DNA of 64,000 nucleotides from Blastocatellia bacterium (GTDB lineage Bacteria; Acidobacteriota; Blastocatellia; RBC074). Of this stretch, positions 1 to 64,000 are shown piece after piece. The notes beneath the pieces are model-generated. The model was not told the DNA's origin. It did no database searches and worked only from the letters and a program-made list of their open reading frames with translations. Numbering within the stretch: the stretch's first letter is position 1; the number at the start of each line of letters is the position of its first letter. The position numbers and the translations under genes are program-made. The DNA is taken from NCBI GenBank assembly GCA_046331565.1, contig JAXLQP010000001.1, positions 2,158,347 to 2,222,346 of the forward strand, in the 5' to 3' direction.

Positions 1-430
1 TCGAGCAGAAACGGTTCATCATTCACCAGCGCCTCAACCAGCGCGACGGCCTGCGCCAGCAGATACCTCGCGCCCTGCTCGGCCTTGTATTCGATGGCCA
101 CGCGATACCAGCCGGGCTGTCCCGCCGCGCGAGTCTTGCCGTGACTGGCCGGAATGCCGCACTGCGAGGCCAGTTCCAGCGCGACGTGCTCGACGATGTG
201 ACCGAAGTAAGTGCCTTCATCAAGTCGCTCAAGCAGGCCGCCTGCGCTGCCTTTCGCGCAATGATGATCAGCCAGGCCGGGCAGCAGTTTCAGCAGTCGT
301 TCATTGAAGCCGGAAAGCTCGCAGCTTTCACGGCCAGCCAGTCGTTCCAGATCAAGCAGCATTAAAAGAACAGGACGATGACTGTAAATGTTCGGTCCCG
401 CCAGGGTGCGGATTTCACCGATTCTCATTG
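1..430 (-). CDS. cphA: Cyanophycin synthetase CphA, N-terminal fragment. The gene continues beyond the window start and is absent from the ORF track because it runs off the edge.
   Basis: Own translation of the minus strand from ATG (complement 428-430): MRIGEIRTLAGPNIYSHRPVLLMLLDLERLAGRESCELSGFNERLLKLLPGLADHHCAKGSAGGLLERLDEGTYFGHIVEHVALELASQCG... This matches the conserved CphA N-terminus pattern (LRGPNxWS..LDLE..PGF.E.L..LP.L.EH.C...GGFLERV.EGT..GHVVEHVALEL). Confidence 0.6.
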
Positions 431-567
431 AGTTTTTTCTCCGAAAATTAATCACCTTCCAGCCCGCTCAGGGCGCAGACAGTTGAGCAAGCTTAATGCC
501 AGCCTGCATCGTGCCGCCGTGCCCGGCGCGCTGGCATATCACTTGATTCAGAATCAGTGGAGGAAAT

Positions 568-954
568 ATGAGCAAAACCGCTAAGAAAAAAGTCGCAGAA
601 ACACGCCCTGATCAGACCGGCGTGACTGATCCTGAAGCTGCCCGCAAGGATCTGATGGCTGAAGCCGGTGGTCGCAAACTTGAGCAGGAAATGGAAGAGT
701 ACAATTCAGTCAGCCCTGAACTGACCGCCGGAGATATTGACGCTGACTGGCAGGGGGCCGAAGACAGCGGCGAGGAAACTCCGGGCGGTGACGTTCCCAC
801 GCCTGATCAGGACAACATTGATGAACTCGGTCGCGCCGTCGGACTGGAGTTTCAGGACAACCAGGAACTGGAGACTCACGATGAAGTGCTGGCCAGGCGC
901 GACCGCCATCGCTGGGAACTCAATCGCAGTTCGACTGATGGCGATTCCATCTGA
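568..954 (+). CDS. Hypothetical acidic protein (128 aa).
   Basis: ATG preceded by GGAGG about 7 nt upstream. The ORF is followed by a strong intrinsic terminator. No recognisable domain. Confidence 0.5.
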   Translation: MSKTAKKKVAETRPDQTGVTDPEAARKDLMAEAGGRKLEQEMEEYNSVSPELTAGDIDADWQGAEDSGEETPGGDVPTPDQDNIDELGRAVGLEFQDNQELETHDEVLARRDRHRWELNRSSTDGDSI

Positions 955-985
955 ATTACGCGCCTGCCGAATCGCAAGCCGGAAT

Positions 986-1020
986 GCAGTCCCGGAAAGA
1001 TAATCCGGGACTGCATTTTT
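986..1020 (+). terminator. Rho-independent terminator.
   Basis: gcagtcccgg-aaagataat-ccgggactgc, a perfect 10-bp stem, followed by attttt. Confidence 0.6.
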
Positions 1021-1072
1021 GCGTCTGCTGTCAGGATGGGTTGATGATGAATGGCGAAAAAATGTCCGGCAG

Positions 1073-1155
1073 TGTTGCGCGATTTGCCAGAATCGCGCGG
1101 TATCCATCATCAGCCCGTTGAGCGGGCCGCGCGATTCTGGCAAATCGCGCAACAC
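1073..1155. repeat. MITE-like palindromic element, family A, copy 1.
   Basis: 28-bp inverted arms gtgttgcgcgatttgccagaatcgcgcg ... cgcgcgattctggcaaatcgcgcaacac. Near-identical copies lie at 30909-30992 and 32295-32378. Track ORF 706..1215(-) is a translation artifact of this element. Confidence 0.7.
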
Positions 1156-1208
1156 TCGCGTTTTCTGTTCACCGGACTGAACTTCGATCTGATTGGTTTT
1201 CCATTCTG

Positions 1209-1263
1209 AAAACAAAACAGCGAGTCCGGTAAATCATCTGATTTACCGGACTCGCTGTTTTTG
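1209..1263. terminator. Bidirectional terminator hairpin between convergent genes.
   Basis: acagcgagtccggtaaat..atttaccggactcgctgt, flanked by aaaacaaaac on one side and ttttt on the other. Confidence 0.55.
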
Positions 1264-1302
1264 TGACCGTTCGCCTGAGCGGAGACAGCGCCACTGTTTT
1301 AG

Positions 1303-1716
1303 TTAGGAATGCGCCGTATGTCCGCCTTCGGTTGGAATGTGTGTAGTGTGTGGAGCGCGCGCAAATGCGCCAGCGAGGAAAATTATGCCCAGAATGACGT
1401 GTACCACATTATCCGGCGTCATCGAATTCATCGCGCCCGGCGCTTCGTGGGCATTAACCAGGGCCGCAACGGTGGCCGGTGAAGCGAATCCAATAATGCC
1501 CAGCAGCAGGTAAATCACGCCGAAAATAATGCTGAACGTGCGGGCGGCGGTATATGAAGCGGCGAAACCAAAATATAACGCCAGCACACCGCTGATCAGA
1601 TGAATGATGTTGTGCATGCCTGAGAGATGCATCCCCATCAGGTTCGGAGCCGCATAGCCCAGCAAGCCAACCAGAATAAAGACCACGCCCAGAATTTTAC
1701 AGATTGTTCTGGCCAT
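1303..1716 (-). CDS. DUF4383-like small membrane protein.
   Basis: 4 predicted TM helices. RBS AGGAGGAA upstream of ATG. Similarity to DUF4383 membrane proteins is from memory. Confidence 0.5.
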   Translation of the reverse strand: MARTICKILGVVFILVGLLGYAAPNLMGMHLSGMHNIIHLISGVLALYFGFAASYTAARTFSIIFGVIYLLLGIIGFASPATVAALVNAHEAPGAMNSMTPDNVVHVILGIIFLAGAFARAPHTTHIPTEGGHTAHS

Positions 1717-2416
1717 AATTCCTCCTTCTCCACATTACTCAGGGGCTGCATTAAAAAAAAGAAATGGCTGCCTGAACTTGTGGTCGCCCTCCCCATGACG
1801 ACTACTAACTCAGGCAGCCGCTCCACTCACGACGGAAAGGAACTTACTCCCCCACAAGTTCCAGTGAATGCAATGTTGCATTCGTTCCGTACCTGAGCCT
1901 GACCAGAATCGCAAATGAATCGGTCGCCCTTACTTCAGCAACTGCCATGCCACCGCTGCCCGCATCGAACGAAACGCTAACCCTTCTGAAATCACTTCAT
2001 CTTTACTGCCTCGCAACCGATTTGCACTGCCGTGCGCAAAGTGATGAATCGAACAGATGCAGCACGCTGTATCACTCGACAGCACAGTGTACTGTCAGGC
2101 ATACGCCGGGCCGGTGCAGCGTTTTCTGCCCTGCAACAGCCGGATCAATCAGATCTGATTCGAGGCCGGAGCCGGGGGCCGCGAGGATTGTGAAATTCCG
2201 GCATTTCGCGCCACCTGACTCTGATCTCAAATCAGGTCTGGTAATCGTCATCTGTGGCTTTCGGCTTGCTGGGTTAACAAATCGTTCACCTGTTGAGTGA
2301 CGACGCTGCCAGTCAATAAATCAGTCATTGAAACGATCACTGTGACAACTGGCAATTGCTGCGGCGGGTGATGATAAATTCAAACTCATCGCTGATGAAT
2401 ACCAACCGGAGGAGTT

Positions 2417-3676
2417 ATGTCACGCGGACAAATCAAAATGTGGATGCTCAGAAAAATGATTGCAGGCATGCTGCGAACTGACCGTGATCGCAACCCGGCG
2501 AACGAACTGCTCGCCCTGGGCGTGGCGGCTGGCGCGGGCGCCGGGCTGATGTACCTGCTTGATCCTGATCGCGGCAGGCGGCGGCGCGCCGTGTTGCGTG
2601 ATGCGGCAGTTCGTTCGGCAAGTGACATCGGTTGTGCGGTCACGACCAGTTCGCGTGATCTGACCAATCGCGTCAAAGGGCTGGCGGCGATCACTTCGGC
2701 GGCCTTCACACACGACGAAGCTGATGATGAAGTCATCCGCGCGCGTGTCAGAGCCAGACTGGGCCGCGTGGTTTCGCACCCCGGCGCCATCGAAGTCAGC
2801 GTTCACAATGGCCGGGTCACCCTGGCGGGCGCAGTGCTGGCCAGCGAAGCCGATGAATTACAGTCCGCTGTGTCAGCCGTGCGCGGCGTCACCGAAGTCA
2901 GCAGTCGGTTGCAGGTACACCAGCACGCCGGTGATGTGCCGTCATTGCAGGGCGGGCGCCAACGCCAGAGCGAAGGGTCTGCGTTATGGCACAGGCAGTG
3001 GTCACCGGCGATGCGCCTGGTTTCAACCCTGACCGGCGGCGCGCTGATGGGCGTGTGTCTGCGCCGTCGTGATGCCGTCGGCGTGGCGCTTGGCACGGCT
3101 GGCTTCTTTCTGACGCTGCGCGCCACGACCAACCTGGAAATGAAACGGCTGCTTGGCGTGGGCGGAGGCTGTCGCGCCTTTGATGTCTGCAAAACAGTCA
3201 ACATCAACGCGCCGGTCGAGCAGGTCTTTGAGTACTGGACGAATTACGAAAACTTTCCGCACTTCATGCACAATGTTCGCGCCGTCCGCGATCTGGGCAA
3301 CAGCCGTTCCCGCTGGACTGTCGCCGGTCCCGCCGGAGTTCCGGTGGAATGGAACGCCATCATCACCGATTACGAACCCGGTCACCTGCTGGCCTGGAAA
3401 AGCGAACCCGGATCAATCATCAGAAATGCGGGCCTGATTCATTTTGAATCGAACGGCGATCAGCAGACGCGGGTCACGATCAGAATGTCGTACAACCCGC
3501 CCGCCGGAGCCTTTGGTCACGCCCTCGCACGCTTGCTCGGCGCTGATCCGAAACACGAAATTGATCAGGATATGATTCGCCTGAAAACGATGATTGAAAC
3601 CGGACATCCACCACACGATGCCGCGCAGCCCATCACTGAAGCAGCCTTCAGCGCGCGTGGCATGCAGCAGCGATAA
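2417..3676 (+). CDS. BON-domain plus SRPBCC (polyketide cyclase/dehydrase-like) protein.
   Basis: BON-like segment VIRARVRARLGRVVSHPGAIEVSVHNGRVTLAGAV..AVRGVTEVSSRLQV. The C-terminal domain is paralogous to the protein at 30298..30876 (shared motifs FW.NFEN.P..M.H.., W.A.GPAG..VEW.A.IT). Confidence 0.6.
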   Translation: MSRGQIKMWMLRKMIAGMLRTDRDRNPANELLALGVAAGAGAGLMYLLDPDRGRRRRAVLRDAAVRSASDIGCAVTTSSRDLTNRVKGLAAITSAAFTHDEADDEVIRARVRARLGRVVSHPGAIEVSVHNGRVTLAGAVLASEADELQSAVSAVRGVTEVSSRLQVHQHAGDVPSLQGGRQRQSEGSALWHRQWSPAMRLVSTLTGGALMGVCLRRRDAVGVALGTAGFFLTLRATTNLEMKRLLGVGGGCRAFDVCKTVNINAPVEQVFEYWTNYENFPHFMHNVRAVRDLGNSRSRWTVAGPAGVPVEWNAIITDYEPGHLLAWKSEPGSIIRNAGLIHFESNGDQQTRVTIRMSYNPPAGAFGHALARLLGADPKHEIDQDMIRLKTMIETGHPPHDAAQPITEAAFSARGMQQR

Positions 3677-3704
3677 TGTTTTATCCACCAGGCCGAACGA
3701 AGGG

Positions 3705-3882
3705 CAGAAAGACAGGAGACAAGGAGAAGAGGAGAAGAGGAGAAAAGGGGAAAAGGGGAAGAGGAGAAAGGGAGAAGCGGGGAAAAGGAGAAAGAGAGGA
3801 CAAGGGCTGTCTGCTCTCTCTTTCTCCTCTTCTCCTTTTCTCCTCTTCTTTCTTCGTGCTTCTTCGTGTGGCTTAGTGGAGG
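3705..3882. repeat. Polypurine (GA-rich) run followed by its complementary polypyrimidine (CT-rich) run; potential long hairpin or H-DNA.
   Basis: About 95 bp gagaagaggagaaaagggg... followed by ctctcttctcctcttctccttttctcc..., lying between convergent genes. The 3' end (3853-3882, cttcgtgcttcttcgtgtggcttagtgga) recurs at 11229-11258. Track ORFs 3413..3895(-), 3594..3911(+) and 3676..3876(+) are artifacts. Confidence 0.6.
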
Positions 3883-3891
3883 AAATTCTGT

Positions 3892-4764
3892 TCAATCCCG
3901 CTCACGGCTGATCAGTAATCCGTTGCCGGGCAGTTGCCACGTCGGGCGCTCAGGGCCAAAGGGCAGCGCCAGCAGGTGCGGCAGTTTCACTTCATCTGTC
4001 CGGCGATAAGCAGGCACGCCAATCGTGATTTCACTTTGGGGCACATCCAGTCGCAGCGTGCCGTGCAGGTAATCCCACACCGTCAGCCCGCTTGACCAGT
4101 TGGCGTCAGTTTCACGCCGATAAATTGAATGATGAATGCCGTGCATGCGCGGCGTGACGATGAAACGATTCAGCCTGCGCTCGAAGCCGCGCGACAGTCT
4201 GACATTTGAATGATGAAACATCACCGACAGCATCAGCAGCGTCTGCCAGACCGATAACGCCAGCGGTGAAACGCCGATCAGCCGCACCTGCGCGGCGCGC
4301 CAGGGCACCGACAGCAGCAGCTCACCGAAATGAAAGCGCAGCGCCGTCGAAGCGTCCAGATCGAGATCAATGTGATGTACCACATGAAAACGCCACAACA
4401 ACGGCACACGATGCGTCAGGTAATGCCACACATAAAGCGTGTAATCCATCAGCGTCACGGCCAGCGGCGCTTCAATCCAGAGCGGCAGTCCGAGTTGCGG
4501 CAGTAATCCTTTGTTCCGGCGCGCCACCTGCCGCGCCAGCGGCTGCACCACAGGGCGTTCAGCCAGTTGCAGCGCGACCGCGCCGCAGGCGGCAATGGAC
4601 AGGTTGCGCGCAGCGCGCTCCGGCTTCGCTTCGACCGGATGGCGCAGCGGGCGACGCCGCTCGAACCAGACCAGCGCGCCGAATGCGCCGATGATCAGCG
4701 GCGTCGTCAGCCAGGCGGGCAAAGTGCAGGTGCTGATTTTGTTCATGACGGGCTGATGCAGCAA
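3892..4764 (-). CDS. Sterol desaturase / fatty acid hydroxylase superfamily membrane protein.
   Basis: His-box motifs HYLTH, HVVHH and HGIHH with multiple TM segments, typical of di-iron membrane hydroxylases. Confidence 0.7.
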   Translation of the reverse strand: MLHQPVMNKISTCTLPAWLTTPLIIGAFGALVWFERRRPLRHPVEAKPERAARNLSIAACGAVALQLAERPVVQPLARQVARRNKGLLPQLGLPLWIEAPLAVTLMDYTLYVWHYLTHRVPLLWRFHVVHHIDLDLDASTALRFHFGELLLSVPWRAAQVRLIGVSPLALSVWQTLLMLSVMFHHSNVRLSRGFERRLNRFIVTPRMHGIHHSIYRRETDANWSSGLTVWDYLHGTLRLDVPQSEITIGVPAYRRTDEVKLPHLLALPFGPERPTWQLPGNGLLISRERD

Positions 4765-4825
4765 CCATTATTCCAGCCCGGCTCTGGCGTGTTGCTTGCA
4801 GACCTGAACGTGAAAGGAGGCGTTA

Positions 4826-4971
4826 TGTCAGACAAGGATCGTCAGAAAAAAGACGGGCGTGACAAGAACAAAAAAAATCAGGCGCGCCGCGCGGACAATC
4901 AGCACAGTGGCGTCAAAGTGGCCGACACTGAACAGCGCGGCAAGGCGAATAAAAGTTCATCAGGATCATGA
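4826..4971 (+). CDS. Small basic protein (48 aa).
   Basis: RBS GAAAGGAGG 6 nt upstream of ATG. Stop overlaps the next gene's start (ATGA), which suggests translational coupling. Confidence 0.35.
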
Positions 4972-5243
4972 CTGAAGCCATCGGCTGGATCAGTTCAGTA
5001 ATCCTGCTGCTGACCATTGGCAAACAGGTCTGGAAGCAGTGGCAGGAAGGCTCAAGCCAGGGCGTCTCGAAGTGGCTGTTCATCGGACAGATTGCCGCTT
5101 CAACCGGCTTTTCGCTCTATAGCTGGCTGCTGCGCAATCCGATTTTTATCATCACCAATCTGCTGCTGCTTTTGAGCGCAGTGGCCGGTTTGTGCATCGT
5201 GTTGTGGCAGCGGCGGCGCACCGCGCAGCAGCGTTCGTCGTGA
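4968..5243 (+). CDS. Small membrane protein (91 aa, 3 TM; SemiSWEET/PQ-loop-like size class).
   Basis: Three hydrophobic helices. A truncated paralog remnant lies at 8331-8447. Confidence 0.4.
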   Translation: MTEAIGWISSVILLLTIGKQVWKQWQEGSSQGVSKWLFIGQIAASTGFSLYSWLLRNPIFIITNLLLLLSAVAGLCIVLWQRRRTAQQRSS

Positions 5244-5470
5244 GCCATACAGCGCGACTGGCACCGGCTTTGCTCTGTCTGTGGGCGGGATCAGCGCGAT
5301 CTCAACGACAGGGTGATTGTGAATAAACCATTCCGTCCCGATGCAGGCCGGGTGTTTCTGAAAAGAACAACCGGCTGCGCCGGGACGGGACACATTCATT
5401 CTGATCTTCATTGCACGTCAGAACAGGCCGCCACCAGCAGCAGTTACAAAATGAGCGCAGATAAGCGCTG
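5103..5470 (+). repeat. Paralogous segment A of a segmental duplication; partner at 8331-8972.
   Basis: About 300 bp near-identical to 8331-8620, plus tail homology 5441-5470 versus 8945-8972. In copy A the downstream gene is reduced to a roughly 30-bp scar. Confidence 0.7.
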
Positions 5471-5824
5471 CCCTGATTCAATCAAAACTTACCCCTGACC
5501 GGCGGAGTCCTGCCGGGTATGTGCCTGCACCTTTATGATGACATCGGCGTTACGCTTGACCGAACCCTGTTTGGCGCGTACCCTCAAAGAGTCTGCCATG
5601 TGGCAGAAAGCCATCCAGTCTGAGTGGTAGCGAGGATGACTCCACAAAATGCCACTTGTGGAATCATCTCATCATGCACAATCCAGCCAGCTACGATTTT
5701 CTTATTGACTCAGTCTTGTGCAAAAGCGCGACGGTGATCGGCGCGGCTGATTCCGGCGGTTTCCCGGTTTGAAATCTGATGACCATTCCCTGCCGACGAC
5801 GGATGAAAGAAGAGGTAAAGCATT

Positions 5825-6067
5825 ATGATACTCAGTCTGGCTGATCCCGAAGACGCAGGCCGCAGGCTGGCAGGCGGCGAACAGCCTTACGAATTCAAAA
5901 CCAGTGATTCCGGAATCCGCATTACCGGCCCCGCCTGCCAGTTCGGAGCGGAATATCTGCAACGTCGCCGGGCAAACGGATTGTTTGCCGCCACGCTCGA
6001 AGAGGCGCAGGCCATCGCGCACGCCAGAGGAATCACCATCACCGGCGTCTGGTTTGTCAAAGGGTAA
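5825..6067 (+). CDS. Hypothetical protein (80 aa).
   Basis: ORF with a purine-rich RBS; no recognised domain. Confidence 0.3.
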   Translation: MILSLADPEDAGRRLAGGEQPYEFKTSDSGIRITGPACQFGAEYLQRRRANGLFAATLEEAQAIAHARGITITGVWFVKG

Positions 6068-6117
6068 GGAGTGGATGTACTGATGCAGGTCAGGGTGAAG
6101 GAAGTTGAGGCAGGGGC

Positions 6118-6390
6118 ATGATCTTGTGTGAGTTTTGCACGATGCAGCAGGCAGGCGGATGTCGCTTCGGCCACAACACCCCGAAGAAAATGAAGTGCGC
6201 CGATTTTGCGCCGGGGATTGAGCGATTCTGCGCCACCCCGACAGATTACACCGGGCGCGACCAGTTGAAGCAGATGGCCGTCTTTTTCGGTATTTCCGGC
6301 AGGGAACTGACCCGGATTCTGACCATGCATGAAAGCTGGCAGGATGAGCGGGCTGCCGAAAACCCGGCCCGTTTATCAAATTCCAGATGA
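6118..6390 (+). CDS. Hypothetical Cys-containing protein (90 aa).
   Basis: ORF only. Confidence 0.3.
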   Translation: MILCEFCTMQQAGGCRFGHNTPKKMKCADFAPGIERFCATPTDYTGRDQLKQMAVFFGISGRELTRILTMHESWQDERAAENPARLSNSR

Positions 6391-6402
6391 AAAAGGGACA
6401 GT

Positions 6403-6714
6403 ATGTTCAGACGACATCAGCCTGATGACAGACGCAGAAAAGCACGACCGGCTGCGCCTGCCCGGCGACGACCGGCACCCGGTCGCCCGGTCACGCGTGC
6501 CATTCCTGACGATTCCGGCACCGGAGATGAAAGCCGTTATTTCACGCGGCTGATGGAAAGAGAAATCGAACTGATGATCGTCCTCAGAGCGGGCGAACAG
6601 ATTGAAGGCCGCCTGGCGTGGTATGACCGGGCCTGTCTGAAAATTGTGCCCGGCGACGGCACACCCAGTCTGATTATTCCCAGAACCAGCATCAAATATC
6701 TTTACGAAGTGTAA
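6403..6714 (+). CDS. Putative Sm-like (Hfq-like) RNA-binding protein with an R/P-rich N-terminal tail.
   Basis: C-terminal 60 aa [37 protein letters not shown]....[11 protein letters not shown] loosely follows the Hfq Sm1/Sm2 hydrophobic pattern. Weak. Confidence 0.3.
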
Positions 6715-6787
6715 ACCACGCACAGTTCCGTTCATTGCGTCCCGCCACCGGAACGGCGAGGCCACCGTATCTCAGGAGACGAATCAA

Positions 6788-7015
6788 GTGAAGGAAGAAA
6801 TGATCGAGATGGAAGGCCGGGTGATTGAAAAACTCCCCAATGCCAGTTTTCTGGTGGGTGTGGATATTGCCCGGCAAAAACATCAAATCACGGCGCACCT
6901 CAGCGGCAGAATGCGCAGAAATTCCATCAGGGTTCTGGTGGGCGACCGCGTCACCGTCGAACTGACACCTTATGACCTCAACAAAGGTCGCATTACCTTC
7001 CGGCATCGAAGCTGA
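6788..7015 (+). CDS. infA: Translation initiation factor IF-1.
   Basis: [61 protein letters not shown] is near-canonical IF-1. GTG start with AGGAG 9 nt upstream. Confidence 0.85.
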
Positions 7016-7088
7016 CTGCCGGTTGCGGCAGCGCGCTCCGGGGTCAGGTCAGGCAACTCAGCGGCACGAGGCCGCCGGGAGATTTTCC

Positions 7089-7424
7089 ATGATATTCAAA
7101 GGCACAGTGGCCCTCAGTCAGCGCGATCTGTTTCAGAAGACGATGGCGTTGCATCATTCCGGGCAAACGGATGATGACATTGCGGCGCGGCTGGGAATCA
7201 CCTGCTCGACGGTCAGATATATCACCTCGCTCTTTCTGACCAGTCAGCACCATCCACAACGCGATCAGCACCCCCGCGTCGCATACGAACTGCGACTGGC
7301 CGGGCGCAGTTTCACCGAGATCAGCCAGATGCTGAACATCAGCCGCGCGCGCGCCCATCAACTGGTCCACAAATACGAGTGGAGTCTGCGCCGCCTCAGG
7401 CCGGGCGGGTTACGTGCACACTGA
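7089..7424 (+). CDS. Small protein with two HTH motifs (sigma-70 region-4-like).
   Basis: DDDIAARLGITCSTVRYI and GRSFTEISQMLNISRARAHQL. Start moved to internal ATG 7089 because the 6972 start overlaps infA. Confidence 0.4.
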   Translation: MIFKGTVALSQRDLFQKTMALHHSGQTDDDIAARLGITCSTVRYITSLFLTSQHHPQRDQHPRVAYELRLAGRSFTEISQMLNISRARAHQLVHKYEWSLRRLRPGGLRAH

Positions 7425-7431
7425 CTGCACA

Positions 7432-7941
7432 ATGAAGCTGACTTTATCTGAAATAAAAATGAATGTGCTGCTGTGGTGGCGGCAACGCCAGCTCAGATCC
7501 GGGAACCGGCAGACACGGCAGCGCGCCATCAGAGGCATGAGCAACTCGGCTGATCCGCGCTGGCTGGCTCCGCTGATGTCTGCCCTGCGGGATGAATCCT
7601 GGCTGGTGCGCAGGGAAGCAGCACGGGCGCTGGGCAGGATTGGTGATGCGCAATCCGTCAGGCCGCTGCTCAATCTGCTCGGTGACAGCTTTCATCCGGC
7701 CATTGCCGCGACGACGGTCAGGGCGCTCGAAAAAGTTCTCAGCCGGACGCTCACCCGGACCCTGCCTGAAGATGTCAAAGCTGCGGCGAGTCTGGGCGAT
7801 ATCAGCGGCTTCAATCGTGAGTGCCGGGTCGGTATCGCCTGGTTTTCCAGCTCAGGCAATCCGAAAGGGTGGACAGCCGATTGTTCACGCATCAGGAAGC
7901 TGGCTCAGCAGGAATTGATTCGTCGCGGGCTGAATACCTGA
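7432..7941 (+). CDS. HEAT / PBS-lyase repeat protein.
   Basis: LVRREAARALGRIGDAQSVRPLLNLLGD and similar HEAT-like units. Confidence 0.5.
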   Translation: MKLTLSEIKMNVLLWWRQRQLRSGNRQTRQRAIRGMSNSADPRWLAPLMSALRDESWLVRREAARALGRIGDAQSVRPLLNLLGDSFHPAIAATTVRALEKVLSRTLTRTLPEDVKAAASLGDISGFNRECRVGIAWFSSSGNPKGWTADCSRIRKLAQQELIRRGLNT

Positions 7942-8104
7942 GCAGTGGACGGCCTCCTTCAGCGACTCCGCTTCTGACCTGAAAGTTTCTCTCTGCATCC
8001 GGTCACGACCCCGGCCCTCCGGCCTTAACCTGAAATCCGGGACGCATCAGCCATCATCTGTGTGTCAGGTGATGCGGCAGGATGCCACCGGAAGAAAGCA
8101 TCCG

Positions 8105-8293
8105 ATGAAAAAAACCATGATTGAAAACAAGTACCATAAGGTGCTGGCTATCGCTCAGCGTGCCAGACAGCTTCAGAAAGGCGCGCGCGCGCTCGTCCAT
8201 CTCTCCGGCGCAAGATTCACGCGCATTGCCTTTGAAGAAGTTGATCGCGGGCTGATCAGCTATGACACTGGCAACGCGACGGAAAAAGACTGA
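8105..8293 (+). CDS. rpoZ: DNA-directed RNA polymerase subunit omega.
   Basis: ENKYHKVLAIAQRARQLQKGARALV...IAFEEVDRGLI matches the omega signature (AxRARQ, helix, EE..GL). Confidence 0.7.
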   Translation: MKKTMIENKYHKVLAIAQRARQLQKGARALVHLSGARFTRIAFEEVDRGLISYDTGNATEKD

Positions 8294-8330
8294 TAAAAAT
8301 GCTGACGATCAGCGAATCTGTTCATCATTA

Positions 8331-8972
8331 ACCGGCTTTTCGCTGGCATTCCGATTTTCGTCAGCAGCCTGCTGCTGTTGAGCGCGGCGGGTCGGTTTGT
8401 GCATCGTGTTGTGGCAGCGGCGGCGCACCGCGCAGCAGCGTTCGTCGTGAGCCATACAGCGCGACTGGCACCGGCTTTGCTCTGTCTGTGGGCGGGATCA
8501 GCGCGATCTCAACGACAGGGTGATTGTGAATAAACCATTCCGTCCCGATGCAGACCAGGTGTTTCTGAAAAGAACAACCGGCTGCGCCGGGACGGGACAC
8601 ATTCATTCTGATCTTCATTTCATTCCATCAGACATTCAACCACGAAAGGAACAGACCGTTATGGCTAACGCAGGCAGAATGAGTTCCAGCAAACATTTCC
8701 CGCTCGACAACCTGACCTATGATCTGATTACCGTCATTCACGAAAAATCCAAAGCGCTCGAAGCCTATGATCAGTACCTTCAGGACGCGCAGAGCAATGA
8801 ACGGGTCAGACAGTCATTTGAAAAAATTCGCAAACAGGATGAGGAATGCATCAGTGAGTTGCAGCAGCATCTGGGCTTTCTGATCGGCCAGCAGCAGCAA
8901 AGCAGCAGCACGCAGTCAGGCACGTCAAGATCGGCCACCACCGGCAGCGGCAGCTCACAAAGTGAGCGCAGA
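8331..8972 (+). repeat. Paralogous segment B of the segmental duplication. Contains a 5'-truncated copy of the 4968..5243 gene plus an intact downstream gene.
   Basis: See segment A. Track ORFs 5100..5411(-) and 8361..8618(-) give near-identical peptides because of this repeat. Confidence 0.7.
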
Positions 8973-8975
8973 TAA
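8661..8975 (+). CDS. Hypothetical protein with a Q/S-rich tail (104 aa).
   Basis: ATG at 8661 with AAAGGA RBS. Intact only in segment B. Confidence 0.45.
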   Translation: MANAGRMSSSKHFPLDNLTYDLITVIHEKSKALEAYDQYLQDAQSNERVRQSFEKIRKQDEECISELQQHLGFLIGQQQQSSSTQSGTSRSATTGSGSSQSERR

Positions 8976-8983
8976 GCGCGGCA

Positions 8984-9088
8984 GATGGAGTGCGGCGAGT
9001 TCTCGCCGCTTTGCGTTCGGGGGCCGGGTCTTCATGGCAGGCCGCACCGCTGAAAACGAAAGCGGTGACGAGTCACCGCACTCCACAT
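8984..9088. repeat. Palindromic element, family B, copy 1.
   Basis: Arms gatggagtgcggcgagttctcgccgcttt ... aaagcggtgacgagtcaccgcactccacatc. A second copy lies at 42166-42236. Confidence 0.6.
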
Positions 9089-9101
9089 CACGGAATCAGC
9101 T

Positions 9102-9791
9102 TCAGAAAATGATGCCGACTGACAAACGGATGTTATCCTGCCGCTGACCTTCGAGCGTCACGGGTTGAATGGCGCCGGCGCTGCCCAGCACATTGATTGA
9201 ACGGTCGCGCAGGAAGACCGGCGCCCAGTCCACCTGCACCAGGCGCAGGCTGAATTTGTCGCCCAGCCTGACATTCACCCCGCCACCAAGCCCCATGGCA
9301 AAATCGGTCGTGCTGGTATCAAAGGAACTGGTGACTGTGCCATTCGTCACATTACGCACTGATTCAACATTGAAGTGGGTATTCGCGCCGCCGAACAACG
9401 CATGCACAAACGGCTCAATTCGGCTGGAATTGCGCAGCTTGAGTACCGGCCCGCCCATAAAATAAGTGACCCGGTGTTCCACCGAATCGCGCCCGTTGGT
9501 CACGGCAGTTGAATCCTCGTTGCGATGGAACGAGACATCACCCTTCAATCCGACGCCTGAATTAAAGAACCAGGAAAGAGAACCATCAACGCCGTGCAAT
9601 CCCTTGCGGCGATCAAAGAAATTGCTGTTGAAAACATTGGATGGATCGTTGCGATCAGGCACGCCTTCGGCCTGCAGGTTCGAGTAACCGATAAAAACTT
9701 CGGCGCGTTTGTCGCTGCCACTGCTGCTTTGCGCGAGCGCGGCGGTAGTCATCAGCATCAGACACACGGTCATAAGTAAAAGTTTGTTCAT
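9102..9791 (-). CDS. Outer-membrane beta-barrel protein (OmpW/OmpA-like small porin).
   Basis: Signal peptide MNKLLLMTVCLMLMTTAALAQ, alternating amphipathic beta-strand pattern, C-terminal ...SVGIIF. Confidence 0.6.
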   Translation of the reverse strand: MNKLLLMTVCLMLMTTAALAQSSSGSDKRAEVFIGYSNLQAEGVPDRNDPSNVFNSNFFDRRKGLHGVDGSLSWFFNSGVGLKGDVSFHRNEDSTAVTNGRDSVEHRVTYFMGGPVLKLRNSSRIEPFVHALFGGANTHFNVESVRNVTNGTVTSSFDTSTTDFAMGLGGGVNVRLGDKFSLRLVQVDWAPVFLRDRSINVLGSAGAIQPVTLEGQRQDNIRLSVGIIF

Positions 9792-10078
9792 ACCTCAGTT
9801 CTTCTCCTTTTTGATTTACTGTCTGTCGTTGGAATGCCTGCGCTGTCCACAGAACATTCACAGAGGTGTTAGCAAACAGTATTCCCTGATTAGAAACTGA
9901 GTTCAGCAGGCAGGTTTCAGGCGAATATTTGTGGCCTGAAATGCGAGGGGTGGAAAGGCAGACTGAGGGAACAATGACCTGGCGAAAGAAAGCAGGCCCT
10001 GTCCCCTCGTCCCCTTTGTCTTTGTTGCGTGCTGTTGCGGGTGGCTTCGTGCAGGAGTCTGTTCCTGAACTTCATCAT

Positions 10079-11131
10079 TCAGCGAACGCCCTTCATCTTT
10101 TTGATGTAATCGCCATCCACGCCGTGAATCCGCAGTTTGACCAGATCATCGGCTGAAAGATTGCTGTATCCGGCCTCACGCATCTCGCGGACGAACTGCG
10201 GGCTGACGCCGTGAATGCGAAACTGCACCAGTTTGTCTGCTGACAGATTGCTGTAACCAAGCTCGCTCATCGCTTTGACGTATTCCGGTTTGACGCCGTG
10301 AATGCGAAAGGCGATCAGTTTATCTGCCGACAGGTCACTGTAACCGAGCGTCTTCATCTCTTTGATAAAGGCCGCGCTGACGCCGTGAATGCGAAAGGCG
10401 ATGAGTTTATCAAGCGGCAGCTTGTCATACCCGAACGATTTCATTTCGTTGATGAACTCTTCGCTGACGCCGTGAATGCGCAGCGCGACGAGTTTGTCAG
10501 CCGGAATGTCGCTGTAACCGAGCGCCCGCATTTTGTTCACAAACTCGGCATTGACGTTGAAGATGCGAAACGAGATCAGTTTGTCGAGCGAGAGCTTGTC
10601 ATAACCGAGCGATTTCATTTCGGCCATGAACTTCGTGCTGACATCGTGAACCGCCATCGTAAACAGCTTTTCAGTCGAAGGAGCCTCAAAGCCCATCTGC
10701 TGCAACTGCGCTGCAAATGATGCATTCGGCGCGAAGCGGAATTCACCGACGCCTTTGCCTTCGCTGAACAGCCCGTCAAAAGTGACCGAACCGGCTTCGC
10801 GGTTGAGCGAGAACTGCACCTTTGAATTTGCGTTCGGGTTGAGGCCGGTGAAATCAGCAAGCGGCACCTCAAAGCCCCACTGTGACCACCGCTTCCGGCC
10901 TTCGCGGTCTACGGTCAGCGAAAGGTAAAGCTGCGGCCCGCGATCAGTGTTTCTGACCTTCGCCGTCCAGTCACCGGCAATCGGTTCATTCGCATTCTGA
11001 GCGGCGCGGTACGGACGCGATAAACCAGCGGCCACGAGCAGCGCCACAACGACGATCATCATTTTTCGCATAACCTGTTCCCTTCTTGTCCGACAGGAAG
11101 ATTTCATCCACCAGGGCACACGAAGGTTCAC
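10079..11131 (-). CDS. Secreted protein with 6 tandem 29-aa repeats shared with the BlaR1-like transducer. Likely true start at signal peptide MRKMMIVVVALLVAAGL (about 11071).
   Basis: Repeats LSLDKLISFRIFNVNAEFVNKMRALGYSD / IPADKLVALRIHGVSEEFINEMKSFGYDK / ... / LSADDLVKLRIHGVDGDYIKKMKGVR. Period is 87 bp in the DNA. Confidence 0.6.
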   Translation of the reverse strand: MNLRVPWWMKSSCRTRREQVMRKMMIVVVALLVAAGLSRPYRAAQNANEPIAGDWTAKVRNTDRGPQLYLSLTVDREGRKRWSQWGFEVPLADFTGLNPNANSKVQFSLNREAGSVTFDGLFSEGKGVGEFRFAPNASFAAQLQQMGFEAPSTEKLFTMAVHDVSTKFMAEMKSLGYDKLSLDKLISFRIFNVNAEFVNKMRALGYSDIPADKLVALRIHGVSEEFINEMKSFGYDKLPLDKLIAFRIHGVSAAFIKEMKTLGYSDLSADKLIAFRIHGVKPEYVKAMSELGYSNLSADKLVQFRIHGVSPQFVREMREAGYSNLSADDLVKLRIHGVDGDYIKKMKGVR

Positions 11132-11143
11132 GAAGAAGAATCA

Positions 11144-11218
11144 GACAGGATTAACAGGATAAACAGGATATTTCTGGTTGAAACAGTTCTGTTTATCCTG
11201 TCTTTCCTGTAAATCCTG
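11144..11218. repeat. Hairpin whose arms are 3 tandem 9-bp units (AACAGGATA x3 / TATCCTGTn x3).
   Basis: acaggattaacaggataaacaggata ... tatcctgtctttcctgtaaatcctgt. Intergenic between the blaR1-like stop and the repeat-protein gene. Confidence 0.6.
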
Positions 11219-11280
11219 TCAAAAATCTTCGTGCTTCTTCGTGTGGCTTAGTGGATAAGAAATGTGACTGAATCAGCGGT

Positions 11281-13722
11281 TCATTTCTTCAGCAGGATTT
11301 CGTCAATCCCGCGCATTTTCAGTTCAATCAACTGATTCGCTGAAACGTTTTTGAATCCGGCGGCGCGCATCTTTCTGATGTAATCGCCGGTGACGCCGTG
11401 CATTCGCATTTTGATCAGTTCGTCCACGGTCAGTTTGTCAAAGCCTGCGTCGCGCAGTTCTTTGATCCAGTCTTCAGTGACACCGAACATACTGAGCCTT
11501 GTCAGTTGCTCAGCGGTCAGATTGCTGTACCCGTTGCGGCGCAGGGCTTCCATAAAGGCGGGCGTGACGCCGTGCATGCGCATCTTCGTCAGATCATCAG
11601 CCGACAGGTTGCTGAAACCCGCGCTGCGCATCTCTTTGATGTAATTTTCGGTGACGCCGTGCATACGCAGGCGGGTGATCTGTTCGGCGCTGAGATTGCT
11701 GTAGCCGTTCCTGCGCAGCGTTTCAATGTACTCAGGCGTGACGCCGGACATGCGCATCCGGGCGAGCGATTTCAGCGGCAGGTCGTAACCGGCCTTCTTC
11801 ATTTCGCGGATGTAATCAGGGCTGATGCCTGACATTTTCAGTTGCACCAGGTCGCTGACCGTCAGCTTTTCACCGGTCTGACTGCGCGCTTCTTTGATGA
11901 AATCTTCAGTGACGCCGTGCATTTTCAACTGTACGACTTCCCTGATTTGCAGGTTGTCGTAACCCATCCTGCGCAGCATTTCGATGTATTCGGGCGTGAC
12001 GCCGTACATCTTCAACTGCACAATGTTCTCAGCCGTCAGCGCAGTTGATTCGCCTTTGCCCTGCTGTCCTGATGACTGTGCCAGCCCGTCAGCGAGCGCC
12101 CGCTCCTGAACTTTCCGCATCTCTCTGTCCAGTTTCGTCGCAATCCTGACCTCAATCTTTTCTCTGACCTGTGCGAGTTCCTGCTGCAATTCCTGAGAGA
12201 TCATCTGCGAAGTTGATTCACGCGCAGCGCGCTGCGCCATTGCTGCGATTTCAGCCTGAAGCTTTCCGATTTCGCGCTGAATCCTTTTCACTTCGGCGGC
12301 GCTGATCTTTTCAGCCGCGCCCCTGGCCTGAAGTTCAGCCAGTTCTCTGATCTGATCATTCAGTTCCTGACGCTTCTCATCCAGATCAGCACGCAGTTCT
12401 TCGGCGCGACTCTGCTCATCTGCGATGGCATCAGCAGCTTCATCCTGCGCGGCTTCCAGGTCGCGGCTGTCTGCGGGTTCGGCGGACTGTGCAGGCTGTG
12501 GCGGCTGCGGCGGCTGTGGTTTGTTCCCGGGTTGCGGCGTATCAAGTGGCGCGGCGGATTTCTCTGCTTTCTGCTTCTCCTGCGCTGAAGCATTTGCCCA
12601 GGGCTGCAACGCCGCCAGCGGAATAATGAAGCTGACCACCGCGCAGGTGATCAGCGTCGTGATGCGTCGCGTCATGCGCTGGCGTCTGACAGCCGGATCA
12701 AGAATCGCCCGCACGCGGCTTTCAAGCTGTGAACAGGCCATCCCCACCGCGACCGGCGAAACAGAGCTGACATCACTCATCGCCCGCGCAATGTTCACCA
12801 GATAACCGGCGTAATCAGAAGCCCGTGTACCGACCTCCAGCACGTAATCATCACAGGCCAGTTCGCGTTCGACGCGCAGCCGTCGCGCGCCGATCCAGAC
12901 CAGCGGATTGAACCAGTACAACGCGCACGCCACCTGCGCCAGCAACTGCGTCAGACAATCGCGCCGCCTGATGTGCGCCAGTTCGTGCAGCAGCACAATC
13001 TGACGCCATTCAGCCGACCATTCATCAGCGTCATCAGGCAGCAGCACGACCGGACGCCAGATGCCCCACGTCATCGGCATCGTGACCTGATCGCTTTTGA
13101 GCAGGGGAATGTGCCTGTCCAGATCAAGCTGCATTGCCAGCCGCTTCACGATGGCCGACCAGGCGTAACCGGTCAGCACTTCGGCATCACGCGCAATGGC
13201 CCAGACCCTGATCAGGCTGACGGCCAGCCGCGCCAGCACGATGAATGCGCCCGTCAGCCAGACGAGCAGCACAAGCTGCGGCCACTGCACTGAAGGCGTT
13301 GCATTACTCACCTGTGACGGCGCGGCGCTGGCTGTCGGCGCTTCATCCTTCAGTTCCTGCGCGGAGTTTTCAACCAGTGGCGGATAAGTCAGCCGCTGAT
13401 CTGTCGGATCAGTCGCGCTCAGTTCGGCTACATCCACCGGCGCTGCAATATCTGATGATGCCTGCGCGGTCATCAGTTCAGGCAGCAGCGGCAACTGCCA
13501 GCCCGGCAGCGCCATTGACAGCACGGGCAGCGCGAGCAGACTGATGACGGCCAGCGTCCAGACCAGATGCCGCGTTGCCGCCGCCGCGCGCCGCAGCGTT
13601 ACCACCAGCAGCGCCGTTGCGACCAGAATCAGCGCGCCTTTAAGCGTCACATCCAGCAGCATCTGAAACCTGACAACCGGCAGCGACGACAGCGCAAAGA
13701 AAGCGGGCAGTGTGGTCATCAT
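11281..13722 (-). CDS. BlaR1-type M56 metallopeptidase signal transducer with a non-canonical sensor: coiled coil plus 8.5 tandem 29-aa repeats.
   Basis: TM helices, HEXXH motif HELAHIRRRD, further TM, P/Q-rich linker, E/K/A/Q coiled-coil-like 140 aa, then repeats LTAENIVQLKMYGVTPEYIEMLRRMGYDN ... No PBP/transpeptidase-like sensor. Confidence 0.75.
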   Translation of the reverse strand: MMTTLPAFFALSSLPVVRFQMLLDVTLKGALILVATALLVVTLRRAAAATRHLVWTLAVISLLALPVLSMALPGWQLPLLPELMTAQASSDIAAPVDVAELSATDPTDQRLTYPPLVENSAQELKDEAPTASAAPSQVSNATPSVQWPQLVLLVWLTGAFIVLARLAVSLIRVWAIARDAEVLTGYAWSAIVKRLAMQLDLDRHIPLLKSDQVTMPMTWGIWRPVVLLPDDADEWSAEWRQIVLLHELAHIRRRDCLTQLLAQVACALYWFNPLVWIGARRLRVERELACDDYVLEVGTRASDYAGYLVNIARAMSDVSSVSPVAVGMACSQLESRVRAILDPAVRRQRMTRRITTLITCAVVSFIIPLAALQPWANASAQEKQKAEKSAAPLDTPQPGNKPQPPQPPQPAQSAEPADSRDLEAAQDEAADAIADEQSRAEELRADLDEKRQELNDQIRELAELQARGAAEKISAAEVKRIQREIGKLQAEIAAMAQRAARESTSQMISQELQQELAQVREKIEVRIATKLDREMRKVQERALADGLAQSSGQQGKGESTALTAENIVQLKMYGVTPEYIEMLRRMGYDNLQIREVVQLKMHGVTEDFIKEARSQTGEKLTVSDLVQLKMSGISPDYIREMKKAGYDLPLKSLARMRMSGVTPEYIETLRRNGYSNLSAEQITRLRMHGVTENYIKEMRSAGFSNLSADDLTKMRMHGVTPAFMEALRRNGYSNLTAEQLTRLSMFGVTEDWIKELRDAGFDKLTVDELIKMRMHGVTGDYIRKMRAAGFKNVSANQLIELKMRGIDEILLKK

Positions 13723-14108
13723 CGTCCTTCCTTTCTGGCCTTTTCGATCAGTTGCGACAGGCGGTCGAGTTCCTCACGCGAAAGCTGGCGGCGGTTCAGA
13801 TCAAGCAGCGCCGCGACAGCCTGTTCGGTCGAACCGTCAAAGAATGTTTCAAGCAGCGACCGCATGGCCGATTTGCGGGCCTTTTCGCGCGCGAGCGTCG
13901 GCAGGTAAATGTACCGCTGTCCGTCCTGCTCGTGCCGCAGGTACCCTTTCTCTTCCATCAGTCGCAGCAGCGCCCGCACTGCCGAATAGCTCGGAGGATC
14001 GGGCAGGTTTTCCATGACTTCCTGCGCCGTCGCCTGCCCGCGCTGATGAATGATGTCCATAATCTGCCGCTCGCGGCGGCTCAGATGAAGATGGGCCTGT
14101 CTGGTCAT
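13719..14108 (-). CDS. BlaI/MecI/CopY-family transcriptional repressor.
   Basis: LSRRERQIMDIIHQRGQATAQEV...YSAVRALLRLMEEKGYL winged-helix; C-terminal dimerisation helix. Stop overlaps the blaR1-like start (ATGA). Confidence 0.8.
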   Translation of the reverse strand: MTRQAHLHLSRRERQIMDIIHQRGQATAQEVMENLPDPPSYSAVRALLRLMEEKGYLRHEQDGQRYIYLPTLAREKARKSAMRSLLETFFDGSTEQAVAALLDLNRRQLSREELDRLSQLIEKARKEGR

Positions 14109-14170
14109 AAGTTTCAGCCTGTTGCGCCCGCCTGCAGCCGGGCTGGTTTTGTCTGGTGCCGTTCCAAAGG

Positions 14171-14230
14171 TGCTAAAAAATTAGCAGCACCGGTGCAGGC
14201 TGTCAAGCCTTTAATGCTAAATTTTTAGCA
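14171..14230. promoter_or_regulatory. Two 16-bp dyads TGCTAA-N4-TTAGCA (14171-14186 and 14215-14230) in the divergent promoter region; putative BlaI-type operators.
   Basis: tgctaaaaaattagca and tgctaaatttttagca, centres 44 bp apart, 63-120 bp upstream of the repressor start codon. Confidence 0.4.
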
Positions 14231-14639
14231 GGCCGTCAGCCGCGCAGGCTGCACTGCTGAAAGGTACGATGCCGGGTGTCGGCAGGTTTGGAATTTATGA
14301 CGGCTTCAGCCCGAAACCGCCCTGGCCCCGGCCCTGCGCCCGTGCCTCAATAACGCCGCGTTCGCCCCTGAAGGATCGGCCTGACAACAGCGCAGGACAA
14401 TCCATCATTCAAATCCATCAGCTCGAAAGCGCGCTGATGCGCGCCGCGCCTCGTCAAAGCAATTTGTCCGGCGCGCCTTCCACACTTCGCCGCTTCAGGC
14501 ATATAATCCGGGCATCGAATTCAGACAGAAAAATCATTCCGGCAGATCGGATCGCCTGCGACACTGACTCGTCTTCCCGCACCATCAAAGACGGGCGAAC
14601 ATCTGCGCGAACAGCATCAGAGTTCAAGTGAGGACTGGG

Positions 14640-16322
14640 ATGAGACTCAGCAGATCGCTCCTTTGCGGGATTTTGTCGCTGCTGGCAGCGATGGCGAGTG
14701 TGGCTGTTGTGAGAGCGCAGGAAGAACATCAGCACGACCATCAGCACGACGCTTCAGAAAAACTCGGCCAGGTCAGCTTTCCTGTTTCCTGCAACGCCGC
14801 CACGCAAAAACAATTCAATCGCGCGCTCGCGCTGTTGCATTCGTTTCAGTATGTCGAAGCCGGGCAGGCCTTCGCTGAGATTGCCGCGCGCGAACCGTCA
14901 TGCGCGATGGCCGAATGGGGCGTGGCAATGAGCAATTATCATCCGCTCTGGACGCCGCCGACTGCGGCAGAGTTGCAGAAAGGTCGTGAGGCAATTGAAC
15001 GGGCAAAGGCGGCCCGCGCCCGAACGCAGCGCGAGCAGGATTACATTGCCGCGCTTGCGACGTTTTATCAGGACAGCGACAAACTCGGCCATTACGAACG
15101 CGCCCGCGCTTATGCCGCAGCGATGGAACGCCTGAGCCGTCGCTGGCCGCAGGATCGTGAAGCCGCCATCTTTTATGCGCTGTCGCTCAACGGCGCTGCG
15201 CCCGCGAGCGAAGGGAATCTGGCTAATCGCCGGAAGGCCGCGCAGATTCTGTATCGCATCTGGCCGCGCGAGCCTCGTCATCCCGGCATCGCGCATTATC
15301 TGATTCACAGCTACGACTATCCGCAACTGGCGCGTCTGGCGCTGCCAGCGGCGCGGCGTTACGCCAGGGTTGCGCCGTCATCGGCTCACGCGCTGCACAT
15401 GCCTTCGCACATCTTCACGCGACTCGGCTTGTGGGAAGATTCGATTCAGTCAAATCTCGCTTCGGCGGCCACCGCAAAGCAAAAGGCGAACAAAACTCAT
15501 CCGGGCGCAGCGTCGCAGGATCAGCTTCACGCCATGGATTATCTCGCCTATGCCTACCTGCAAACCGCGCAGGATGAAAAAGCGAAAAGCGTGCTGGCCG
15601 AAGCGCTGAATTACAGCACCATTGATCAGGAAGTCTTTCAGGCGGCGTATGCGTGGGCGGCGATCCCGGCCCGGCTGGCGCTCGAAAGACATCGCTGGTC
15701 TGAAGCCGCGTCGCTCACGCTGCATCCGGCCTCATTCCCCTGGCCGCGATTTGGTTTTGCCGAAGCAATCACCCATTTCGCGCGGGCGGTCGGCGCAGCA
15801 CGCAGCGGCGACGCGGCAACGGCCCGGCAGGAAGTTGACGAGCTGGCCCGCCTTCATCAGGCGCTCAGTGAAAATCGCAACGGTTATGACTGGGCCACGC
15901 AGGTTGAGATTCAGCGCCAGGCCGCAGCGGCCTGGCTGGCGCACGCCGAAGGCAGGAACGATGAAGCCCTGCCACTGCTGCGCGCGGCGGCGGCGCTCGA
16001 AGATACAACCGACAAGCACCCGGTCACACCCGGCGCAGTCCTGCCGGCGCGCGAACAGCTTGGCGATCTGCTCCTTGAACTGAAGCAACCGGCGCAGGCG
16101 CTGAAGGAATTCGAGACCGCGCTTCAGTTCGCGCCGGGGCGTTTCAATAGTCTTTACGGCGCAGCGCGAGCCGCTGAGTTATCGGGACAGATGAAGAAAG
16201 CACACGCGCATTACGCCAGTCTGGTCACAGTCTGCAAACACGCCGACCACGACCGGGCCGGGTTGCAGGCCGCGCGAACATTTCTGGCACACTCGCAGCG
16301 AATGACGGCAGGCGGGCGCTGA
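14640..16322 (+). CDS. Secreted all-helical (TPR-like) protein with a His-rich N-terminus. Hypothetical.
   Basis: Signal peptide MRLSRSLLCGILSLLAAMASVAVVRAQ, then EEHQHDHQHD. Helical repeat character. Divergent from blaI. Confidence 0.5.
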   Translation: MRLSRSLLCGILSLLAAMASVAVVRAQEEHQHDHQHDASEKLGQVSFPVSCNAATQKQFNRALALLHSFQYVEAGQAFAEIAAREPSCAMAEWGVAMSNYHPLWTPPTAAELQKGREAIERAKAARARTQREQDYIAALATFYQDSDKLGHYERARAYAAAMERLSRRWPQDREAAIFYALSLNGAAPASEGNLANRRKAAQILYRIWPREPRHPGIAHYLIHSYDYPQLARLALPAARRYARVAPSSAHALHMPSHIFTRLGLWEDSIQSNLASAATAKQKANKTHPGAASQDQLHAMDYLAYAYLQTAQDEKAKSVLAEALNYSTIDQEVFQAAYAWAAIPARLALERHRWSEAASLTLHPASFPWPRFGFAEAITHFARAVGAARSGDAATARQEVDELARLHQALSENRNGYDWATQVEIQRQAAAAWLAHAEGRNDEALPLLRAAAALEDTTDKHPVTPGAVLPAREQLGDLLLELKQPAQALKEFETALQFAPGRFNSLYGAARAAELSGQMKKAHAHYASLVTVCKHADHDRAGLQAARTFLAHSQRMTAGGR

Positions 16323-16405
16323 TCGCATTTTTCAGGTCACTGAGACGAACCAGTCAATTCCAGCTCCCCACCAACTTCAACTCATTTTTTACGGAGGTAC
16401 AAAAC

Positions 16406-17485
16406 ATGTCAGCAGAAGCAGCAACTCAGACATTTGACGAAGCCAGACTGAACAAGTTGATGCAGCAGGCGGTGGTGGATTTCGGCGCAGTCTTTCACGC
16501 GGCGATGGTCAACATCGGCGACAGGCTGGGCATCTACAAGGCAATGGCCGGAGCGGGGCCGCTCACTTCGGCGGAACTCGCAAAGCGCACCGGCCTGGCT
16601 GAACGTTACGTGCGCGAATGGCTGGCCTCGCAGGCGGCGGGCGGTTATGTGGATTACGACGCACAAACCGGGTGTTATCAGCTCAGCCCGGAACAGGCCT
16701 TTGCGCTCGCTGATGAAAACAGCCCGGCCTTTCTGCCCGGCGCGTTTCAGGTGGCCACCTCAGCCATCAGGGCCGAGGGCAAAATCACTGAAGCCTTTCG
16801 CACCGGCGATGGCGTCGGCTGGCACGAACACGATCCGGGTCTGTTTCACGGCACTGAGCGATTCTTCCGGCCCGGTTATGCCGCCAACCTGATCAGTGCG
16901 TGGATTCCCGCGCTTGACGGAGTTGAAGCGAAGCTGAAAAAGGGCGCGCGGGTGGCCGATGTCGGTTGCGGGCACGGCGCGTCAACAGTGCTGATGGCGA
17001 AGGCGTATCCGGCCTCAACGTTTGTCGGCTTCGATTATCACGAACCTTCGATCAGGTACGCCCGCGATGCGGCGGCGCAGGCAGGCGTGGCTGATCGCGT
17101 GCAGTTTGAAGTCGCCAAAGCAAAGGATTATCCGGGCCGGGATTACGACTTCGTGACCTTCTTTGACTGCCTGCATGACATGGGCGATCCGGTCGGCGCG
17201 GCGGCGCACGTGCTTGAAACACTCAAACCCGACGGGACGTGGATGATCGTGGAGCCATTCGCCAACGATCAGGTTGAGCAGAACCTCAATCCGGTGGGCC
17301 GGGCCTTTTACAGCGCGTCAACGCTGATCTGCACACCGGCCTCGCTGTCGCAGGAAGTCGGCCTGGCGCTCGGCGCGCAGGCCGGTGAAGCGCGTTTGCG
17401 CGAGGTCGTCACCAGAGGCGGCTTCACGCGCTTCCGGCGCGCCACCGAAACGCCCTTCAATCTGGTGCTGGAAGCCAGACCATAA
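16406..17485 (+). CDS. Class I SAM-dependent methyltransferase (O-methyltransferase-like with N-terminal winged-helix dimerisation domain).
   Basis: Motif I VADVGCGHGAS, acidic D at end of beta-2 (GFDYHE), DVVFFDCLHD-like motif. Confidence 0.7.
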   Translation: MSAEAATQTFDEARLNKLMQQAVVDFGAVFHAAMVNIGDRLGIYKAMAGAGPLTSAELAKRTGLAERYVREWLASQAAGGYVDYDAQTGCYQLSPEQAFALADENSPAFLPGAFQVATSAIRAEGKITEAFRTGDGVGWHEHDPGLFHGTERFFRPGYAANLISAWIPALDGVEAKLKKGARVADVGCGHGASTVLMAKAYPASTFVGFDYHEPSIRYARDAAAQAGVADRVQFEVAKAKDYPGRDYDFVTFFDCLHDMGDPVGAAAHVLETLKPDGTWMIVEPFANDQVEQNLNPVGRAFYSASTLICTPASLSQEVGLALGAQAGEARLREVVTRGGFTRFRRATETPFNLVLEARP

Positions 17486-17502
17486 ATCACCACACACTGA
17501 CG

Positions 17503-17556
17503 CGCTCTCTGCGTCTCTGCGTGAGATTCTGGTTTCACGCAGAGGCGCAGAATCGC
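17503..17556. repeat. Hairpin element, family E, copy 1.
   Basis: ctgcgtctctgcgtgaga ... tttcacgcagaggcgcag. A related copy lies at 29249-29320. Confidence 0.5.
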
Positions 17557-17666
17557 AGTGAGCGCATCAGTGTTGTGCATTTCAATTCAGTTTGCGTAAC
17601 ATCAGCCGGAAATCAGTCCCGGTTCACTTTTTCACCTTTACTTTTCAGAGAGGAGGATCGAAGACC

Positions 17667-17990
17667 ATGGCTTACACTTACGAGGAACTGAGACACAAAA
17701 CCGTCGCACAGTTGCGCGAGATTGCAGCGGGCCTTGACCACGAAGCGGTCAAAGGCTACACGCAACTCAACAAGGAACATCTGCTGGCGGCAGTCTGCCA
17801 GGCGCTCAACATTGAGATGCACGCGCATCATCACGTCGAAGGCGTCAACAAATCCATGCTCAAGACACAGATCCATGATCTGAAAAAGAAGCGTGATGAA
17901 GCGCTCGCCGCCCACGATCACAAAATGCTCAAAGAGGTGCGGCGCGAAATTCATCACATCAAGACCCGCCTGCACCGCGCCACCATCTGA
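17667..17990 (+). CDS. Small protein with a Rho-N (Rho termination factor N-terminal-like) domain.
   Basis: ELRHKTVAQLREIAAGLDHEAVKGYTQLNKEHLLAAV. RBS AGAGGAGG upstream of ATG at 17667. Confidence 0.45.
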   Translation: MAYTYEELRHKTVAQLREIAAGLDHEAVKGYTQLNKEHLLAAVCQALNIEMHAHHHVEGVNKSMLKTQIHDLKKKRDEALAAHDHKMLKEVRREIHHIKTRLHRATI

Positions 17991-18060
17991 TCATCACTGA
18001 CTGCCGGGCTTCGCAGGCCGCCCCTTTCACGCAATGGCATCAAGTCAGGAAGTTTTGAAG

Positions 18061-18166
18061 AAAACCCGGATCACCCGCGTAGTAACGAATTCATTCGTTC
18101 TGCTGCTGAATCAGCGCGATGGCGGAAACAGAACGAATGAATTCGTTACTACGGGATGATCCGGGT
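18061..18166. repeat. Large imperfect palindrome (about 41-bp arms), family F.
   Basis: aaacccggatcacccgcgtagtaacgaattcattcgttctg ... cagaacgaatgaattcgttactacgggatgatccgggttt. The arm is related to the element at 42255-42335. Confidence 0.6.
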
Positions 18167-18417
18167 TTCACTATGAAGCTTTAAGCCAGAGCATTGGAAC
18201 TTTGGCTTCGTGTGAAGCCCGGCTTTAATCATCAGCCGCCACTTTATTAAAGCCACTGCGCCCGCATCGCGCAGACTTCCCTTCACCTGACCGGTTGCCG
18301 CTAAACTCACTGCCGTTGCGGACGACCCCGAATCCTCATCCGCAATCTCAGCAGCCCTCGGACTCATCACTGACAATCTGCGCCACCGGCTCAGCCAGGC
18401 CGCCGGGAATCTTTCGC

Positions 18418-19520
18418 ATGAAACGAAACACTGTCATCACTGCGTTCATTGCCATCCTCATCATCCTTGTCCTGACCACTTTCATCGCCAGGCATTCAGT
18501 CAGAAAACCGGACACTCAGCCGTCGTCTGGGCTGGTGCAGAAACCTGCTCTGCCTGACAGCGGCGAACCGCACATCGCCACGACCTCTGCAACGCCGACT
18601 GAGATTGGGCAAAGTTCCGGTCACGCAGGAACGCCGAAGCCCGTTCACGATTCAGCCGAACTGAGCGACGCCATCACCCGCGAAGCGTCAGAAGCCGGTC
18701 ATCAGCGCGAAGCTTATGATCAGCCCGGCGAGGCCGCTGAGTTCTATCGCCTCAAACGTGTGCCTGAAGGTGAAAAGTACGTGCCGGTCGAACGTTACGG
18801 GCCGCCACGACCGTTTCAGCCGCGAGCTACGCGAGTTCTGAACTTTCAGGCGAAGCGATTGCCGCCGCTTTCGGAACCGGCCTGGCAACAGGGACACAGG
18901 ACGCGACGACGCTGCCGCTGCCGACCACGCTGGCCGGAACGACCGTCAGAGTGCGCGACAGTCGCGGCATTGAACGACTCGCTCCGCTCTTTTTCGTCTC
19001 ACCATTGCAGGTCAATTATCAGCTTCCAGCCGGAACCGCTGCCGGGCCTGCGACTGTGACCATCACCAATGCCGACGGCAGCATTACGACCGGAGCAGTA
19101 AATGTCATCGCGGCTTCGCCAGGACTGTTTTCCGCCAACGCATCGGGCAGCGGCATCGCTTCAGCACTGGTCTTCAGAATCAAAGCCGACGGGTCGCAGA
19201 GTTATGAACCCGTCGCGCGATACGATGCAGCGCAGAAAAAATTCATCGCCGTGCCGATTGATCTGAGCAACGCTTCAGAGCAGGTCTTTCTGGTGCTCTT
19301 TGGCACAGGCATTCGCGGGCGCAGCGCGCTCTCAGCCGTCACAGCACAAACTGGTGGCGCTGATTGTGAAGTGACCTGCGCCGGGCCGCAGGGCGGTTTT
19401 GTCGGACTCGATCAGGTCAATGTGCGGCTGCCGCGCACGCTCGCCGGTCGCGGCGAGGTGAATATTCAACTCACAGTTGATGGGAGAACAGCAAATCCTG
19501 TCCAGGTCAGAGTTCAGTAA
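18418..19520 (+). pseudogene. Frameshift-disrupted gene: N-terminal membrane anchor (frame A, 18418 to about 18800) plus C-terminal TIGR03437-like 'Solibacter C-terminal' domain (frame B, about 18774 to 19520).
   Basis: Track ORFs 18295..19059 and 18951..19520 are in different frames. Frame B is open from 18774 and reads ...[52 protein letters not shown]..., which is the domain start. The frame-A tail becomes Arg-rich nonsense. Confidence 0.45.
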
Positions 19521-19838
19521 TCTGATCAGCCCACAGAAGTGATGTCGGGCACGCACTGACAACCGATTGATCTGAATCCGGGGAACGAGATCGTGCAGAA
19601 CAAAGTGCGGGCAGGATCTGGCAACCAGACCTTATTGATCAGCTATGAGGTTGTGCACGCCTGATCAGGCCGCGAAAACGGAGACCTGAAACTATTCTTC
19701 TTCCTGCACTCGTTAATGACGGAAGACTGGCAGACACTACAGGCCGGGCGTCGCAGCCGGACGGCCTGTGCCGCAGAAAGATTGTTCCGGCTGGTTTCGC
19801 AGCTCCGGCCTGATAATCTGTTTCGGGTAATGCTGAAA

Positions 19839-20606
19839 CTATTTTGCAGCCTCTCTGACACCGGGCTGTTTTTTATTCTCCTGCAATTGCACCTGCAAGC
19901 CTTCCTGACCGGTTCTGAGCTGATTGCTGATGTCCTGCACGCCCGACACTGATTCGGCCAGGTCTTCAGCCAGGCGTTTTGACTGCCTGGTATCAACTCT
20001 GCCGGTCAGGGTCACCAGACCATCGCTGACACGCACTTCAATATCCGCAGCGTCAAGGTCAGGATGCCCGGTCAGCCGGTCGTTGATGTCTTCAGCAATG
20101 CGCTCATCCGGGCGTTTGTAATTCTTCGGCCCGCGTCCGGCGTAATTTCCCTGCCTGCGGCGATCATCACGGCGAGCCGTTTCTGAAGCTCCGGCGTAGC
20201 GGCCTTCGGGACTGTAGTAACCACCGACGATGCCCCGGCTGCCTTCACCGCGCGCTCCGCCGTAAATGTTTGAATTGCCCGGATCGTAACCCCGGCCTGT
20301 CACTTCACCAAAAGCCCCGCCCCAGGAGCTTTCGCGGCCATAACCCGCGCCTTCCGATTCACCGTAAGTTCCGCTGTAACCTTCGCGCCCGTAACCGGTG
20401 TCGCGCCGGTACTGCTCTGCGGCCTCTTCATCAAAATCATAGCGGCCACGAAATGCGCCGCGTGATTCAATGCCCTGCAATGGCCTGCGGCCAAAGCCCT
20501 GACGGTCATCCTGAAGTTCCCGCCGCCGCTGCCGCTCACTTTCTGATCGTTCAGCCTCATAGCCGCTGCTGTAACCGCGTTCGTGATTATCGTAACGATT
20601 CACCAT
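19839..20606 (-). CDS. BON-domain protein with a G/Y/R/E-rich low-complexity N-terminal region.
   Basis: C-terminal DINDRLTGHPDLDAADIEVRVSDGLVTLTGRVDTRQSKRLAEDLAESVSGVQDISNQL is a BON domain. The N-terminal 160 aa are GYGRE/GRGY-rich. Confidence 0.55.
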   Translation of the reverse strand: MVNRYDNHERGYSSGYEAERSESERQRRRELQDDRQGFGRRPLQGIESRGAFRGRYDFDEEAAEQYRRDTGYGREGYSGTYGESEGAGYGRESSWGGAFGEVTGRGYDPGNSNIYGGARGEGSRGIVGGYYSPEGRYAGASETARRDDRRRQGNYAGRGPKNYKRPDERIAEDINDRLTGHPDLDAADIEVRVSDGLVTLTGRVDTRQSKRLAEDLAESVSGVQDISNQLRTGQEGLQVQLQENKKQPGVREAAK

Positions 20607-20791
20607 AATCTGCTCTGCCTTTCAATCGCGCCGAAAAGTGCCAGGCGAAACACACGTGCAGCATCGCCGTGCAGACACCTGTCGGCGCTTCATTCACATT
20701 CAGGGAACAACCTGCCCGTCTGGTGACGGTGCAAGATCAGGGCCACAGACCATCGGCAGCAATCAGGCGATTTGTGATCGGGCAGGTGAGG

Positions 20792-21451
20792 TCAGTCAGT
20801 TGCCTGCCATCGTTCGTGCAGGCGCAGCGAGTTGAGGTAATCGTGAATGAGGCCGCTGTCAGTGCTTTCCAGCAGCGCGGCAATGTCGGCAGGGTCGTCA
20901 ATATCAAGCGCGATGCGCGGCAGATCGAGCAGTTCACAACGGGCGTTGCAGTGTTTCGCTTCAGCCTGGTGTTTGCTCAGACTGTGCGGGCCGAAATGTG
21001 ACGGGAACAGATCAGGCGGCGTGCGCGCAATGGCATTGGTTCCCGTGCCGTCACGCGATGGCGCCATCACGGTCGAAGGCTCATCACGCAGGCGCGCAAG
21101 AATCGCTTCAATATCGGCTGCCCTGACCAGCGGCAGGTCAATCGGCAGCCGCAGCACCGACCGCACGCCGCGCCCGGCCAGCACCCGCGAGCCGTAATCA
21201 ACCGATACGCTTTCTGAAATCTGCTCAGTCTCGGCAATCACTTCAAAGCCCGCCTGCCGCGCCAGGCGAATCGCCGGTTCATAAACCGTAACAATGGCCA
21301 CACCATCAATGCCACGCACCGCACGAGCTTCAGCAAAAGTCCGCTCCATCATCAGCCGCGCCAGTTCGGTGCGCTCCGGCTGAGTCATCAGTTTCTGCAA
21401 TCGCTGCTTGGCGCGCGCGAGGTCTTTGACAGGAATCAGCAGGTATTTCAT
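20792..21451 (-). CDS. cofC: 2-phospho-L-lactate / PEP guanylyltransferase CofC/FbiD-like (F420 biosynthesis), MobA-like NTP transferase fold.
   Basis: MKYLLIPVKDLARAKQRL..., RDGTGTNA, D.D.P.D motifs typical of CofC. Confidence 0.55.
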   Translation of the reverse strand: MKYLLIPVKDLARAKQRLQKLMTQPERTELARLMMERTFAEARAVRGIDGVAIVTVYEPAIRLARQAGFEVIAETEQISESVSVDYGSRVLAGRGVRSVLRLPIDLPLVRAADIEAILARLRDEPSTVMAPSRDGTGTNAIARTPPDLFPSHFGPHSLSKHQAEAKHCNARCELLDLPRIALDIDDPADIAALLESTDSGLIHDYLNSLRLHERWQATD

Positions 21452-21627
21452 CGGCGCTCAGAGTGCGACAGGCTCACCAGCGTGTCGCAGTTTTAATCAG
21501 ACTATTCTTTCCAAAGTCAGCGACAAGCTGCCAGCCAGAGAAAGCTGTCCAAAATCGTCGCGTCAGCGACTGAATGAGTTTAGCCCGGTCTTTCAAGGCC
21601 GGAACCAGGATGCTCACTGCCGACAGT

Positions 21628-21682
21628 CGCGTCAGCGACGGTTGAGTCTGCGCACCAGCCCGGCTCAACCGTCGCTGACGCT
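21628..21682. repeat. Perfect 18-bp-arm hairpin.
   Basis: gcgtcagcgacggttgag - 17 nt loop - ctcaaccgtcgctgacgc. A solo family-D half arm (gtctgttccgtcatc) lies nearby at about 21810-21830. Confidence 0.5.
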
Positions 21683-21854
21683 ACTTTCCCAATTTGCCAC
21701 TGGCTTCTTCCCGACTTGAAAGACCAGACTGAAGTCAGATGCCGCTTCAGCGGCGGGGAAGCAGACACCGTCCGGGTTCGGGCAGAGACTATCGGCTGCC
21801 AGCTTGTCGAACTTTCTGTTTCGTCTGTTCCGTCATCCCTGCTTTTCTTTTGGC

Positions 21855-23249
21855 CTACAGCGGCAACTTCAGTTTCGCTTCGCAGCCCGTGCCTGATTCA
21901 CTGTTTTCCAGCGTCAGCGTGCCGCCGTGCGCTTCGGCAATCTGACGACTCAGAACCAGGCCGATGCCGGAACCGCCGGGTTTGGTGGTAAAGAACGGCA
22001 CAAACAAATTCGATGTGCCTGACAGGCCAGGGCCTTCATCGGCAATGGTGATTTCCAGACGGCCTCTTTGTTTTGTCCAGTTCACCTGCACATTGCCGCC
22101 GGTTTCAAGCGAAGCTTCGACGGCGTTGCGCAGCAGGTTGATGAGCAGTTGTTCGAGTTGATCACCATCGGCCTGAATGGTCATTTCAGGCCCCGGCTGC
22201 AACTGCACCGTCAGGCGACGTTCGAGCGCGACGACGCGACTGATCAGTGCCGCAACATTCACCGGTTTGAAAGTCGGCTGCGGCAGGCGGGCGAGTTGCG
22301 CGTAGGCGCTCATAAAACGGCTGAGGGCTTCGGCCCGCGTTGAAATGACTTCCAGCCCGCGCCGCATATCCGCTTCCCAGTCATCAGCGCGGGGCGCACG
22401 CGACATAATCGAAGCCAGGCTGCCCGCAATTGATTTGATCGGAGTCAGCGAATTGTTCAGCTCATGCCCAAGCACCCGCACGATGCGCTGCCAGGCCTGA
22501 CGCTCTTCGTCGCGCAGCGCCTGGCTCAGATCGGTCAGCACCAGCAGGTGATGCGGGATGCCGTTTTCGTGAAACGTGCCGTGCCGCACGCCCCAGCGGC
22601 CAGCGCCACCGGGAAAGTTCAGTTGCCGCGTCGCCGGTTCGGTGTGACTGAGACAATCGCTCAGACCGAGTTCATCAGCGCGCAGACCGAGCAGGCGTTC
22701 TGCCGCGCGACCGAGCAGCTTTTCTCCGGCGCGATTGACCAGCCGCAACCGCTGTTCGCCATCAAAGGCAAAGACCGCGACTTCGATTTCGGCCATCACC
22801 GCCCGCAGCAGCGTGGTCGCCGCCAGCGCGTCCATCTTCTGCGCGCGCAGCGTGGTGTTGAGCGCATTCACTTCAGCCAGCAGTTCACCGAGCGCATCAT
22901 CAGGAACCGCATCGCGGGCGCGAATCGAATAATCCTCTTCGTGCAGGGCGGCAATCAGATTCGACACCGTTTGCAGCGGGCGAACCACGCGCTCACGCAA
23001 AGTCAGCGCAAACCCAAGCCAGCAACCCGTCATCAGCAGCGTCAGCGTCCATTGCACCTTGGCTGAAAAATCACCGCTCCATAACAAAACCAGCGCCACG
23101 ATGAGCGCGGGCAATCCCGCCAGCAGCGCCAGCATCAGCACCCGCTGATCGTGACTCAGTTTGCGGCGTGGACGCCTGCGCGCGCGCGCAGGAGCGCGTG
23201 ACGAAGCACGAACCACACTGGCCGGATTGTCGAGTTCGGATGACGCCAT
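21855..23249 (-). CDS. Sensor histidine kinase (NtrB/AtoS-like; 2 TM plus HAMP/PAS-like segment plus HisKA plus HATPase).
   Basis: H-box HELNNSLTPIKS; ATP-lid motifs DEGPG, GSGIGL. Confidence 0.75.
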   Translation of the reverse strand: MASSELDNPASVVRASSRAPARARRRPRRKLSHDQRVLMLALLAGLPALIVALVLLWSGDFSAKVQWTLTLLMTGCWLGFALTLRERVVRPLQTVSNLIAALHEEDYSIRARDAVPDDALGELLAEVNALNTTLRAQKMDALAATTLLRAVMAEIEVAVFAFDGEQRLRLVNRAGEKLLGRAAERLLGLRADELGLSDCLSHTEPATRQLNFPGGAGRWGVRHGTFHENGIPHHLLVLTDLSQALRDEERQAWQRIVRVLGHELNNSLTPIKSIAGSLASIMSRAPRADDWEADMRRGLEVISTRAEALSRFMSAYAQLARLPQPTFKPVNVAALISRVVALERRLTVQLQPGPEMTIQADGDQLEQLLINLLRNAVEASLETGGNVQVNWTKQRGRLEITIADEGPGLSGTSNLFVPFFTTKPGGSGIGLVLSRQIAEAHGGTLTLENSESGTGCEAKLKLPL

Positions 23250-23463
23250 GAAAAATTCAGCAGTGACACCGCAGGAAATCGCGCCTGAAAAAAGAGGGGT
23301 GAATTCACCACATAACGCTCAAAAGGTCAGGACAGGCCAGGAATATTTTTGCACCTTCTGCGCATTTTTGCGGTGAAACTGCTGTCCTGGATTCAGCGCG
23401 CATCCAGAGAATATGGCAGGCGGGAGTTGCTTTCAATCTGCCGTGCTTCATCCGCGCTCAGCT

Positions 23464-24840
23464 TCAGAGGCCGTATTTTTCGAGGCGGCGATACAGCGCG
23501 CTGCGGCTCAGGCCCAGGGCTTCAGCGGCCCGGCTGACGTTGCCATCGGCGCGAGCGAGAGCTTTTCTGATCAGCAGGCATTCAACTTCTTCAAGGCTCA
23601 GTTCCTCGATGCGCGTGGCGTGATCGCTTTCGCCGCGCAAGCCAAGATCAGTGGCGCGCACCCTGTGGCCGTTCGACATCAGCACGGCGCGCTCGACAGC
23701 GTGTTCAAGTTCGCGCACATTGCCGGGCCAGTGATATTCCCACATTGCCTGTATCGCGGCGGGTTCAAAGCCTTCGATCTTCTGCCGGTAACGATGCGAC
23801 TGCTGGCGCAGAAAGTAAGTGGCGAGCGGCGCAATGTCTTCGCGGCGTTCGCGCAGCGGCGGCAGGTGAATCTCAATCGTATTGAGCCGGAAAAACAGAT
23901 CGCGCCGGAAGTGTCCGGCTTCAACTTCGCCGCGCAGATCGGCATTGGTTGCTGAAATGATGCGCACATCAACGCGGCGCGTCTTTGATGAACCAACGCG
24001 CTCGAATTCGCCTGTTTCCAGCACACGCAGCATTTTCGGCTGCTGTGTGATCGGCACATTGGCGATTTCATCCAGAAACAGCGTGCCGCCATCAGCGAGT
24101 TCAAAACGCCCGACGCGATCAGCCCGCGCATCAGTGAACGCGCCTTTGACGTGGCCAAAGAGTTCGCTTTCAAACACGCCTTCGCTCAGACCGCCGACGT
24201 TGACCGTCACCAGCGGTTTGACGGCGCGTGATGAAGCCGCGTGCAGCGCCCTCGCCACGACGCCCTTGCCGGTGCCGTTTTCACCGGTAATCAGCACATT
24301 GGCATCTGACGGCGCGACGCGCGCAATGACTTCAAGCACGGGCTGCATGGCCGGAGATTCGGCAATCAGCGCGGGGCCGCGACTTTCACGCAGCACTTCA
24401 TTTTCGGCCTGCAATCGCTGTCCGTGCCGCAAAGCGCGGCTCAGTTCAATCTGCGTGCGCAGAATCGTCAGCAGCCGCGCATTTTCCCAGGGCTTCTGAA
24501 TGAAATCGCGCGCGCCGCGCCGCATCGCTTCAACGGCCACATCCACGCTGCCCCACGCCGTCATCACGACAATCGGCAGCGAAGCGTCAAGCTCATTCAT
24601 GCGCGTCATCAGATCCAGCCCTTCGCGGCCTGAGGTCGTGTCGCGGGCATAATTGAGATCAATCAGCGCGACATCAAATTCCTGTCCGGTCAGCAGGCTG
24701 ATGACTGCCGCCGGTGAAGCCGCCGATTCAATCTGCCAGCCTTCGCCCTTGAGCAGCAATCGCAGCGCCTCAAGCACGTCCTGCTGATCATCAGCAATCA
24801 GAATCCTGGGAGTCGTCGAGTTTTGAGAACCTGTTTTCAT
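23464..24840 (-). CDS. Sigma-54-dependent response regulator (NtrC family: REC plus AAA+ plus Fis-HTH).
   Basis: Receiver domain ILIADDQ..D..DLNY; Walker A GENGTGKG; GAFTDA motif; ESELFGH; C-terminal HTH. Confidence 0.85.
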   Translation of the reverse strand: MKTGSQNSTTPRILIADDQQDVLEALRLLLKGEGWQIESAASPAAVISLLTGQEFDVALIDLNYARDTTSGREGLDLMTRMNELDASLPIVVMTAWGSVDVAVEAMRRGARDFIQKPWENARLLTILRTQIELSRALRHGQRLQAENEVLRESRGPALIAESPAMQPVLEVIARVAPSDANVLITGENGTGKGVVARALHAASSRAVKPLVTVNVGGLSEGVFESELFGHVKGAFTDARADRVGRFELADGGTLFLDEIANVPITQQPKMLRVLETGEFERVGSSKTRRVDVRIISATNADLRGEVEAGHFRRDLFFRLNTIEIHLPPLRERREDIAPLATYFLRQQSHRYRQKIEGFEPAAIQAMWEYHWPGNVRELEHAVERAVLMSNGHRVRATDLGLRGESDHATRIEELSLEEVECLLIRKALARADGNVSRAAEALGLSRSALYRRLEKYGL

Positions 24841-24948
24841 TGGAGAAATTCCGGCGCAGTACCGGGAGCGTCAGCGACCTGGCCTCTTCAGCAGGCCGTT
24901 TCCGCCAGCACCAGGTCGCTGACGCTCCCGGTACCGCGCCACCTGTTT

Positions 24949-25620
24949 TTATGCCTGTTCGTTGACGATCCAGCCGTCGCGCAGCCTGATGACGCGGTTG
25001 CCGTAAGCGGCATTCGCTTCCGAGTGCGTCACCTGAATAATCGTCGTCCCCTGCGCGTTCAGCTTTCTGAACAGTTCCATAATTTCCTGTCCCTGAGCGG
25101 TGTGTAAGTTGCCGGTCGGTTCGTCGGCCAGAATCACTTTCGGGCTGGCGATAATGGCCCGCGCCACGCCGACCAGTTGCTGCTGACCGCCCGAAAGCTG
25201 ATTCGGGTAAAGATCCTTTTTCCCCACAATCTGAAACCGGTCGAGAATGTCACCCACGATGGCATCACGCTCGGATTTTTTGTAGTTGCGATAAGAGAGC
25301 GGAATTTCCAGGTTTTCAGCCACCGTCAGATGATCGAGCAGGTGGTAGCTTTGAAAAACAAAGCCGATATTCCGGTTGCGCACTTCGGCGCGATCCTTTG
25401 GTTTGAGTTTGTGAATCGGCTGCTCGAAGAAAGTGTATTCGCCCTGCCACACGTTGTCGTGCATGCCCAGAATGTGCAGCAGCGTTGATTTGCCCGCGCC
25501 CGACGGCCCCATAATCGAAACGAACTCGCCTTCTCTGATTTCAGCGTCAACGCGGCGCAGTACCCAGAATTTATTGACTCCGTGTTCATAGACCTTTTCG
25601 ATGTTGCGAAGTGTAATCAT
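24949..25620 (-). CDS. ABC transporter ATP-binding protein (LolD/MacB-type ATPase).
   Basis: Walker A GPSGAGKST, signature LSGGQQQ, Walker B ILADEPTGNL, H-loop. Confidence 0.8.
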   Translation of the reverse strand: MITLRNIEKVYEHGVNKFWVLRRVDAEIREGEFVSIMGPSGAGKSTLLHILGMHDNVWQGEYTFFEQPIHKLKPKDRAEVRNRNIGFVFQSYHLLDHLTVAENLEIPLSYRNYKKSERDAIVGDILDRFQIVGKKDLYPNQLSGGQQQLVGVARAIIASPKVILADEPTGNLHTAQGQEIMELFRKLNAQGTTIIQVTHSEANAAYGNRVIRLRDGWIVNEQA

Positions 25621-25641
25621 GCTTAAGCTCCGGTGTGGTGT

Positions 25642-26589
25642 TCAGTGCTGTGGTAAATGATCGTCGGGCCGTCCCGCCAGCCAGTGCATGACGTTGAGCA
25701 GGAACTGATGGTTCTGTTTTGCTGCGGGCGCATTCATCCCCATCGGCTGACGCTGCGGCCCGGCAAGCTGCGCCGAAAACATCGCGGCCTCGCCAAACAC
25801 GGCGACGCGGCCTTTACCGGCATTCAGCGTGGCACCCTGCAACCAGCCTTTGAGCGGCACGCGCTTCGTCTGTTCAGTGAACTGCCACGCTACTTCAGGT
25901 TCCAGCGAAACGAACGAATCGCTGAGCGTCATCAGCGGCCTCGCTGCGCCTTCGACGCGAAAGGCCGAACCGGTGAAGGATGCAACAGTATCAATTTTTT
26001 CAGCGGCGACGCTGCCATTGGTAATCGGATGATCGGCGAGCGAACCGTCAGCGCGGCGAAAGATATCAGGGCCGCCCTGCGTTTTGTCGCTGCGCGCAAA
26101 ACCATTGCTGAATCTGATGCCGAAAGCCGAAGCCAGTTTATCGGCTGCGCCGGGAAAGGGCATATGATCAACGATCAGCAGCAGCGCGCCGCCGCTTTGC
26201 ACCCATTCGCGCACGGCGGCAACTTCATCGTCAGTGAAGGCCGATGGTGTGGGCAGCGACCAGTCGCCTTTGCCGTTGCGTTCATTGAGCGCATTGGCAA
26301 TCACCAGAATTTTCGCCTCGCGCAGCGAATCTCTGGAAAATTTCGCGGCTGAACCTTTGACCACAAAACCATCGCGCCTGAGCAGTTCGGCAAAAGGCAG
26401 ATAACGCCCGCTCGCCGTGTGAAAGTTGAAATGCGCCTCATCAATCAGCACCAGCGGCCCTTTGCCCTGACCATAAGCCGGGCGCTCAATCGGCGGGCGA
26501 TAATCAGTATCAGCGACCTGCTGCGCCATCACAAATGCACACAGCGAGAGCAGCGCCGCAACTGTCACAAGGATTTTCCGGTGTGTCAT
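25642..26589 (-). CDS. Secreted DUF4350-like protein (ABC-system accessory, GldG-like).
   Basis: Signal peptide [24 protein letters not shown]. Immediately upstream of the ABC ATPase in the same orientation. Family assignment from memory, weak. Confidence 0.4.
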
Positions 26590-26651
26590 CAACAGTTCTC
26601 CTGACGATTTCATTCTGAACGTTCGCACCACAGCGATTCGCCGCCTGACAG

Positions 26652-26675
26652 CCTGTTCCAACCCGTGTGCCACGA
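26652..26675 (-). promoter_or_regulatory. Possible sigma-54 promoter (TGGCAC-N5-TTGG on the minus strand) upstream of the DUF4350-ABC-RR-HK gene string.
   Basis: Minus strand reads tcgTGGCACacgggTTGGAacagg about 60 nt upstream of the start codon. The -12 element has GG instead of the consensus GC. Confidence 0.2.
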
Positions 26676-26858
26676 CATTAACTGCGGCTAAATCCAATGC
26701 CTGAGTTGAGTCTGTTCACGATTATAAAACCCGCCGCCGAAAAAGTGTCCGTTTTTGGGATGACTGAATCCCGGAAACGAGAGTCACACCCGGATGTTCG
26801 CCAATTCAAAGCTCCCGACACAAACCAACCGGCTGATTATCCGGCCTCACTGTCTGCG

Positions 26859-26992
26859 GAGCGGGCGACAGAACAGGCATTTCCAGCGCAAAGAGACAAA
26901 GAGACACAGACAAACTGTCAGCCCTTTTGCGTTCTTTGTTTCTTTGCACTGGAGATGTCTCCGGTGACCGGGTCATTGAATGCTTATCACTA
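26859..26992. repeat. MITE-like element, family C, copy 1 (intergenic).
   Basis: gagcgggcgacagaacaggcatttccagcgcaaagagacaaagagaca...ttttgcgttctttgtttctttgcactgg...cattgaatgct. Second copy at 47667-47800. Track ORF 26697..27305(+) is an artifact spanning it. Confidence 0.65.
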
Positions 26993-27237
26993 CAAGACGA
27001 ATACCTCACAGTCCGCAGTTTTGAATCACGACCTGATTTATTTTCGCGCTGATTTCGGTTCGGTTCGTTGGCGTACTGACTGGCAGGCCGCCCTCAGGGC
27101 AGCATGCGCCCAACACGAGGAACAAAGGAAAGCACCAGGCTTAAGGCTGGACGACCTGACGACCTTCTGTGCAGTCCAGCCAGTCCGACCCGCCTGCGGT
27201 GCTTTCCTTTTGATTTATTCGCCGGAGGTTTTCATTT

Positions 27238-28161
27238 ATGACCGAAGTGCAGGATCAGCCGAAACCACCCTTCCCCGCGCAGCATCAGCGCAAGCCGGGC
27301 CTTGAATCCGAACTTGACCCGCGTCCGCATTACGAGGCTCCCGAATACAAAGGTTCGGGAAAATTGCAGGGCCGGGTGGCGCTGATTACGGGCGGCGATT
27401 CGGGCATTGGCCGCGCCGTCGCCGTGCTGTTTGCGCGCGAGGGCGCAGATGTGGCGATTATTTATTACTCCGGTGAACAGCGCGATTATTACGCCGATGC
27501 CGATGGCGCGCCGCTGCCGCCTGAACAGAGCGACGCCGAAGAGACACGCAATGCCATTGAGATTGAAGGCCGCCGCGCCCTGCTGCTGCCCGGTGATGTG
27601 AGCGATCCGGCCTTCTGCACTGAAGCGGTCGAACGGACGGTCGGTGAATTCGGGAAACTTGATATTCTGGTCAACAACGCGGCCTTTCAGCAGCATCAGC
27701 CGGGCCTCGAAGCGTTGTCGGATGAACAGTGGGATCACACATTCAAAACGAACATCTACGGTTACTTTCATCTGTGCAAAGCCGCGCTGCCGCACCTTGC
27801 GCCGGGCAGCGCCATCATCAACACCAGTTCCACCACCGGACTTGAAGGCAGCAGCCACCTGCTCGATTATTCGGCCACCAAAGGCGCAATCAACGCCTTC
27901 ACCAAATCGCTGGCGCAGAACCTGACCGAAAAAGGCATCCGCGTTAATGCCGTCGCGCCTGGCCCGGTGTGGACGCCGCTCAATCCTGCCGATCAGTCGC
28001 CCGACAAAGTGGCGAAATTCGGTCAGGACACGCCGATGAAACGCCCGGCTCAGCCCGAAGAGATTGCTCCGGCCTATGTCTTTTTTGCGTCACCGGCTGA
28101 TTCGAGTTACATCACGGGTGAAGTGCTGACGCTGACCGGAGGCGAAACGATGGCTGCGTGA
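27238..28161 (+). CDS. SDR-family oxidoreductase (YghA/YdaD general-stress type).
   Basis: Rossmann TGGDSGIGRA, NNAAF, catalytic YSATKGAI..K motif. N-terminal extension typical of the YghA family. Confidence 0.8.
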   Translation: MTEVQDQPKPPFPAQHQRKPGLESELDPRPHYEAPEYKGSGKLQGRVALITGGDSGIGRAVAVLFAREGADVAIIYYSGEQRDYYADADGAPLPPEQSDAEETRNAIEIEGRRALLLPGDVSDPAFCTEAVERTVGEFGKLDILVNNAAFQQHQPGLEALSDEQWDHTFKTNIYGYFHLCKAALPHLAPGSAIINTSSTTGLEGSSHLLDYSATKGAINAFTKSLAQNLTEKGIRVNAVAPGPVWTPLNPADQSPDKVAKFGQDTPMKRPAQPEEIAPAYVFFASPADSSYITGEVLTLTGGETMAA

Positions 28162-29203
28162 GCTGCGCGTAAACTTTCAGATACTGCTCAGTCATTCGCT
28201 GCGCTGAAAAATCCGTGCGGGCAGCTTCACGACAGTTTTCCGATTTGAGCGCGCCTGCGGCGGCAATGGCATCGGCCATTTCAATTTCATCACGCACCAG
28301 AAACCCCGTCACACCGTCCTCAATGATTTCAGCCAGCGCGCCTGCTTTGAAGGCAATCACCGGAGTCCCGCAGGCCATCGCTTCCATCGCCACCAGCGAA
28401 CTTGTTTCAGCCACCAGGCTTGGAGCAAGCAGGCAGCGCGCCGCCGTCAGCAGTCGCCGCTTGCGCGCAAATCCGACCGGCCCGATGAAACGCCGCCGAT
28501 GATCAAGACGCGGAACGATCTGTTCGTGAAAGTAAATTTCATGCGCGGCGTAAGGAAAAACCTGCCCCGCCAGCAGCATTGAAACACCGGCACGCGCCGC
28601 TGCCTCAAGCGCCAGGTGAAAACCTTTTTCGGGACAGATGCGACCGAGCGCAAAAACAAGCCCGCGCCTGCTGAGCCTGAGTTGCAGCCGGTCAATCGCC
28701 ACTCCGTTGGGAATCTCCGGCAGCAGTTGCGCGTCAGGCGGGCAGGCGCGCCGCTGCGTGGCCGAAACACAATGCAGAAATGTCTGTGGCCGCGACAGGC
28801 TGAAGAGTTGCGGCGGATACCATGCAGGCGGCAGATGCAGCGTGACCAGAACCGGCGCACCCGGCGGCGGCAGGTAATTGAAACAATCAATGCCGTGCAG
28901 GTGAATCAGATCAACCGCTGATTCAGACAAAGCGCGGGCGATGAGTCCACGCACCGCCTGATAAGTTCGCTCGCGCTCGCCATCACCGATCTGTTCACGC
29001 ACTTCCGGCAGGGCCAGCAATTCACCTGTGACCTGTGAAGCCTCGCTGGCAATCACCAGCGAACGATGCCCGGCCCGCGTCAGCGCTTCATCAAGCAGGC
29101 TGAGTATCTGTTCAGCCCCGCCTGCCGCATCCGCGCTGACCGGAGCGAACGGATAAGCCACACTCAGGATCGTCAGCCTCATCATCAAACACCCGCTGCT
29201 CAC
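28112..29203 (-). CDS. GT4-family (GT-B) glycosyltransferase.
   Basis: C-terminal EAMACGTPVIAFKAGALAEIIEDGVTGFLV (EX7E-type motif). True start probably internal (MRLTIL...). Confidence 0.7.
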   Translation of the reverse strand: MSSGCLMMRLTILSVAYPFAPVSADAAGGAEQILSLLDEALTRAGHRSLVIASEASQVTGELLALPEVREQIGDGERERTYQAVRGLIARALSESAVDLIHLHGIDCFNYLPPPGAPVLVTLHLPPAWYPPQLFSLSRPQTFLHCVSATQRRACPPDAQLLPEIPNGVAIDRLQLRLSRRGLVFALGRICPEKGFHLALEAAARAGVSMLLAGQVFPYAAHEIYFHEQIVPRLDHRRRFIGPVGFARKRRLLTAARCLLAPSLVAETSSLVAMEAMACGTPVIAFKAGALAEIIEDGVTGFLVRDEIEMADAIAAAGALKSENCREAARTDFSAQRMTEQYLKVYAQLTQPSFRLRSASALHP

Positions 29204-29204
29204 A

Positions 29205-29340
29205 TTGCAGAATCATCTCTCTTTCTCCTTCCATCTCTTCTTTCTCTTCTCTGTGACTCTGCGCCTGCGGCGTGAAACTTATTCTCACGCAGAGGCGCAG
29301 AGTCACAGAGAAGAGAGAGAAAAAGAGAGTCAGTGATTTG
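29205..29340. repeat. CT-rich/AG-rich mirror hairpin containing a family-E core.
   Basis: ctcttctctgtgactctgcgcctgcg - gcgtgaaacttattctcacgc - cgcagaggcgcagagtcacagagaagag. Nested hairpins between the PIG-L and GT4 genes. Confidence 0.55.
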
Positions 29341-29363
29341 TGTCCTGGTTCTGCTGCGTGAAT

Positions 29364-30170
29364 TTATCTTTCTGCGATGTCCAGTTCTCTCATTGCTGAT
29401 GCCGCCTGTTTGCGCCACTGAGCGCCGTTCGTGCCCCAGTTGAACTGCTCATAAAACAGCCGTCCTTCATGCGGCGGCTGCGTGTAATCGTAAGCCGGAG
29501 CGGCGCGGAATTTTTCAAAACTCGTCGGAAACACGCGCAGCATTTCGCGCTGCGTGGTGAAGCAGTCAATCATCTGCTGCTTCAGATCGCGCTGCGCTGC
29601 TGATAACGTCAGCGTCAGTTCGCGGCTGTCCTGACGCGCCAGAAATTCGCCCGTGATCATTCTGCCTGCGCTATTGTGATACGAGGTCATCTCAACAACT
29701 GTCGGCACATTCGCCTGCTGCTGTCGCAGCAAATGACACGCCGCCGCCACGGCAAACGAAGTGGCATCGTGATCGGGATGACCGCCTTCGTAAGGATGCG
29801 TCAGCACGACGCGGGGCCGGTATTCAGCAAGCAGCCTGGCGATTTCACGCGCCGCTGAAACCAGATTGAATGTGGCTTCCTGGTCAATAATTCCGAGTTG
29901 TCGCGTCTGTGCGGCGGTGATGCCTGCCAGGGCCAGCGCACATTGCAGTTCAGCGCAGCGCGCTTCAGCGTATGCTTTTCTGGTATCAAATCCGGCAGCC
30001 CGTGCATCGCTCGGATTGCGCGGCGAACCGTCGGTCACGTGAATGATGACAGCCTCTCGCAACCGTGTGAGTTGTCCGCCGACTCCGATGGTTTCATCAT
30101 CAGGATGCGCCACAATCACGGCAGTCGCAGGCGGGAAGCAGGGCAGCCATTCAGCTTCATCAACTTTCAT
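29364..30170 (-). CDS. PIG-L / LmbE-family N-acetylglucosaminyl deacetylase.
   Basis: AHPDDETIG zinc-binding motif; HPDH. Confidence 0.7.
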   Translation of the reverse strand: MKVDEAEWLPCFPPATAVIVAHPDDETIGVGGQLTRLREAVIIHVTDGSPRNPSDARAAGFDTRKAYAEARCAELQCALALAGITAAQTRQLGIIDQEATFNLVSAAREIARLLAEYRPRVVLTHPYEGGHPDHDATSFAVAAACHLLRQQQANVPTVVEMTSYHNSAGRMITGEFLARQDSRELTLTLSAAQRDLKQQMIDCFTTQREMLRVFPTSFEKFRAAPAYDYTQPPHEGRLFYEQFNWGTNGAQWRKQAASAMRELDIAER

Positions 30171-30297
30171 CTTTCAACCCTCCGTGATTGTGGCAGCCAG
30201 GCATACAAGTTGCCGCGCAGATGACGGGCTGTACCTGCGCCGGACACCTGCGACGCGGTGACCGCCGTAATTCATTAAATCAGACAAGGAATCAGCC

Positions 30298-30876
30298 ATG
30301 CCGAAAACAGAACCACGCCGGAATGAAACAATGAACCAGCCGGAACCTGATGCCCCGATGGCTGGCGCGGATGAACTGGTCACTGACCTGAGCGGCATCA
30401 GAGTGGAAAAGAGTATTATTATCAGCCGCGCCCGCAAAGACCTGTATCAGTTCTGGCGCAATTTTGAAAATCTGCCGCGCCTGATGAGCCATCTTGAACA
30501 GGTGCAGATTCTCAGTCCGACGCGCTCGCACTGGGTCGCCAAAGGCCCGGCGGGGACATCTGTTGAATGGGATGCTGAAATTACGACTGATCACGAAAAC
30601 GAACTGATCGCCTGGCGTGCGCTGACTGGCTCTGAAGTAGCCAATGCCGGTTCGGTGCGCTTTCTGCACTTTGCTGAAGGTCAGACCGAAGTGCGCGTGG
30701 CTCTTGAATACGCCCCACCCGGCGGTCGCCTCGGCGCCTGGATCGCCAGCCTGTTCGGTGAAAACCCCGAACAACAGATCACCGAAGACCTCGCCCGCTT
30801 CAAACGCCTCATGGAAATTGAAGTCAGACGCGCTGTGCGCGATTCAGATGAAGATGAAACTGACGAGGTGATCTGA
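30298..30876 (+). CDS. SRPBCC-family (cyclase/dehydrase-like) protein.
   Basis: Paralog of the C-terminal domain of 2417..3676. Confidence 0.6.
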   Translation: MPKTEPRRNETMNQPEPDAPMAGADELVTDLSGIRVEKSIIISRARKDLYQFWRNFENLPRLMSHLEQVQILSPTRSHWVAKGPAGTSVEWDAEITTDHENELIAWRALTGSEVANAGSVRFLHFAEGQTEVRVALEYAPPGGRLGAWIASLFGENPEQQITEDLARFKRLMEIEVRRAVRDSDEDETDEVI

Positions 30877-30908
30877 GCCGGATCAGATTTCAGATCAGTA
30901 TCCAGGAA

Positions 30909-31026
30909 GTGTTGCGCGATTTGCCAGAATCGCGCGTCATCCGTTATTGGCCCATTGCGTGAACTGCGCGATTCTGGCAAATCGCGCAACACTCCAGCCG
31001 CGCGACTGCGGGCAAATCGCGCAACA
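30909..31026. repeat. MITE family A, copy 2, with an extra partial right arm.
   Basis: Full element 30909-30992, then a duplicated half-site gcaaatcgcgcaacac at 31011-31026. Track ORF 30681..31160(-) is partly artifact. Confidence 0.7.
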
Positions 31027-31080
31027 CTTCTGACAGATCGCCGGACAGTTCCCTGAAATTCCTGGTCTTTGCCGTGTCGG

Positions 31081-31263
31081 TCAGTGCCGCGCGGTCTGAG
31101 TCTGTTTTGTGGCGGTCGCGCAATCGGCGTGGCCGCAGCCACAGGTCGTGCGGGTGTCAATATTGTCGTTGGCGTGCATGCAATGATCGCTGCAATAGGG
31201 CTGGCCTGACCGTGCCGGACAATTGCAGTTCGGATTGGCGCATTTGTCAGTCATCTCTGCCAT
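31081..31263 (-). CDS. smtA: Bacterial SmtA-type metallothionein.
   Basis: KCANPNCNCP....YCSDHC....CGCGHADC. The Cys/His spacing parallels cyanobacterial SmtA (KCACEPCLC...YCSEAC..GCGHTGC). Confidence 0.55.
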   Translation of the reverse strand: MAEMTDKCANPNCNCPARSGQPYCSDHCMHANDNIDTRTTCGCGHADCATATKQTQTARH

Positions 31264-31452
31264 CTTGATTCCTCCGAAAGTAATTCACGAAACCACACGA
31301 AAAGACACGGGACTCAGCGGCCACGCCGTCCGTGTCAGTTCGTCTGACTTCGTGAATGGTTCAAGCCTGATTCATGCAGGCATTAACCCGCCCCGACTTG
31401 ATAGGTTAATGCCTGCATCTCTTTCCTCACCAACCTCACTGAGGAAAGAAGC

Positions 31453-31998
31453 TCAGCGCGAAGCCAGATCGCCGCCCAGTTGTTTCCATTCGCGTTCGAT
31501 CTGTTCGGCTTCGGCAGCGGTGCGCGGTGTCACGCTGATCAGAATGCCGCCGCCTTTGATGCCTTCTTCATAGATTCGCGCGTGTTCTTCGGGAATGCCT
31601 GAACCAACCAGCGCACCAATCAGTCCGCCGGCAATCCCGCCCGCTCCGGCCCCGGCCAGTCCGGCGGCCAGCGGCCCGGCTACAACAATGCCCAGACCAG
31701 GCAAAGCAATAAAAGTTCCGATTGCGGCGAGCGCGCCCAGCAGTCCGCCAACGACCACACCGATGCCGCCGCCGACTCCCGCGCCTTCGAGCGCCTTGTT
31801 GCCCAGTTCGGTGGTGTTGGCGTTCGTGTCGCCGAAATAACGATTGCGCGTTTCATCAGACATCACGACGCTGGTGTCTTCGCGGCTGTAGCCCAGATCC
31901 ATCAGATAGTCATAGGCTCGTTCGGCGGCTGATTTGTCTCTGAACAGACCGCTGACGGTCGGCTGCCTGGCGGTTGAGGTGCTGCTGTTGTCTGCCAT
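31453..31998 (-). CDS. General-stress-protein-like (YflT/17M-type N-domain) protein with a glycine-zipper membrane segment.
   Basis: N-terminal AAERAYDYLMDLGYSREDTSVV; central GxxxG-rich hydrophobic segment; C-terminal IYEEGIKGGGILISV. Confidence 0.45.
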   Translation of the reverse strand: MADNSSTSTARQPTVSGLFRDKSAAERAYDYLMDLGYSREDTSVVMSDETRNRYFGDTNANTTELGNKALEGAGVGGGIGVVVGGLLGALAAIGTFIALPGLGIVVAGPLAAGLAGAGAGGIAGGLIGALVGSGIPEEHARIYEEGIKGGGILISVTPRTAAEAEQIEREWKQLGGDLASR

Positions 31999-32294
31999 TA
32001 TTTACTGCTCCTGCTGAGAGTTGATTAACTACGATCCGGGCGCGGGTTCACATCAAACCCGCCGGACGTGATTCAGTCGAAGTGCAAGCCTCATACCATC
32101 CCGCCCCCTCTGACGCCGCCGCGCTACCGCATTACTCCGTAACGCCTCAGAGTCACACCCGCGCACGGTCGTCCAACGCCTGTTCTGAATAAGAACAGCC
32201 ATTCGTCAAAGCAGCCTCTGAAACATTCTCACAGATGCCATTCATTCCAGCACGACAGTTGCTCACCAGTCGCACCGTCTGTCTGAAACAAGCA

Positions 32295-32378
32295 GTGTTG
32301 CGCGATTTGCCAGAACCGCGCGGATTACGCAATGAGCCGATGACGGATGCCGCGCGATTCTGGCAAATAGCGCAACAC
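32295..32378. repeat. MITE family A, copy 3.
   Basis: gtgttgcgcgatttgccagaaccgcgcgg ... cgcgcgattctggcaaatagcgcaacac. Track ORF 32235..32426(+) is an artifact. Confidence 0.7.
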
Positions 32379-32535
32379 ACGTTGGTTCAGGTTACTGATT
32401 TGAAATCTGATCCGGGTCGGGTGTGATGAAGAAACTCGAACTCGTAATCACGAATGTCTTCGCCATCGGCGGGGTGCGTCTGGTTTCGCTCCGGCGCCCG
32501 GCTTAAGGCTGCCGGATGACAGAAGGAGAACAAAC

Positions 32536-33549
32536 ATGCACAGGTCAGATGCAGTGCTGACTGGCTGGTTATTTTTTTTCGGACTGATGCTGACGAGCAT
32601 CAGCGCGCAGTGTCAAAGCACGAGCAGCGAGGCTTATCGTCACGCGCTTGATGAGTATAACCAGGGCAATCTGGACGCGGCGATTGCGGGCTTCACGCAC
32701 ATCATTGAGGCCGGACTGAGTGATGCGGCGGCCACTGGTCAGAGCCAGGAGGCCCGGCAGCAGGATGATGGTCTGGTCATTGATTACGAAGATGAAATCG
32801 TCATCGTCCCGCGCGTGGCTGCTTCTTATTACGGGCGCGGGCTGGCGCATTACCGCAGGCATGATTTCACGCTGGCCGTTGATGATTTCAAAGCGGCGGT
32901 CGGCATGGTTGCGCGGTATGCCGATGCCTGGACGAATCTGAGCGCGGCGCTCTTTGCCGCTGGTGAACTGAAGGCCGCACTGGCAGCGGCTGACCAGTCA
33001 ATCAGCATCAGGCCGCGCAATGCGACGGCTTATCACAACCGGGGACTGGCGTGGTATCAGATGAATGAATATGACCGGGCCATTGCTGATTTCAATCAGT
33101 CTTTGTCATTCAATCCGAAATCAGCCATGACGTGGCTCAATCGCGGCAATGCCTGGCTCAGCAAACGCGAATGGGACAAGGCGGTGGATGATTACAACCA
33201 GGCGCTGAAACTCAACCCGCAGCTCGCCGCAGCTTATAACAACCGGGGCAATGCGCAGTTCAACCAGGATCACATTGCAGCTTCGCTGCGCGATTACAAT
33301 CAGGCGCTGCAACTCAATCCGCATTTTGCCGAAGCGTTTTTTAATCGCGGCCTCGCCTTTGTTTACCTGGGCCGCGAACGCGAAGCGGCGGCTGATTTCA
33401 ATCAGTGCCGACAGCTCGATCAGCGCATGGGCGCGATGATTGAAGAACGCGCGGCAAAAATCAGGGCGAAGCGTGAACGCGCCGGTCAGAGCGCCGTGAG
33501 TTACAAAAAATCGGATGAGAATTTATCAGGAATCCGAAATCCTGAATGA
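32536..33549 (+). CDS. TPR-repeat protein (secreted).
   Basis: Multiple 34-aa TPR units (AYNNRGNAQ.., AFFNRGLAF..). N-terminal signal/TM. Confidence 0.7.
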   Translation: MHRSDAVLTGWLFFFGLMLTSISAQCQSTSSEAYRHALDEYNQGNLDAAIAGFTHIIEAGLSDAAATGQSQEARQQDDGLVIDYEDEIVIVPRVAASYYGRGLAHYRRHDFTLAVDDFKAAVGMVARYADAWTNLSAALFAAGELKAALAAADQSISIRPRNATAYHNRGLAWYQMNEYDRAIADFNQSLSFNPKSAMTWLNRGNAWLSKREWDKAVDDYNQALKLNPQLAAAYNNRGNAQFNQDHIAASLRDYNQALQLNPHFAEAFFNRGLAFVYLGREREAAADFNQCRQLDQRMGAMIEERAAKIRAKRERAGQSAVSYKKSDENLSGIRNPE

Positions 33550-33862
33550 AGATCACCATCAGCCATATCTGCCGCTCAGCTTCAGACAAACTGAAATCAT
33601 ATCAGCCAAAGATTTTGCGCGTTTGATTTCAGCGATCCAATTACCTGGCGCAGTCGTTGCATTAAAGCGGCTCTCTCCCGCAACAAACCAACTCCCCGAT
33701 CAACAACCTGTGAGGTGCCGCAGGCCGAATGCGCTGTCTGCCTGTTGTCTGTCAGGCCGCAAGGCCCGGACAGCAGAAGCTGATTCGACAGCAGAGGTCG
33801 AAGTGTGCGCAGCGAAAGCCGTCGGCTGAAAGCCTGGCTGGCGACACAGGATATTCCAGGTA

Positions 33863-36800
33863 ATGGAGGATCAAATGTTACATTCAGTCAGAAACTGGAA
33901 GTCAGTGAGCCGGGCAGTCGTGACTGTCCTCTTCACACTGCTGATCTTCCCGGCTGTGCTGTGGGCGCAGACTGAAACCGGGCAGATTATCGGCAAGGTG
34001 ACTGATCCCGCGGGAGCGCTGGTGGCTGGCGCGACCATCACCATCAAATCAGTTGATACCGGAGCCACCCGCACCGCAACGAGCAACGATCAGGGCCAGT
34101 TTGTGATCGCCAATCTGCAACCCGGACTCTATGACGTGACGATTCAGGGAACGGGCTTCGCGCCGAAAACACGACGGGTGCAGGTCACAGTCGGCTCTCA
34201 GGTCTCGCTCGACACGGCGCTGACCGTGCAGGCTGAAAGCGTGACGGTGGATGTCGTCGCCAGCGGCGGCGTTGAAGTCAACACGCAGAATCAGGAACTG
34301 TCGAATGTGGTGTCAGGCAATCAGATTCGTGAACTGCCTTCGCTGACGCGCAATCCTTACGATTTCGTTTCACTCTCCGGCAACGTTTCACCGGCTGATC
34401 CGTCAGCGCGCGGCGTGGGCTTTGCCATCAACGGGCAGCGCGCGGCTTCGACCAACATTCTGCTCGATGGCGGCGAGAACGTGGACACTTTTACGGCCAC
34501 TGTCGGCCAGAGTGTGCCGCTCGATTCAGTGCAGGAATTTCGCGTCATCACCAGCAACTTTTCCGCCGAGTATGGCCGCGCTTCGGGTGGCATTGTGAAT
34601 GTGGCGACCCGCGCCGGCAGCAACAATTTTCACGGCTCGGTTTATGAATTCAATCGCGTCTCGCGGTTTGCCTCGAACGATTTTGACAACAATGCCAACG
34701 GCATCGCCAAAGGCCTGTTTACGCGCAATCAGTTCGGTTATTCGGTCGGCGGCCCCATCGTGCCGGACAAGCTGTTCTTCTTCAACAGCACTGAATGGAT
34801 TCGCGTTCGCAGTTCTGAAAACATCATCAACTATGTGCCGACGCCGCAACTGCTCACGGCGGCAGCGCCTGCGACCCGGACGTTTTTCAACGCCTTCCCG
34901 TTGCAGACGCCGATCAATGGCCCGACTCTGACAGTGGCTGATGTGATCAGCAGCGTGGGCGCATCGAACTTTGCGCCGGGCAATCCGTTTCTGGCGCTGC
35001 CGGGAACGACTCCGGCATTCGGCCAGGTCAGCTATCGCATTCCGAGCGATGTGGGTGCGGGGCTGCCGCAGAATTCCTATCAGATCGTCACGCGCTTCGA
35101 TTACAACCTGACTGAAAAGACCCAGATTTACGGGCGGCACGCGCTCGAAAGCCAGGATTTTCAGATCGGCACCAATTCCTTCAGCCCGTATCAGGGGTTC
35201 AATACCGGCATCGAAGCATTCAATAACAACGTGCTGGTGTCACTGACGCATTCGTTCTCACCGCGCCTGGTGTCACAGACGAAGCTGGTTTACAACCGCC
35301 TCAACAACCAGCAGCCGCTCGGTAATCAGGCTCCGAGTCCGACGCTCTATATGCGCACCACGCGGACGCGACTCAATAACTTCCTCGTGGCGCTGCCGGG
35401 TTATCTGCCCTTCAATCCGGGCAGTGCGATTCCGTTTGGCGGGCCGCAGAACCTGTTCCAGCTTTATCAGGATTTCAACTCAACCTTTGGCAATCACCAG
35501 TTCCGTTACGGCGGCACTTACGTTCACATTCAGGACAACCGCACGTTTGGCGCATATCAGACAGCGGTTGAAACGCTCGGCGCCAATACCGGCCAAGCGC
35601 TCGGCAATCTGGTCGCCGGACAGTTGCGCGCCTTCCAGGCGGCGATTGATCCGCGCGGCTCGTTTCCGGGACAGAGTGTTTCGCTGCCGCTGGGGCCGCC
35701 GAATTTCAGCCGCAGCAATCTCTACAACGAGTTCGGTCTGTACGTGCAGGATAACTGGCGCTTCAGGCCGCGCCTGACGGTCAACCTCGGACTGCGTTAC
35801 GACTATTTCGGCGTGCAGCACAACCGACGCCCGGAACTCGACTCGAATTTCTTTTTCGGTTCAGGCAGCACATTGCAGGAACGCATCCGCAACGGCAGTG
35901 TGCAACTGGCAGAAAACAGCCCGGTGGGCGGGCTGTGGGAACCTGACAAAAATAATTTCGGGCCGCGTGTGGGCTTTGCTTATGACGTGTTTGGTGATGG
36001 CAAGACAAGCGTGCGTGGCGGCTACGGCATCAGCTACGAACGCAACTTTGGCAACGTCACTTTCAACGTCATTCAGAACCCGCCGAATTATGCGGTCATC
36101 AACATTCTGCCGGGCGTGACGCCGGGCTTCCCGGTCGGCTCGCTCCTGATTACGCCGAGCAATGTCGGCCCGTTTGCCGGAACGACCGGCTCCATCACGC
36201 TGCCGCAGACGAGCCTGCGTCACGTGCGCGAGGACATCAACACCGCTTATGCCCATTTCTGGAGCCTGTCAGTTGAACGCGAACTGCTGCCGGGCACGGT
36301 CGCGTCAGTGCAGTACAGCGGTTCTGCCGGGCGCAATCTCTACTCGCTGGAAAACATCAATCGTCCGGGCACAGGGTTCATTTACCTGGGTGACACCGAC
36401 CCGTTCTCACGTCTGAATAACCAGTATTCAGGCATCAACACGCGCGGCAAGGCGGGCTTCTCGAATTACAACGCGCTGATTGCGGACATCGTGACCAGCA
36501 AATTCCGCTCAATCGGTCTGTCGTTTTCGGCCCGCTACACTTACTCGAAGGCGCTCGACAATCTGAGTTCGACCTTCAGCGAAAGCGCCAACAACTTCAA
36601 CCTCGGCCTGCTCGACCCGTTCAATCCGAAGCTGGATTACGGCCCGGCGGATTTCGACGTGCGTCACCGCTTCACGACCGGCTTCAACTGGGAAGTGCCA
36701 TTCAACAAGATCGGTGATCGCTTCTTCGGCGGCACCGGGACGGCGGTTTCGCGGCAGATTTTCGGCGGCTGGGAACTGACGGGCATTTTCACGGCTCGTT

Positions 36801-37270
36801 CCGGTTCACCGTTCACCGTCTTTGACTGCTCGAACGCGGCGACTTCTGAATCGGCCTGCCCGCGTGTCTTTGCGACCGGCACTCTGCCGACTGATACGCG
36901 TGACAATCCCACCCCTGACGCTTCGGTTCCGAACCGGTTCAATTTCCTTGACCTGACCGGTCTCGTCGCGCCTGGTTCATACGTCAATCCGCGCACCGGT
37001 AACTCAGACTTCGGCCCGTACCCGAACAACATGATCGGGCGCAATCGTTTTCGCGGGCCTGGCTTGTGGAATCTGGATGCCGGTTTGTACAAACGCTTCA
37101 AGTTCACTGAGACACTGAGTCTGCAACTGCGAGCTGAACTCTACAACGTATTCAATCACGCCAATATGTTCGTGATCGGCGACGAAGCCGATGTCAGCTC
37201 CGGCACGGTCATTCCTTCGCGCCGACTGGGCCGACGCAACCTGCAACTCGCGGCGAAGTTTATTTTCTGA
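33863..37270 (+). CDS. TonB-dependent receptor with N-terminal carboxypeptidase-regulatory-like domain (Acidobacteria-type TBDR).
   Basis: Signal peptide; GQIIGKVTDPAGALVAGATITIKSVDTGATRTATSNDQGQFVIANLQPGLYDV; plug/barrel features; C-terminal aromatic residue. Confidence 0.75.
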   Translation: MEDQMLHSVRNWKSVSRAVVTVLFTLLIFPAVLWAQTETGQIIGKVTDPAGALVAGATITIKSVDTGATRTATSNDQGQFVIANLQPGLYDVTIQGTGFAPKTRRVQVTVGSQVSLDTALTVQAESVTVDVVASGGVEVNTQNQELSNVVSGNQIRELPSLTRNPYDFVSLSGNVSPADPSARGVGFAINGQRAASTNILLDGGENVDTFTATVGQSVPLDSVQEFRVITSNFSAEYGRASGGIVNVATRAGSNNFHGSVYEFNRVSRFASNDFDNNANGIAKGLFTRNQFGYSVGGPIVPDKLFFFNSTEWIRVRSSENIINYVPTPQLLTAAAPATRTFFNAFPLQTPINGPTLTVADVISSVGASNFAPGNPFLALPGTTPAFGQVSYRIPSDVGAGLPQNSYQIVTRFDYNLTEKTQIYGRHALESQDFQIGTNSFSPYQGFNTGIEAFNNNVLVSLTHSFSPRLVSQTKLVYNRLNNQQPLGNQAPSPTLYMRTTRTRLNNFLVALPGYLPFNPGSAIPFGGPQNLFQLYQDFNSTFGNHQFRYGGTYVHIQDNRTFGAYQTAVETLGANTGQALGNLVAGQLRAFQAAIDPRGSFPGQSVSLPLGPPNFSRSNLYNEFGLYVQDNWRFRPRLTVNLGLRYDYFGVQHNRRPELDSNFFFGSGSTLQERIRNGSVQLAENSPVGGLWEPDKNNFGPRVGFAYDVFGDGKTSVRGGYGISYERNFGNVTFNVIQNPPNYAVINILPGVTPGFPVGSLLITPSNVGPFAGTTGSITLPQTSLRHVREDINTAYAHFWSLSVERELLPGTVASVQYSGSAGRNLYSLENINRPGTGFIYLGDTDPFSRLNNQYSGINTRGKAGFSNYNALIADIVTSKFRSIGLSFSARYTYSKALDNLSSTFSESANNFNLGLLDPFNPKLDYGPADFDVRHRFTTGFNWEVPFNKIGDRFFGGTGTAVSRQIFGGWELTGIFTARSGSPFTVFDCSNAATSESACPRVFATGTLPTDTRDNPTPDASVPNRFNFLDLTGLVAPGSYVNPRTGNSDFGPYPNNMIGRNRFRGPGLWNLDAGLYKRFKFTETLSLQLRAELYNVFNHANMFVIGDEADVSSGTVIPSRRLGRRNLQLAAKFIF

Positions 37271-37381
37271 GCCGTCTCTGATCTCTCAGACAGAGGCCGG
37301 GCACGCACCTTGCCTCAACTGAAGTACCGATTCACGGCAGGCCGCAAGGCCTGCCGCACTTTATGACAGGAGAAAAAAATC

Positions 37382-38158
37382 ATGAGACTCAAACCCATTC
37401 TGCACCTGATGACGTTCGGTGTGCTGGCGCTGACCCTGAGCCTGAGCGTCCAGGCCCAGGAGCGCATGGCCAGCAACAGCAAATCCAAAATGCAGGACAA
37501 GCATCCACAGATGGCGAACCGCGAAAACAGCAAGGATTTCAAGGACGCCATTCATCAGTCTGAGAAGGCGGCCAAAGTATTCAACGAAATCATGAATGCG
37601 CCGGACAGCGCGATTCCGCAAAACCTGATTGACAAGGCTGAGTGCGTCGCGGTCTTTCCCGATGTCATCAAGGCCGGGTTCATCGTCGGTGGTCGCGGCG
37701 GTCGCGGCGTGGCGAGTTGCCGCACCGCGAGCGGCTGGAGCGCGCCTGCCTTCTTTGATATTGGCGGCGGCGATTTCGGGGCGCAGATCGGGGTTCAGGC
37801 CACCGACTTTGTGCTGCTGTTTATGTCCAAAAACGGCATTGACAGCCTGCTCTCGAACAAATTCGAGATCGGCGGCGAAGCATCTGTTGCCGCCGGGCCG
37901 GTGGGCCGCACGGCTTCGGCAGCCACTGATGCCGCGCTGAATGCGCAGATTCTTTCGTATTCGCGCAGCAAGGGACTGTTTGCCGGCGCCGTGATCAAGG
38001 GCGCAGCCGTGACCAAGGACGACAGCGCCATGAATGCCGTCTATGGTGACGCCACATTAAAGGACGTGTTGCAGGACAGCAAATTCACGGCTCCTGCCGC
38101 GACCAGAGCGTTCCCGAATACCCTGGCTAAATATTCCACGCGCAAAGCCGGAAAATAG
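37382..38158 (+). CDS. SYLF (DUF500/Ysc84-like) lipid-binding domain protein, secreted.
   Basis: Signal peptide; YSRSKGLFAGAVIKGAAV; GGEASVAAGPVGR motifs. Confidence 0.6.
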   Translation: MRLKPILHLMTFGVLALTLSLSVQAQERMASNSKSKMQDKHPQMANRENSKDFKDAIHQSEKAAKVFNEIMNAPDSAIPQNLIDKAECVAVFPDVIKAGFIVGGRGGRGVASCRTASGWSAPAFFDIGGGDFGAQIGVQATDFVLLFMSKNGIDSLLSNKFEIGGEASVAAGPVGRTASAATDAALNAQILSYSRSKGLFAGAVIKGAAVTKDDSAMNAVYGDATLKDVLQDSKFTAPAATRAFPNTLAKYSTRKAGK

Positions 38159-38480
38159 TTTTGCGTGACTGCATCAGCAGATGGATGCCCGTCGGCCACA
38201 GCCTTCGCCCTGGGAACGCAAACCCCGCTGTTCATCAGCGTCCGGCGCGTGTTCTCAGGTCCTGGCTGTGGTTGGAATTGCATCCGTTTCAAATGACTCT
38301 GAAGCCGGTGTCCTGATCCGATTCCGGTGTCCGGTCGGCAGGCAGGCGACTGTCTGTGCCTGAGACACCGGCTTCAACATCTCCTGTTATTCCTCATTAT
38401 CTGCCCATCTTCCCGCACTGTGGCCTGTCGGCATTGCCTGCCGCTGATTGAACCGATCTTTTGAAGTAAGGAGAGTTCGA

Positions 38481-41400
38481 ATGAATACCGTGAGAAGCTT
38501 TGTTCTGACCTGTTGTGCGCTGCTTGTTGTCGCGGTGGTCAGCCTTGCGCAGTCCAATACCGGACGACTGGTCGGCACTGTGATCAGCCCTGATGGTGGC
38601 GTCGTACCTGGCGCTCAGGTCGTCGTCATTGACAATCAGACAGCGAAGGAAAGAAATCTGGTGACGAGCGGCGAAGGCACCTTCCTGGTGCCGCAACTCG
38701 ACATCGGCAATTACACTGTCCGCGTTACGGCGCCGGGTTTCAAAACCTTCGTCGCCAATGATGTCAAGATTGATGTGGGGCGTGAATACACGCTCAACGT
38801 GAAGCTTGAAATCGGCCAGACGCAGGACAGCGTCAGCGTCACTGCCGGGGCCGATGTCGTCAACGCCACTAACGCTGAACTGAGCAGTTCAGTCAGCCCG
38901 CGCCAGATTGTCGAACTGCCGCTCAACGGGCGCGACCCGACATCGCTGATTACGTTGCAGGCAGGGACGGCTTCCAACGGCGCAACCAATACCTCAATCA
39001 ATGGCCAGCGTCCGGCCTTTACCAACATCACGCGCGACGGCATCAACATTCAGGACAACTTCATTCGCGCCAACGCCTCTGATTTCACGCCGCAGCGTCC
39101 GACGGTTGATGACGTGGCCGAATTCACAATCACGACGCAGAACGCGAGCGCCGACCAGGGTTATGGCGCTTCGCAGGTGCAGATGGTCACGCCGCGCGGG
39201 CAGAACGCCTTTCACGGCGCGCTGTTTGAATACAACCGCAACTCGGAATTTGCGGCCAACGACTTTTTCAGCAATGCCAGCAATACGCCGAAGCAGTTTC
39301 TCAACCGCAATCAGTTTGGCGGCAGAATCGGCGGCCCGATTGTGCCGAACAAACTGTTCTTCTTTTTCAGCACTGAGTTCTTTCTGCTGCGCACGCAGGC
39401 TTCGCAACTGCGCACGATTCTGACGCCGTCAGCGCGCCAGGGCACTTTTACTTATGTGCGTGCCGACAACGGGCAGCTTCAGACCGTCAATCTGTTCACG
39501 CTCAACCCGCAGGTGACGGGCATTGATCCGACCGTGCAAAGCCGCATCCTGGCGAACCTGCCAGCGGTCGGCAACACGTCAGACCGGGGCGATCAGCGCA
39601 ACACGACGGGGCTGCGGTTCAATCAGCGCGCCAATCTTGACCGCAAGACCTTTACCGGGCGGCTTGATTACGATCTGAACGAACGCAACACCTTCAGCGG
39701 CGTTTACAGCTTTGTCCGCGAAGATCCGAATGACCGGCCCGATGTTGATGGCACCGCCGGGTTCGCACCCGTGCCGGTCGTCAACCAGCCGGCTGATCGT
39801 CGCTTTCTCTCGACGGCGTGGCGCTGGTCGCCCACCAACCGGCTGACCAACGAAGTGCGCGGCGGATTTTTCAAAACCAATCCGACCTTTTTGCGCACGG
39901 TGGCGGAACCGTCCTTCTTTCTGACGCTGCCGCTGGTCAGCAGTCCCGAAGTGAACTTTCAGAACCAGGGGCGTCACACGCACACTTACAGCGCGCAGGA
40001 CACGGCTGATTACACTTTCGGCAATCACGCTTTCAGATTCGGCGGACAGGCGCAGTTTTTCAGAATCTCGCCGTTCGCTTCATTTGACACGCTTCCGCGC
40101 TTCACGCTCGGCACCAATCAGAACACGCCGCAGATCACGACCGCGCAGTTCACCAATCCGGCGCTCTTTCCCGGCGGCATTTCAACGGCGCAGCGGAGCA
40201 CGGCCAATTCCCTGCTCGCGCTGCTTGGCGGCATCGTCGGCAGCGCCACGCAGACTTTCAATGCGACGAGCCGCACGTCAGGTTTTGTGCCGGGCGCGCC
40301 GTTCGAACAGAAATTCGCTTACGAAAACCTCTCGCTTTACTTTGCCGATCAGTGGCGCATCTCGCCGCGTTTCAGCCTGAACCTGGGTCTGCGGTATGAA
40401 TACTTCACACCGCTCAGAGAGGAGCATGGGCTGGCGCTCGAACCGCTGCTGCTCTCAGCCGATGTGGTCGGAGCCGCGCTCAACCGCAATGGCGTGGTTG
40501 ATTTCATCGGCAACAATGCCGGCAGCAAAAATTTCTTTGAAGCCGACACGGACAATTTCGCTCCGGTCGTCAGCTTCGCGTGGTCACCGCAATTCGAGAA
40601 CAAATTCCTGGGTCACGTTTTCGGCAACAGCGGACGCACGGTGTTGCGTGGCGGCTTCAGAATGAGTTACGTCAACGACGATTACCTGCGTTCAGCCGAT
40701 AACGCGCAGGGCGGTAACTCAGGCCTCTCATCCACCGTGACGCTGCCAGCCATCAGTGGGCGGCTGAGTACTCTGAACGCGACGGTGCCGACTCCGGCCT
40801 TCGGCATTCCGCGCACATTTGCCGAAGGCAATCTGCGGTCGGGCAATTTCTTCTCGACCGTCTTTGCGATTGATCCGACGATTCAGGTGCCGCGCCTCTT
40901 TGAATACAACTTCGGCATTCAGCGCGAACTCGGATTTCAGACCGTCTTTGAAATCCGCTACGTCGGCAGCTTCAGCAACCAGTTGATTCGCGGCATTGAC
41001 TTCAACCAGGTCAACATTCGCAGCAACGGTTTTCTGACTGATTTCAATAACGCGCGGGCGAACCTGCTGCTGACGGGCAATCCGGCCTGTACGACGGCGC
41101 AGAATGCGGGCTGTCAGCCGCTGACGGTCTTTCCGCAACTTGGCGGCAGTGGTTTTCTGAGCAATGCCACCGTGCAGGCCAATCTGATCAACGGCACACC
41201 GGCTGATCTGGCGATCTTTTACGTCACCAACGGAGTGTCGGGCGCAGGGCCGCTGTTCCTCGCCAACCCGAACGCGGGGCCGGTGGACTTTCTGACCAAT
41301 GCCGGCAAGTTCCGTTACAACGGTTTGCAGGTCGAAGTGCGCAAGCGGTTCTCTGACGGGCTGTCATTCCAGGGCAACTACACGTTCCAGAAAACGCTGA

Positions 41401-42119
41401 CGAACGCTTCCGGCATTGGCCAGACGCGCTTTGAGCCGAGTCTTGATCTGTTCAATGAGGCGCTGGAATATGCCCGCGCTGATTACGATCAGACGCACGT
41501 TTTCAATCTCAATGCGATTTATGAACTGCCGTTCGGCCCCGGCAAGCGGTGGCTGAATGAAGGACTGGTGTCGCGGTTGCTGGGCGGCTGGCAACTGACG
41601 ACGATCATCCGCGCAGGCAGCGGCGCACCGATCACGATTGTGGATGCGCGCGGCACGCTCAATCGCGCCGGACGCTCAGGACGGCAGACGCCGCAGACTT
41701 CGCTGACGAAAGATCAGATCAAGGATCTGATCGGCATCTTCAAGCGGCCTGACGGAGTCTTTTTCATCAACCCGTCAGTCATCAATCCGGCCACAGGTCG
41801 CGGCGCTGAAGGCTTCGGCCAGCCAGCGTTCCCCGGCCAGGTCTTTTTCAATAACGCACCCGGACAGACCGGCAGTCTGGAACGCGCCTTTATCAACGGC
41901 CCGATCTTTTTCAACTGGGATGCGGGCATCTTCAAGAACTTCAAGATCACGGAACGGGCACGGTTCCAGTTCCGCGCTGAACTTTTCAATGTGCTGAACC
42001 GGGCCAATTTCTTTGCCAGTCAGTTCGGCACGCTCAACATCAACAGCACGAATTTCGGGCGCATCGTCTCAACCTTTGACCCGCGCATCGTGCAATTCGC
42101 CGGACGCCTGGAGTTCTGA
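38481..42119 (+). CDS. TonB-dependent receptor with CarboxypepD_reg-like N-domain (second paralog).
   Basis: ATG 38481 with AAGGAG 8 nt upstream; GRLVGTVISPDGGVVPGAQVVVIDNQTAKE.. ; ends ...GRLEF. Confidence 0.75.
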   Translation: MNTVRSFVLTCCALLVVAVVSLAQSNTGRLVGTVISPDGGVVPGAQVVVIDNQTAKERNLVTSGEGTFLVPQLDIGNYTVRVTAPGFKTFVANDVKIDVGREYTLNVKLEIGQTQDSVSVTAGADVVNATNAELSSSVSPRQIVELPLNGRDPTSLITLQAGTASNGATNTSINGQRPAFTNITRDGINIQDNFIRANASDFTPQRPTVDDVAEFTITTQNASADQGYGASQVQMVTPRGQNAFHGALFEYNRNSEFAANDFFSNASNTPKQFLNRNQFGGRIGGPIVPNKLFFFFSTEFFLLRTQASQLRTILTPSARQGTFTYVRADNGQLQTVNLFTLNPQVTGIDPTVQSRILANLPAVGNTSDRGDQRNTTGLRFNQRANLDRKTFTGRLDYDLNERNTFSGVYSFVREDPNDRPDVDGTAGFAPVPVVNQPADRRFLSTAWRWSPTNRLTNEVRGGFFKTNPTFLRTVAEPSFFLTLPLVSSPEVNFQNQGRHTHTYSAQDTADYTFGNHAFRFGGQAQFFRISPFASFDTLPRFTLGTNQNTPQITTAQFTNPALFPGGISTAQRSTANSLLALLGGIVGSATQTFNATSRTSGFVPGAPFEQKFAYENLSLYFADQWRISPRFSLNLGLRYEYFTPLREEHGLALEPLLLSADVVGAALNRNGVVDFIGNNAGSKNFFEADTDNFAPVVSFAWSPQFENKFLGHVFGNSGRTVLRGGFRMSYVNDDYLRSADNAQGGNSGLSSTVTLPAISGRLSTLNATVPTPAFGIPRTFAEGNLRSGNFFSTVFAIDPTIQVPRLFEYNFGIQRELGFQTVFEIRYVGSFSNQLIRGIDFNQVNIRSNGFLTDFNNARANLLLTGNPACTTAQNAGCQPLTVFPQLGGSGFLSNATVQANLINGTPADLAIFYVTNGVSGAGPLFLANPNAGPVDFLTNAGKFRYNGLQVEVRKRFSDGLSFQGNYTFQKTLTNASGIGQTRFEPSLDLFNEALEYARADYDQTHVFNLNAIYELPFGPGKRWLNEGLVSRLLGGWQLTTIIRAGSGAPITIVDARGTLNRAGRSGRQTPQTSLTKDQIKDLIGIFKRPDGVFFINPSVINPATGRGAEGFGQPAFPGQVFFNNAPGQTGSLERAFINGPIFFNWDAGIFKNFKITERARFQFRAELFNVLNRANFFASQFGTLNINSTNFGRIVSTFDPRIVQFAGRLEF

Positions 42120-42165
42120 GCAGGAACGCGCCTGAGGGCCATCAACCCGGCCCTCAGGCCTGAAT

Positions 42166-42236
42166 ATGGAGTGCGGCGAGTTCCCGCCGCTTTTGACTTT
42201 CAACCAGTCAAAAGCGGCGAGAACTCACTCCACATC
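42166..42236. repeat. Palindromic element, family B, copy 2, preceded by a perfect 10-bp-stem hairpin at 42131-42158.
   Basis: atggagtgcggcgagttcccgccgcttttgac-tttcaacc-agtcaaaagcggcgagaactcactccacat. Confidence 0.6.
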
Positions 42237-42254
42237 CTCAAACAACAGGCCGCT

Positions 42255-42335
42255 CCCTGTAGTCAACAATTTATTCGTTCTGATTTCCGTCATCGCGCCG
42301 GTTCAGACCTGAACGAATAAATTTACGGCTACGGG
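42255..42335. repeat. Palindromic element related to family F (18061-18166).
   Basis: ccctgtagtcaacaatttattcgttctg ... gaacgaataaatttacggctacggg. The loop carries the ttccgtcatc motif seen in family D. Confidence 0.5.
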
Positions 42336-42380
42336 CAGCGGCCTGGCTCATTATTTGATGCTTTTTTCAGGCAGTGACTG

Positions 42381-43748
42381 GTGACAGTCCGATTAGTGAT
42401 GGTTATGAAAGATGTGATGAGTCAGGCTCAGATGCCGGTGTTTTCATTGTTCAGATTTGTCGTCAGCGCCACGCTCACCATGTTCCTGCTCGCCGGTTGC
42501 GCCACGCACCAGCAGAATAACGATTCAGCCGGTGACACATCAGCCAGTCCTTCACCCGCTGCTTCTCCGGTTCCGGTTGCCGTTGCCACTGCCATCACGC
42601 GACAGGTTTCAGCTTTTATTCCCGCCACCGGCAGCTTTGCCGCTGACGAGTCATCCGATGTGGCGCCCGAAGTTTCAGGACAGGTCACTGCCACGCCGGT
42701 TGATGTCGGCGATTTCGTGCGCGAAGGCGCAGTCATCGCGCGCCTTGATGATCGTGACGCGCAGTTGAAACTGGCGCAGGCGCAGGCTTCGGAACGCCAG
42801 GCCGCTGCCGCCGTCCGGCAGGCTCAGGCGCGGCTCGGCATCGGTCAGGGCGAAACTTTCGATGTCAGCGAAGTGCCGGAAGTGCGCGCGGCGCGCCGTC
42901 AGTATGAAGCCGCTGAAGCGCAGGCGCGGCTGGCTGAAACCAATGCGCGACGTTACGAAAAGCTGATTGAAACCGGCGACGTTTCGCGCAGCGTCTACGA
43001 TCAGGCGCGCGCGCAGGCCGAAACCGCCAGAGCACAGGCCCAGGCTGCGCGCCAGCAGTATGAAGCTGCGCTCAATAATGCGCGCCAGGGCAATCAGAAC
43101 ATTGCCGGAACCGAGGCCGCGCTCGCAGCCGCCCGCGCCCAGGTTGCCATTGCGCGCAAGGCCGTCAGCGATACGATCATCAGAGCGCCCATTTCAGGTT
43201 ATGTCAGCGACCGCCCTGCCGCGCCCGGCGAAGCGGTTTCGCCCGCAACCAAAGTAGCCACGATTCAGCGGATCAATCCGATCAAACTGCGCCTGCAATT
43301 ATCTGAAGCCGATGCAGGCAGGTCGCGCATCGGCATGCCGGTCAAAGCCAGCGTGGCCGCTTACCCGGAACGCGAATTTACCGGACGAGTCACTGCCATC
43401 AATCCGGCCATTGACCCGAATTCGCGCACCGTGACCGTTGAAGCGCAGATTGATAATCCCGACACGCTGCTGCGACCAGGGATGTTTGCCACCGCGCAAC
43501 TGATTCAGCCCGGCGGCGAACAGGCAGTCTTTGTTCCGCGCGCAGCGGTCATCAACGATCCGGCCACCAATTCCGCGCACGTCTTTGTCATCGAAAACAA
43601 CACGGCCCGGGTGCGCGTGGTGCAGACCGGCGAAACTGAGAACGATCTGATTCGCATCACGACAGGTCTTGGCAGCGGTGAGGTGATTGCGGTCAGCCAT
43701 CTCGAACAACTCTTTGATGGCGCGCCGGTCAGCGCGCAGCGTCAGTGA
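42381..43748 (+). CDS. Efflux RND periplasmic adaptor (membrane fusion protein, HlyD/AcrA family).
   Basis: Lipoprotein-like LLAGCATHQQ; long coiled-coil hairpin (AQAQ.. repeats); C-terminal beta-barrel/MP domain. Confidence 0.75.
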   Translation: MTVRLVMVMKDVMSQAQMPVFSLFRFVVSATLTMFLLAGCATHQQNNDSAGDTSASPSPAASPVPVAVATAITRQVSAFIPATGSFAADESSDVAPEVSGQVTATPVDVGDFVREGAVIARLDDRDAQLKLAQAQASERQAAAAVRQAQARLGIGQGETFDVSEVPEVRAARRQYEAAEAQARLAETNARRYEKLIETGDVSRSVYDQARAQAETARAQAQAARQQYEAALNNARQGNQNIAGTEAALAAARAQVAIARKAVSDTIIRAPISGYVSDRPAAPGEAVSPATKVATIQRINPIKLRLQLSEADAGRSRIGMPVKASVAAYPEREFTGRVTAINPAIDPNSRTVTVEAQIDNPDTLLRPGMFATAQLIQPGGEQAVFVPRAAVINDPATNSAHVFVIENNTARVRVVQTGETENDLIRITTGLGSGEVIAVSHLEQLFDGAPVSAQRQ

Positions 43749-43823
43749 AGCTGCTGCGGAACAGTAGTTGCCGTGCTACAGGCTGATTATCAAGCCTGTG
43801 AGTGAACAGGATAAAGGGTTGTT

Positions 43824-44258
43824 TTGAATTTGCAGGAAAGGGGTACACCACAGTGTATGGAACCGCAACGCAATGTCTTTGCCCTGGTCATTGATGATGA
43901 TCATGACCAGTATGAAATCATTAAAGCAGTTCTGTCACTTGAGGGGTATTCGGTGTTGACCGCTGACAATGCAGAAGATGCGCTGAAACTTTACAGCCGC
44001 TACCGGCCTTTCGTCATCATCACAGATTTCAGCATGCCGGATGTTGATGGCGCCGAACTGATTGAACTGCTGAGATCAGACGGAGCAAAGGATATCCCGA
44101 TTGTGATCGTTTCTGCCTACTCACCTGATTACGTGCAGGAAAAGATGCATCCGGGTTACGAACCCGACGCGATTCTGCCCAAACCGCTGGATTTTGATCT
44201 GTTGTTGAGGCGGGTCAGAAATTACCACCAGCATCGCCGCGAACTGTGTTACGCCTGA
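43824..44258 (+). CDS. Stand-alone receiver (REC) domain response regulator.
   Basis: DD...D (FVIITDFSMPDVDG) acid pocket, conserved K (LPKP). No output domain. Confidence 0.6.
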   Translation: MNLQERGTPQCMEPQRNVFALVIDDDHDQYEIIKAVLSLEGYSVLTADNAEDALKLYSRYRPFVIITDFSMPDVDGAELIELLRSDGAKDIPIVIVSAYSPDYVQEKMHPGYEPDAILPKPLDFDLLLRRVRNYHQHRRELCYA

Positions 44259-44330
44259 GAATTCTCAGGCGTAACGTTGATTCCTGACACTTCCTCCTGA
44301 ACATCGGTTTCCCTGGCGTTTGATGACCGC

Positions 44331-47300
44331 ATGCAGAAGCTGGCCGAAATCTGTGTTCGCCGTCCGGTTTTCGCCACAATGCTGATTCTGGCGCTGACTG
44401 TGGTCGGCGTCTTCTCTTTCTTCACCCTCGGCGTTGATCTTTTTCCGCGCGTTGATTTCCCGACCATCACTGTTTCCGTCCTCAATCCCGGCGCTTCGCC
44501 GCAGGAAATCGAAACCGAAATTACCGACAAGGTTGAAGCCTCGGTCAACACCATCAGCGGCATTGATGAATTGCGCTCGACCTCGATTGAAGGCGTCTCG
44601 CAGGTCTTTATCACGTTCGTTCTCGAAAAGGATGCCGATGTGGCCGCGCAGGAAGTGCGCGACAAAGTTAACCTGATTCTCGACGAACTGCCCGAAACCG
44701 CCGAAACGCCGATCATTCAGAAACTCGACACCGAGGCTGCTCCGGTGCTGCGCATCGTGATTTCGGCCCCGCGCCCGTTGCGCGAAGTCAATGACATTGC
44801 CGACAAACAGATTGGTGAAAAGCTTGAAAGCATCAGCGGCGTCGGTCAGGTGCAGATCATCGGCGGCAGCGAACGCGAAATTCAGATTCAGGTTGATCCT
44901 GACCGGATGCGCGCCTTCAACATCACCATCAACGATGTCGTCAATGCCGTCCGCGCGCAGAACATCGAAGTGCCGGGCGGGCGCATTGATCAGGGCACAC
45001 GCGAGCTGACGGTGCGCACGCTCGGACGCATCCGCGACATCGAAGGCTTCAATAACCTGGCCATCGCCAATAAAAATGGGTTTGCCGTCAAGGTGCGCGA
45101 CATTGGCCAGGCCGTTGACACCGCCGCTGAACAGCGCACTGCCGCGCTTTTTGACGGCAAACCGGCGGTCAGCATTCTGGTGTCAAAACAATCAGGCCAG
45201 AACACCGTCGCCGTTGCCGATGCAATCAGAGAAAGGCTGAATGAAATCAAACCGACGCTGCCGCCCGATGTGCATTACGAAATCGCGGGCGATCAGTCCG
45301 TCTACATTCGCGCCGCTGTCGAATCAATCGAAACGCACCTGATCGAAGGCAGCATTCTCGCTTCAATCGTCGTCTTTCTCTTTCTCTGGAACTTTCGCTC
45401 GACGCTGATTTCAGCCATCGCCATTCCGACTTCAATCATTTCAACCTTCGGCCTGATGGCGGCGATGGGTTACACGCTCAATCAGATCACGATGCTTGCG
45501 CTGACGCTGATGGTCGGCATCGTGATTGATGATGCGATTGTGGTGCTTGAGAACATTTATCGTTATATCGAAGAGAAAGGCCTGTCGCCGTTTCAGGCCG
45601 CCATCGAAGGCACGCGCGAAATCGGCCTTGCCGTCATGGCCACGACGCTTTCACTGCTCGCCGTCTTTCTGCCGGTCGGATTTATGGGCGGCATCGTCGG
45701 GCGGTTTATGTCTTCGTTCGGCCTGACGGCTTCGTTTGCAATTGCGGTTTCGCTGCTCGTTTCATTCACGCTGACGCCGATGCTGTCAGCCAGACTCATC
45801 AAACGCCGCGATCCTGAAACAGCCGCAGGCGGCAGCGAAGGCGCGCCCGAACGCACGCCGGGGCCGGAACCGAGCGCGCACGAAACCGTCGCGCAGATGC
45901 CGCCAGCACCCGCGCACGAACCGGCACACGCTTCAAAGGAAGGCCGCATTTACCGCCGCATTGATCGCAACTACACGCGCCTGCTTGAGTGGTCAATGGA
46001 ACATCGCAAGGTGATTGTCGCCCTGAGCGCGCTGACAATCATCAGCATCGTGCCGCTCTTTATGCTGATCGGCAAAAACTTTCTGCCCGTTGATGACCAG
46101 TCACAATTTGAAATCACTGTGCGCGCCGCTGAAGGCACGACATTGCCCGCGACACTGACCATCTTTCAGCGCATTGCCACTGAAGTGCGCAAACTGCCCG
46201 GCGTGACCGACACGCTGACAACTGTTGGCGGCGGTCAGCAGTCGCCGGTCAACAGCGGTTCGATTTACGTCAAACTCGCGCCCATCGAAGACCGCGAACT
46301 GTCGCAGCAGGAACTGATGCTGCGCGCGCGTGAACTGCTGAAAAAATTTCCATCAGAACTGCGCACCAGCGTGCAGCAGGTCGCAGGCATTTCAGGGGGC
46401 GGCTTTCGCAACGCCGATATTCAGTATCTCATCGGCGGCCCCGACATTCAGAAACTGACGCAGTATGCCGACACTCTGCGCCAGAAGATGCAGACCATTC
46501 CCAACGTGGTTGACGTGGACACATCAGTAGTCACGGGCAAGCCCGAACTGCGCGTGGTAATTGACCGGCAGCGCGCCGCTGATCTGGGCGTGCGGGTGGC
46601 CGACATTGCGCAGGCGCTGAACACGCTGATCGCCGGTCAGCGCGTCGGCACATTCAATGTCGGAAAGGATGATTACGACGTGCGCGTGCGCGCTGCTGGT
46701 GAATTTCGCAAAAGCGTCGAAGACCTCAAACGCATGACCGTTGCATCAAATCGCGGCGGCCAGATCACGCTTGATAACGTCGTGCACATCGAACCCGGAA
46801 CCGGCCCGTCCTCAATTGACCGGCTCAACCGTCAGCGACAGGTCACCATCACCGCCAACGTCACGCCCGGCGGTTCGCAATCGGAGGTGATTCAGCGTAT
46901 GAACGAATTTGTCAGTCAGATGAAACTCGACCCCGGATATACAACGGGCCTCGCCGGAAGATCGAAGGAACTGGGCCGCGCCGGTTATTACTTCGTTCTC
47001 GCCTTCGCGCTGTCATTCATCTTTATGTACATGGTGCTGGCCGCGCAGTTTGAATCGTTCATTCATCCGATCACGATTCTGCTGACGCTGCCGCTGGCGA
47101 TTCCCTTCGGCATCATCTCGCTGCTGATTTTCGGGCAGACGGTCAACATCTTTTCCGGCCTCGGCCTGCTGCTGCTGTTTGGCATCGTCAAGAAGAATGC
47201 GATTTTGCAGATAGATCACACCAACGGTTTGCGCGCGAAGGGACTGGAACGCCACGCCGCGATCATTCAGGCCAACCGCGACCGCCTGCGACCGATTCTG

Positions 47301-47591
47301 ATGACGACGATTGCGCTGGTGGCAGGCATGCTGCCGCTCGTCATTTCAAGCGGCCCCGGTTCAGGCACCAATCGTTCAATCGGAGTGCTGGTCGTTGGCG
47401 GCCAGTCATTGTGCCTGCTGCTCACGCTGCTCGCAGTGCCGGTCTTTTATTCATTGTGGGAGGATTTGCTTGAACTGCCGGTGTGGCGTTATCTCGGTCA
47501 TCGTTACACCCGCATCAAATCAGGCCTGCGCGAACGTGCGGTCGGTTATCTCTCGCCGCTCATCAATTCATTTCGCCGCCGACCGCGACAA
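44331..47591 (+). CDS. Efflux RND transporter permease (AcrB/CzcA superfamily). No stop codon before the next gene in this frame; reads through into the OMF.
   Basis: 12-TM RND architecture with two large periplasmic loops. Canonical N-terminus MQKLAEICVRRPVFATMLILALTVVGV. Confidence 0.8.
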
Positions 47592-49958
47592 ATGAGCATC
47601 ATCATCGGCCTTATTGCATTGATGTCAGCACCGACGATGACAGATGCCGCGCCGCTTGATCCGCGTGAGCGGGCGACAGCACAGACATTTCCAGCGCAAA
47701 GACACAAAGAGACAAAGAAGGTTTTATGCTCTCTTTGCGTTCTTTGTCCCTTTGCGCTGGAAATAAACCCGCTGACTGGTGCATTGAATGCTCGCCATGA
47801 CTTTGCGCTGTCATCCGCGCCGCAGCCTGTCGAACAGCAACAGCAGCAATCTCAGCAGCCGGGCCGTCGTGAACAGAAACCGCCGCGTCCTGGCGAGCAG
47901 CAGCCGTCGCAGCAGGAACAACCGCCCAATTCAAACTCGGCTCCGATTCGCCCGCGCAACGAGGCGCAGCAGAGCGCGCAGCCGCAGACCGGCCCGCAAC
48001 AGCAGCGACAGCAGACGCAGCCTGACACGACCGGCCCGCGCCCCGTCACTCCGCAATCGCCGACCACCACGCAACCCGCGCCTGGCAGCGCAGGCAGTCG
48101 CACAACTCAGCCCGGCACGAATCAGCAGCCTGGCGCGACGCCGCCAGCAGGCGCGCAACCAGGCGTGCCAGCCACGCCGGGTCAGGATGTGGGCATCACG
48201 CCGGGCATCGCTCCGGCACAGTTGCCGCCTCAGCCGCCGGTCGTTGCGCCCGATTACAAAGCGCCGCTGCGCCCGCTGCCTCCGGCTGAACGAGTCGGCG
48301 TTGACGTGCGCGAACACACGCCGCTGAGCCTGGAAGAGGCTGTGATGATGGCGCTCAATAACAACAAGGACATCAACATCTCGCGCATTGACACGCTGCT
48401 CGCCGGATATGATCTGAGCGCAGCGCGCGGCATTTACGATCCGAACATCACTTCTGAAAGTTATTATGAACATCGCGTGACGCCGGTCAGTTCAGTTATC
48501 GGCGGCGGCAGGAATGGTTCAGTCACGCAGAAAGATTTGACCGGCAGCGCAAGACTCGGCGGCTTTACGCCATTCGCCGGTGGCGCTTATCAGCTTGATT
48601 TTTCGTCCACGCGGCTGACCACCAACAATCAGTTCGTTTCGCTCAACCCGCAATTCCCTGCCGCGCTGACGGTGACTTACACACAACCGCTCTGGCGCGG
48701 GCTGCGGTTTGATGACAATCGCCGCCGCATCGAAGTTGCCAAAAAGAATCTGACGCTGACCGACGCTCAGTTCCGGCAGCGCGTGATTGAAATCATCACC
48801 CGCGTCGAGCAGGCTTACTGGGATCTGGTCTTTTCGCTCAGGAATCTTGACGTGCAGATCGAAGCCGTCAAACAGGCGCGGCGACAAAGCGAAAGCAATC
48901 GCCGGATGGTGCAGGAAGGATTGCTGGCGCCGATTGACATTGTGGCCGCTGACACTCAGGTAGCGACTTTCGAGCAGAATGTTTACACCGCGCAGGAATC
49001 AGTCACCCGCGCTGAAAACACGCTCAAGACGCTGCTGCTGGCTGATCGCACGTCGCCGCTCTGGTCGCAGGCCTTGTGGCCGACTACGCCGGTCACGCTG
49101 GAACCACCACGCCTTCAGCCTGGCGAAGCCGTTTCATCGGCGCTGGCGAGTCGGCCTGAATTGCAGCAGTTGCAGGCCTCAGCCGAAATCAACGAAATCA
49201 ATTCGCGTTATTACCGCGATCAGACCAGACCGCAGATTGATCTGGTCGGCACGTACACAAGTTCAGGGCTGGCCGGTTCGCCGGTTGACACCGGCCCTAA
49301 TCCTTTCACCCAGGGACTGGCCGGGCTGCAACAGCGCATCAACGACCTGTCGCGTCTGGCAGGGCTTGATCCGCTGCCGCCGCTGAGTTCAGGCGGAGGC
49401 ACAGTTTCCGACCTGCTCATTGGCGGCTATGGCCAGTCGCTCAGTAACCTGCTGCAACAGAACTATCCGACCACTCGTGTCGGGCTGCGCATCACGCTGC
49501 CGATTTTCAACCGCACGGCTGAAGCACAACTTGGCCGCTCACTGACTGAAGCAACGCGCATCATCAATCAGCGCGAACAGCTCGAAATACTGATCGAAGC
49601 TGAAGTCCGCAATACCATTCAGGCTGTGCGCTCAGCCGAAGCAAAGCTGGCCGCCGCCGCTTCGGCGCGCTCATCAGCCGAACAGCAGTTCGCCAGCGAA
49701 GAGCGACGTTTGCAGGCCGGGTTGTCCACGGTCTTTCTGGTGCTGCAACGTCAGACCGATCTGCTTGCCGCGCGTGGCCGCGAATTGCAGGCGCAGACTG
49801 ATCTGAATAAATCCATCGCTGAACTGCGCCGCGTTACGGGCGTCACGCTGCAATCACATCACATCACTTTGCAGGGTGAGAATCCCGGCAGGGCTACCGG
49901 AGAACGCATTTCAGCCGCACTGCTGCGCCAGCTTCAACTGACCAGCACACGCCGCTGA
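47592..49958 (+). CDS. TolC-like outer membrane factor with signal peptide and a long P/Q-rich linker. A MITE copy is embedded at 47667-47800.
   Basis: MSIIIGLIALMSAPTMTDA signal peptide. OMF repeats from about 48320 (LSLEEAVMMALNNNKDINISRIDTLLAGYDLSAARG..., second repeat ...AELRRVTGV). In frame with the RND gene. Confidence 0.6.
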   Translation: MSIIIGLIALMSAPTMTDAAPLDPRERATAQTFPAQRHKETKKVLCSLCVLCPFALEINPLTGALNARHDFALSSAPQPVEQQQQQSQQPGRREQKPPRPGEQQPSQQEQPPNSNSAPIRPRNEAQQSAQPQTGPQQQRQQTQPDTTGPRPVTPQSPTTTQPAPGSAGSRTTQPGTNQQPGATPPAGAQPGVPATPGQDVGITPGIAPAQLPPQPPVVAPDYKAPLRPLPPAERVGVDVREHTPLSLEEAVMMALNNNKDINISRIDTLLAGYDLSAARGIYDPNITSESYYEHRVTPVSSVIGGGRNGSVTQKDLTGSARLGGFTPFAGGAYQLDFSSTRLTTNNQFVSLNPQFPAALTVTYTQPLWRGLRFDDNRRRIEVAKKNLTLTDAQFRQRVIEIITRVEQAYWDLVFSLRNLDVQIEAVKQARRQSESNRRMVQEGLLAPIDIVAADTQVATFEQNVYTAQESVTRAENTLKTLLLADRTSPLWSQALWPTTPVTLEPPRLQPGEAVSSALASRPELQQLQASAEINEINSRYYRDQTRPQIDLVGTYTSSGLAGSPVDTGPNPFTQGLAGLQQRINDLSRLAGLDPLPPLSSGGGTVSDLLIGGYGQSLSNLLQQNYPTTRVGLRITLPIFNRTAEAQLGRSLTEATRIINQREQLEILIEAEVRNTIQAVRSAEAKLAAAASARSSAEQQFASEERRLQAGLSTVFLVLQRQTDLLAARGRELQAQTDLNKSIAELRRVTGVTLQSHHITLQGENPGRATGERISAALLRQLQLTSTRR
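47667..47800. repeat. MITE family C, copy 2, inside the OMF coding region.
   Basis: Near-identical to 26859-26992. Translated in-frame as RERATAQTFPAQRHKETKKVLCSLCVLCPFALEINPLTGALNARHD. Confidence 0.65.
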
Positions 49959-49976
49959 ATCCCGGAAACGAAAAAG

Positions 49977-50160
49977 AGAGATGACGGAACAGACGGAAAT
50001 AACGGAATAAACTGAAAGCTTCAGAGCAGATTTATGTCTTCTTTCGTGTGTTCCGTTATTTCCGTCTGTTCCGTCATCTCTCTTCTTTCTCTTCTTCCTT
50101 ACTCTTCGTTCTCTTCTTCCTTATCTGTTTCCTCTTCCTCGTTCCGGGTCACATCTGACG
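49977..50160. repeat. Family D hairpin, copy 1 (perfect 32-bp arms of 9-bp TTCCGTnnn units), followed by a CT-rich run.
   Basis: gagagatgacggaacagacggaaataacggaa ... ttccgttatttccgtctgttccgtcatctctc, then cttctttctcttcttcctt... Confidence 0.65.
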
Positions 50161-50326
50161 GCGCTGCCGGTTGCGCGCCGGGGATCAGATTTTCAGGAGC
50201 CTTGCCTGCTCCGGCTCTGGCCTGCGTGTACTTTTGTTTTTCCAGTTCCTGCGTTCCCGGATCGCCCTGCCGCAGGCGGCCAGCGGTTTTGTAATGGTCG
50301 GGATTGACGTTGTTTTTGCTGCTCAT
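50099..50326 (-). CDS. Small protein (76 aa) with an acidic tail encoded by the CT-rich run.
   Basis: ATG 50326 with GGAG 7 nt upstream. C-terminal NEEEETDKEEENEE derives from the polypyrimidine repeat. Confidence 0.35.
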   Translation of the reverse strand: MSSKNNVNPDHYKTAGRLRQGDPGTQELEKQKYTQARAGAGKAPENLIPGAQPAAPSDVTRNEEEETDKEEENEE

Positions 50327-50358
50327 AATCAATGCTCCATCAGAGATGAATCTTTATT

Positions 50359-51489
50359 TCAGGCGGTGGCGCTTTGCAGGCTGAACCGCAGTTTCGCGCT
50401 GACGCCGCCATAAGGTTCCAGCAGGCTGTTGTCTTCGATGAATGTAATGCGCGCATCGGTGCAGTGAGCGCGGCGAATCAGTTCATCAGCAATCATCACC
50501 CTGCGATCAGCGTCCGTCTGACTGAGCGCCGTCTCAACAAATGGCATATCGTCCTGCACCAGATCGTCCGTCACGCTTTGCGGTGCAGCGGTCAGAAAGA
50601 GTTCTTCGACCTGACCGCGAATCAGCGCCTGCAACGTCTCGTGCGCGCCTGAGACTGACAAGCCTTTGCCCAGATCCTTGTCAAAAAGTTTTTCGATGCG
50701 GCCCGCGTCATCTCTGGCATTTTGCGCGCGCACGGCTTCAAGGCCCGCTTTCATCACTTCCTGCTCAGGCGTGCTGATGTCGAGCCGGAGGACATCAATG
50801 ACTGAATCCTCAAGCTGCTTCGGCAACTGTTCGCGCAGCAGCGGAATGATGACTTCATCACCGGCCAGCACAATCCAGCGAATGTCCTCGCGGCTCATCA
50901 GGACGGTCAGTTCATCAATGACTTCTTTGGCGTGCTGGTGATGAAAGTTGTCAACGTGACGCTGGTAGCGCGCCTGCGACCAGCCGCCGACCTGAGAACG
51001 GTTTATATTGACGCCGGTCACGTCCTGCTGCTCGATCTTTTCGCCCAGCCCGAACACATACAGATGCGCTGTATTGGTGTCGGCCACCAGCACGGCAAAC
51101 GACGGGTACTGATCGTTGACCAGTTCAAGCGGGAACAGATAAGGCTGGCGTCCGGTAAAAAGCTGACTCTCACCAATCGGCACATCAAGCTGCACAGCTT
51201 CAAAGAAATCATTCGCACCGGCACAGGCAAAGACTGCTGCGCCATTTGCTGAAGCGCGCAATTCATCGCGCAGCCACGCATTGATGCGCTCGCAGTCGCG
51301 GTCAAAGCTTTCGCGCTCAGGTGACCTCAGTTCAAACTCATCAGCGCGCGCCTTGAACTCCTTGCGCAGATAAGCCTCAAAGTGATCGCGCCCGGTGTTA
51401 TCAGGCTGCGTGTTGAGATAAAGGCTGATGAATGGCGAATCAGCGGGTTCAATTGCGGCCAGCCTGTCCAGTAATTTATTCAGCGGCAT
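50359..51489 (-). CDS. baeRF10-like (eRF1/Dom34-fold release-factor-like) protein.
   Basis: N-terminal LDRLAAIEPADSPFISLYLNTQPD pattern typical of bacterial/archaeal eRF1-like families. Family assignment from memory. Confidence 0.45.
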   Translation of the reverse strand: MPLNKLLDRLAAIEPADSPFISLYLNTQPDNTGRDHFEAYLRKEFKARADEFELRSPERESFDRDCERINAWLRDELRASANGAAVFACAGANDFFEAVQLDVPIGESQLFTGRQPYLFPLELVNDQYPSFAVLVADTNTAHLYVFGLGEKIEQQDVTGVNINRSQVGGWSQARYQRHVDNFHHQHAKEVIDELTVLMSREDIRWIVLAGDEVIIPLLREQLPKQLEDSVIDVLRLDISTPEQEVMKAGLEAVRAQNARDDAGRIEKLFDKDLGKGLSVSGAHETLQALIRGQVEELFLTAAPQSVTDDLVQDDMPFVETALSQTDADRRVMIADELIRRAHCTDARITFIEDNSLLEPYGGVSAKLRFSLQSATA

Positions 51490-51828
51490 GATTAGTGATC
51501 ACTCCTTTCACAGCGGTTCGATAACAGTTCACTGTGATGAATCAATGTGCAACTGTCGCGCCACGAACGCCTGAGGCAGATCACTTTAACCGGGATCAGC
51601 AGGGACTGGTTTTCGCCCCGGAGGGGCTGGTGAAAATAGCGCGGCAATTCATTGCCGGGAACAATGGAAAACAGGCGCGAGTCCCGTCAGGGACGGTTGA
51701 TGAATGCTGCTTCAGCCGTCCCTGACGGGACTCGCGCTTTATCCGGGATTCTTTTCCCGGCAATGAATTGCCGCGCTATTTTCGATTGTCCCTGCCGGGA
51801 CAGCAGAAGTGTTCTGAGTTCGACGGCC

Positions 51829-53100
51829 TCAGTTCTCACCTGTCAGCAGCGGGCCGACGCTTTCTTCAGGATGGTGAATGTAAGTCTGAATCTGTTCGAC
51901 CAGCGGCGTGGCTTTCCACCGTCGCCCACCGGCCTGATCGTTGATTTTGTAAAGGCCCAGATCAATGTAATAACGCTCGACCGGACGACGGCCCAGCCGA
52001 TAACGCCAGTCCACCATCGTAAAGAGCGGAAACCACGTATAGCCCAGCACCGGAATGCCCGAGGCGCGCAACTGCCGGATCATCGCCACTGACGCGCGCA
52101 TCCAGCGTGAACGCACTTCATCGTGGCCGAGGGCGCTGGTTTCGGTAATGATGATGGGCGTTTTGTAACGATGATAATAATCCTCGATCAGCGCGGCGAA
52201 ACCGTCGCCGTCGTGTTCGATGGAGCGATAAGAGATGCGGCCCTTGTGGTCAACGTAAATCTGTTTGGTTGACCATTGCGGATAGAAATTCATCCCCAGC
52301 ACTTCAATCGGAATGCGCCGTTGCACAATGTCGGCCAGTTCATCGGGCGAGGCCCCGTTGCGCAGCAGCCAGCCGAACAGCGGATGATCGTGCGTGACCA
52401 TCCCGGCAATCAGGTCAAAGAAAAGATAACCGCGCCGCTGATCTTCGAGTGCCAGCACTTCCAGTTCCTGCCGAATCGCGCGGCTCAGACCCGTCGCTTC
52501 GACCTGCACCATCACCGCATTCGGATCAACTGTTTTCAGCGCCTCAACCGTGTTGATGACGCCTCTGACAATTTGCAGCATGATCCGAATGTAACCCGCA
52601 TCGCCGCGCAGATAGGGCGGCCAGAGGCCGCGCCTGCCGCACATCAGCGCATTGACGAGCGGTTCATTAAGCGGCGTGTACCATCTCACCAGACTGCCGT
52701 AACGGCGCGCAAAGGCGGCGGCGTATTCGGCCACTGCGACCGGGTATTCATCGCTCGCAAATTCGCGCCGCAGCCAGAATGGGCAGCCGTAATGCATCAG
52801 GTCAATGATCGGCACAATGCCGAGTTCTTCGACAATGTGCGGGATGACCTCATCAGTCCAGCGCCAGTCAAAATTGCCCGGTGTGGGTTCGACGCGATAC
52901 CAGGGCACACCCCAGCGCGCCGCTTTGACGCCGACTTCGGAGAGCAGCGCCAGGTCTTCGCGCCAGTGTTCGTAATGGCCCATCAGTTCGTATTCATCAA
53001 GCGCACGATGACCGAGCCTCGTCTGCGGCACAAACGTATCCTCAATGCCGCTGGCCCAGATGAAATCCTTTGCGTGCTGGCTCAAGACCAGTTGATTCAT
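51829..53100 (-). CDS. GH1-like glycoside hydrolase (short, about 420 aa form).
   Basis: TIM-barrel GH1-like motifs YTPLNEP (acid/base) and IIITETS (nucleophile region). Paralog of 61460..62617. Start taken at MNQLVLSQ. Confidence 0.5.
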   Translation of the reverse strand: MNQLVLSQHAKDFIWASGIEDTFVPQTRLGHRALDEYELMGHYEHWREDLALLSEVGVKAARWGVPWYRVEPTPGNFDWRWTDEVIPHIVEELGIVPIIDLMHYGCPFWLRREFASDEYPVAVAEYAAAFARRYGSLVRWYTPLNEPLVNALMCGRRGLWPPYLRGDAGYIRIMLQIVRGVINTVEALKTVDPNAVMVQVEATGLSRAIRQELEVLALEDQRRGYLFFDLIAGMVTHDHPLFGWLLRNGASPDELADIVQRRIPIEVLGMNFYPQWSTKQIYVDHKGRISYRSIEHDGDGFAALIEDYYHRYKTPIIITETSALGHDEVRSRWMRASVAMIRQLRASGIPVLGYTWFPLFTMVDWRYRLGRRPVERYYIDLGLYKINDQAGGRRWKATPLVEQIQTYIHHPEESVGPLLTGEN

Positions 53101-53131
53101 AGTGGCGTGGAGGTTTTGAAGGAAATGTTCG

Positions 53132-55138
53132 TCAGTCCAGCGCAGTGACGCGCACCTGATCGAAGACCGCGACCACCCGGTAACCGTACAATCCCAGTAA
53201 TCCGGCCTCGCCCTGCACTTCGATTTCACCGAGCGGCTGCGCTTCGTGCTGCATCAGCAGCCGGTTGCCGACGCGGCGAAAGCGGAACTGCTGAAATTCA
53301 AACGGCTCGAAATTCGGCGGCAGCGGAAAGATTTGTCTGTCAGTCGCCGTGTCGTAACAGAGCGACCAGCGTTTGTCCTGACACTCAACCGTCAGCAGCG
53401 GGCTGTTGCCGGTGGTATTGAGCGCGGGCAGAAAGCCGTAACATTCACCCGGCTTCGGCTCGCCAATCAGCTTTGCATTGATGACGACTTCGTAATTTTC
53501 AGGCAGCGGCCCTTTGGTCAGAATCGAACTTTCACCGTGCGGCCCGATGTACCAGAGCTGCTGCTCACTGATCTGCCAGCGGTCGTCATCGGCAGTCGTC
53601 ACCCAGTTGAACGCAGCCGGATCAGTGCGCGAGCCGGTGAATAAATCTTCCCAGCCTCTGGTCAATGCAAACCCGGCAAACTCAGCCCGCGCATCGCGTG
53701 TCATCAATGCTGCCGCCGATGGCGTCACGCTCAGTTCACCTGTCCACTGCAACGCCGTGCCGTCAACCGAAAGCGTAACCAGGCGTCCGTTGACTTCGAG
53801 GCGCAGCAGATGAAAGGCTGAATAATCGAAATGCGGCAGCGGCAGCGCCTGTTGCGACAACTGTTCGTCCACCTCGAAAGTCACGACCGCCTCACCTGTG
53901 TTCGGATGCAGCAGAAAGATCAGCGCCGTTTCCTCGTCGCTGACCAGTTTGATTCCCGCGCCGCCCCCGGCTGGCGGCAACTCAGTCAGGCGCAGGCTGA
54001 CTTCGGCCAGGAAATACGGAGTGTCGGCTGAAGACAACGCTTCGGCTTCGCCTGCGGGAACATTCTGGCTCGCAATCCCGCTGGTCGCGCTCCAGTGACC
54101 GCCGGTACAGAACCAGTGTTCACCCAGGCCGTGTGCATAATCAGTCTCGAAATAATCGGCGAACGAGGGCGTAACGGGTGCGGGCTGCGGCGTATAGCTC
54201 GGCCCCTGCACAAACATTCGTTCACCGGCAAAATCGAGCGGATCAACGCACAGCACGCGGTCATTCACATCGGCTGACCAGCGATGATAGATGCAATACA
54301 ACTGCCGGTTGTCAGGCCCGCGCACGACTGAGTTGTGACCTGGCCCGATCACTTCGCCGGGAATCGTGCGCAGGATCGGCAGAATGCGCTCACCATCGGC
54401 GGCCTGTGTCCATTCATCCGGCACTTCAAGATTCGGCGTCGTGGCGAAGCTGACCCCGTAAGTTTCATTCTGCCAGTTGCCCGCGCTGAACATTTCGTAA
54501 TAACGGCCTTTGCGTTTCAGCACAAACGGCCCTTCGACCGTGTGCCAGCGCGCGCCGCCCTTTGACTGCCGCTGCGGGTCATAAATCTGCCAGTCAAATC
54601 GCGCTCTGGTAATCGGGCGCGGATTGCCTTCAAGCGTGAAGGGATCAATCATCCGGTCGCAGACGGTACCGGTGCCGATGTGTGAATGGGTCAGAAAATC
54701 GGTGGCGTAAAAGAGCCAGCGGGTGCCGTCGTCATCGGCAAAAACGTGTGCGTCAATGGCGAATTCCTCAGTCGTCAGCCGCACTCCGCAATCGGTGAAC
54801 GGGCCAGCCGGGTGGTCGGCGCGAGCCACGCGGATTTGCATGTGTTCCTCGTCGCCGACGCTGTAATACATCAGAAAGGCGCCCTGTTCGCACCAGACTT
54901 CAGGCGCCCACCAGCACGGATCCAGTCTGCCGCCGGGATCAAGCGCCCCGCCGATTTCACGCCAGTGAATCAGATCGCGGGAATGCAGCACTCCGAAACA
55001 ACGCCCGTCAGGCTGAATCCCGGTCGAGTAACACCAGTATTCGTTCAGGTGCTTCAGCACAAACGGGTCAGGACAGGGACGCGGACAGACCGGATTCAGA
55101 TAAGTCATCCGGTCGGTTGCTTGTTCGACGGCATTCAT
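53132..55138 (-). CDS. GH43-family glycoside hydrolase with a roughly 330-aa C-terminal extension.
   Basis: PDPFVL (catalytic base Asp), AIDAHVF (modulator Asp), EGPFVL (catalytic acid Glu). Confidence 0.55.
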   Translation of the reverse strand: MNAVEQATDRMTYLNPVCPRPCPDPFVLKHLNEYWCYSTGIQPDGRCFGVLHSRDLIHWREIGGALDPGGRLDPCWWAPEVWCEQGAFLMYYSVGDEEHMQIRVARADHPAGPFTDCGVRLTTEEFAIDAHVFADDDGTRWLFYATDFLTHSHIGTGTVCDRMIDPFTLEGNPRPITRARFDWQIYDPQRQSKGGARWHTVEGPFVLKRKGRYYEMFSAGNWQNETYGVSFATTPNLEVPDEWTQAADGERILPILRTIPGEVIGPGHNSVVRGPDNRQLYCIYHRWSADVNDRVLCVDPLDFAGERMFVQGPSYTPQPAPVTPSFADYFETDYAHGLGEHWFCTGGHWSATSGIASQNVPAGEAEALSSADTPYFLAEVSLRLTELPPAGGGAGIKLVSDEETALIFLLHPNTGEAVVTFEVDEQLSQQALPLPHFDYSAFHLLRLEVNGRLVTLSVDGTALQWTGELSVTPSAAALMTRDARAEFAGFALTRGWEDLFTGSRTDPAAFNWVTTADDDRWQISEQQLWYIGPHGESSILTKGPLPENYEVVINAKLIGEPKPGECYGFLPALNTTGNSPLLTVECQDKRWSLCYDTATDRQIFPLPPNFEPFEFQQFRFRRVGNRLLMQHEAQPLGEIEVQGEAGLLGLYGYRVVAVFDQVRVTALD

Positions 55139-55253
55139 CGTGCTGGCCTGCTCCTGCCTGCGGGAACGCGGTCTGCCTGCCCGATTTTCTGGAAAGCATG
55201 ATGACAATCAGGCGGGCGCGACAACCGCGCTCCCGAATATTTTCGGCTGATTT

Positions 55254-55454
55254 TTATTCGGGCATGGGCTGAGCGAACAGCGCCGCAAATCTTTCCCGTG
55301 CATTCGGGGTTTCGCTCCGGCGTTTCTCTCTGGCCCAGCGGACAACCGACTCCACCGTAGTCTGAATGACTGATGCCTGTGCCGCCTCGCGGCGTTCCTG
55401 CTGTTGTTGTTGTTCAGTAATTTCGTTTCGTTTGATCAGTCTCGCTTTGCTCAT
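55254..55454 (-). CDS. Small hypothetical protein (66 aa).
   Basis: GGAGG 9 nt upstream of ATG. Confidence 0.4.
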   Translation of the reverse strand: MSKARLIKRNEITEQQQQQERREAAQASVIQTTVESVVRWAREKRRSETPNARERFAALFAQPMPE

Positions 55455-55786
55455 GGTGATTTCCTCCGGCCAAACGTGCTTGTCAGCCTGAAGTCAGGGC
55501 AACTGCCGTACCAGCCTGTTTACCCCATTCAATCGGGCCATTTGCGGCCCGGTCTGAGTTTCAGCCGCCGGATTCGCACGAAGGAAATACGCCGCAGTGT
55601 CCGTCCCTCGAACGCACGCCAGCACCGGCAGCGTCATGATTTCGTCGCCTGACTGGCATTCGGTTTGCTCCATCAACAGGTGAACAATTGTGTGATTCTG
55701 CAAACTGAAAATGACAGGCTGAGGAAAGGCAGCCGGGACCTTCGGCGGACTGGTCGAGAATACGCCGGGTCTGAAACACAAGAATT

Positions 55787-56317
55787 ATGGAAAGCAAAGC
55801 CAAATTACTGGGGCATCCCATTCATCCCATGCTGATCGTTTTCCCGCTCGGATTACTGACGATGGCGGTCATCTTTGACCTGATCCATCTGAGTACGACG
55901 AATGGTTACTGGGCAGGCATCTCATTTTATCTGATCGCTGCCGGTGTGATCGGCGGTCTGCTGGCGGCGCTCTTTGGCCTGATTGACTGGGTCGCCATTC
56001 CGCGAGGCACGCGAGCCAAAAACATCGGGCTGGTTCACGGACTGGGCAATGTGGCGGTCATCGTGCTTTTCATTGTCAGTTGGCTGATGCGGCGCAACCT
56101 GCCTGAAAGCCCGTCGCTGGTGGCGATTCTGCTCGGCCTGATCGGGCTGGGCCTGTCGCTGATAACAAGCTGGCTGGGCGGTGAACTGGTTGACCGGATG
56201 GGCGTCGGCGTTGACAACGGCGCGCACCTGAACGCTCCCAATTCACTCTCAGGCCGACCGGCGAGCGATGACATTTCGCGCGTCAGATCAATGCCGACCA
56301 CGCACCGGACGGCTTAA
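55787..56317 (+). CDS. DUF2231-like membrane protein.
   Basis: 4 TM helices; HPIHPMLIVFP motif. Confidence 0.5.
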   Translation: MESKAKLLGHPIHPMLIVFPLGLLTMAVIFDLIHLSTTNGYWAGISFYLIAAGVIGGLLAALFGLIDWVAIPRGTRAKNIGLVHGLGNVAVIVLFIVSWLMRRNLPESPSLVAILLGLIGLGLSLITSWLGGELVDRMGVGVDNGAHLNAPNSLSGRPASDDISRVRSMPTTHRTA

Positions 56318-56330
56318 CCAGAAAGCAGAA

Positions 56331-56432
56331 GAGAGATGACGGAACACACGGAAAGAATGGAACAGACGAAAATAAACTCAGGCAGGGTGATCTGTTCCGT
56401 TATTTCCGTTCTTTCCGTGTATTCCGTCATCT
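56331..56432. repeat. Family D hairpin, copy 2 (4 x TTCCGTnnn units per arm).
   Basis: gagagatgacggaacacacggaaagaatggaacagacg ... ctgttccgttatttccgttctttccgtgtattccgtcatctc. Confidence 0.65.
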
Positions 56433-56463
56433 CGCTGTCTCTCACTGAGCGAATGAAAACAAA

Positions 56464-57471
56464 ATGCGAGTAATGGTGACCGGCGGAGCCGGATACATTG
56501 GCAGCGTCGTGACCGAAGTTCTCATCCGGGACGGGCACGAGGCCGTCGTTTATGACAACCTGTCGAAAGGCCATCGCGCCGCCGTCGTGCCGCAGGCGAA
56601 ATTCGTCTGCGGTGAACTGCGTGACGGCGATCTGTTGCGGCGCGCGCTGGTTGATCACCGCGTCGAAGCGGTCATTCACATGGCTGCTTCATCGCTGGTC
56701 GGCGAATCGGTGCTGCATCCGGCGAAGTATTATCACAACAACCTGCTGACGGGCCTGACGCTGCTCAATGCCATGCGCGATTGCGACGTGGCGCGGCTGG
56801 TCTTTTCTTCGACTGCGGCGGTGTACGGCGAACCGGCCAGACAGCCGATTGAAGAAAGTGATCCGACCGCGCCGACCAATCCTTACGGTGAAACCAAGCT
56901 GGCCTTTGAGCATGCGCTGCGCTGGTTCAGTCAGGCTTATGAGCTGCGCTATGTGTCGCTGCGTTATTTCAATGCCGCCGGAGCGACGGCGCATTGCGGC
57001 GAACATCACCAGCCGGAAACTCACCTGATTCCGATTGTGCTGCAGGCGGCGGCGGGACAGCGCGAATTTGTCGAGGTGTTCGGTGATGATTACCCGACCC
57101 GCGACGGAACCTGTGTGCGCGATTACATTCACGTTGCCGACCTTGCCCGCGCACACGTGATGGCGCTGGAACTGACCGCCGAACGCAGCGGCATTTACAA
57201 CCTGGGTTGCGGCGGCGACGGGTACACGGTGCTGGAAGTCCTCAATGCCGCGCGCGAAGTCACCGGACAGCAGGTCAGTGTGCGCAACAGTGCACGACGC
57301 CCCGGCGATCCGGCAGTGCTGATTGCCAGTTCCGACCGCATCAGAGAGGAACTCGGCTGGCAGCCTGAACAGCAGGATTTGCGCGCCATCATCGCTTCAG
57401 CGTGGCAGTGGATGCAGCGACACCCGCACGGTTACGAAGCCGGGGCGCAGCCCGCAGACAGCAGCAGATGA
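56464..57471 (+). CDS. galE: UDP-glucose 4-epimerase.
   Basis: VTGGAGYIGS; YGETK catalytic Tyr-x3-Lys. Confidence 0.85.
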   Translation: MRVMVTGGAGYIGSVVTEVLIRDGHEAVVYDNLSKGHRAAVVPQAKFVCGELRDGDLLRRALVDHRVEAVIHMAASSLVGESVLHPAKYYHNNLLTGLTLLNAMRDCDVARLVFSSTAAVYGEPARQPIEESDPTAPTNPYGETKLAFEHALRWFSQAYELRYVSLRYFNAAGATAHCGEHHQPETHLIPIVLQAAAGQREFVEVFGDDYPTRDGTCVRDYIHVADLARAHVMALELTAERSGIYNLGCGGDGYTVLEVLNAAREVTGQQVSVRNSARRPGDPAVLIASSDRIREELGWQPEQQDLRAIIASAWQWMQRHPHGYEAGAQPADSSR

Positions 57472-58637
57472 ATCACGGGCAGCAACAGGCAGAACGATTA
57501 CGACGCGAATTTCAGACGCGATATGGCCGAAGCGCCAGAATCTTTCGCGCGCCGGGCCGCGTCAATCTGATCGGTGAACATACCGATTACAACGACGGCT
57601 TTGTGCTGCCGATGGCGATTGATCGTTCGACCTTTGTGGCAGCGGCTGAACGCGCTGACCGCCTGATTCGTGTTTATTCACTCACGCTCGCTGAGCAGTT
57701 TGAATTCGACCCTGATCTGCCGCCGATGCCGCGCCGGGGCATCTGGCCCGATTATGTCGAAGGGGTGGCGCGGGTGCTTGAAGAAAATGGCCAGCGGCTG
57801 ACCGGCGCCGATCTGCTGATTGATTCGGAGGTGCCGACCGGCGCGGGCCTGTCATCTTCTGCCGCGCTGGAAGTATCGGCTGGTCTGGCGCTGCTCTCGC
57901 TGGCCGGAGCCACGATTGACCGCACGGCGCTCGCCCTGGCCGGACAGCAGGCCGAACACAAATATGTCGGCGCGAACGTCGGCATCATGGATCAGATGGC
58001 CGCCGTTCACAGTCGCGCGGGTAATGCCATTCTGCTTGACTGTCGCACGCTGGCGATTACTTACCTGCCGCTTGATCAGCCTGAGATGTCAGTTGTCGTT
58101 TGTGATTCGCGGGTCAGGCACAAGCTGGCTTCGTCGGAATACAACACGCGCCGCGCCGAATGCGAACAGGGCGTCAGGATGCTTCAGCAGTTTCTGCCTT
58201 CGATTCAGGCGCTGCGTGATGTCAGCGTTGATGAGTTCAGACAATACGAAGCGCAGTTGCCCGAAGTGATTCGCCGCCGCTGCCGTCACGTCATTACCGA
58301 AAATGCGCGCACGCTGGCGGCGGCCAGTGCGCTCTGGTCAGGCCGACTCAATGAAATGGGGCGGCTGATGATCGCGTCGCACCAGTCGCTGCGTGATGAT
58401 TACGAAGTCAGTTGCCCGGAACTCAACCTGCTGGTGGATACCGCGCTGGGTGTCAGCGGCGTGTTCGGATCGCGGATGACCGGCGGCGGTTTCGGCGGTT
58501 GCACGGTCAGTCTGGTGCGCAATGATGCGCTGACGGCTTTTACTGAAACCATCACGCGCGCTTATCAGCCGACATTCGGCCAGACGCCGGGCATCTATGT
58601 GGTCAGCGCGGGCGAGGGAGCAACTGAACTGACCTGA
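57468..58637 (+). CDS. galK: Galactokinase.
   Basis: GRVNLIGEHTDYNDG; PTGAGLSSSAALEV. ATGA overlap with the galE stop. Confidence 0.8.
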   Translation: MNHGQQQAERLRREFQTRYGRSARIFRAPGRVNLIGEHTDYNDGFVLPMAIDRSTFVAAAERADRLIRVYSLTLAEQFEFDPDLPPMPRRGIWPDYVEGVARVLEENGQRLTGADLLIDSEVPTGAGLSSSAALEVSAGLALLSLAGATIDRTALALAGQQAEHKYVGANVGIMDQMAAVHSRAGNAILLDCRTLAITYLPLDQPEMSVVVCDSRVRHKLASSEYNTRRAECEQGVRMLQQFLPSIQALRDVSVDEFRQYEAQLPEVIRRRCRHVITENARTLAAASALWSGRLNEMGRLMIASHQSLRDDYEVSCPELNLLVDTALGVSGVFGSRMTGGGFGGCTVSLVRNDALTAFTETITRAYQPTFGQTPGIYVVSAGEGATELT

Positions 58638-58893
58638 TTTTATTTCATTAAAATTCCTGCACGAATCTCATTCACTACATACCGTTCCAGAACGTACATC
58701 CCGCATACAAATCCTGCACTGGAAATACCTGCCTCGCCCTGGCAACCACTCATTAATCCGGCGGCAAATGCTGGTGTCATTCGGTTCTTCAACATCCGCT
58801 GCGCATCGCCGCGCAACTGGCACATTCGTTGCACCTGCCTGTAATGCATACTTGCCTGAAAAATAAATTTAGTCATTCCGGTGAAGGAGAGAT

Positions 58894-60240
58894 ATGAAAA
58901 AACATACGACAGGAACGCAGAGCGGAGAGTCTGGAGTGAATGCGGCCAGGTCAGGACAGGCGAAGAGTGGATTCAGTCGCCAGTCTCGCAAGGTTCCGCT
59001 GATTAATAATTACGCTGAGACTTCGCTTTCGTTTTCTCAGGGACTGCCCGATCTGGTGTGCCTGTCACATCTGCGCTGGGATTTCGTCTATCAGCGCCCG
59101 CAGCATCTGCTGAGCCGCTGCGCCCTGGAGCGCCGCGTCTTTTTTATTGAAGAACCAATCTATGACGAAACCGCCCCGCGCCTGGACATCAGCCAGCGCG
59201 AATGCGGCGTCTATGTCGTCGTGCCGCATCTGCCCAAAGGACTCAACGAAGCTGAAACCGCAGCGATTGAACAATCACTGCTGATTGACGAACTCTTTCT
59301 GGAACATTCGATCACCGATTACATCTGCTGGTATTACACGCCGATGGCGCTCAGCTTCACGCGCCACCTGGAACCGCTGGCGATTATTTACGACTGCATG
59401 GATGAACTCTCGGCTTTCAAAAACGCTCCGCCCGAATTGCGGCAGCGCGAAGCCGAACTGCTCGAACGCGCCGATCTGGTCTTCACGGGCGGTTACAGTC
59501 TGTATGAAGCCAAATGCCGCCGTCACTCCAACGTGCACCCGTTTCCGAGCAGCATTGACGGGCCGCATTTTCGCAAGGCGCGGCGCGAAATCGCCGACCC
59601 GGCAGATCAGGCCGGGATTCCGCACCCGCGTCTGGGTTACTGCGGCGTGATTGATGAACGCATGGACAGAGAGCTGATTGCCGCCATTGCTGAAGCGCGG
59701 CCTGACTGGCATCTGGTCATGCTGGGGCCGGTTGTCAAAATTGATCCGGCTGAACTGCCGCAGCGTCCGAACATTCATTACCTCGGCGGCAGGAGTTACC
59801 AGGAACTGCCGAATTATCTGGCGAACTGGGACATTGCGATGCTGCCGTTTGCGCACAACGAATCAACGCGCTACATCAGCCCGACCAAAACGCCTGAATA
59901 TCTGGCGGCGGGCATCCCGGCCATCTCAACGGCGATTCGTGACGTGGTGCATCCCTGGGGACAGCAGGGGCTGGTGAAGATTGCCGATACGGCGCCGGAA
60001 TTCATCGCGGCGGCTGAGTACCTGATGAGTCCCGAATTCAATTACAACGCCTGGCTGCGCCAGGTTGACGAAGCCCTGGCCTTCAATTCGTGGGATCGCA
60101 CCTGGGCACGGATGATGCACCTGGTCAATCTCACGGTCAGAAATCGTTACCCCGATCTGTTCACGACAGACGCCTTCCCTCAGGCCACTGTCAGCACTTC
60201 AACTGCAACCGCATCAATCTCCCCGGTCACTGGCGATTAG
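58894..60240 (+). CDS. GT-B glycosyltransferase (GT4-like), possibly a galactofuranosyl transferase by context.
   Basis: RBS GAAGGAGAG; C-terminal E..PTKTPEYLAAGIPAIST motif. Adjacent to glf. Confidence 0.55.
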   Translation: MKKHTTGTQSGESGVNAARSGQAKSGFSRQSRKVPLINNYAETSLSFSQGLPDLVCLSHLRWDFVYQRPQHLLSRCALERRVFFIEEPIYDETAPRLDISQRECGVYVVVPHLPKGLNEAETAAIEQSLLIDELFLEHSITDYICWYYTPMALSFTRHLEPLAIIYDCMDELSAFKNAPPELRQREAELLERADLVFTGGYSLYEAKCRRHSNVHPFPSSIDGPHFRKARREIADPADQAGIPHPRLGYCGVIDERMDRELIAAIAEARPDWHLVMLGPVVKIDPAELPQRPNIHYLGGRSYQELPNYLANWDIAMLPFAHNESTRYISPTKTPEYLAAGIPAISTAIRDVVHPWGQQGLVKIADTAPEFIAAAEYLMSPEFNYNAWLRQVDEALAFNSWDRTWARMMHLVNLTVRNRYPDLFTTDAFPQATVSTSTATASISPVTGD

Positions 60241-60260
60241 CGTGAAAGGGGAGGCACCTG

Positions 60261-61370
60261 ATGTTTGATTATCTGATTGTCGGAGCCGGGTACGCCGGAA
60301 GTGTGCTGGCCGAACGGCTGGCGCGTGAGGCGGGCAAAAAAGTGCTGATCGTGGACAAGCGGCCTCACATTGCCGGCAACGCTTATGATCATTACAACGA
60401 CGCGGGCCTGCTGGTGCATAAATACGGCCCGCACATCTTTCATACCAACTCACGCGAAGTCTTTGATTACCTGTCGCGCTTCACCGGGTGGCGACAGTAT
60501 GAACATCGCGTGCGCGCCAGTGTTGACGGGCAGTTGCTGCCGATTCCGATCAACCTGGACACGGTCAACCGGCTCTATGGTCTGCATCTGACTTCGTTTC
60601 AACTTGAGGAATTCTTTGCCTCAGTGGCTGAGAAAAAAGAACATATTCGCACTTCAGAGGATGTGATTGTCAGCAAGGTAGGCCGCGAACTGTACGAAAA
60701 GTTCTTTCGCCACTACACGCGCAAACAGTGGGGTCTCGATCCGTCAGAACTCGATGCTCAGGTGACGGCGCGCGTGCCGGTGCGAACAAACCGCGACGAC
60801 CGTTACTTCACCGACACCTACCAGGCGATGCCGAAGCACGGTTACACGCGGATGTTCGAAAACATGCTCGATCACGCGAATATCAGAATCATGCTCAATA
60901 CCGATTACCGCGAAATCGAGCGCGTGATTCCGTTCCGCGAAATGATTTATACGGGGCCGGTGGATGAATTCTTTGATTTCAGGTTTGGCAAACTGCCTTA
61001 CCGTTCACTTGAATTCAAACACGAAACGCTCGATCAGGAAGTCTGGCAACCGGCACCGGTGGTCAACTATCCGAACGAGCATGCCTACACGCGCATCACC
61101 GAGTTCAAGTATCTGACCGGGCAGGATCACAAAAAAACGAGTATTGTTTATGAATTTCCGCGCGCTGAGGGTGATCCGTACTATCCCGTACCGAGACCAG
61201 AGAACACAGAGTTGTATAAGAAGTATCAGGCGCTTGCGGAAGCGACCCCTGGGGTGCATTTCGCCGGACGGCTGGCGACATACAAGTATTACAACCAGGA
61301 TCAGGTCGTGGCGCAGGCACTGACACTGTACCGAAAGATTACCGGCGCAAGGCCGACACCAGTGAAGTAA
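60261..61370 (+). CDS. glf: UDP-galactopyranose mutase.
   Basis: MFDYLIVGAGYAGSVLAERLA FAD motif; HIFHT; conserved UGM C-terminus. Confidence 0.85.
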   Translation: MFDYLIVGAGYAGSVLAERLAREAGKKVLIVDKRPHIAGNAYDHYNDAGLLVHKYGPHIFHTNSREVFDYLSRFTGWRQYEHRVRASVDGQLLPIPINLDTVNRLYGLHLTSFQLEEFFASVAEKKEHIRTSEDVIVSKVGRELYEKFFRHYTRKQWGLDPSELDAQVTARVPVRTNRDDRYFTDTYQAMPKHGYTRMFENMLDHANIRIMLNTDYREIERVIPFREMIYTGPVDEFFDFRFGKLPYRSLEFKHETLDQEVWQPAPVVNYPNEHAYTRITEFKYLTGQDHKKTSIVYEFPRAEGDPYYPVPRPENTELYKKYQALAEATPGVHFAGRLATYKYYNQDQVVAQALTLYRKITGARPTPVK

Positions 61371-61459
61371 CTGAGTCCACGATTGGGCAGTGATTGAGCA
61401 GCGCTGTCTGCCGAACAGCAGTCAGCCTGAGCGCTGAATCACAACCCACGATTTCAATC

Positions 61460-62617
61460 ATGGCACTGTTCAGAAGCTTCTTTCAGGCCGGCTTTGAAGG
61501 AGCAACCGGCTACAACCGGCACGGTGAATGGATAGATCAGATTGCCGCCACCGAACACGATCTGTTCGCCGATGAGGATTATCGCCGTCTGCGCGAAGCG
61601 GGCCTGCTGACGGTGCGCGAGGCTGTGCGCTGGCCGCTTGTTGATCGCAACCGTGATTATGATTTCTCGTTATACGATCCGTTTTTAGCGGCGAGCGAAC
61701 GACACGGCATCGAAATCATTCACGATCTTTTTCATTTCGGGTTTCCTGATTACCTCGATCTGTTTTCGGCTGATTTTCCGAAGCGGTTTGCTGATTACTG
61801 CTTCGCGGCGGCTGATTACATTACGCGGCAGATGCCCGGCGTCTGTTATTTCACGCCGGTCAACGAACCGTCGTTCTTTTCGTGGGCAGCGGGCGAAGTC
61901 GGCTTGTTCGCCCCGCACGCGGTCGGTCGCGGATGGGAACTGAAGGTGCGGCTGATCGAGGCCGCCATTCAGGGCATCAATGCGATTCACGCCGCCAGTC
62001 CCGTCGCGCGGATCGTCAATGCTGATCCGCTCTGTCGCGTCACGGCTCCGCAAGGGAACACGGAGTCGTGGCGCGAAGTGGAATTTTTCAATTCCAGCGT
62101 GGTCTTTCAAAGCTGGGATATGCTCAGTGGCCGCCTGATGCCGGAACTCGGCGGCAGCCCGCGCCACCTTGATATTGTCGGCATCAATTACTACTGGACG
62201 AATCAGTGGGAATGGGGCAGCGCCGGGGTGCCGCTTGACAGCGCCGACCCGCGCCGCGCCCGGCTGAGCGAACTGATTGGCTCGGTCTGGCAGCGATACG
62301 GCCACGAAATGCTGGTGACTGAAACCAGCGAAGTGAATGAATCCCGCCCGGTCTGGTTACGTGAACTGACTCGGGAAGTCAGCACCGTCCTGGCTGAAGG
62401 CATGCGGTTGCACGGCATCTGTCTCTATCCGATTCTCGGCATGCCCGAATGGCACGCCCGCGACGAATGGACACAGATGGGACTGTGGGAACTCAGACAC
62501 GGTGACAACCGGCTGGAACGTGTGCTGCATGAACCAATGATGAAAGCCCTGCGCGAAGCACAGTGGCTGGAGGAACACCAGGCCCGGTCAGCAACGCTGA
62601 CACCATCACATTTTTGA
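61460..62617 (+). CDS. GH1-like glycoside hydrolase (paralog of 51829..53100).
   Basis: YFTPVNEP and LVTETSEV motifs. Start at MALFRSFFQAGFEGATG. Confidence 0.5.
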   Translation: MALFRSFFQAGFEGATGYNRHGEWIDQIAATEHDLFADEDYRRLREAGLLTVREAVRWPLVDRNRDYDFSLYDPFLAASERHGIEIIHDLFHFGFPDYLDLFSADFPKRFADYCFAAADYITRQMPGVCYFTPVNEPSFFSWAAGEVGLFAPHAVGRGWELKVRLIEAAIQGINAIHAASPVARIVNADPLCRVTAPQGNTESWREVEFFNSSVVFQSWDMLSGRLMPELGGSPRHLDIVGINYYWTNQWEWGSAGVPLDSADPRRARLSELIGSVWQRYGHEMLVTETSEVNESRPVWLRELTREVSTVLAEGMRLHGICLYPILGMPEWHARDEWTQMGLWELRHGDNRLERVLHEPMMKALREAQWLEEHQARSATLTPSHF

Positions 62618-62644
62618 GCAGGCCGCAAACGATCTTTTGACGCT

Positions 62645-62800
62645 ACCAGGGGAGACGACAGAGAAAAGAAGAAGAACAGCGGAAGTGTGCTTTCCTTATC
62701 TTCTTTCCTCTTTTCTTCTCCTTTTCCCCTTTTCCCGCTCCTGCGTTCACTTCCTGCTGTTTTCCCTGTGGCATCCCCTTCGACTCCTTCCCTGTTGAAG
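62645..62800. repeat. AG-rich then CT-rich mirror/hairpin low-complexity element.
   Basis: agagaaaagaagaagaacagcggaag ... cttatcttctttcctcttttcttctccttttcccc. Track ORFs 62425..63021(-) and 62687..62893(+) are artifacts. Confidence 0.5.
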
Positions 62801-62811
62801 CAGAGGCAGAT

Positions 62812-63471
62812 ATGTCTCAGATCTTCCATCGCAGCACCAACACGATTGCGCGGGTCAGCATCTTCGGTTCGCTCTTTATTCTGGCGGCGCTGACCTGGGC
62901 AGCCTATGGCATCAACGGTTCGACCTATGTCACACAGACCTTCGTGCCCCGTGAACAGCCGGTGCAGTTTTCGCACAAGCATCACGTCGGTGATGACGGC
63001 ATTGACTGCCGCTATTGTCACACTTCGGTCGAGCAGTCATCGTTTGCCGGTATCCCGCCGACCAAAACCTGCATGAACTGTCATTCGCAGTTATTCCTCA
63101 ACAGTTCATATCTCGAACCGGTGCGGGCAAGCTGGCGCGACAACAAGCCGCTGCAATGGACGCGGGTGCATGACCTGCCCGATTTCGTTTACTTCAATCA
63201 CAGCATTCATGTGAATAAGGGCGTCGGCTGTTCGACCTGCCACGGACGGGTTGATCAGATGCCGCTGGTGTATCAGGTCAATTCGCTGCAAATGGAATGG
63301 TGTCTGGGCTGTCACCGGCAACCCGAAAAATTCGTCCGCCCGCGTGACCAGATTTTCAATATGGCCTGGCAGCCGCCGCCCGATCAGACAGAGCAGGGCC
63401 GCCGCCTCGTCAGTGAATACAAAATTCAGGATGCCCGCACGCTGTCGAGTTGTTCGACCTGTCATCGCTGA
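62812..63471 (+). CDS. actA: Alternative complex III pentaheme cytochrome c subunit.
   Basis: N-terminal TM anchor; five CxxCH motifs (CRYCH, CMNCH, CSTCH, CLGCH, CSTCH). Confidence 0.7.
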   Translation: MSQIFHRSTNTIARVSIFGSLFILAALTWAAYGINGSTYVTQTFVPREQPVQFSHKHHVGDDGIDCRYCHTSVEQSSFAGIPPTKTCMNCHSQLFLNSSYLEPVRASWRDNKPLQWTRVHDLPDFVYFNHSIHVNKGVGCSTCHGRVDQMPLVYQVNSLQMEWCLGCHRQPEKFVRPRDQIFNMAWQPPPDQTEQGRRLVSEYKIQDARTLSSCSTCHR

Positions 63472-63495
63472 TCAACATCGCAAGAGGTATCGAAG

Positions 63496-64000
63496 GTGGA
63501 AGAGATTGCGCATCAGGATAACGCAAATCACGAACACGCCAGGCCACCGCGCAGCCTGCCCGTGCTGAATACTCAGTCAGAATCTCATCGCTCAATCCTC
63601 GACCTGGCAGGTCAGGTGCAGCGCCACGCCTCCACAGCCGATGATTACTGGCGCAGCCTGGATGAACTGGCCGACACGCCGGAATTCCGCGCGCTGCTGC
63701 ACCGCGAATTCCCGCCCGAAGCGTCTGAATGGCCACAGGCGTCTGAATGGAATGACGCGCTCAGCCGCCGCCGCTTTCTGCATCTGATGGGCGCATCGCT
63801 CGCGCTGGCCGGGCTGACCGCCTGCACGCAGCAGCCAACTGAACTGATTGTCCCTTACGTCAAACCACCCGAAGGCATCATTCCCGGCAAGCCGCAGTAT
63901 TACGCGACTGCGATGCCTTTCAGCGGCGCGGCAATGGGGTTGCTGGTTGAAAGCCGCGAAGGTCGCCCGATCAAGATCGAAGGCAATCCCGATCATCCGG
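63496..64000 (+). CDS. actB: Alternative complex III ActB (molybdopterin-oxidoreductase-like / FeS subunit), 5' fragment running off the window.
   Basis: GTG 63496 with AAGAGG 8 nt upstream; twin-arginine signal SRRRFLHLMGASLALAGLTAC. Open to the window end, so absent from the ORF track. Confidence 0.6.
   Translation, partial: MEEIAHQDNANHEHARPPRSLPVLNTQSESHRSILDLAGQVQRHASTADDYWRSLDELADTPEFRALLHREFPPEASEWPQASEWNDALSRRRFLHLMGASLALAGLTACTQQPTELIVPYVKPPEGIIPGKPQYYATAMPFSGAAMGLLVESREGRPIKIEGNPDHP

Follow-up and report, generated by a model that had tools for sequence, protein, structure and literature searches.

The two near-identical segments that bracket the infA-rpoZ block are most probably (about 0.75) the copies of an old segmental duplication left by a local rearrangement of gene order. 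The window, i.e. the whole 64-kb stretch of DNA analysed here, interleaves two ancestral gene neighbourhoods, and the rearrangement, whose scar the duplication is, was followed by complementary loss, each copy keeping a different one of two neighbouring genes.

Copy A, at window positions 5102-5471, and copy B, at 8330-8982, form a direct repeat whose match is far beyond chance, so that the paralogous segments placed at 5103-5470 and 8331-8972 by an earlier, sequence-only reading are real. The repeat consists of a decayed left arm, a 233-nt core at 98% identity and a short tail. Left-arm homology starts at 5102/8330 with 15 identical nucleotides and continues at ∼85% of aligned bases, with 16 nt and 6 nt deleted and 1 nt inserted in copy B; the core (5183-5415 versus 8390-8622) is gap-free, 98.3% identical and present exactly twice within the 64-kb window; and the right tail (5446-5471 versus 8957-8982) matches at 92%. 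The host is a soil bacterium of the class Blastocatellia, represented by a metagenome-assembled genome from which the window was taken. Contig L010, which stems from a different sample and is ∼93% identical to the window, carries the two copies as well as the block, with identical junctions. Features below lie on the forward strand unless stated otherwise.

Copy A retains the upstream gene. Its left arm (5102..5182) is functional coding sequence of an intact SemiSWEET-like (MtN3/PQ-loop) membrane protein gene (4968..5243, 91 aa; Pfam MtN3_slv 24 bits, cut-off 23.7), whose 3′ half lies within copy A and whose 645 homologs are in many cases annotated as SemiSWEET or PQ-loop; its intactness had been recognized previously. 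The gene start is overlapped (ATGA) by p48 (4825..4971), a basic small ORF of 48 aa that has a strong GGAGG ribosome-binding site upstream, belongs to the same ancestral neighbourhood and is conserved in position in L001, L003, L005 and L010. The copy A core (5183..5415) comprises the SemiSWEET 3′ end and the former intergenic/promoter region of a small 104-aa gene, of which only a scar (5416..5464) remains, namely approximately the last 17 codons and the stop (TAA, 5462-5464); the scar had been noticed earlier, although at ∼50 nt it is longer than the 30 bp then proposed. Alignments place the deletion junction at 5415|5416, and the 300 nt that copy A lacks, bordered by a ‘CA’ microhomology, are precisely positions 8623-8922, within copy B. 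Past the stop, copy A keeps ∼25 nt of ancestral flank (5465..5493), whose homologous sequences are the tail of copy B in L010 and the post-stop sequence of L003; the window from 8983 onward shows no homology to it.

Copy B shows the reverse. Its left arm (8330..8389), the decayed counterpart of the copy A arm, is a SemiSWEET pseudogene fragment in which the two deletions and the insertion break the frame and an in-frame stop (TGA) occurs; the truncation seen in the first reading thus holds, while homology covers approximately the last 46 codons and not 35. The copy B core (8390..8622) combines a non-functional SemiSWEET 3′ end with the small gene's functional upstream region, and the alignments assign to the piece unique to copy B (8623..8922) the ribosome-binding site, the start codon and ∼87 codons of that gene. 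As had been stated, the small gene is intact here (8661..8975, 104 aa); 51 homologs were found, with homologs at 82-98% identity, and its protein has a weak, sub-threshold similarity to the DUF2383 and EncB ferritin-like four-helix-bundle families (Pfam DUF2383 23.8 bits, below the cut-off of 30.8; NCBIfam EncB_fam E = 9e-5). A terminator-like hairpin (8992..9009) follows, paired with a convergent one (9079-9062) that serves an outer-membrane beta-barrel protein (OMP) gene (9102..9791, reverse strand; Pfam OMP_b-brl), the end of this neighbourhood (neighbourhood I).

The block between the copies is entered through junction J1 (5494..5553), which is conserved only in L010 and has no homology in L003 and L014. 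The start of the second neighbourhood (neighbourhood II) is marked by a promoter-like motif (TTGACC, 17 nt, TACCCT; 5556-5584) that is conserved in relatives, though not called by a generic promoter scan. With the leader that precedes the first gene, likewise conserved and possibly structured, it forms a segment (5556..5665) nearly invariant in the nucleotide alignment of the window, L010 and L014; the leader has two compensatory pairs and no Rfam match. The first gene, p80 (5825..6067), is a conserved small ORF with 76% identity in L014 and 93% in L010, homologs of 57-63% identity in eight metagenome loci and no match in Pfam, NCBIfam or PHROG. The conserved Cys-rich small ORF p90 (6118..6390; tblastn identities 62% in L014, 48% in L015 and 44% in L104) is paired with infA in relatives, standing immediately 5′ of it in L014 and L015. 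Then come an Hfq_1-related gene (6403..6714, 103 aa; Pfam Hfq_1 30 bits, cut-off 27) with a homolog in L099 spanning residues 11-102; infA for translation initiation factor IF-1 (6788..7015; TIGR00008 98 bits, cut-off 61), its protein 100% identical to that of L010; a 111-aa protein with two helix-turn-helix (HTH) motifs resembling sigma-70 region 4 (7089..7424; Pfam HTH_23 and Sigma70_r4; 61% identity to a homolog in L014); and a lineage-restricted HEAT-repeat protein (7432..7941, 169 aa; Pfam HEAT_2 60 bits), for which a single orthologous cluster (94% identity) was found among 5.8 billion proteins. The last gene is rpoZ for the RNA polymerase omega subunit (8105..8293; Pfam RNA_pol_Rpb6 43 bits, cut-off 26; TIGR00690 25.7, cut-off 23.6). 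Profile matches therefore bear out the block contents as first read, with the two conserved small ORFs p80 and p90 added. The locus is prone to deletion, as a 126-aa ORF, p126, intact in L010 (4223-4603), is cut in the window to its last 10 codons (7945..7974; tblastn 90% over 10 aa; blastn L010 4571-4610 versus window 7945-7984, 97.5%). Junction J2 (8294..8329), from the block end to copy B, may contain ∼30 nt of very decayed SemiSWEET homology.

Comparison with relatives revealed the two neighbourhoods apart. There, SemiSWEET and the small gene adjoin with no block between them, and at least five related loci in Blastocatellia have the SemiSWEET/small-gene/OMP neighbourhood uninterrupted. 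The full adjacency of SemiSWEET, small gene and OMP gene is present in L003/L004; SemiSWEET adjoins the small gene in L005-L009, there without the OMP gene; and the small gene keeps the same upstream synteny in L094-L096, which have no confirmed SemiSWEET. Adjacency of the small gene and the OMP gene also recurs in L003, L094 and L096. As for neighbourhood II, homologs of p80, p90, infA, rpoZ and the HTH gene in L014/L098 directly abut homologs of window 10079-14108 (reverse strand), which encodes a 29-aa-repeat protein, BlaR1 (M56 peptidase) and a BlaI-type repressor by Pfam match; this stretch is collinear with L014 2254-7215, directly following the block in that genome. The same genome has a block-free SemiSWEET/small-gene site (L005/L006), and it is the single genome on which the ancestral state of neighbourhood II rests; its block places rpoZ before the HTH gene and is devoid of the Hfq-related and HEAT genes. 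Since the window from 10079 onward thus belongs to the neighbourhood of the block and not to that of SemiSWEET, the arrangement is an interleaving, and neither a simple local tandem duplication nor a simple insertion. Of the tandem duplication with complementary decay suggested earlier, the retention of one ancestral gene per copy stands, with the same junctions in L010, but not the simple local tandem event.

The other earlier suggestion, insertion of the block by recombination between repeats, is not favoured. In its Campbell-type form, a circle with the infA-rpoZ block and a SemiSWEET/small-gene copy would have entered by a single homologous crossover, for which the repeat-block-repeat layout would be the product. 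Contig L001, in which the left side of copy A is joined to the right side of copy B with no block, would likewise be the product expected if the repeats recombined and the block was lost; yet L001 may be an assembly chimera, as its coverage is 3x and the two copies do not differ over the 40 nt in which the switch falls. Moreover, genes for an integrase, replication or mobilisation are missing from the block, as are tRNA and phage hallmark genes, the circle must already have carried a fragment of its target locus, and the ancestral right neighbours of the block (repeat protein, BlaR1, BlaI), now beyond copy B and the OMP gene, are left unexplained. We thus consider this route unlikely.

The near-identity of the copies does not signal a recent event. 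When site patterns were compared between the window and L010, 10 left-arm sites group the orthologs and 1 groups the paralogs, indicating that the duplication predates the split of the two lineages, while in the core 22 sites group the paralogs and 0 the orthologs. Over the core, A and B are 98.3% identical in the window; the figure for L010 is 96.4%, and comparisons between the genomes give 89-92%. The copies have evolved in concert, and these patterns, newly recognized in this analysis, point to homogenisation of the core by gene conversion separately in each lineage, to which the near-identity can be ascribed. The conversion tracts, spaced 3.2 kb apart in direct orientation, stop at the first indel on either side and measure 233 nt in the window and ∼270 nt in L010.

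Could such repeats be maintained for a function, either as recombination sites for reversible loss or amplification of the block, or as twin promoters co-regulating the block and the small gene? The core holds the upstream region of the small gene, which in copy A now faces the block, it is near-identical in two lineages, and L001 is a possible block-less recombinant. Against this, a conserved promoter-like motif belongs to the block itself, homogenisation ends exactly at indels, as passive recombination would, and block loss would remove what may be the sole infA and rpoZ; functional maintenance therefore seems quite improbable. Recent independent duplications in each lineage, which would make gene conversion unnecessary and could explain why core identity is higher within genomes (98% and 96%) than between them (∼90%), are hardly credible, since separate events would not reproduce the shared breakpoints (J1, J2 and the 300-nt deletion junction), the copy B left arm is similarly decayed in both lineages, and left-arm sites favour the ortholog grouping by 10 to 1.

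An assembly artefact had been named as the reading to guard against. Taken as a collapse or chimera of two strain variants, one with and one lacking the small gene, it is effectively refuted. The metagenomic origin of the window, the end of contig L002 exactly at the repeat-core end (5412) and the alternative join in L001 could speak for it, but L010, from a different sample, spans the whole structure with identical junctions, J2 included; L107 and L109, which bear out the L010 version of the copy A side, share with the window and L010 the deletion junction TCA|CGTCAG; and the many old left-arm indels between the copies are unlike strain variants. The short-read contig L108 also rebuilds window 5383-8422 at 100%, with J2 and both copy-specific junctions; it may share raw data with the window assembly, so the fully independent evidence is the L010 lineage.

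For the rearrangement that we favour, the following history is proposed. Ancestral neighbourhood I would have comprised an FA-hydroxylase gene, p48, SemiSWEET, the small gene and OMP, and neighbourhood II p80, p90, infA, rpoZ, HTH, repeat protein, BlaR1 and BlaI. In the common ancestor of the window and L010 lineages the order would have become I-left, II-left (the block), I-right and II-right, with the block flanked on each side by a segment running from the 3′ half of SemiSWEET via the intergenic region and the small gene to ∼25 nt past the stop of the latter. The most likely route is a duplication spanning the region with later deletion of redundant parts, either as a tandem duplication from which surplus copies were lost or as a copy-and-paste of I-right and subsequent deletion. 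As one working copy per gene was enough, the small gene of copy A was lost through the 300-nt deletion at the CA microhomology; in copy B the SemiSWEET fragment begins mid-gene, and its 5′ part is decayed. Recombination between the copies then homogenised the indel-free homologous stretch repeatedly, independently per lineage. No intermediate arrangement, e.g. I then II in simple order, was found among the relatives, and the entire window lacks the relatives' post-OMP genes (AI-2E transporter, HAD hydrolase, rhodanese), requiring at least one further deletion or translocation. No tRNA, integrase, phage hallmark or other mobile-element gene is present. The case is a tidy, ordinary trace of past genome rearrangement, an event of known kind.

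A close formal counterpart is the tandem-duplication/random-loss model that is standard in animal mitochondrial genomics, e.g. in the CREx rearrangement inventory (PMC3283314). As in that model, two gene sets swap order, partial copies mark the losses and each gene ends up single-copy, here on a bacterial chromosome and not in a mitochondrial genome. For the model to apply, neighbourhoods I and II must have been next to each other beforehand, and in its strict form it predicts remnants of two other lost segments, one from a duplicate OMP gene at J1 (5494-5553) and one from a duplicate block at J3 (9792-10078), neither of which was found there; copy-and-paste plus deletion fits equally well. 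Integrative elements such as prophages and genomic islands with att repeats likewise have direct repeats around a block, the left one completing a gene 3′ end. Unlike them, the present locus has no integrase, tRNA, phage or conjugation genes, its repeat is hundreds of bp long and includes a second gene, and the block genes are conserved, housekeeping-type and have an ancestral chromosomal location. Reciprocal gene loss after duplication, with its duplication-degeneration logic, has been described after whole-genome duplication in yeasts. Here too, two duplicated two-gene units each keep a different gene, so that both copies are now indispensable, at the far smaller scale of ∼650 bp and two genes; as copy B never held the SemiSWEET 5′ half, part of the ‘loss’ is a duplication breakpoint. 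RecA-dependent gene conversion also drives concerted evolution among paralogs in bacteria, with tufA/tufB in Salmonella and the rRNA operons as classic examples. Whereas those are selected full-length genes, the tract here is mostly non-coding or pseudogene sequence of 233-270 nt, but it shares with these cases that paralogs are closer than orthologs though the duplication predates the split, and that the tract is bounded by heterology.

A repeat search of the whole 64-kb window yielded one long direct repeat, in which 5183-5415 matched 8390-8622 over 233 nt, ungapped and at 98% identity; this core is present in two copies only in the 64 kb, with a similarity far above chance and collinear homology in its flanks. 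By alignment, the leftward homology was found to reach 5102 and 8330, with 15 nt exact and then ∼85% of the aligned bases identical, and the left arm of copy B (8330-8982) carries a 16-nt and a 6-nt deletion and a 1-nt insertion relative to copy A (5102-5471). On the right, a 26-nt tail (5446-5471 versus 8957-8982, 92%) follows, and the 300 nt that separate core and tail in copy B (8623-8922) are missing from copy A, with the deletion junction between 5415 and 5416 at a CA microhomology of two bases. The hexamer GAACAG in copy A was considered as a remnant of a ribosome-binding site and dropped, as a comparison with copy A of L010, a relative's contig of the same architecture (∼93% identical), places the true junction at TCA/CGTCAG. 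Elsewhere in the window, a 121-nt segment recurs in three dispersed copies of 69-74% identity (1069-1189, 30906-31026 and 32292-32412), which probably reflect paralogous genes.

Each copy retains one intact gene and a remnant of the other's. Upstream and reaching into copy A lies an intact 91-aa SemiSWEET-like gene (4968-5243), the product of which scored just above the cut-off of Pfam MtN3_slv (24.0 versus 23.7 bits) and below that of the NCBIfam model SemiSWEET_1 (14.6 versus 200); its domain and its length agree with those of SemiSWEETs, which are MtN3/PQ-loop proteins of ∼90 aa that span the membrane three times, and hundreds of its homologs carry the names SemiSWEET or PQ-loop. Copy B harbors the intact 104-aa small gene (8661-8975); 51 homologs were found, and the protein resembles DUF2383 and EncB-type four-helix bundles only below the thresholds of these families. 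Exact-protein look-ups of the two products in the window returned no match. The SemiSWEET homology in copy B begins at about codon 46 and is a pseudogene fragment, because it is frameshifted and has an in-frame TGA, while of the small gene about the last 17 codons are left in the ∼50-nt scar of copy A. In relatives both genes are adjacent, representing an ancestral unit that held the two. Hence, the proposal of the sequence-only reading that paralogous segments bracket the infA-rpoZ block was confirmed by the repeat search and the alignment, and complementary decay after duplication was upheld by the adjacency in relatives and by the one intact gene and one remnant in each copy; its description of the repeat was accurate overall, except that the scar measures ∼50 rather than 30 nt and the SemiSWEET homology in copy B ∼46 rather than 35 codons. 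The gene content that it had assigned to the block, i.e. infA, rpoZ and HEAT, HTH and Hfq-like ORFs, was likewise recovered by Pfam and NCBIfam searches.

The 2.9 kb between the copies encode seven ORFs, namely p80 (5825-6067), p90 (6118-6390), an Hfq_1-related protein (6403-6714), infA (6788-7015), a double-HTH protein (7089-7424), a HEAT-repeat protein (7432-7941) that is lineage-restricted and confined to one ortholog cluster, and rpoZ (8105-8293). InfA exceeded the equivalog cut-off of TIGR00008 (98.1 versus 61.15 bits) and that of Pfam eIF-1a (75.7 versus 30.2), and RpoZ, the RNA polymerase omega subunit, matched Pfam RNA_pol_Rpb6 (43.2 versus 26 bits) and, marginally, TIGR00690 (25.7 versus 23.6). 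As infA of the closest relatives (L014 and L015) is also paired with p90 outside a ribosomal cluster, the infA in the window, seen within 64 kb of the 3.29-Mb contig, is suggested to be the canonical copy. Upstream of p80, window 5556-5665 (L010 1757-1875, L014 150-275) contains a promoter-like motif (TTGACC, 17 nt, TACCCT) conserved in L010 and L014, followed by ∼90 nt that are nearly invariant, though the proteins are 60-80% identical between the genomes; the region contains two hairpins with one compensatory change each, and may represent a so far undescribed leader or small RNA that belongs to the infA-rpoZ cluster. Rfam gave nothing in the window at gathering thresholds, 5556-5665 included, and the sole match in a relaxed search of 5240-5900 was a chance microRNA.

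We then compared the synteny of relatives, on which the sequence-only reading had asked whether infA and rpoZ also lie between the SemiSWEET and small genes; the block is absent from that site in L003-L009. In L003/L004 (GCA_035560235) the order is FA-hydroxylase (− strand), p48, SemiSWEET, small gene and OMP (− strand), with no block within 10 kb, and in L005-L009 (GCA_035652435 and related contigs) SemiSWEET adjoins the small gene without the block. At the DNA level the identity is ∼80% for L003, against ∼93% for L010. The small gene stands in the same upstream synteny in L094-L096, and is followed by OMP in L094 and L096. A genome scan with infA yielded two close relatives only, and the genome of the window itself was not among its matches. 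L014, another contig of the L005/L006 genome, has the order p80, p90, infA, rpoZ and HTH; immediately after these, the genes of a repeat protein, an M56 peptidase (BlaR1) and a repressor (BlaI) lie on the other strand, and these three are homologs of window 10079-14108. From the block-less L003/L004-type site and the L014 block adjoining these homologs, the window is seen to interleave two ancestral neighbourhoods, with the duplication sitting exactly at the interleaving: the left part of neighbourhood I (1-5243 plus copy A), the left part of neighbourhood II, i.e. the block, starting at the promoter-like motif (5556-5584) conserved in L010 and L014, the right part of I (copy B, small gene and OMP), and the right part of II (10079 onward). 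No intermediate arrangement was detected among L094-L097, three further small-gene relatives, and no locus with the two neighbourhoods adjacent was found in a metagenome scan with p80 or in the other relatives examined.

Two further features of these neighbourhoods were observed. At 10079-13722 (− strand), tandem 29-aa repeats (motif roughly ...LSADKLIAFRIHGVSPEFVKEMK..GY...) make up a 350-aa protein that matched nothing in Pfam and also the C-terminal region of its neighbour, the BlaR1 M56 peptidase, with tandem 87-nt units at 10119-10553 and 11306-11737; the same protein pair is present in L014, and the repeats look like an uncharacterised repeat domain tied to BlaR1/BlaI sensors in Blastocatellia. 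Between the BON/polyketide-cyclase and FA-hydroxylase genes lies a purine-rich tandem repeat (3714-3793; AGGAGAAA, ∼10 copies, or a 24-nt unit in 3.3 copies). At this place L003 (5611-8572) has four extra genes, encoding a hydrolase, a phosphoribosyltransferase, an erythromycin esterase and an 81-aa ORF, which are absent from the spacer in the window (3676-3892), and L005 has a different set (a LysM protein and others), so that the spacer is another variable spot in neighbourhood I.

The block itself is a conserved but fluid chromosomal cluster of Acidobacteriota, because distant metagenome loci keep p80 with varying subsets of p90, Hfq-related, HTH and rpoZ genes in differing orders, and because the p90-infA pair of L015 is flanked by a DEAD-box helicase and FabI rather than being part of a ribosomal cluster. 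Gene order within the cluster differs between window 5825-8293 and L014 420-2214, L099, L101, L104 and L106; rpoZ precedes HTH in L014 and follows HEAT in the window, whereas in L101 and L106 it is encoded on the other strand, and the Hfq-related gene, which the window and L099 possess, is lacking in L014. The partners that vary least are the small ORFs p80 and p90. Between the HEAT gene and rpoZ, L010 carries a 126-aa ORF (4223-4603) with no Pfam or PHROG match, of which the window keeps the last 10 codons (7945-7974), the result of a lineage-specific deletion inside the block.

L010 also allowed the duplication to be dated. The copy A deletion junction TCA/CGTCAG, the junction from the rpoZ flank to copy B and the junction upstream of the block are common to the window and L010; because these are identical, the duplication, the deletion and the junctions are older than the ∼7% divergence of the two lineages. 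Four copies (A and B of the window and of L010), from two lineages with both copies, were then aligned and informative sites counted. In the left arm (5102-5182), 10 sites grouped orthologs and 1 grouped paralogs; in the core (5183-5415), the counts were 0 and 22. Within the core, A and B share 98.3% of positions in the window and 96.4% in L010, versus an identity of 89-92% between the genomes, and paralogs within a genome have derived states in common that orthologs lack. Since the left arm groups orthologs, the core groups paralogs, and the A-B identity exceeds that between genomes, gene conversion seems to have homogenised the core independently in the two lineages, a signature of concerted evolution. 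The converted tract stops at the first homology-breaking indel on both sides. The near-identity of the copies is thus not evidence of a recent event, as conversion would have homogenised the core.

The best-supported reading is a rearrangement that involved a duplication, after which redundant parts were lost. By one route, the segment from the 3′ half of SemiSWEET to the block, with the small gene and OMP in between, would have been duplicated in tandem and then trimmed by deletions; by the other, the SemiSWEET fragment, small gene and OMP would have been pasted to the right of the block, and the original small gene and OMP deleted. Each route yields the block-to-copy-B junction and leaves copy A, and both fit; the interleaved order of I-left, II-left, I-right and II-right fits one tandem duplication plus losses. 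Remnants of lost duplicates were found for SemiSWEET and the small gene only, with no trace of OMP at 5494-5553 or of the block at 9792-10078, and the spacer at 9780-10090, considered as a holder of block remnants, gave chance-level matches only. The genes following OMP in relatives (AI-2E transporter, HAD hydrolase and rhodanese) do not occur in the window, and one more deletion or translocation, if not several, must therefore have taken place. Insertion of the block via recombination between the repeats, the alternative of the sequence-only reading, for instance by Campbell-type integration of a DNA circle that carried the block, is less probable: it would account for direct repeats flanking the block, but leaves the nearby right-hand ancestral neighbours of the block unexplained, and the block lacks genes for an integrase, for replication and of phages, with no tRNA nearby. 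Its ORFs matched no recombinase, phage structural, replication or conjugation family in Pfam, NCBIfam or PHROGs; apart from weak HTH families, their only PHROG match was to a family of unknown function that resembles IF-1, and the tRNA scan was negative.

The window derives from a 3.29-Mb contig of a Blastocatellia metagenome-assembled genome (locus tag U0Z53_08245). An assembly artefact, a possibility raised in the sequence-only reading, is contradicted by the recovery of copy-specific junctions in L010, L107, L109 and L108, and the duplication is real. L010 (ENA ERZ17991889, 5631 bp, a different sample) spans both copies and the block as a single contig, in the order FA-hydroxylase, p48, SemiSWEET, scar, block, rpoZ, copy B and small gene, with ∼93% identity over the block and its left flank and ∼91% from rpoZ to the small gene. 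The SemiSWEET-scar-block side of the L010 lineage was recovered in two additional samples as well (L107 and L109), and L108 is 100% identical over window 5383-8422, both copy-specific junctions included, with raw data maybe shared with the genome bin. L002 (99.4% identical) ends precisely where the core ends, as is typical of assemblers at repeats.

One contig, L001 (ENA ERZ17991719, 1990 bp, 3x coverage), joins a copy A type left part to a copy B type right part without the block, the switch point lying within a 40-nt stretch identical in both copies, and a block contig, L011, occurs in the same sample at similar coverage. Its left part differs from L010 by 0.8%; its right part differs from copy B of L010 by 3%, mostly in the unusually diverged, low-complexity C-terminal tail of the small gene. 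The 22-nt tail of L001 was considered as block sequence after an intact small gene and dropped, since the L010 alignment shows a copy B type tail. L001 could be an assembly chimera or a true case in which recombination removed the block; if infA and rpoZ each occur only once, a genome lacking the block would not be expected to survive. We regard as improbable, at long odds, a reading in which the locus is a rare bacterial case of gene order altered through duplication with complementary loss, well preserved with its scars, and in which its gene-converted repeats remain substrates for recombination, with the block lost or amplified in part of the population and L001 being such a recombinant; if true, recombining repeats would bring copy-number variation of core transcription and translation factors.

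The duplication with loss of redundant parts makes the locus a clean, datable example of bacterial gene-order change, instructive for the event-dating shared junctions, the sharp converted/unconverted boundary in the repeat and the interleaving of two ancestral neighbourhoods. Short non-coding repeats 3 kb apart can stay almost identical long-term through gene conversion, and for annotation a near-identical repeat need not be a recent event, a mobile element or a mis-assembly, which is relevant also to the binning and assembly of uncultured Acidobacteriota. The placement of infA and rpoZ in a fluid cluster with conserved small ORFs (p80, p90, Hfq-related and double-HTH) in Blastocatellia and related Acidobacteriota may merit study of its own. 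The findings imply neither a new mechanism nor a new molecular system. Changes of gene order that proceed via duplication and loss have been formalised mainly for mitochondrial genomes (for instance PMC3283314); the locus described here is an instance of such change, of complementary loss of duplicates and of concerted evolution by gene conversion, i.e. a well-documented instance of three well-known processes and not a new kind of element.

Follow-up and report, generated by a model that had tools for sequence, protein, structure and literature searches.

Regulated proteolysis of the BlaI/BlaR type is textbook material for beta-lactam resistance. In the BlaI-BlaR1 and MecI-MecR1 systems of Staphylococcus aureus and Bacillus licheniformis, a repressor of the PF03965 family is translationally coupled to an M56 protease with four transmembrane (TM) segments and an HExxH motif, the promoter carries two dyads and is autoregulated, and the input domain lies at the extracytoplasmic C-terminus of the protease. 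The output protein is related to the sensor in what it recognizes, in that the BlaR1 sensor domain and the induced BlaZ and PBP2a all recognize penicillin. To our knowledge, the C-terminal extracytoplasmic domain is the input in every BlaR-type protein that has been characterized.

Among about 15,000 M56 proteins, only about 6% have a transpeptidase domain; the largest class has an unannotated C-terminus, and TonB_C is the second commonest C-terminal domain (PMC13492132). In the M56-TonB_C fusions of Bacteroidota and other Gram-negatives, the protease is joined through a proline-rich spacer to a C-terminal domain (PF03544) for protein interaction in the periplasm, and no paralogous secreted partner has been described for them. 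[quoted passage not shown] PetR-PetP of Synechocystis pairs a BlaI/CopY-type repressor with a BlaR-type protease, responds to a non-antibiotic cue, copper, and controls a very small regulon (bioRxiv 10.1101/2020.07.31.226407). For most M56 proteases, recent work regards the inputs as unidentified, and the locus described here offers a tractable case.

This locus lies in a 64 kb window (the whole stretch of DNA that was analysed) from a soil member of the Blastocatellia. It belongs to the Acidobacteriota, which rank among the most abundant bacteria in soil and also among the least understood. Three genes on the minus strand follow one another in the order R-T-S:

13719-14108, minus strand: R, winged-helix repressor of the BlaI/MecI/CopY family, 129 aa (PF03965 Penicillinase_R, E = 2.3e-30)
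11281-13722, minus strand: T, M56 zinc-metalloprotease transducer with four TM segments and a C-terminal repeat array, 813 aa (PF05569 Peptidase_M56, E = 1.7e-41, aa 22-340)
10079-11071, minus strand: S, exported protein of 330 aa from the ATG at 11071, with signal peptide, SN domain and 7-unit array (ORF, HMM, AlphaFold)

We put a probability of roughly 0.7 on the reading that R-T-S is an autoregulated BlaI/M56 module, in which the repeat array of T would serve as the periplasmic input and S would be a co-regulated exported paralog of it. The features listed above for BlaI-BlaR1 and MecI-MecR1 recur here, autoregulation as a prediction and the kinship of output and sensor in ligand recognition as a proposal. 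A first-pass annotation of this DNA had described a BlaI/M56 module without a penicillin-binding sensor, and this is borne out by the PF03965 and PF05569 matches and by the lack of any match of T to PF00905 or to beta-lactamases at E <= 1 in Pfam. Its gene calls agree with the list of open reading frames, and R and T indeed overlap through ATGA (TGA stop at 13719-13721, ATG start at 13720-13722). Its further claim of a completely different input domain is overstated: so few M56 proteins carry a transpeptidase domain (PMC13492132) that such a departure is not unusual in itself.

In comparison with BlaI-BlaR1 and MecI-MecR1, T has no penicillin-binding/transpeptidase sensor and instead displays, on a long stalk, a predicted alpha-solenoid of 29-aa units. 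The host is of the Gram-negative type, and where those systems produce a beta-lactamase or PBP, the operon here would yield an exported protein paralogous to the sensor. The C-terminus of CenR is short and predicted to be disordered, whereas that of T is a confidently folded repeat domain; CDR_0474 is unrelated to CenR, whereas S is a paralog of the T array; and the hosts differ in phylum and envelope type. PetP has neither a repeat array nor an exported paralog, and we found no evidence of metal sensing in R-T-S. The TonB_C domain of the Gram-negative fusions is absent from T. In a literature search, we found no description of the repeat or of the trio.

With respect to the repressor, R scores 105.7 bits against PF03965 (Pfam cut-off 22.6) and aligns over its full length (aa 8-123) to MecI (1sd6, E = 6e-5). 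Its best NCBIfam match is CopY/TcrY at 5e-16, which is below the cut-off (TIGR02698, score 59, cut-off 122), and R contains no cysteine and hence no CopY-type C-terminal CxCx4-5CxC metal site. The Asn-Phe cleavage site of BlaI and MecI, which we take to be N101-F102 in the dimerisation domain, is not kept either: R lacks an N-F dipeptide, and the region aligned to the MecI 1sd6 cleavage site reads AVAALLDLNRRQ. Cleavage of R is therefore assumed here rather than evident, and the site may differ in distant members of the family. The promoter and operators can be read directly from the sequence:

14215-14230, no strand assigned: operator dyad 1, TGCTAAAAATTTAGCA (TGCTAA-N4-TTAGCA), just 5' of the -35 box (dyad scan)
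14201-14206, minus strand: predicted -35 box TTGACA of the R-T-S promoter (sequence reading)
14178-14183: predicted -10 box TAATTT, 17-nt spacer from the -35 box
14171-14186, no strand assigned: operator dyad 2, TGCTAATTTTTTAGCA, overlapping the predicted -10 box (dyad scan)

The putative operators of R are palindromic and overlap its own promoter, a trait by which BlaI-family repressors are recognized, with the half-site TGCTAA where BlaI and MecI have TACA. Two such dyads were found in the 64 kb window against 0.04 expected at up to one mismatch, and there is no third in the window even at one mismatch; outside the window, the genome may contain further regulon members. Exact TGCTAA-N4-TTAGCA dyads lie 5' of blaI in all eight related loci and in none of four loci without T. 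The promoter layout around them is alike in each related locus: in L001, L002, L009, L010 and L011, and also in loci of a second type with the dyad TACGAA-N4-TTCGTA, TTGACA stands between the two dyads where it does here. Of 30 loci of the broader clade, 25 have two copies of this second dyad, arranged in the same way. TGCTAA as a family-wide operator can be dismissed, given that 29 of the 30 broader-clade loci do not have it and use TACGAA. That TACGAA dyads stand in the TGCTAA layout argues that repressor and operator co-vary while the architecture is kept. The conserved two-dyad promoter predicts autoregulation of the operon, whose sole conserved output besides the regulators would be S.

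The transducer T, of which a 100% identical copy exists in a public assembly (P0121), has S. aureus BlaR1 (8exs) as its closest solved relative. It contains the following parts:

12973-12987, minus strand: HELAH zinc-binding/catalytic motif, aa 246-250, aligned to HEYAH of S. aureus BlaR1
12847-12870, minus strand: ERELACDD, downstream acidic motif of M56, aa 285-292, aligned to the NEVEADRF region of BlaR1 8exs
12607-12663, minus strand: TM4, the last membrane span, aa 354-372 (hydropathy, positive-inside rule)
12058-12606, minus strand: putative periplasmic stalk, P/Q-rich at aa 373-419 and A/E/Q/R-rich at aa 420-555 (composition)
11284-12039, minus strand: repeat array of 8 units and a conserved C-terminal partial unit ending in GIDEILLKK (HMM units)

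The HELAH motif had been recognized from the start, and its place at aa 246 agrees with the BlaR1 alignment. There are four hydrophobic spans, which place the M56 domain in a four-TM scaffold, and we infer by analogy with BlaR1 that everything beyond TM4 is periplasmic. Among the NCBIfam models for BlaR1/MecR1 sensor-transducers (NF000326 and related), the match of T to blaR1_generic (117 bits, cut-off 400) covers profile positions 103-338, the protease part only. The P/Q-rich linker and charged stretch previously noted in the stalk are recovered by composition, and the A/E/Q/R-rich segment is probably helical or coiled-coil. The length of the stalk varies, since the array starts at about aa 557 in the T orthologs P0122-P0124, at about aa 494 in the M56 protein of L007, and at about aa 451-464 in the shorter T-like proteins P0128-P0136 (about 700 aa). 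The long helical stalk thus is clade-specific, which argues that it is not essential to the mechanism.

The array itself begins at aa 562, with further units at aa 591, 620, 648, 677, 706, 735 and 764; the unit at aa 620 has 28 aa, the others 29 aa, and the terminal partial unit 21 aa. Individual units score 36-57 bits against the repeat HMM. The 8.5 tandem copies of the first reading correspond to 8 full units and one partial unit. The array is modelled by AlphaFold with a pLDDT of 90 and a pTM of 0.73, with two 9-residue helices per unit, and T orthologs keep it position by position. The unit follows the pattern L-x4-L-x3-[RK]-[IM]-H-G-V-[TS]-P-E-[YF]-[IV]-x2-[ML]-[RK]-x2-G-[YF], and arrays of it are joined either to M56 or to SN, in an operon of the order blaI, M56-repeat, SN-repeat. 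The histidine at unit position 12 (H12) is conserved in 96% of S-type and 47% of T-type units.

The supposition that the repeat corresponds to no named domain is confirmed by searches of Pfam 2025, NCBIfam 2026 and the PDB sequences, in which the only candidates, DUF4473, LYTB, HHH_5 and WHIM1, were below threshold and were rejected. Neither T nor S has a Pfam HHH match above threshold; some homologs have HHH_5 scores of 19-28 bits, likewise sub-threshold, with no stretch significant alone. A Foldseek search against the PDB gave nothing significant except for one designed repeat protein. The repeat matches 4,409 representative clusters (50% identity representatives) at E <= 1e-3, and the best 139 new representatives of these comprise 110 M56 fusions, 28 S-like proteins and 1 fragment. 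Judging from these matches, the repeat would appear to be essentially dedicated to the M56/S-like system. The presumed input domain of R-T-S is a confidently folded repeat family of some 4,400 clusters that can be defined by sequence.

For S, the first-pass annotation had given the bounds 10079-11131, and this needs correction: the start almost certainly is the ATG at 11071 and not the GTG at 11131, because the ATG is preceded by an AAGGGA ribosome-binding site and is kept in L003 and L001. From this start, the protein is composed as follows:

10997-11071, minus strand: Sec-type signal peptide, MRKMMIVVVALLVAAGLSRPYRA|AQ, no lipobox cysteine (hydropathy and sequence; predicted cleavage site)
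10682-10996, minus strand: SN domain, six-strand beta, about 105 aa, kept in all S-like proteins
10082-10678, minus strand: repeat array of 7 units (HMM units)

Seven units make up the array, in place of the six copies counted before: the one at aa 152 is degenerate, five are full and one is truncated at its C-terminus. What had been taken for a unique N-domain of 190 aa is the SN domain, which is both shorter and conserved throughout the S-like family. The 87-bp period seen in the DNA exists in S (10139-10622, TRF) but not in T, whose units have diverged at the DNA level. The RIHGV core of S-type units is highly conserved (R 94%, I 97%, H 96%, G 93%, V 94%), and S is modelled by AlphaFold with a pLDDT of 93 and a pTM of 0.83. 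A search with the SN domain alone, restricted by its word index to 27 candidates, added only short SN-type fragments. Two new domain-family definitions would be justified, one for the repeat and one for SN. The earlier suggestion that both arrays are extracytoplasmic is supported by the signal peptide of S and by the four-TM topology of T, in which the L2 loop is acidic and the protease loop rich in K/R. As a soluble paralog of the sensor, S could be purified and used as ligand bait.

The trio is not confined to this genome. All eight loci reached via M56-repeat relatives have BlaI, M56-repeat and S-like genes in this order. In a metagenome set of 120 loci, found by scanning metagenome contigs with a degenerate RIHGVTPEF motif, S is directly 3' of 40 of the 41 M56-repeat genes (within 1.6 kb in the other one), and BlaI is 5' in all 31 determinable loci. 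Pooled, an S-like gene is immediately 3' of 48 of the 49 determinable M56-repeat genes and blaI is 5' in 39/39. A third sub-type keeps the order; here the M56 protein has a short array (about 3.5 degenerate units) and the S-like protein after it is anchored in the membrane. A 4-bp overlap of the T and S genes in L012, together with the short gaps elsewhere, argues for co-transcription. The occurrence of the trio in dozens of environmental genomes argues that it is a real envelope-signalling module and not a one-off. Linkage of the repeat to M56 and BlaI genes had been set beforehand as a check, and it did not refute the proposal: the linkage is tight, and T and S both co-occur and co-diverge.

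The arrays of T and S are 31-41% identical within a locus, while orthologs are 40-94% identical between loci. Concerted evolution or a recent duplication of the arrays was rejected, because identity within a locus is not above that between loci, and by their sequences the two arrays are best described as ancient paralogs. A mirror-tree comparison of T and S gave r = 0.93 over 43 loci with the shared phylogeny left uncorrected, a value that may reflect two arrays of the same type changing at similar rates; array lengths correlate as well (Spearman 0.43, p = 0.004). Some S-like genes stand alone, with no M56 or BlaI gene within 8 kb (11 of 67 determinable cases among the metagenome loci, as well as L005, L006 and L008). 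In 3/3 contigs, they adjoin an Amidase_3/GerMN pair, in a synteny that also takes in rph and rdgB. Their existence argues that S has a function of its own, and favours a role as binding protein over that of a mere cofactor of T.

Our reading of the module is as follows. Dimers of R would bind the two dyads, one 5' of the -35 box and one over the -10 box, and repress the operon. T would sit in the inner membrane with its zinc-protease domain in the cytoplasm and its C-terminus in the periplasm, where the proline-rich and helical stalk would carry a solenoid of fixed length, 8 units and a partial one. An envelope or extracellular cue engaging the solenoid would activate the protease, which would cleave and inactivate R, and derepression would then yield S, the only conserved product besides the regulators. 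We tentatively favour, at somewhat below even odds, that the array of S binds the same ligand as that of T and that S is an inducible periplasmic binding, buffering or protective factor, which would close a negative feedback loop. The shared penicillin recognition of BlaR1 and its induced proteins would be the parallel for this.

A less probable, though still credible, view is that S is a partner of the sensor through solenoid-to-solenoid contact, either as an inhibitor that is titrated by the signal, following the logic of CpxP-CpxA, or as a ligand-loaded co-sensor, following that of periplasmic binding proteins. The near-obligate position of S directly 3' of T speaks for it, as do the tight co-divergence and the correlated lengths of the arrays, and a membrane-anchored S next to an M56 protein with only degenerate units suggests that the main array may act in trans. 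Co-inheritance accounts equally well for the co-divergence, however, and the S-like genes far from any M56 or BlaI gene are difficult to accommodate.

It appears unlikely that the array is merely an anchor or scaffold, for instance to the cell wall or outer membrane, with the signal being sensed by the membrane part of T or its acidic L2 loop. Fixed length and position-by-position conservation would befit a structural domain, the stalk resembles periplasm-spanning tethers such as TonB, and the amidase neighbourhood of the stand-alone S-like genes would fit a cell-wall connection. However, this neighbourhood, which includes rph and rdgB, may be lineage synteny, there is no match to LysM, SPOR, PG_binding or OmpA, and the C-terminal extracytoplasmic domain is the input in the characterized BlaR-type proteins.

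More speculative still is a link to the TALE/BurrH (Bat) and mTERF repeats. These form superhelical solenoids from tandem two-helix units, a fold that the present arrays may share, and they have in common with them an H-G-[LV]-T-P-E turn between units. Against a single TALE consensus sequence, hhalign gives a probability of 86%, and phmmer gives 5e-6, a value inflated by summing over repeats. TALE units, however, are longer, at 33-35 aa, and their second helix is long and kinked, in contrast to 29 aa with two 9-residue helices here; their alignment requires five inserted residues per unit. Where TALEs have a repeat-variable di-residue, the loop residues here are conserved position by position and not hypervariable; there is no TAL-effector match in Pfam, and a profile search of PDB sequences finds none. 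TALE and mTERF arrays bind DNA in the nucleus, cytoplasm or organelles, whereas those of T and S are exported. Short-unit alpha-solenoid folds, otherwise known from proteins that bind nucleic acids, thereby gain an exported member. As a long shot, the 29-aa unit could be an ancient exported relative of the TALE/BurrH polymer-reading repeat, and the arrays of T and S, as superhelices of a fixed 7-9 units, would wind around a linear polymer outside the cytoplasm, for example extracellular DNA, an exopolysaccharide or a glycan strand of peptidoglycan. If so, T would be the first of the BlaR-type proteases to be controlled by binding to a polymer, and S would be a polymer-binding or shielding protein whose synthesis is inducible.

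Least likely of all is that the arrays bind a metal ion through a ladder of histidines, one per R-I-H-G-V unit, in a PetR/PetP-like switch of the BlaI/CopY type, for which one might cite H12, the CopY/TcrY match of R, the copper-dependent degradation of PetR by PetP (bioRxiv 10.1101/2020.07.31.226407) and a His-rich protein encoded divergently from R, but the histidine sits at a helix C-cap before an invariant glycine like the HG turn of TALEs and probably is structural, it is often missing from T-type units, clusters of Cys or Met are absent, R lacks a CxC motif, and the His-rich gene does not occur in L003, a relative with 93% identity.

This gene, divergent from R (14628-16322), encodes a secreted TPR protein, and the histidines are in its N-terminus. 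Both this gene and one for an OMP beta-barrel (9102-9791) were considered as parts of the module and rejected, since L003 lacks them. Between T and S lies one further element:

11100-11258, minus strand: long imperfect palindrome or RNA hairpin in the T-S intergenic region (MFE -78.8 kcal/mol, z = -10.6)

A similar palindrome is present in L003, and so stable a hairpin could serve attenuation or uncouple the expression of S.

The trio of genes considered here lies on the minus strand, as the first-pass annotation had read it from the sequence alone, and the BlaI and M56 identities of the first two members hold in profile searches:

13719-14108, minus strand: R, a repressor of 129 aa of the Penicillinase_R/BlaI family (PF03965, E = 2.3e-30)
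11281-13722, minus strand: T, an M56 protease of 813 aa with a repeat array (Peptidase_M56, E = 1.7e-41, aa 22-340)
aa 373-419 of T: P/Q-rich part of the stalk, the segment between the fourth membrane span and the array
aa 420-555 of T: A/E/Q/R-rich part of the stalk
10079-11071, minus strand: S, an exported paralog of the T array

R can be aligned end to end with MecI (1sd6), and its TGA stop codon overlaps the ATG start codon of T in the sequence ATGA. In T, the motifs HELAH (aa 246) and ERELACDD (aa 285) align, in S. aureus BlaR1 (8exs), with HEYAH and the acidic motifs that follow it. Four membrane spans are predicted from hydropathy (aa 25-43, 53-71, 150-168 and 354-372), with a short, basic loop at 44-52, an acidic loop at 72-149 (2 K/R versus 10 D/E) and a K/R-rich protease loop, and because spans and loop charges match the topology of BlaR1, we infer that the residues after aa 372 are periplasmic. 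After the stalk, this part carries an array of eight 29-aa units (one has 28 aa), closed by a partial unit of 21 aa. Belonging to the PF03965 and M56 families, R and T would work like BlaI and BlaR1. However, T lacks the sensor domain that defines BlaR1/MecR1 proper: no transpeptidase or beta-lactamase domain was detected in it, and the NCBIfam model blaR1_generic covers its protease part only, with 117 bits at a cut-off of 400, which agrees with the initial description of a transducer without a penicillin-binding sensor.

The ATG at 11071, with its AAGGGA ribosome-binding site and its conservation in relatives, is the best start for S. A Sec-type signal peptide is followed by a domain of ~105 aa, termed SN, and by seven units, one degenerate and one truncated. 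The first-pass annotation had counted six units and described the N-terminal domain as 190 aa long and unique; both statements have to be corrected. SN homologs are conserved in all 8 fetched loci that carry the trio. The 87-bp period it had seen at the DNA level is retained in S, but not in T. SN gives weak PAS/GAF/avidin/lipocalin-like matches and nothing stronger.

The order blaI, M56-repeat gene, S-like gene is found in 8/8 loci that we reached through M56-repeat relatives (L001-L004 and L009-L012; array identity 34-93%), and the SN domain of the S-like protein is homologous in all of them. A scan with the degenerate motif R-I-H-G-V-T-P-E-F added 120 metagenome loci, mostly from JGI (Ga-numbered) assemblies. 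There, the S-like gene lies directly 3' of the M56-repeat gene in 40 of 41 cases and at most 1.6 kb off in the last one, and blaI is located upstream in 31 of 31 determinable loci, such that the co-occurrence of the repeat with M56 and BlaI genes, a check proposed from the window alone, is confirmed. A third sub-type (L007, 5818-9029; the contig of P0119; L133, 1-1449) combines BlaI with an M56 protein of 592-597 aa, which has a Pro-rich stalk and ~3.5 degenerate units, and with an S-like protein of 342 aa and 8 units that is anchored in the membrane by its N-terminus; the S-like gene begins at the base that follows the M56 stop codon.

Neither the OMP nor the TPR gene that flanks the trio is present in L003, although this is a 93%-identical relative, and the OMP_b-brl gene does not recur beside the trio in other loci. 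The conserved unit therefore is R-T-S, and S is its sole conserved non-regulatory product. In the window, the OMP_b-brl outer-membrane beta-barrel gene (9102-9791, minus strand) lies 287 bp 3' of S on the same strand; the gap has no terminator-like site, one being present at 9062-9079, and the gene could be co-transcribed with S. The TPR gene (14628-16322, plus strand), divergent from R, encodes a secreted protein of 564 aa with a His-rich N-terminus (QEEHQHDHQHD); on this side, the adjacent methyltransferase gene (16406-17485) alone is conserved in L003.

Upstream of R lie two perfect palindromes that are candidate operators:

14215-14230: dyad 1, TGCTAA-N4-TTAGCA, directly 5' of the TTGACA -35 box (14201-14206)
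14171-14186: dyad 2, TGCTAA-N4-TTAGCA, overlapping the TAATTT -10 box (spacing 17 nt)

They are the only matches in 64 kb at up to one mismatch, where 0.04 would be expected. The exact sequence is present 5' of blaI in 8/8 related loci, all with the same promoter layout, and in 0/4 loci lacking T. The broader clade (L013-L132, e.g., L043, L051 and L075) lacks this motif and in 25 of 30 loci has two TACGAA-N4-TTCGTA dyads instead, at the same positions around a TTGACA box. Since the half-site is exchanged while the layout is kept, the promoter architecture is conserved and the half-site co-varies with the repressor. The second TACGAA dyad ends ~10-15 nt before the ATG, a distance that suggests very short or leaderless transcripts in this clade. 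Further downstream, the gap between T and S measures 36-170 bp, and the two genes overlap by 4 bp in L012, which argues that S belongs to the operon.

The repeat itself has no name: neither Pfam-A (2025) nor NCBIfam (2026) holds a model matching the 29-aa unit, in line with the first impression of it. A three-unit profile run against 1.84 billion proteins retrieved 4,409 clusters (50% identity representatives) at E <= 1e-3, of which 3,223 remain at E <= 1e-10. Among the best 139 new representatives, 110 have an M56 domain and 28 an SN domain, the remaining one being a fragment, and even in the longest repeat proteins (up to 1,188 aa) M56 is the sole other domain. Named homologs come from Acidobacteriota (Blastocatellia, Chloracidobacterium, Thermoanaerobaculia, Polarisedimenticolaceae) and one Ca. 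Eiseniibacteriota, and the nearest genome match is the Blastocatellia MAG DATMAG010000025.1, whose T array is 93% identical. The consensus of the unit is L-[TS]-x-[DE]-x-L-x2-[ML]-[RK]-[IM]-H-G-V-T-P-E-[YF]-[IV]-x2-M-[RK]-x-[AL]-G-[FY]-x-N, in which R-I-H-G-V is near-invariant in S-type units and looser in T-type units. That the histidines form a ladder for metal sensing is very improbable.

Array size is constrained: M56 proteins mostly carry 8-9 units, S-like proteins 7-9. In orthologs, the T array is alike position by position, including the 28-aa third unit, the ARSQTGEK of the second unit and the C-terminal GIDEILLKK, and hence it is a fixed domain rather than an expanding array. We consider it rather improbable that this domain serves as an anchor and not as a sensor.

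AlphaFold2 confidently predicts for S a beta domain of six strands and, behind it, helical hairpins (pLDDT 93, pTM 0.83). In the equally confident model of the T array (pLDDT 90, pTM 0.73), a unit has two helices of 9 residues each, a turn of 4 residues (H-G-V-T) and a loop of 7. Foldseek against the PDB returned no significant match except a designed repeat protein. Evidence for a link to TALE is mixed at the sequence level: a single-sequence search hits TALE chains at 5e-6, but five residues have to be inserted in each unit and the score is a sum over repeats; hhalign with the TALE consensus gives a probability of 86%; and TALE is absent from the three-unit profile search of PDB sequences. 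Among known structures, we regard TALE, BurrH and mTERF as the closest analogues rather than as demonstrated homologs.

The T and S arrays are old paralogs: within a locus, they are 31-41% identical, no more than between loci. Across 43 loci, their divergences correlate with r = 0.93, compared to 0.71 for the T array and its own M56 domain, and the correlation of their lengths is modest (Spearman 0.43, p = 0.004). This co-divergence reflects co-inheritance at least and does not prove physical co-evolution. S might be a docking partner or an inhibitor of T, which we regard as less likely. S-like genes also occur alone (11 stand-alone versus 56 linked among metagenome genes with sufficient flank, and additionally in L005, L006 and L008, where neither an M56 nor a BlaI gene lies within 8 kb), and since this shows a function of their own, it argues for S as a binder in its own right. 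In the latter three loci, on independent contigs, the gene lies directly 3' of an Amidase_3 - GerMN - RNase PH block (L005, 4604-9038; L006, 4619-9170; L008, 4519-9173), a block that continues with Ham1/RdgB in L005 and L006; this possibly hints at a peptidoglycan-related role, or is mere lineage synteny.

We favor, with a probability of roughly 0.7, an autoregulated BlaI/M56 module in which the array is the periplasmic input and S a co-regulated exported paralog. R would shut down its own operon until a periplasmic or extracellular cue engages the solenoid of T, upon which the cytoplasm-facing M56 protease would inactivate R and the operon including S would be induced. More tentatively, S may be an inducible soluble protein that, via the common recognition module, binds or buffers the same cue and so closes a feedback loop. 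The N-F dipeptide at which MecI is cleaved is not conserved in R. The proposed reading is supported by CenIR of C. difficile, which shares the layout, as an exported protein encoded just downstream is its main regulon member (PMC13492132).

The first-pass annotation had spoken of a BlaR1-type pathway with a completely different input. While the BlaR1 sensor is indeed lacking, M56 proteases with non-penicillin inputs are already established as a general idea: only ~6% of roughly 15,000 M56 proteins carry a transpeptidase domain, the biggest class having a C-terminal domain that is not identifiable (PMC13492132), and PetRP is a copper-sensing system (bioRxiv 10.1101/2020.07.31.226407). Three things are new: M56 proteins have a dedicated repeat domain that is definable and widespread, an exported paralog of this domain is the obligate partner in the operon, and the dual-operator promoter is conserved. 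A literature search found no paper on any of them.

Some further features vary among loci. The region between T and S (11100-11258, minus strand) holds a ~150-nt palindrome of ACAGGAT-type 9-mers, predicted to form a highly stable hairpin (-78.8 kcal/mol, z = -10.6), which occurs once in the window and has a related copy at the same position in L003 and in part in L001; it may act in attenuation, processing or stabilisation, or may just be a small repeat that was inserted. In many T-type arrays (alignment A3; window 11284-12057 and homologs), each third unit has a Q/A-x-W-G-x-x-K loop in place of A-G-[FY]-x-N, a three-unit super-repeat that points to an ancient 87-aa duplication and whose trace in the T of the window is left in unit 2 (ARSQTGEK) only. 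In L010 (9548-12692), a second M56 gene (581 aa, repeat-free) and a PF00144 beta-lactamase-family gene come after the trio in the same orientation. In L011 (8626-11158), the place of the full S-like gene 3' of the M56-repeat gene is taken by two or three SN-domain ORFs that are short (166-236 aa, 0-2 units), and P0383 and P0393, on the 133 kb contig of P0223, are likewise short SN-domain ORFs.

Follow-up and report, generated by a model that had tools for sequence, protein, structure and literature searches.

A stretch of 64,000 nucleotides from the metagenome-assembled genome of a Blastocatellia bacterium (Acidobacteriota; contig JAXLQP010000001.1, assembly GCA_046331565.1), referred to here as the window, contains a metallothionein-like (MT-like) gene and a YflT-like gene enclosed by two copies of a palindromic element, designated family A. 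The initial annotation described this arrangement as resembling a composite cassette flanked by miniature inverted-repeat transposable elements (MITEs). The question raised by this locus is whether the two genes and the elements around them form a transposable unit, and what kind of repeat family A represents.

The element is an 84-bp hairpin with 28-nt arms and a 28-nt loop, and three copies are present in the window. Copy 1 (1072–1155, plus strand) has perfect arms at 1072–1099 and 1128–1155, copy 2 (30909–30992, plus strand) has arms at 30909–30936 and 30965–30992 with one mismatch, and copy 3 (32295–32378, minus strand) has arms at 32295–32322 and 32351–32378 with two mismatches. The near-perfect 28-bp inverted repeats originally described are confirmed by these values (0–2 arm mismatches), as are the original coordinates, apart from the start of copy 1, which is 1072 and not 1073. 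Folding of the hairpins yielded −52.6 to −69.4 kcal/mol, with z = −7.5 to −10.7 against shuffled sequences, the most stable being copy 1 (−69.4 kcal/mol, z = −10.7). Each arm constitutes a module with a GTGT foot, a T, a 7-bp palindrome (GCGCGAT/ATCGCGC) with an 8-nt loop, and a G. Two such modules are placed head-to-head with the 28-nt spacer between them, so that the whole folds as the 84-bp hairpin. The spacers of the window copies agree at 61–79% of positions (17–22 of 28). The sub-hairpin within the arm is weakened by one wobble and one mismatch in the relative L028 and is not recognisable in the relative L020, and it may therefore be incidental. The recurrent pseudo-peptides noticed earlier in the ORF track (VLRDLPESRG..ARFWQIAQH) are really there and are frame artefacts of the arms. 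The window had no match in Rfam. An integron attC site, considered by eye, was rejected: the element has GTT...AAC ends in place of AAC...GTT, and an integrase is absent.

The 28-nt arm, GTGTTGCGCGATTTGCCAGAATCGCGCG, occurs six times in the 64-kb window at no more than one mismatch and zero times in shuffled sequence. These six occurrences correspond to the left arm (plus strand) and right arm (minus strand) of each copy, and copy 3, with its loop, has the opposite orientation to copies 1 and 2. The repeated unit exceeds the hairpin, with a shared tail of ~31–42 nt on one side. In copy 1, this tail spans 1156–1196 (plus strand), a flank common to copies 2 and 3 that was recognised by alignment and as a 121-nt direct-repeat family. 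It lies on the left side of copy 2 at 30878–30908 (minus strand), beginning 2 nt past the SRPBCC stop codon, and follows copy 3 at 32379–32420 (plus strand), as found by alignment with the flanks of the other copies. The left flank of copy 2, CCGGATCAGATTTCAGATCAGTATCC, matches the reverse complement of the right flank of copy 3 at 95.7% over 23 nt. Furthermore, a 29-nt singleton in right-arm orientation, termed the type-2 arm (CGCGCGACTGCGGGCAAATCGCGCAACAC; 30999–31027, plus strand), is located 6 nt past copy 2, and the two together make up a “dimer + singleton” trimer. The type-2 arm differs from the canonical arm by several substitutions and a 1-nt indel, and it has TGCCCGCAGTC in common with the L020 arm. 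The “extra half-site” previously placed at 31011–31026 does exist, as a 17-nt half-site at 31011–31027, but it is really part of this full arm. Similarly, the segment length of 1.27 kb is correct from the extra arm to copy 3, while the distance from full copy to full copy is 1.30 kb.

All three copies are intergenic. Copy 1 occupies the spacer between the convergent genes DUF6335 (568–954, plus strand) and DUF4383 (1303–1716, minus strand), flanked by two intrinsic terminators, one a hairpin with a T-run at ~983–1025 identified by eye and the other at 1259–1216. The 3′ ends of SRPBCC and the MT-like gene converge on the spacer that holds copy 2, and copy 3 is in the spacer from which the YflT-like and TPR genes diverge. 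Inspection of the flanking sequence revealed no target-site duplication abutting any of the three copies, whose left and right flanks read TCCGGCA and TCGCGTT (copy 1), CCAGGAA and TCCAGCC (copy 2), and CAAGCA and ACGTTGG (copy 3). The TCCAG at copy 2 was considered as a target-site duplication and rejected, the match being offset by 3 nt and missing in L028. Promoter scans detected nothing in or near the elements.

At least four family A loci are present in this genome, comprising the three in the window and a fourth at U0Z53_08630 (P0001). The latter, a spurious ORF from a family A hairpin that was deposited as a protein, is encoded on the same 3.285-Mb contig as U0Z53_08385 and U0Z53_08390, ~49 genes past the MT-like gene and beyond the window. 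It was the sole match to a concatenated three-frame pseudo-peptide profile, and the locus was deduced from its protein sequence; its peptide RATAGKSRNT implies a second occurrence of the type-2 arm variant in the genome. The evidence as DNA accordingly comprises three full copies and one arm, with one further locus known from protein only. Short-read contigs of the source sample end inside the arms at all three copies; for instance, Logan contig L043 ends 26 nt into the left arm of copy 1, and L002 ends 6 nt into copy 3. Assemblers typically break at multi-copy repeats, and the observed breaks are consistent with a repeat of this kind. Searches with exact 19–20-mers of the arm returned one chance match, in a coding region, among the GTDB species representatives, 16 chance matches without a partner arm in the JGI metagenomes, and none in IMG/VR. 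At this stringency, family A appears lineage-restricted across the three public collections. The 64-kb window encodes no transposase or IS, including the cognate transposase that had been proposed for a search, and no parent IS with family A termini was found in the window or in the relatives’ loci examined.

Under the composite reading, the MT-like and YflT-like genes would have arrived here on a 1.3-kb MITE-flanked transposon that could yet move. The geometry is suggestive of such a unit, since two inverted copies bracket exactly two small stress-type genes, and the left flank of copy 2 and the right flank of copy 3 share a 23–26-nt motif in mirror orientation. Comparison with relatives, however, makes this origin highly improbable. 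Independent relatives keep SRPBCC (plus), MT (minus) and YflT (minus) in this order at the corresponding place in the chromosome. The smtA segment, whose absence from related strains had been suggested as a check, is present at the same site in L020, L022 and L028 with gene order and orientation unchanged, and SRPBCC/MT is kept in L026. Amino acid identities for MT, YflT and SRPBCC are 83%, 83% and 75% in L020 and 64%, 73% and 69% in L022, where the shared locus extends to the TonB-dependent receptor (81%) and the Ysc84 gene (62%). The divergence of the supposed cargo is in step with that of its flanks, which argues for vertical inheritance. The genes are also found without the elements: L028 has both the MT and YflT genes and lacks copy 3, and no family A match was detected anywhere in L022 or L026. 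Additionally, no GC anomaly was observed in the bracketed segment, and no target-site duplication surrounds it (CCAGGAA on the left, ACGTTGG on the right). Given this conserved synteny, the lack of a duplication, GC anomaly or transposase in the window, and the different histories of the copies described below, the bracketed genes and the two copies are not a transposable unit. The copies are independent occupants of adjacent spacers around long-resident genes.

The MT-like gene (U0Z53_08385; 31081–31263, minus strand) encodes a 60-aa Cys-rich protein with orthologues at the same site in L020, L022, L026 and L028. The YflT-like, or glycine-zipper, gene (U0Z53_08390; 31453–31998, minus strand) encodes 181 aa and has orthologues in L020, L022 and L028. 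Both are labelled “hypothetical protein” by PGAP. The description of the former as an SmtA-like metallothionein is plausible, as the protein is small and Cys/His-rich like SmtA/BmtA and contains the motifs KC..C.C, YCS..C and CGH..C in the same order; 7 Cys and 1 His are invariant in five orthologues. The label is nevertheless unproven. In contrast to SmtA/BmtA (PF02069), the protein scores 9.3 bits (E = 1.8), well under the Pfam threshold of 33, has no NCBIfam match, and finds no metallothionein in the PDB with either the single sequence or the orthologue profile. Alignment with SmtA by hhalign gave an approximate probability of 49%, and the protein has fewer Cys/His ligand residues than SmtA. 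The YflT-like label is also plausible but weak, with 24 bits against PF11181 at a cut-off of 26.2. Both genes are resident and vertically inherited, and not cargo.

The two bracketing copies differ in their histories. Copy 2 is orthologous in L028 (93–95% nucleotide identity), with identical junctions in L028, L029 and L030. At the same site, L020, a species ~75–83% identical to the window lineage at the protein level, carries an element that is 65% identical and scores 23–24, compared with 0–12 for 22 unrelated hairpins. The occupation of this site in the window, L028 and L020 indicates persistence at an orthologous position. Copy 3 is absent from L028 and L029, where the alignment breaks at 32295, and the 35-nt segment 30994–31028, which holds the type-2 arm, is absent from L028. 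Copy 2 is thus old, and copy 3 is missing from a close relative. No clean empty site was found among the relatives examined. The difference between copy 3 and L028 consists of a ~220-nt versus ~17-nt indel with its right end ~135 nt past the hairpin; as this is not a clean insertion, insertion was not directly observed. The L028 filler contains a 10-nt match to the tail, which we estimate to be at chance level. At the site of copy 1, relatives have unrelated hairpins in unalignable spacers, and neither an empty site nor a target-site duplication is readable. Some long hairpin was observed in this convergent DUF6335/DUF4383 spacer in every lineage examined. A further relative, L025 (~90% identical at the protein level), ends inside SRPBCC.

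Two additional candidates were rejected. A possible relic of copy 3 at L020 10039–10117 was proposed by covariance model R1 (E ~0.02). With the rebuilt model R2 and filters off, unrelated hairpins scored 25–43 bits compared with 21.8 for the site, and direct comparison also placed it within the null range of unrelated hairpins. With this relic rejected, it is not established that the bracketing is older than the split between the window and L020 lineages. The match of R1 at window positions 51669–51743 is by structure only and represents a different family.

The arms themselves change in pairs. Both L028 arms carry the same 5 substitutions, and 7 of 29 stem pairs are changed on both sides, a number reached by 0 of 500 shuffles. 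The six canonical window arms represent one variant; the type-2 and L020 arms differ from it in having an indel and several substitutions. Arms within a genome evolve in concert, and the cause could be re-insertion, gene conversion from one copy to another, or a templated correction inside the palindrome. A loop “flip” between copy 2 and its L028 counterpart, noted by eye (18 versus 14 of 28 matches) and through a minus-strand BLAST match, is suggestive only.

Published REPs consist of a foot and a short palindrome, and they form head-to-head dimers with a 20–100-bp spacer as well as trimers of a dimer and a singleton (PMC3733652). Family A shows a head-to-head doublet with its 28-nt spacer and one long hairpin. 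Its canonical arm has a 7-bp stem and an 8-nt loop, compared with a stem of 5–13 bp, a loop of 2–20 nt and a conserved terminal tetranucleotide foot for a REP unit, but its GTGT foot is not GTAG or CGTC, and the stem is weakened in L028 and unrecognisable in L020. Inverted terminal arms are present, while target-site duplications at the three copies and, in the window and the relatives’ loci, a parent IS are not; the arm architecture fits a REP doublet better than a MITE. The window also contains a canonical doublet with a GTAG foot and matching geometry (18078–18153; arm C-GTAG-T-AACGAAT-TC-ATTCGTT-CTG) and a decayed copy of it (42246–42345). The spacers of the GTAG doublet and family A are alike at 15 of 18 positions; across families, four of the six window comparisons gave p ~0.004–0.009, a modest likeness. 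We therefore favour, with moderate confidence, the interpretation that family A is a non-coding repeat of the REP-doublet type (REPIN/BIME-like), interspersed and restricted to one lineage, that came to lie in neighbouring intergenic spacers independently. Its copies would be made or renewed in trans by a host enzyme encoded elsewhere in the genome, the likeliest candidate being a single-strand-specific HUH/Y1 (RAYT-type) transposase, which would leave no target-site duplication. Once established in intergenic DNA, they would remain at those positions as species diverge. Acidobacteria carry class 3 TnpA-Y1 genes with flanking atypical hairpins (PMC6006769). Since no RAYT/Y1 gene was seen in the 64-kb window, the link between family A and such an enzyme is one that we infer. 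More tentatively, this Blastocatellia lineage may possibly host an undescribed REPIN-RAYT-type system in which several hairpin families are built on a common doublet plan and spacer but differ in foot and arm, for example GTGT and GTAG. One family would succeed another at orthologous intergenic positions, frequently inside palindromes that were already there, and the arms would co-evolve across the genome with a single-strand transposase acting in trans, possibly class 3 TnpA-Y1.

Two other origins of the repeat were weighed against the REP-doublet interpretation. As a classical MITE, family A would be a deletion derivative of an IS, and a DDE transposase encoded elsewhere would bind its 28–30-bp terminal inverted repeats and move copies by cut-and-paste or copy-paste, those near the MT and YflT genes being independent insertions. 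The perfect terminal inverted repeats, small size, intergenic position and several near-identical copies agree with this, as does the joint change of both arms between genomes, expected if one protein binds both, and the presence or absence of copy 3 between close relatives. The term “palindromic MITE” from the initial annotation is accurate in so far as family A is a short, non-coding, palindromic interspersed repeat related in type to miniature mobile elements, but the target-site duplications that it implies are found at 0 of 3 copies. Moreover, no IS or transposase is encoded in the 64 kb, and the element is almost all arm apart from its spacer, with a REP-like foot and palindrome that parallel the GTAG doublets of the window. 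The occupation of one site across species ~75–83% identical at the protein level suggests very slow turnover, a feature of REPINs more than of MITEs (bioRxiv 10.1101/2021.07.10.451892). We consider a MITE origin rather unlikely.

An explanation by host function is less probable still. Here the hairpin would serve as a bidirectional terminator, a 3′-end mRNA stabiliser, or a site for a nucleoid or stress-regulon protein, with pairing kept by selection. Two of the three copies do lie between convergent 3′ ends, and the SRPBCC/MT spacer has no other terminator-like site; copy 1, however, has a canonical intrinsic terminator on each side, so that no terminator function is required of it, and copy 3 is in the promoter region of divergent genes, and L028 does without it. 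A host function would also agree with the two-sided changes in the stem, the conservation of the copy-2 site across species, and the recurrence of long hairpins in the DUF6335/DUF4383 spacer. Against this, the arms are near-identical at unrelated loci while the loops have diverged, a pattern that marks a repeat family and does not fit terminators of independent origin. All copies adjoin stress-type genes (DUF6335, DUF4383, BON-SRPBCC, SRPBCC, MT-like and YflT-like), yet L022 and L026 manage without the element. REPs are known to affect termination and mRNA stability, and for this reason a host function overlaps with the REP-doublet interpretation.

For annotation, these results remove a false lead and place the MT-like and YflT-like genes in a conserved, vertically inherited part of the Blastocatellia stress-gene neighbourhood. 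The 84-bp hairpin looks like a new family of REP-doublet-like selfish repeats in a soil acidobacterium, adding a lineage-restricted family from a poorly studied soil phylum. Its orthologous copies in three lineages display concerted evolution of both arms, and the same genome has GTAG-footed canonical doublets whose spacer is similar. Should a cognate Y1 transposase be found, the system could be used for studying the diversification of REP feet and arms. If the REPIN-RAYT-type reading is true, REPIN biology would extend to a new phylum, with natural foot and arm switching within one genome. In practical terms, hairpins of this kind break short-read assemblies and create spurious ORFs, such as P0001.

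Among known systems, the Correia elements of Neisseria, RUP of Streptococcus pneumoniae and Nezha of cyanobacteria are bacterial MITEs of ~100 bp with ~26–30-bp terminal inverted repeats; they are non-coding, intergenic, multi-copy and hairpin-forming, their insertions duplicate the target site (TA for Correia), and their parent IS family can be traced. Family A resembles them in size, repeat length, non-coding and intergenic nature, presence in several copies and hairpin formation, but differs in having no target-site duplication and no parent IS in the window or the relatives’ loci. Integron mobilisation units and the MITE-bracketed class 1 integrons of Enterobacter and Acinetobacter carry foreign cargo that is absent from relatives, with a target-site duplication around the unit. 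The MT/YflT segment is similar in that two miniature inverted-repeat copies bracket a short gene-carrying segment, but its cargo is ancestral and syntenic, no duplication surrounds it, and its copies have different histories. The literature searches made for this analysis yielded no description of a REPIN family in Acidobacteriota. With respect to REPs and REPINs (PMC3733652, PMC6006769, bioRxiv 10.1101/2021.07.10.451892), family A differs in its foot, GTGT and not GTAG, CGTC or CnGA, in its one-sided ~31–42-nt tail, and in that no RAYT was found in the 64-kb window. It is like the REP doublets, REPINs and BIMEs of Pseudomonas, E. coli and others in its two arms, arranged head-to-head into one long hairpin, and the canonical window arms also read as a foot followed by a palindrome. 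Like REPINs, it also has a singleton next to a dimer, intergenic placement without target-site duplication, vertical inheritance with long persistence at orthologous sites, near-identity within the genome resembling that of a master sequence, and several families per genome.

A window scan with the canonical 28-nt arm of family A (GTGTTGCGCGATTTGCCAGAATCGCGCG) recovered six occurrences at ≤1 mismatch, against a chance expectation of 0, arranged as three inverted pairs at 1072-1155 (copy 1), 30909-30992 (copy 2) and 32295-32378 (copy 3), which upholds the repeat described at these three sites in the initial annotation. When folded, each pair forms a 28-30-bp stem closed by a loop of roughly 28 nt; folding energies range from -52.6 to -69.4 kcal/mol (z from -7.5 to -10.7). 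Within the canonical arm, a GTGT foot and a single T precede a 7-bp palindrome (GCGCGAT N8 ATCGCGC), which is followed by a G. Two such arms stand head-to-head around a 28-nt spacer, and one site carries a doublet plus a singleton: a seventh half-site of the arm was found at 31011-27, beside copy 2. The extra arm sequence noted earlier is thus present, not as a half-site but as part of a complete 29-nt variant (type-2 arm, 30999-31027; CGCGCGACTGCGGGCAAATCGCGCAACAC). The element is open in one frame and yields VLRDLPESRG...ARFWQIAQH, in agreement with the pseudo-peptides first noticed there. Copy 3, including its loop, is oriented opposite to copies 1 and 2. Additionally, the copies share a one-sided tail extending 31-42 nt beyond the hairpin (1156-1196, 30878-30908 and 32379-32420 for copies 1 to 3), which includes CTGAT(C/T)TGAAATCTGATCCGG; the direction of the loop relative to this tail varies from copy to copy.

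Copies 2 and 3 bracket two minus-strand genes, traced by exact-sequence look-up to a "Blastocatellia bacterium" MAG (contig of 3,285,244 bp) and both named "hypothetical protein" by PGAP: an MT-like gene for a 60-aa Cys-rich protein (31081-31263; MFN7945354.1, U0Z53_08385) and a YflT-like gene for a 181-aa protein (31453-31998; MFN7945355.1, U0Z53_08390). The initial annotation had likened this arrangement to a composite MITE-flanked cassette that could have been mobilised in trans, with the absence of the MT segment from relatives as a check. Synteny refutes this reading. Through homologues of the left-flank SRPBCC gene, related Blastocatellia loci were reached, and the MT-like gene was present at the same site in L020, L022, L026, L028 and L029. 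In L020 (GCA_035560235.1), amino-acid identities to the window's proteins were 75% for SRPBCC and 83% for both the MT-like and YflT-like proteins, with order and strands as in the window. L022 (ENA) showed 69%, 64% and 73%, respectively, with the counterparts of the window's TonB-dependent receptor (81%) and Ysc84 gene (62%) next in line, and in L026 SRPBCC (77%) and MT-like (44%) are convergent and the YflT-like gene is absent. Closer loci (L028, L029 and L030) share 93-95% nucleotide identity with the window; L028 and L029 cover the SRPBCC, MT-like, YflT-like and TPR genes, and L028 reaches from PIG-L to the TonB-dependent receptor. Since the two genes diverge in step with their flanks, the pair already occupied this position before these lineages split. 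Neither a GC anomaly within the bracketed segment nor a target-site duplication around it was observed, and no gene of the 64-kb window matched a transposase family.

The 60-aa protein has 7 Cys and 1 His invariant in five orthologues and gives a weak alignment to SmtA (hhalign probability 49%) through KC..C.C, YCS..C and CGH..C motifs. It does not pass the Pfam, NCBIfam and PDB sequence tests, and "metallothionein-like" is no more than a reasonable hypothesis. For the 181-aa protein, the middle region is glycine-zipper-like, and the YflT-domain match is weak (24 bits; cut-off 26.2). Between the YflT-like stop and the MT-like start, an inverted repeat (GCAGGCATTAACC-N16-GGTTAATGCCTGC) was observed at 31377-31418, and a 22-nt block (GCAGGCATTAACCCGCCCCGAC) does not differ between the window, L020 and L022, where the neighbouring proteins are only 64-83% identical. 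The site at 31377-31418 is a candidate for a conserved element that regulates or terminates this gene pair.

Copies 2 and 3 have unlike histories. At the copy-2 site, L028 carries an element with exactly identical junctions, both arms of which are GTGTGGTGCGACTGGCCGGAATCGCGC, with the same five substitutions on either side; its loop is probably opposite in orientation to that of the window, and the 35-nt segment with the type-2 arm is not present. L020 holds a 65%-identical, partly decayed element in the same orientation, whose similarity score to family A is 23-24, against 0-12 for 22 unrelated hairpins, and whose arms are closer to the type-2 arm (23/30 positions) than to the canonical arm (20-21/30). 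Copy 3 is missing from L028 and L029, where ~17 nt stand in place of ~220 nt in the window (32295 to ~32513). On the left, the alignment breaks where the hairpin begins (to within 5 nt), and on the right about 135 nt past the hairpin; either the window's lineage gained this sequence by insertion or that of L028 lost it by deletion. A covariance-model match in L020 at the place equivalent to copy 3 proved non-specific. Where the window has copy 1, in the convergent DUF6335/DUF4383 spacer (955-1302), relatives carry unrelated long perfect hairpins: CCAGTACGCGAGCGTGAGCGAGCGCCC... in L032-type genomes (L032 6131-6302) and GGTGTTGGGAGTTCCAGC... with a T-run in L041 (10388-10630). The L041 hairpin and family A have GTGTTG...CAACAC termini in common.

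A profile of the family A pseudo-peptides retrieved a single database protein, U0Z53_08630 (MFN7945403.1), encoded in the same genome outside the window, about 49 genes downstream of the MT-like gene. Deposited as a "hypothetical protein" of 124 aa, it is an artefactual ORF, much of whose length reads through an arm cluster representing a diverged copy: a doublet, a duplicated right arm and a type-2 arm. Its segment RATAGKSRNT can be derived from the type-2 arm variant alone, so type-2 arms stand beside doublets at at least two loci. Searches with exact 19-20-mers of the arm returned nothing beyond chance matches from 185,579 species-representative genomes and from the JGI metagenomes, and no match from IMG/VR; Rfam had no match anywhere in the window. 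Short-read (Logan) contigs of the source sample break off inside the arms at all three copies, as do those of a second sample, whose strain has SRPBCC and PIG-L about 99% identical to the window's; such ends are the behaviour expected of a multi-copy repeat.

With the window copies, L028 and L020 taken together, 91% of the positions in the stem are paired, and 7 of 29 stem pairs changed on both sides, a number reached in 0 of 500 shuffles. All six canonical window arms share the variant GCCAG-AATC, which is several substitutions and one indel apart from the type-2/L020 form GCCCGCAGTC. Identity among the window copies is 96-100% in the arms and only 61-79% in the loops. Simple independent decay cannot produce this pattern. 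It requires that arms be renewed by re-insertion, that they be homogenised by gene conversion from copy to copy or by templated correction inside the palindrome, or that both be kept under selection because one protein targets them.

REPs are reported to terminate or stabilise transcripts. Copy 2 is the sole strong hairpin in the SRPBCC/MT-like spacer and, on this analysis, may incidentally serve the transcripts of these genes in either way. Copy 1 is not needed as a terminator, being flanked by both intrinsic terminators of its convergent neighbours, and L028 does without copy 3. None of the three copies had a promoter-like site associated with it.

Elsewhere in the window, other rearrangements and repeats were observed. 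L025 (5147-5972) lacks a block of about 4.5 kb (window 25642-30170) between the ABC ATPase and SRPBCC, comprising an ABC-transporter auxiliary protein, an SDR, a GT1 glycosyltransferase and a PIG-L deacetylase; only the first 25 codons of the 351-aa gene are left in L025. A single 1875-aa ORF (44331-49958) joins an AcrB-type RND pump (residues 6-1042) to an outer-membrane efflux protein domain (1599-1837), which would be an apparent fusion of inner-membrane pump and outer-membrane factor. Periodic 87-nt (29-codon) repeats at 10089-12009 (at least 12 units, 60-85% identity) fall in ORF 10079-11131 and the C-terminal part of a BlaR1/M56 peptidase-like protein (11281-13722). Furthermore, an HTH/sigma-70 region 4 protein and a HEAT-repeat protein are encoded in a region that has a 233-nt direct repeat on either side (5183-5415 and 8390-8622; 98% identity, spacing 3.2 kb).

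Long hairpins are unusually abundant: 12 have stems of at least 18 bp, compared with none in ten simulated windows, which makes family A one among several such families. In another family, at 49974-50084 and 56333-56433, the 30-34-bp arms are rich in TTCCGT/ACGGAA and the loops measure 41-43 nt; a similar element occurs in a relative (L031 3905-4006). At 51616-51799, a 22-bp-stem hairpin (51675-51737) lies centrally between the arms of a second inverted repeat (51616-51661 and 51754-51799), suggesting that one hairpin element inserted into another. A 30-bp-stem hairpin (24853-24940) separates a sigma-54 response regulator (23464-24840) from the ABC ATPase (24949-25620). In L025 (4475-4478; about 90% protein identity) these genes overlap by 4 nt, so the hairpin-bearing spacer is specific to the window's lineage.

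Family A is a real repeat of a known kind, REP-doublet/REPIN-like or, less likely, a MITE, and represents a new family from an understudied phylum. REPs have stems of 5-13 bp and loops of 2-20 nt; head-to-head dimers (REPINs/BIMEs) have conserved spacers of 20-100 bp, and trimers consist of a dimer with an adjoining singleton, with no target-site duplication (PMC3733652; PMC6006769). Family A resembles these in its head-to-head doublet and doublet with singleton, and its canonical arm in being built of foot and palindrome; it is classified as REP-doublet-like. It departs from REPs in that its foot is not GTAG, CGTC or CnGA and in that the arm's inner hairpin has weakened in L028 and is gone from L020. 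A classical MITE is the main rival. Family A has long persisted at one orthologous site and, judged by exact 19-20-mers, is strictly confined to its lineage, in agreement with descriptions of REPINs rather than of typical MITEs (bioRxiv 10.1101/2021.07.10.451892).

In Acidobacteria, class 3 TnpA-Y1 genes with flanking atypical hairpins have been reported (PMC6006769). The window itself holds a perfect, textbook GTAG-footed head-to-head doublet (18078-18153; arm C-GTAG-T-AACGAAT-TC-ATTCGTT-CTG, 26-nt spacer) and a decayed relative (42246-42345) with its spacer in opposite orientation, each nested in another short palindrome (AACCCGGATCA/TGATCCGGGTT and CAGGCCGCTCCC/GGGCAGCGGCCTG). The spacer of these doublets modestly resembles that of family A (AAT.AGC(G)CGATG.CGGA, 15/18 positions; p ~0.004-0.009 in four of six cross-family comparisons), and the geometry of the textbook doublet is the same as that of family A.
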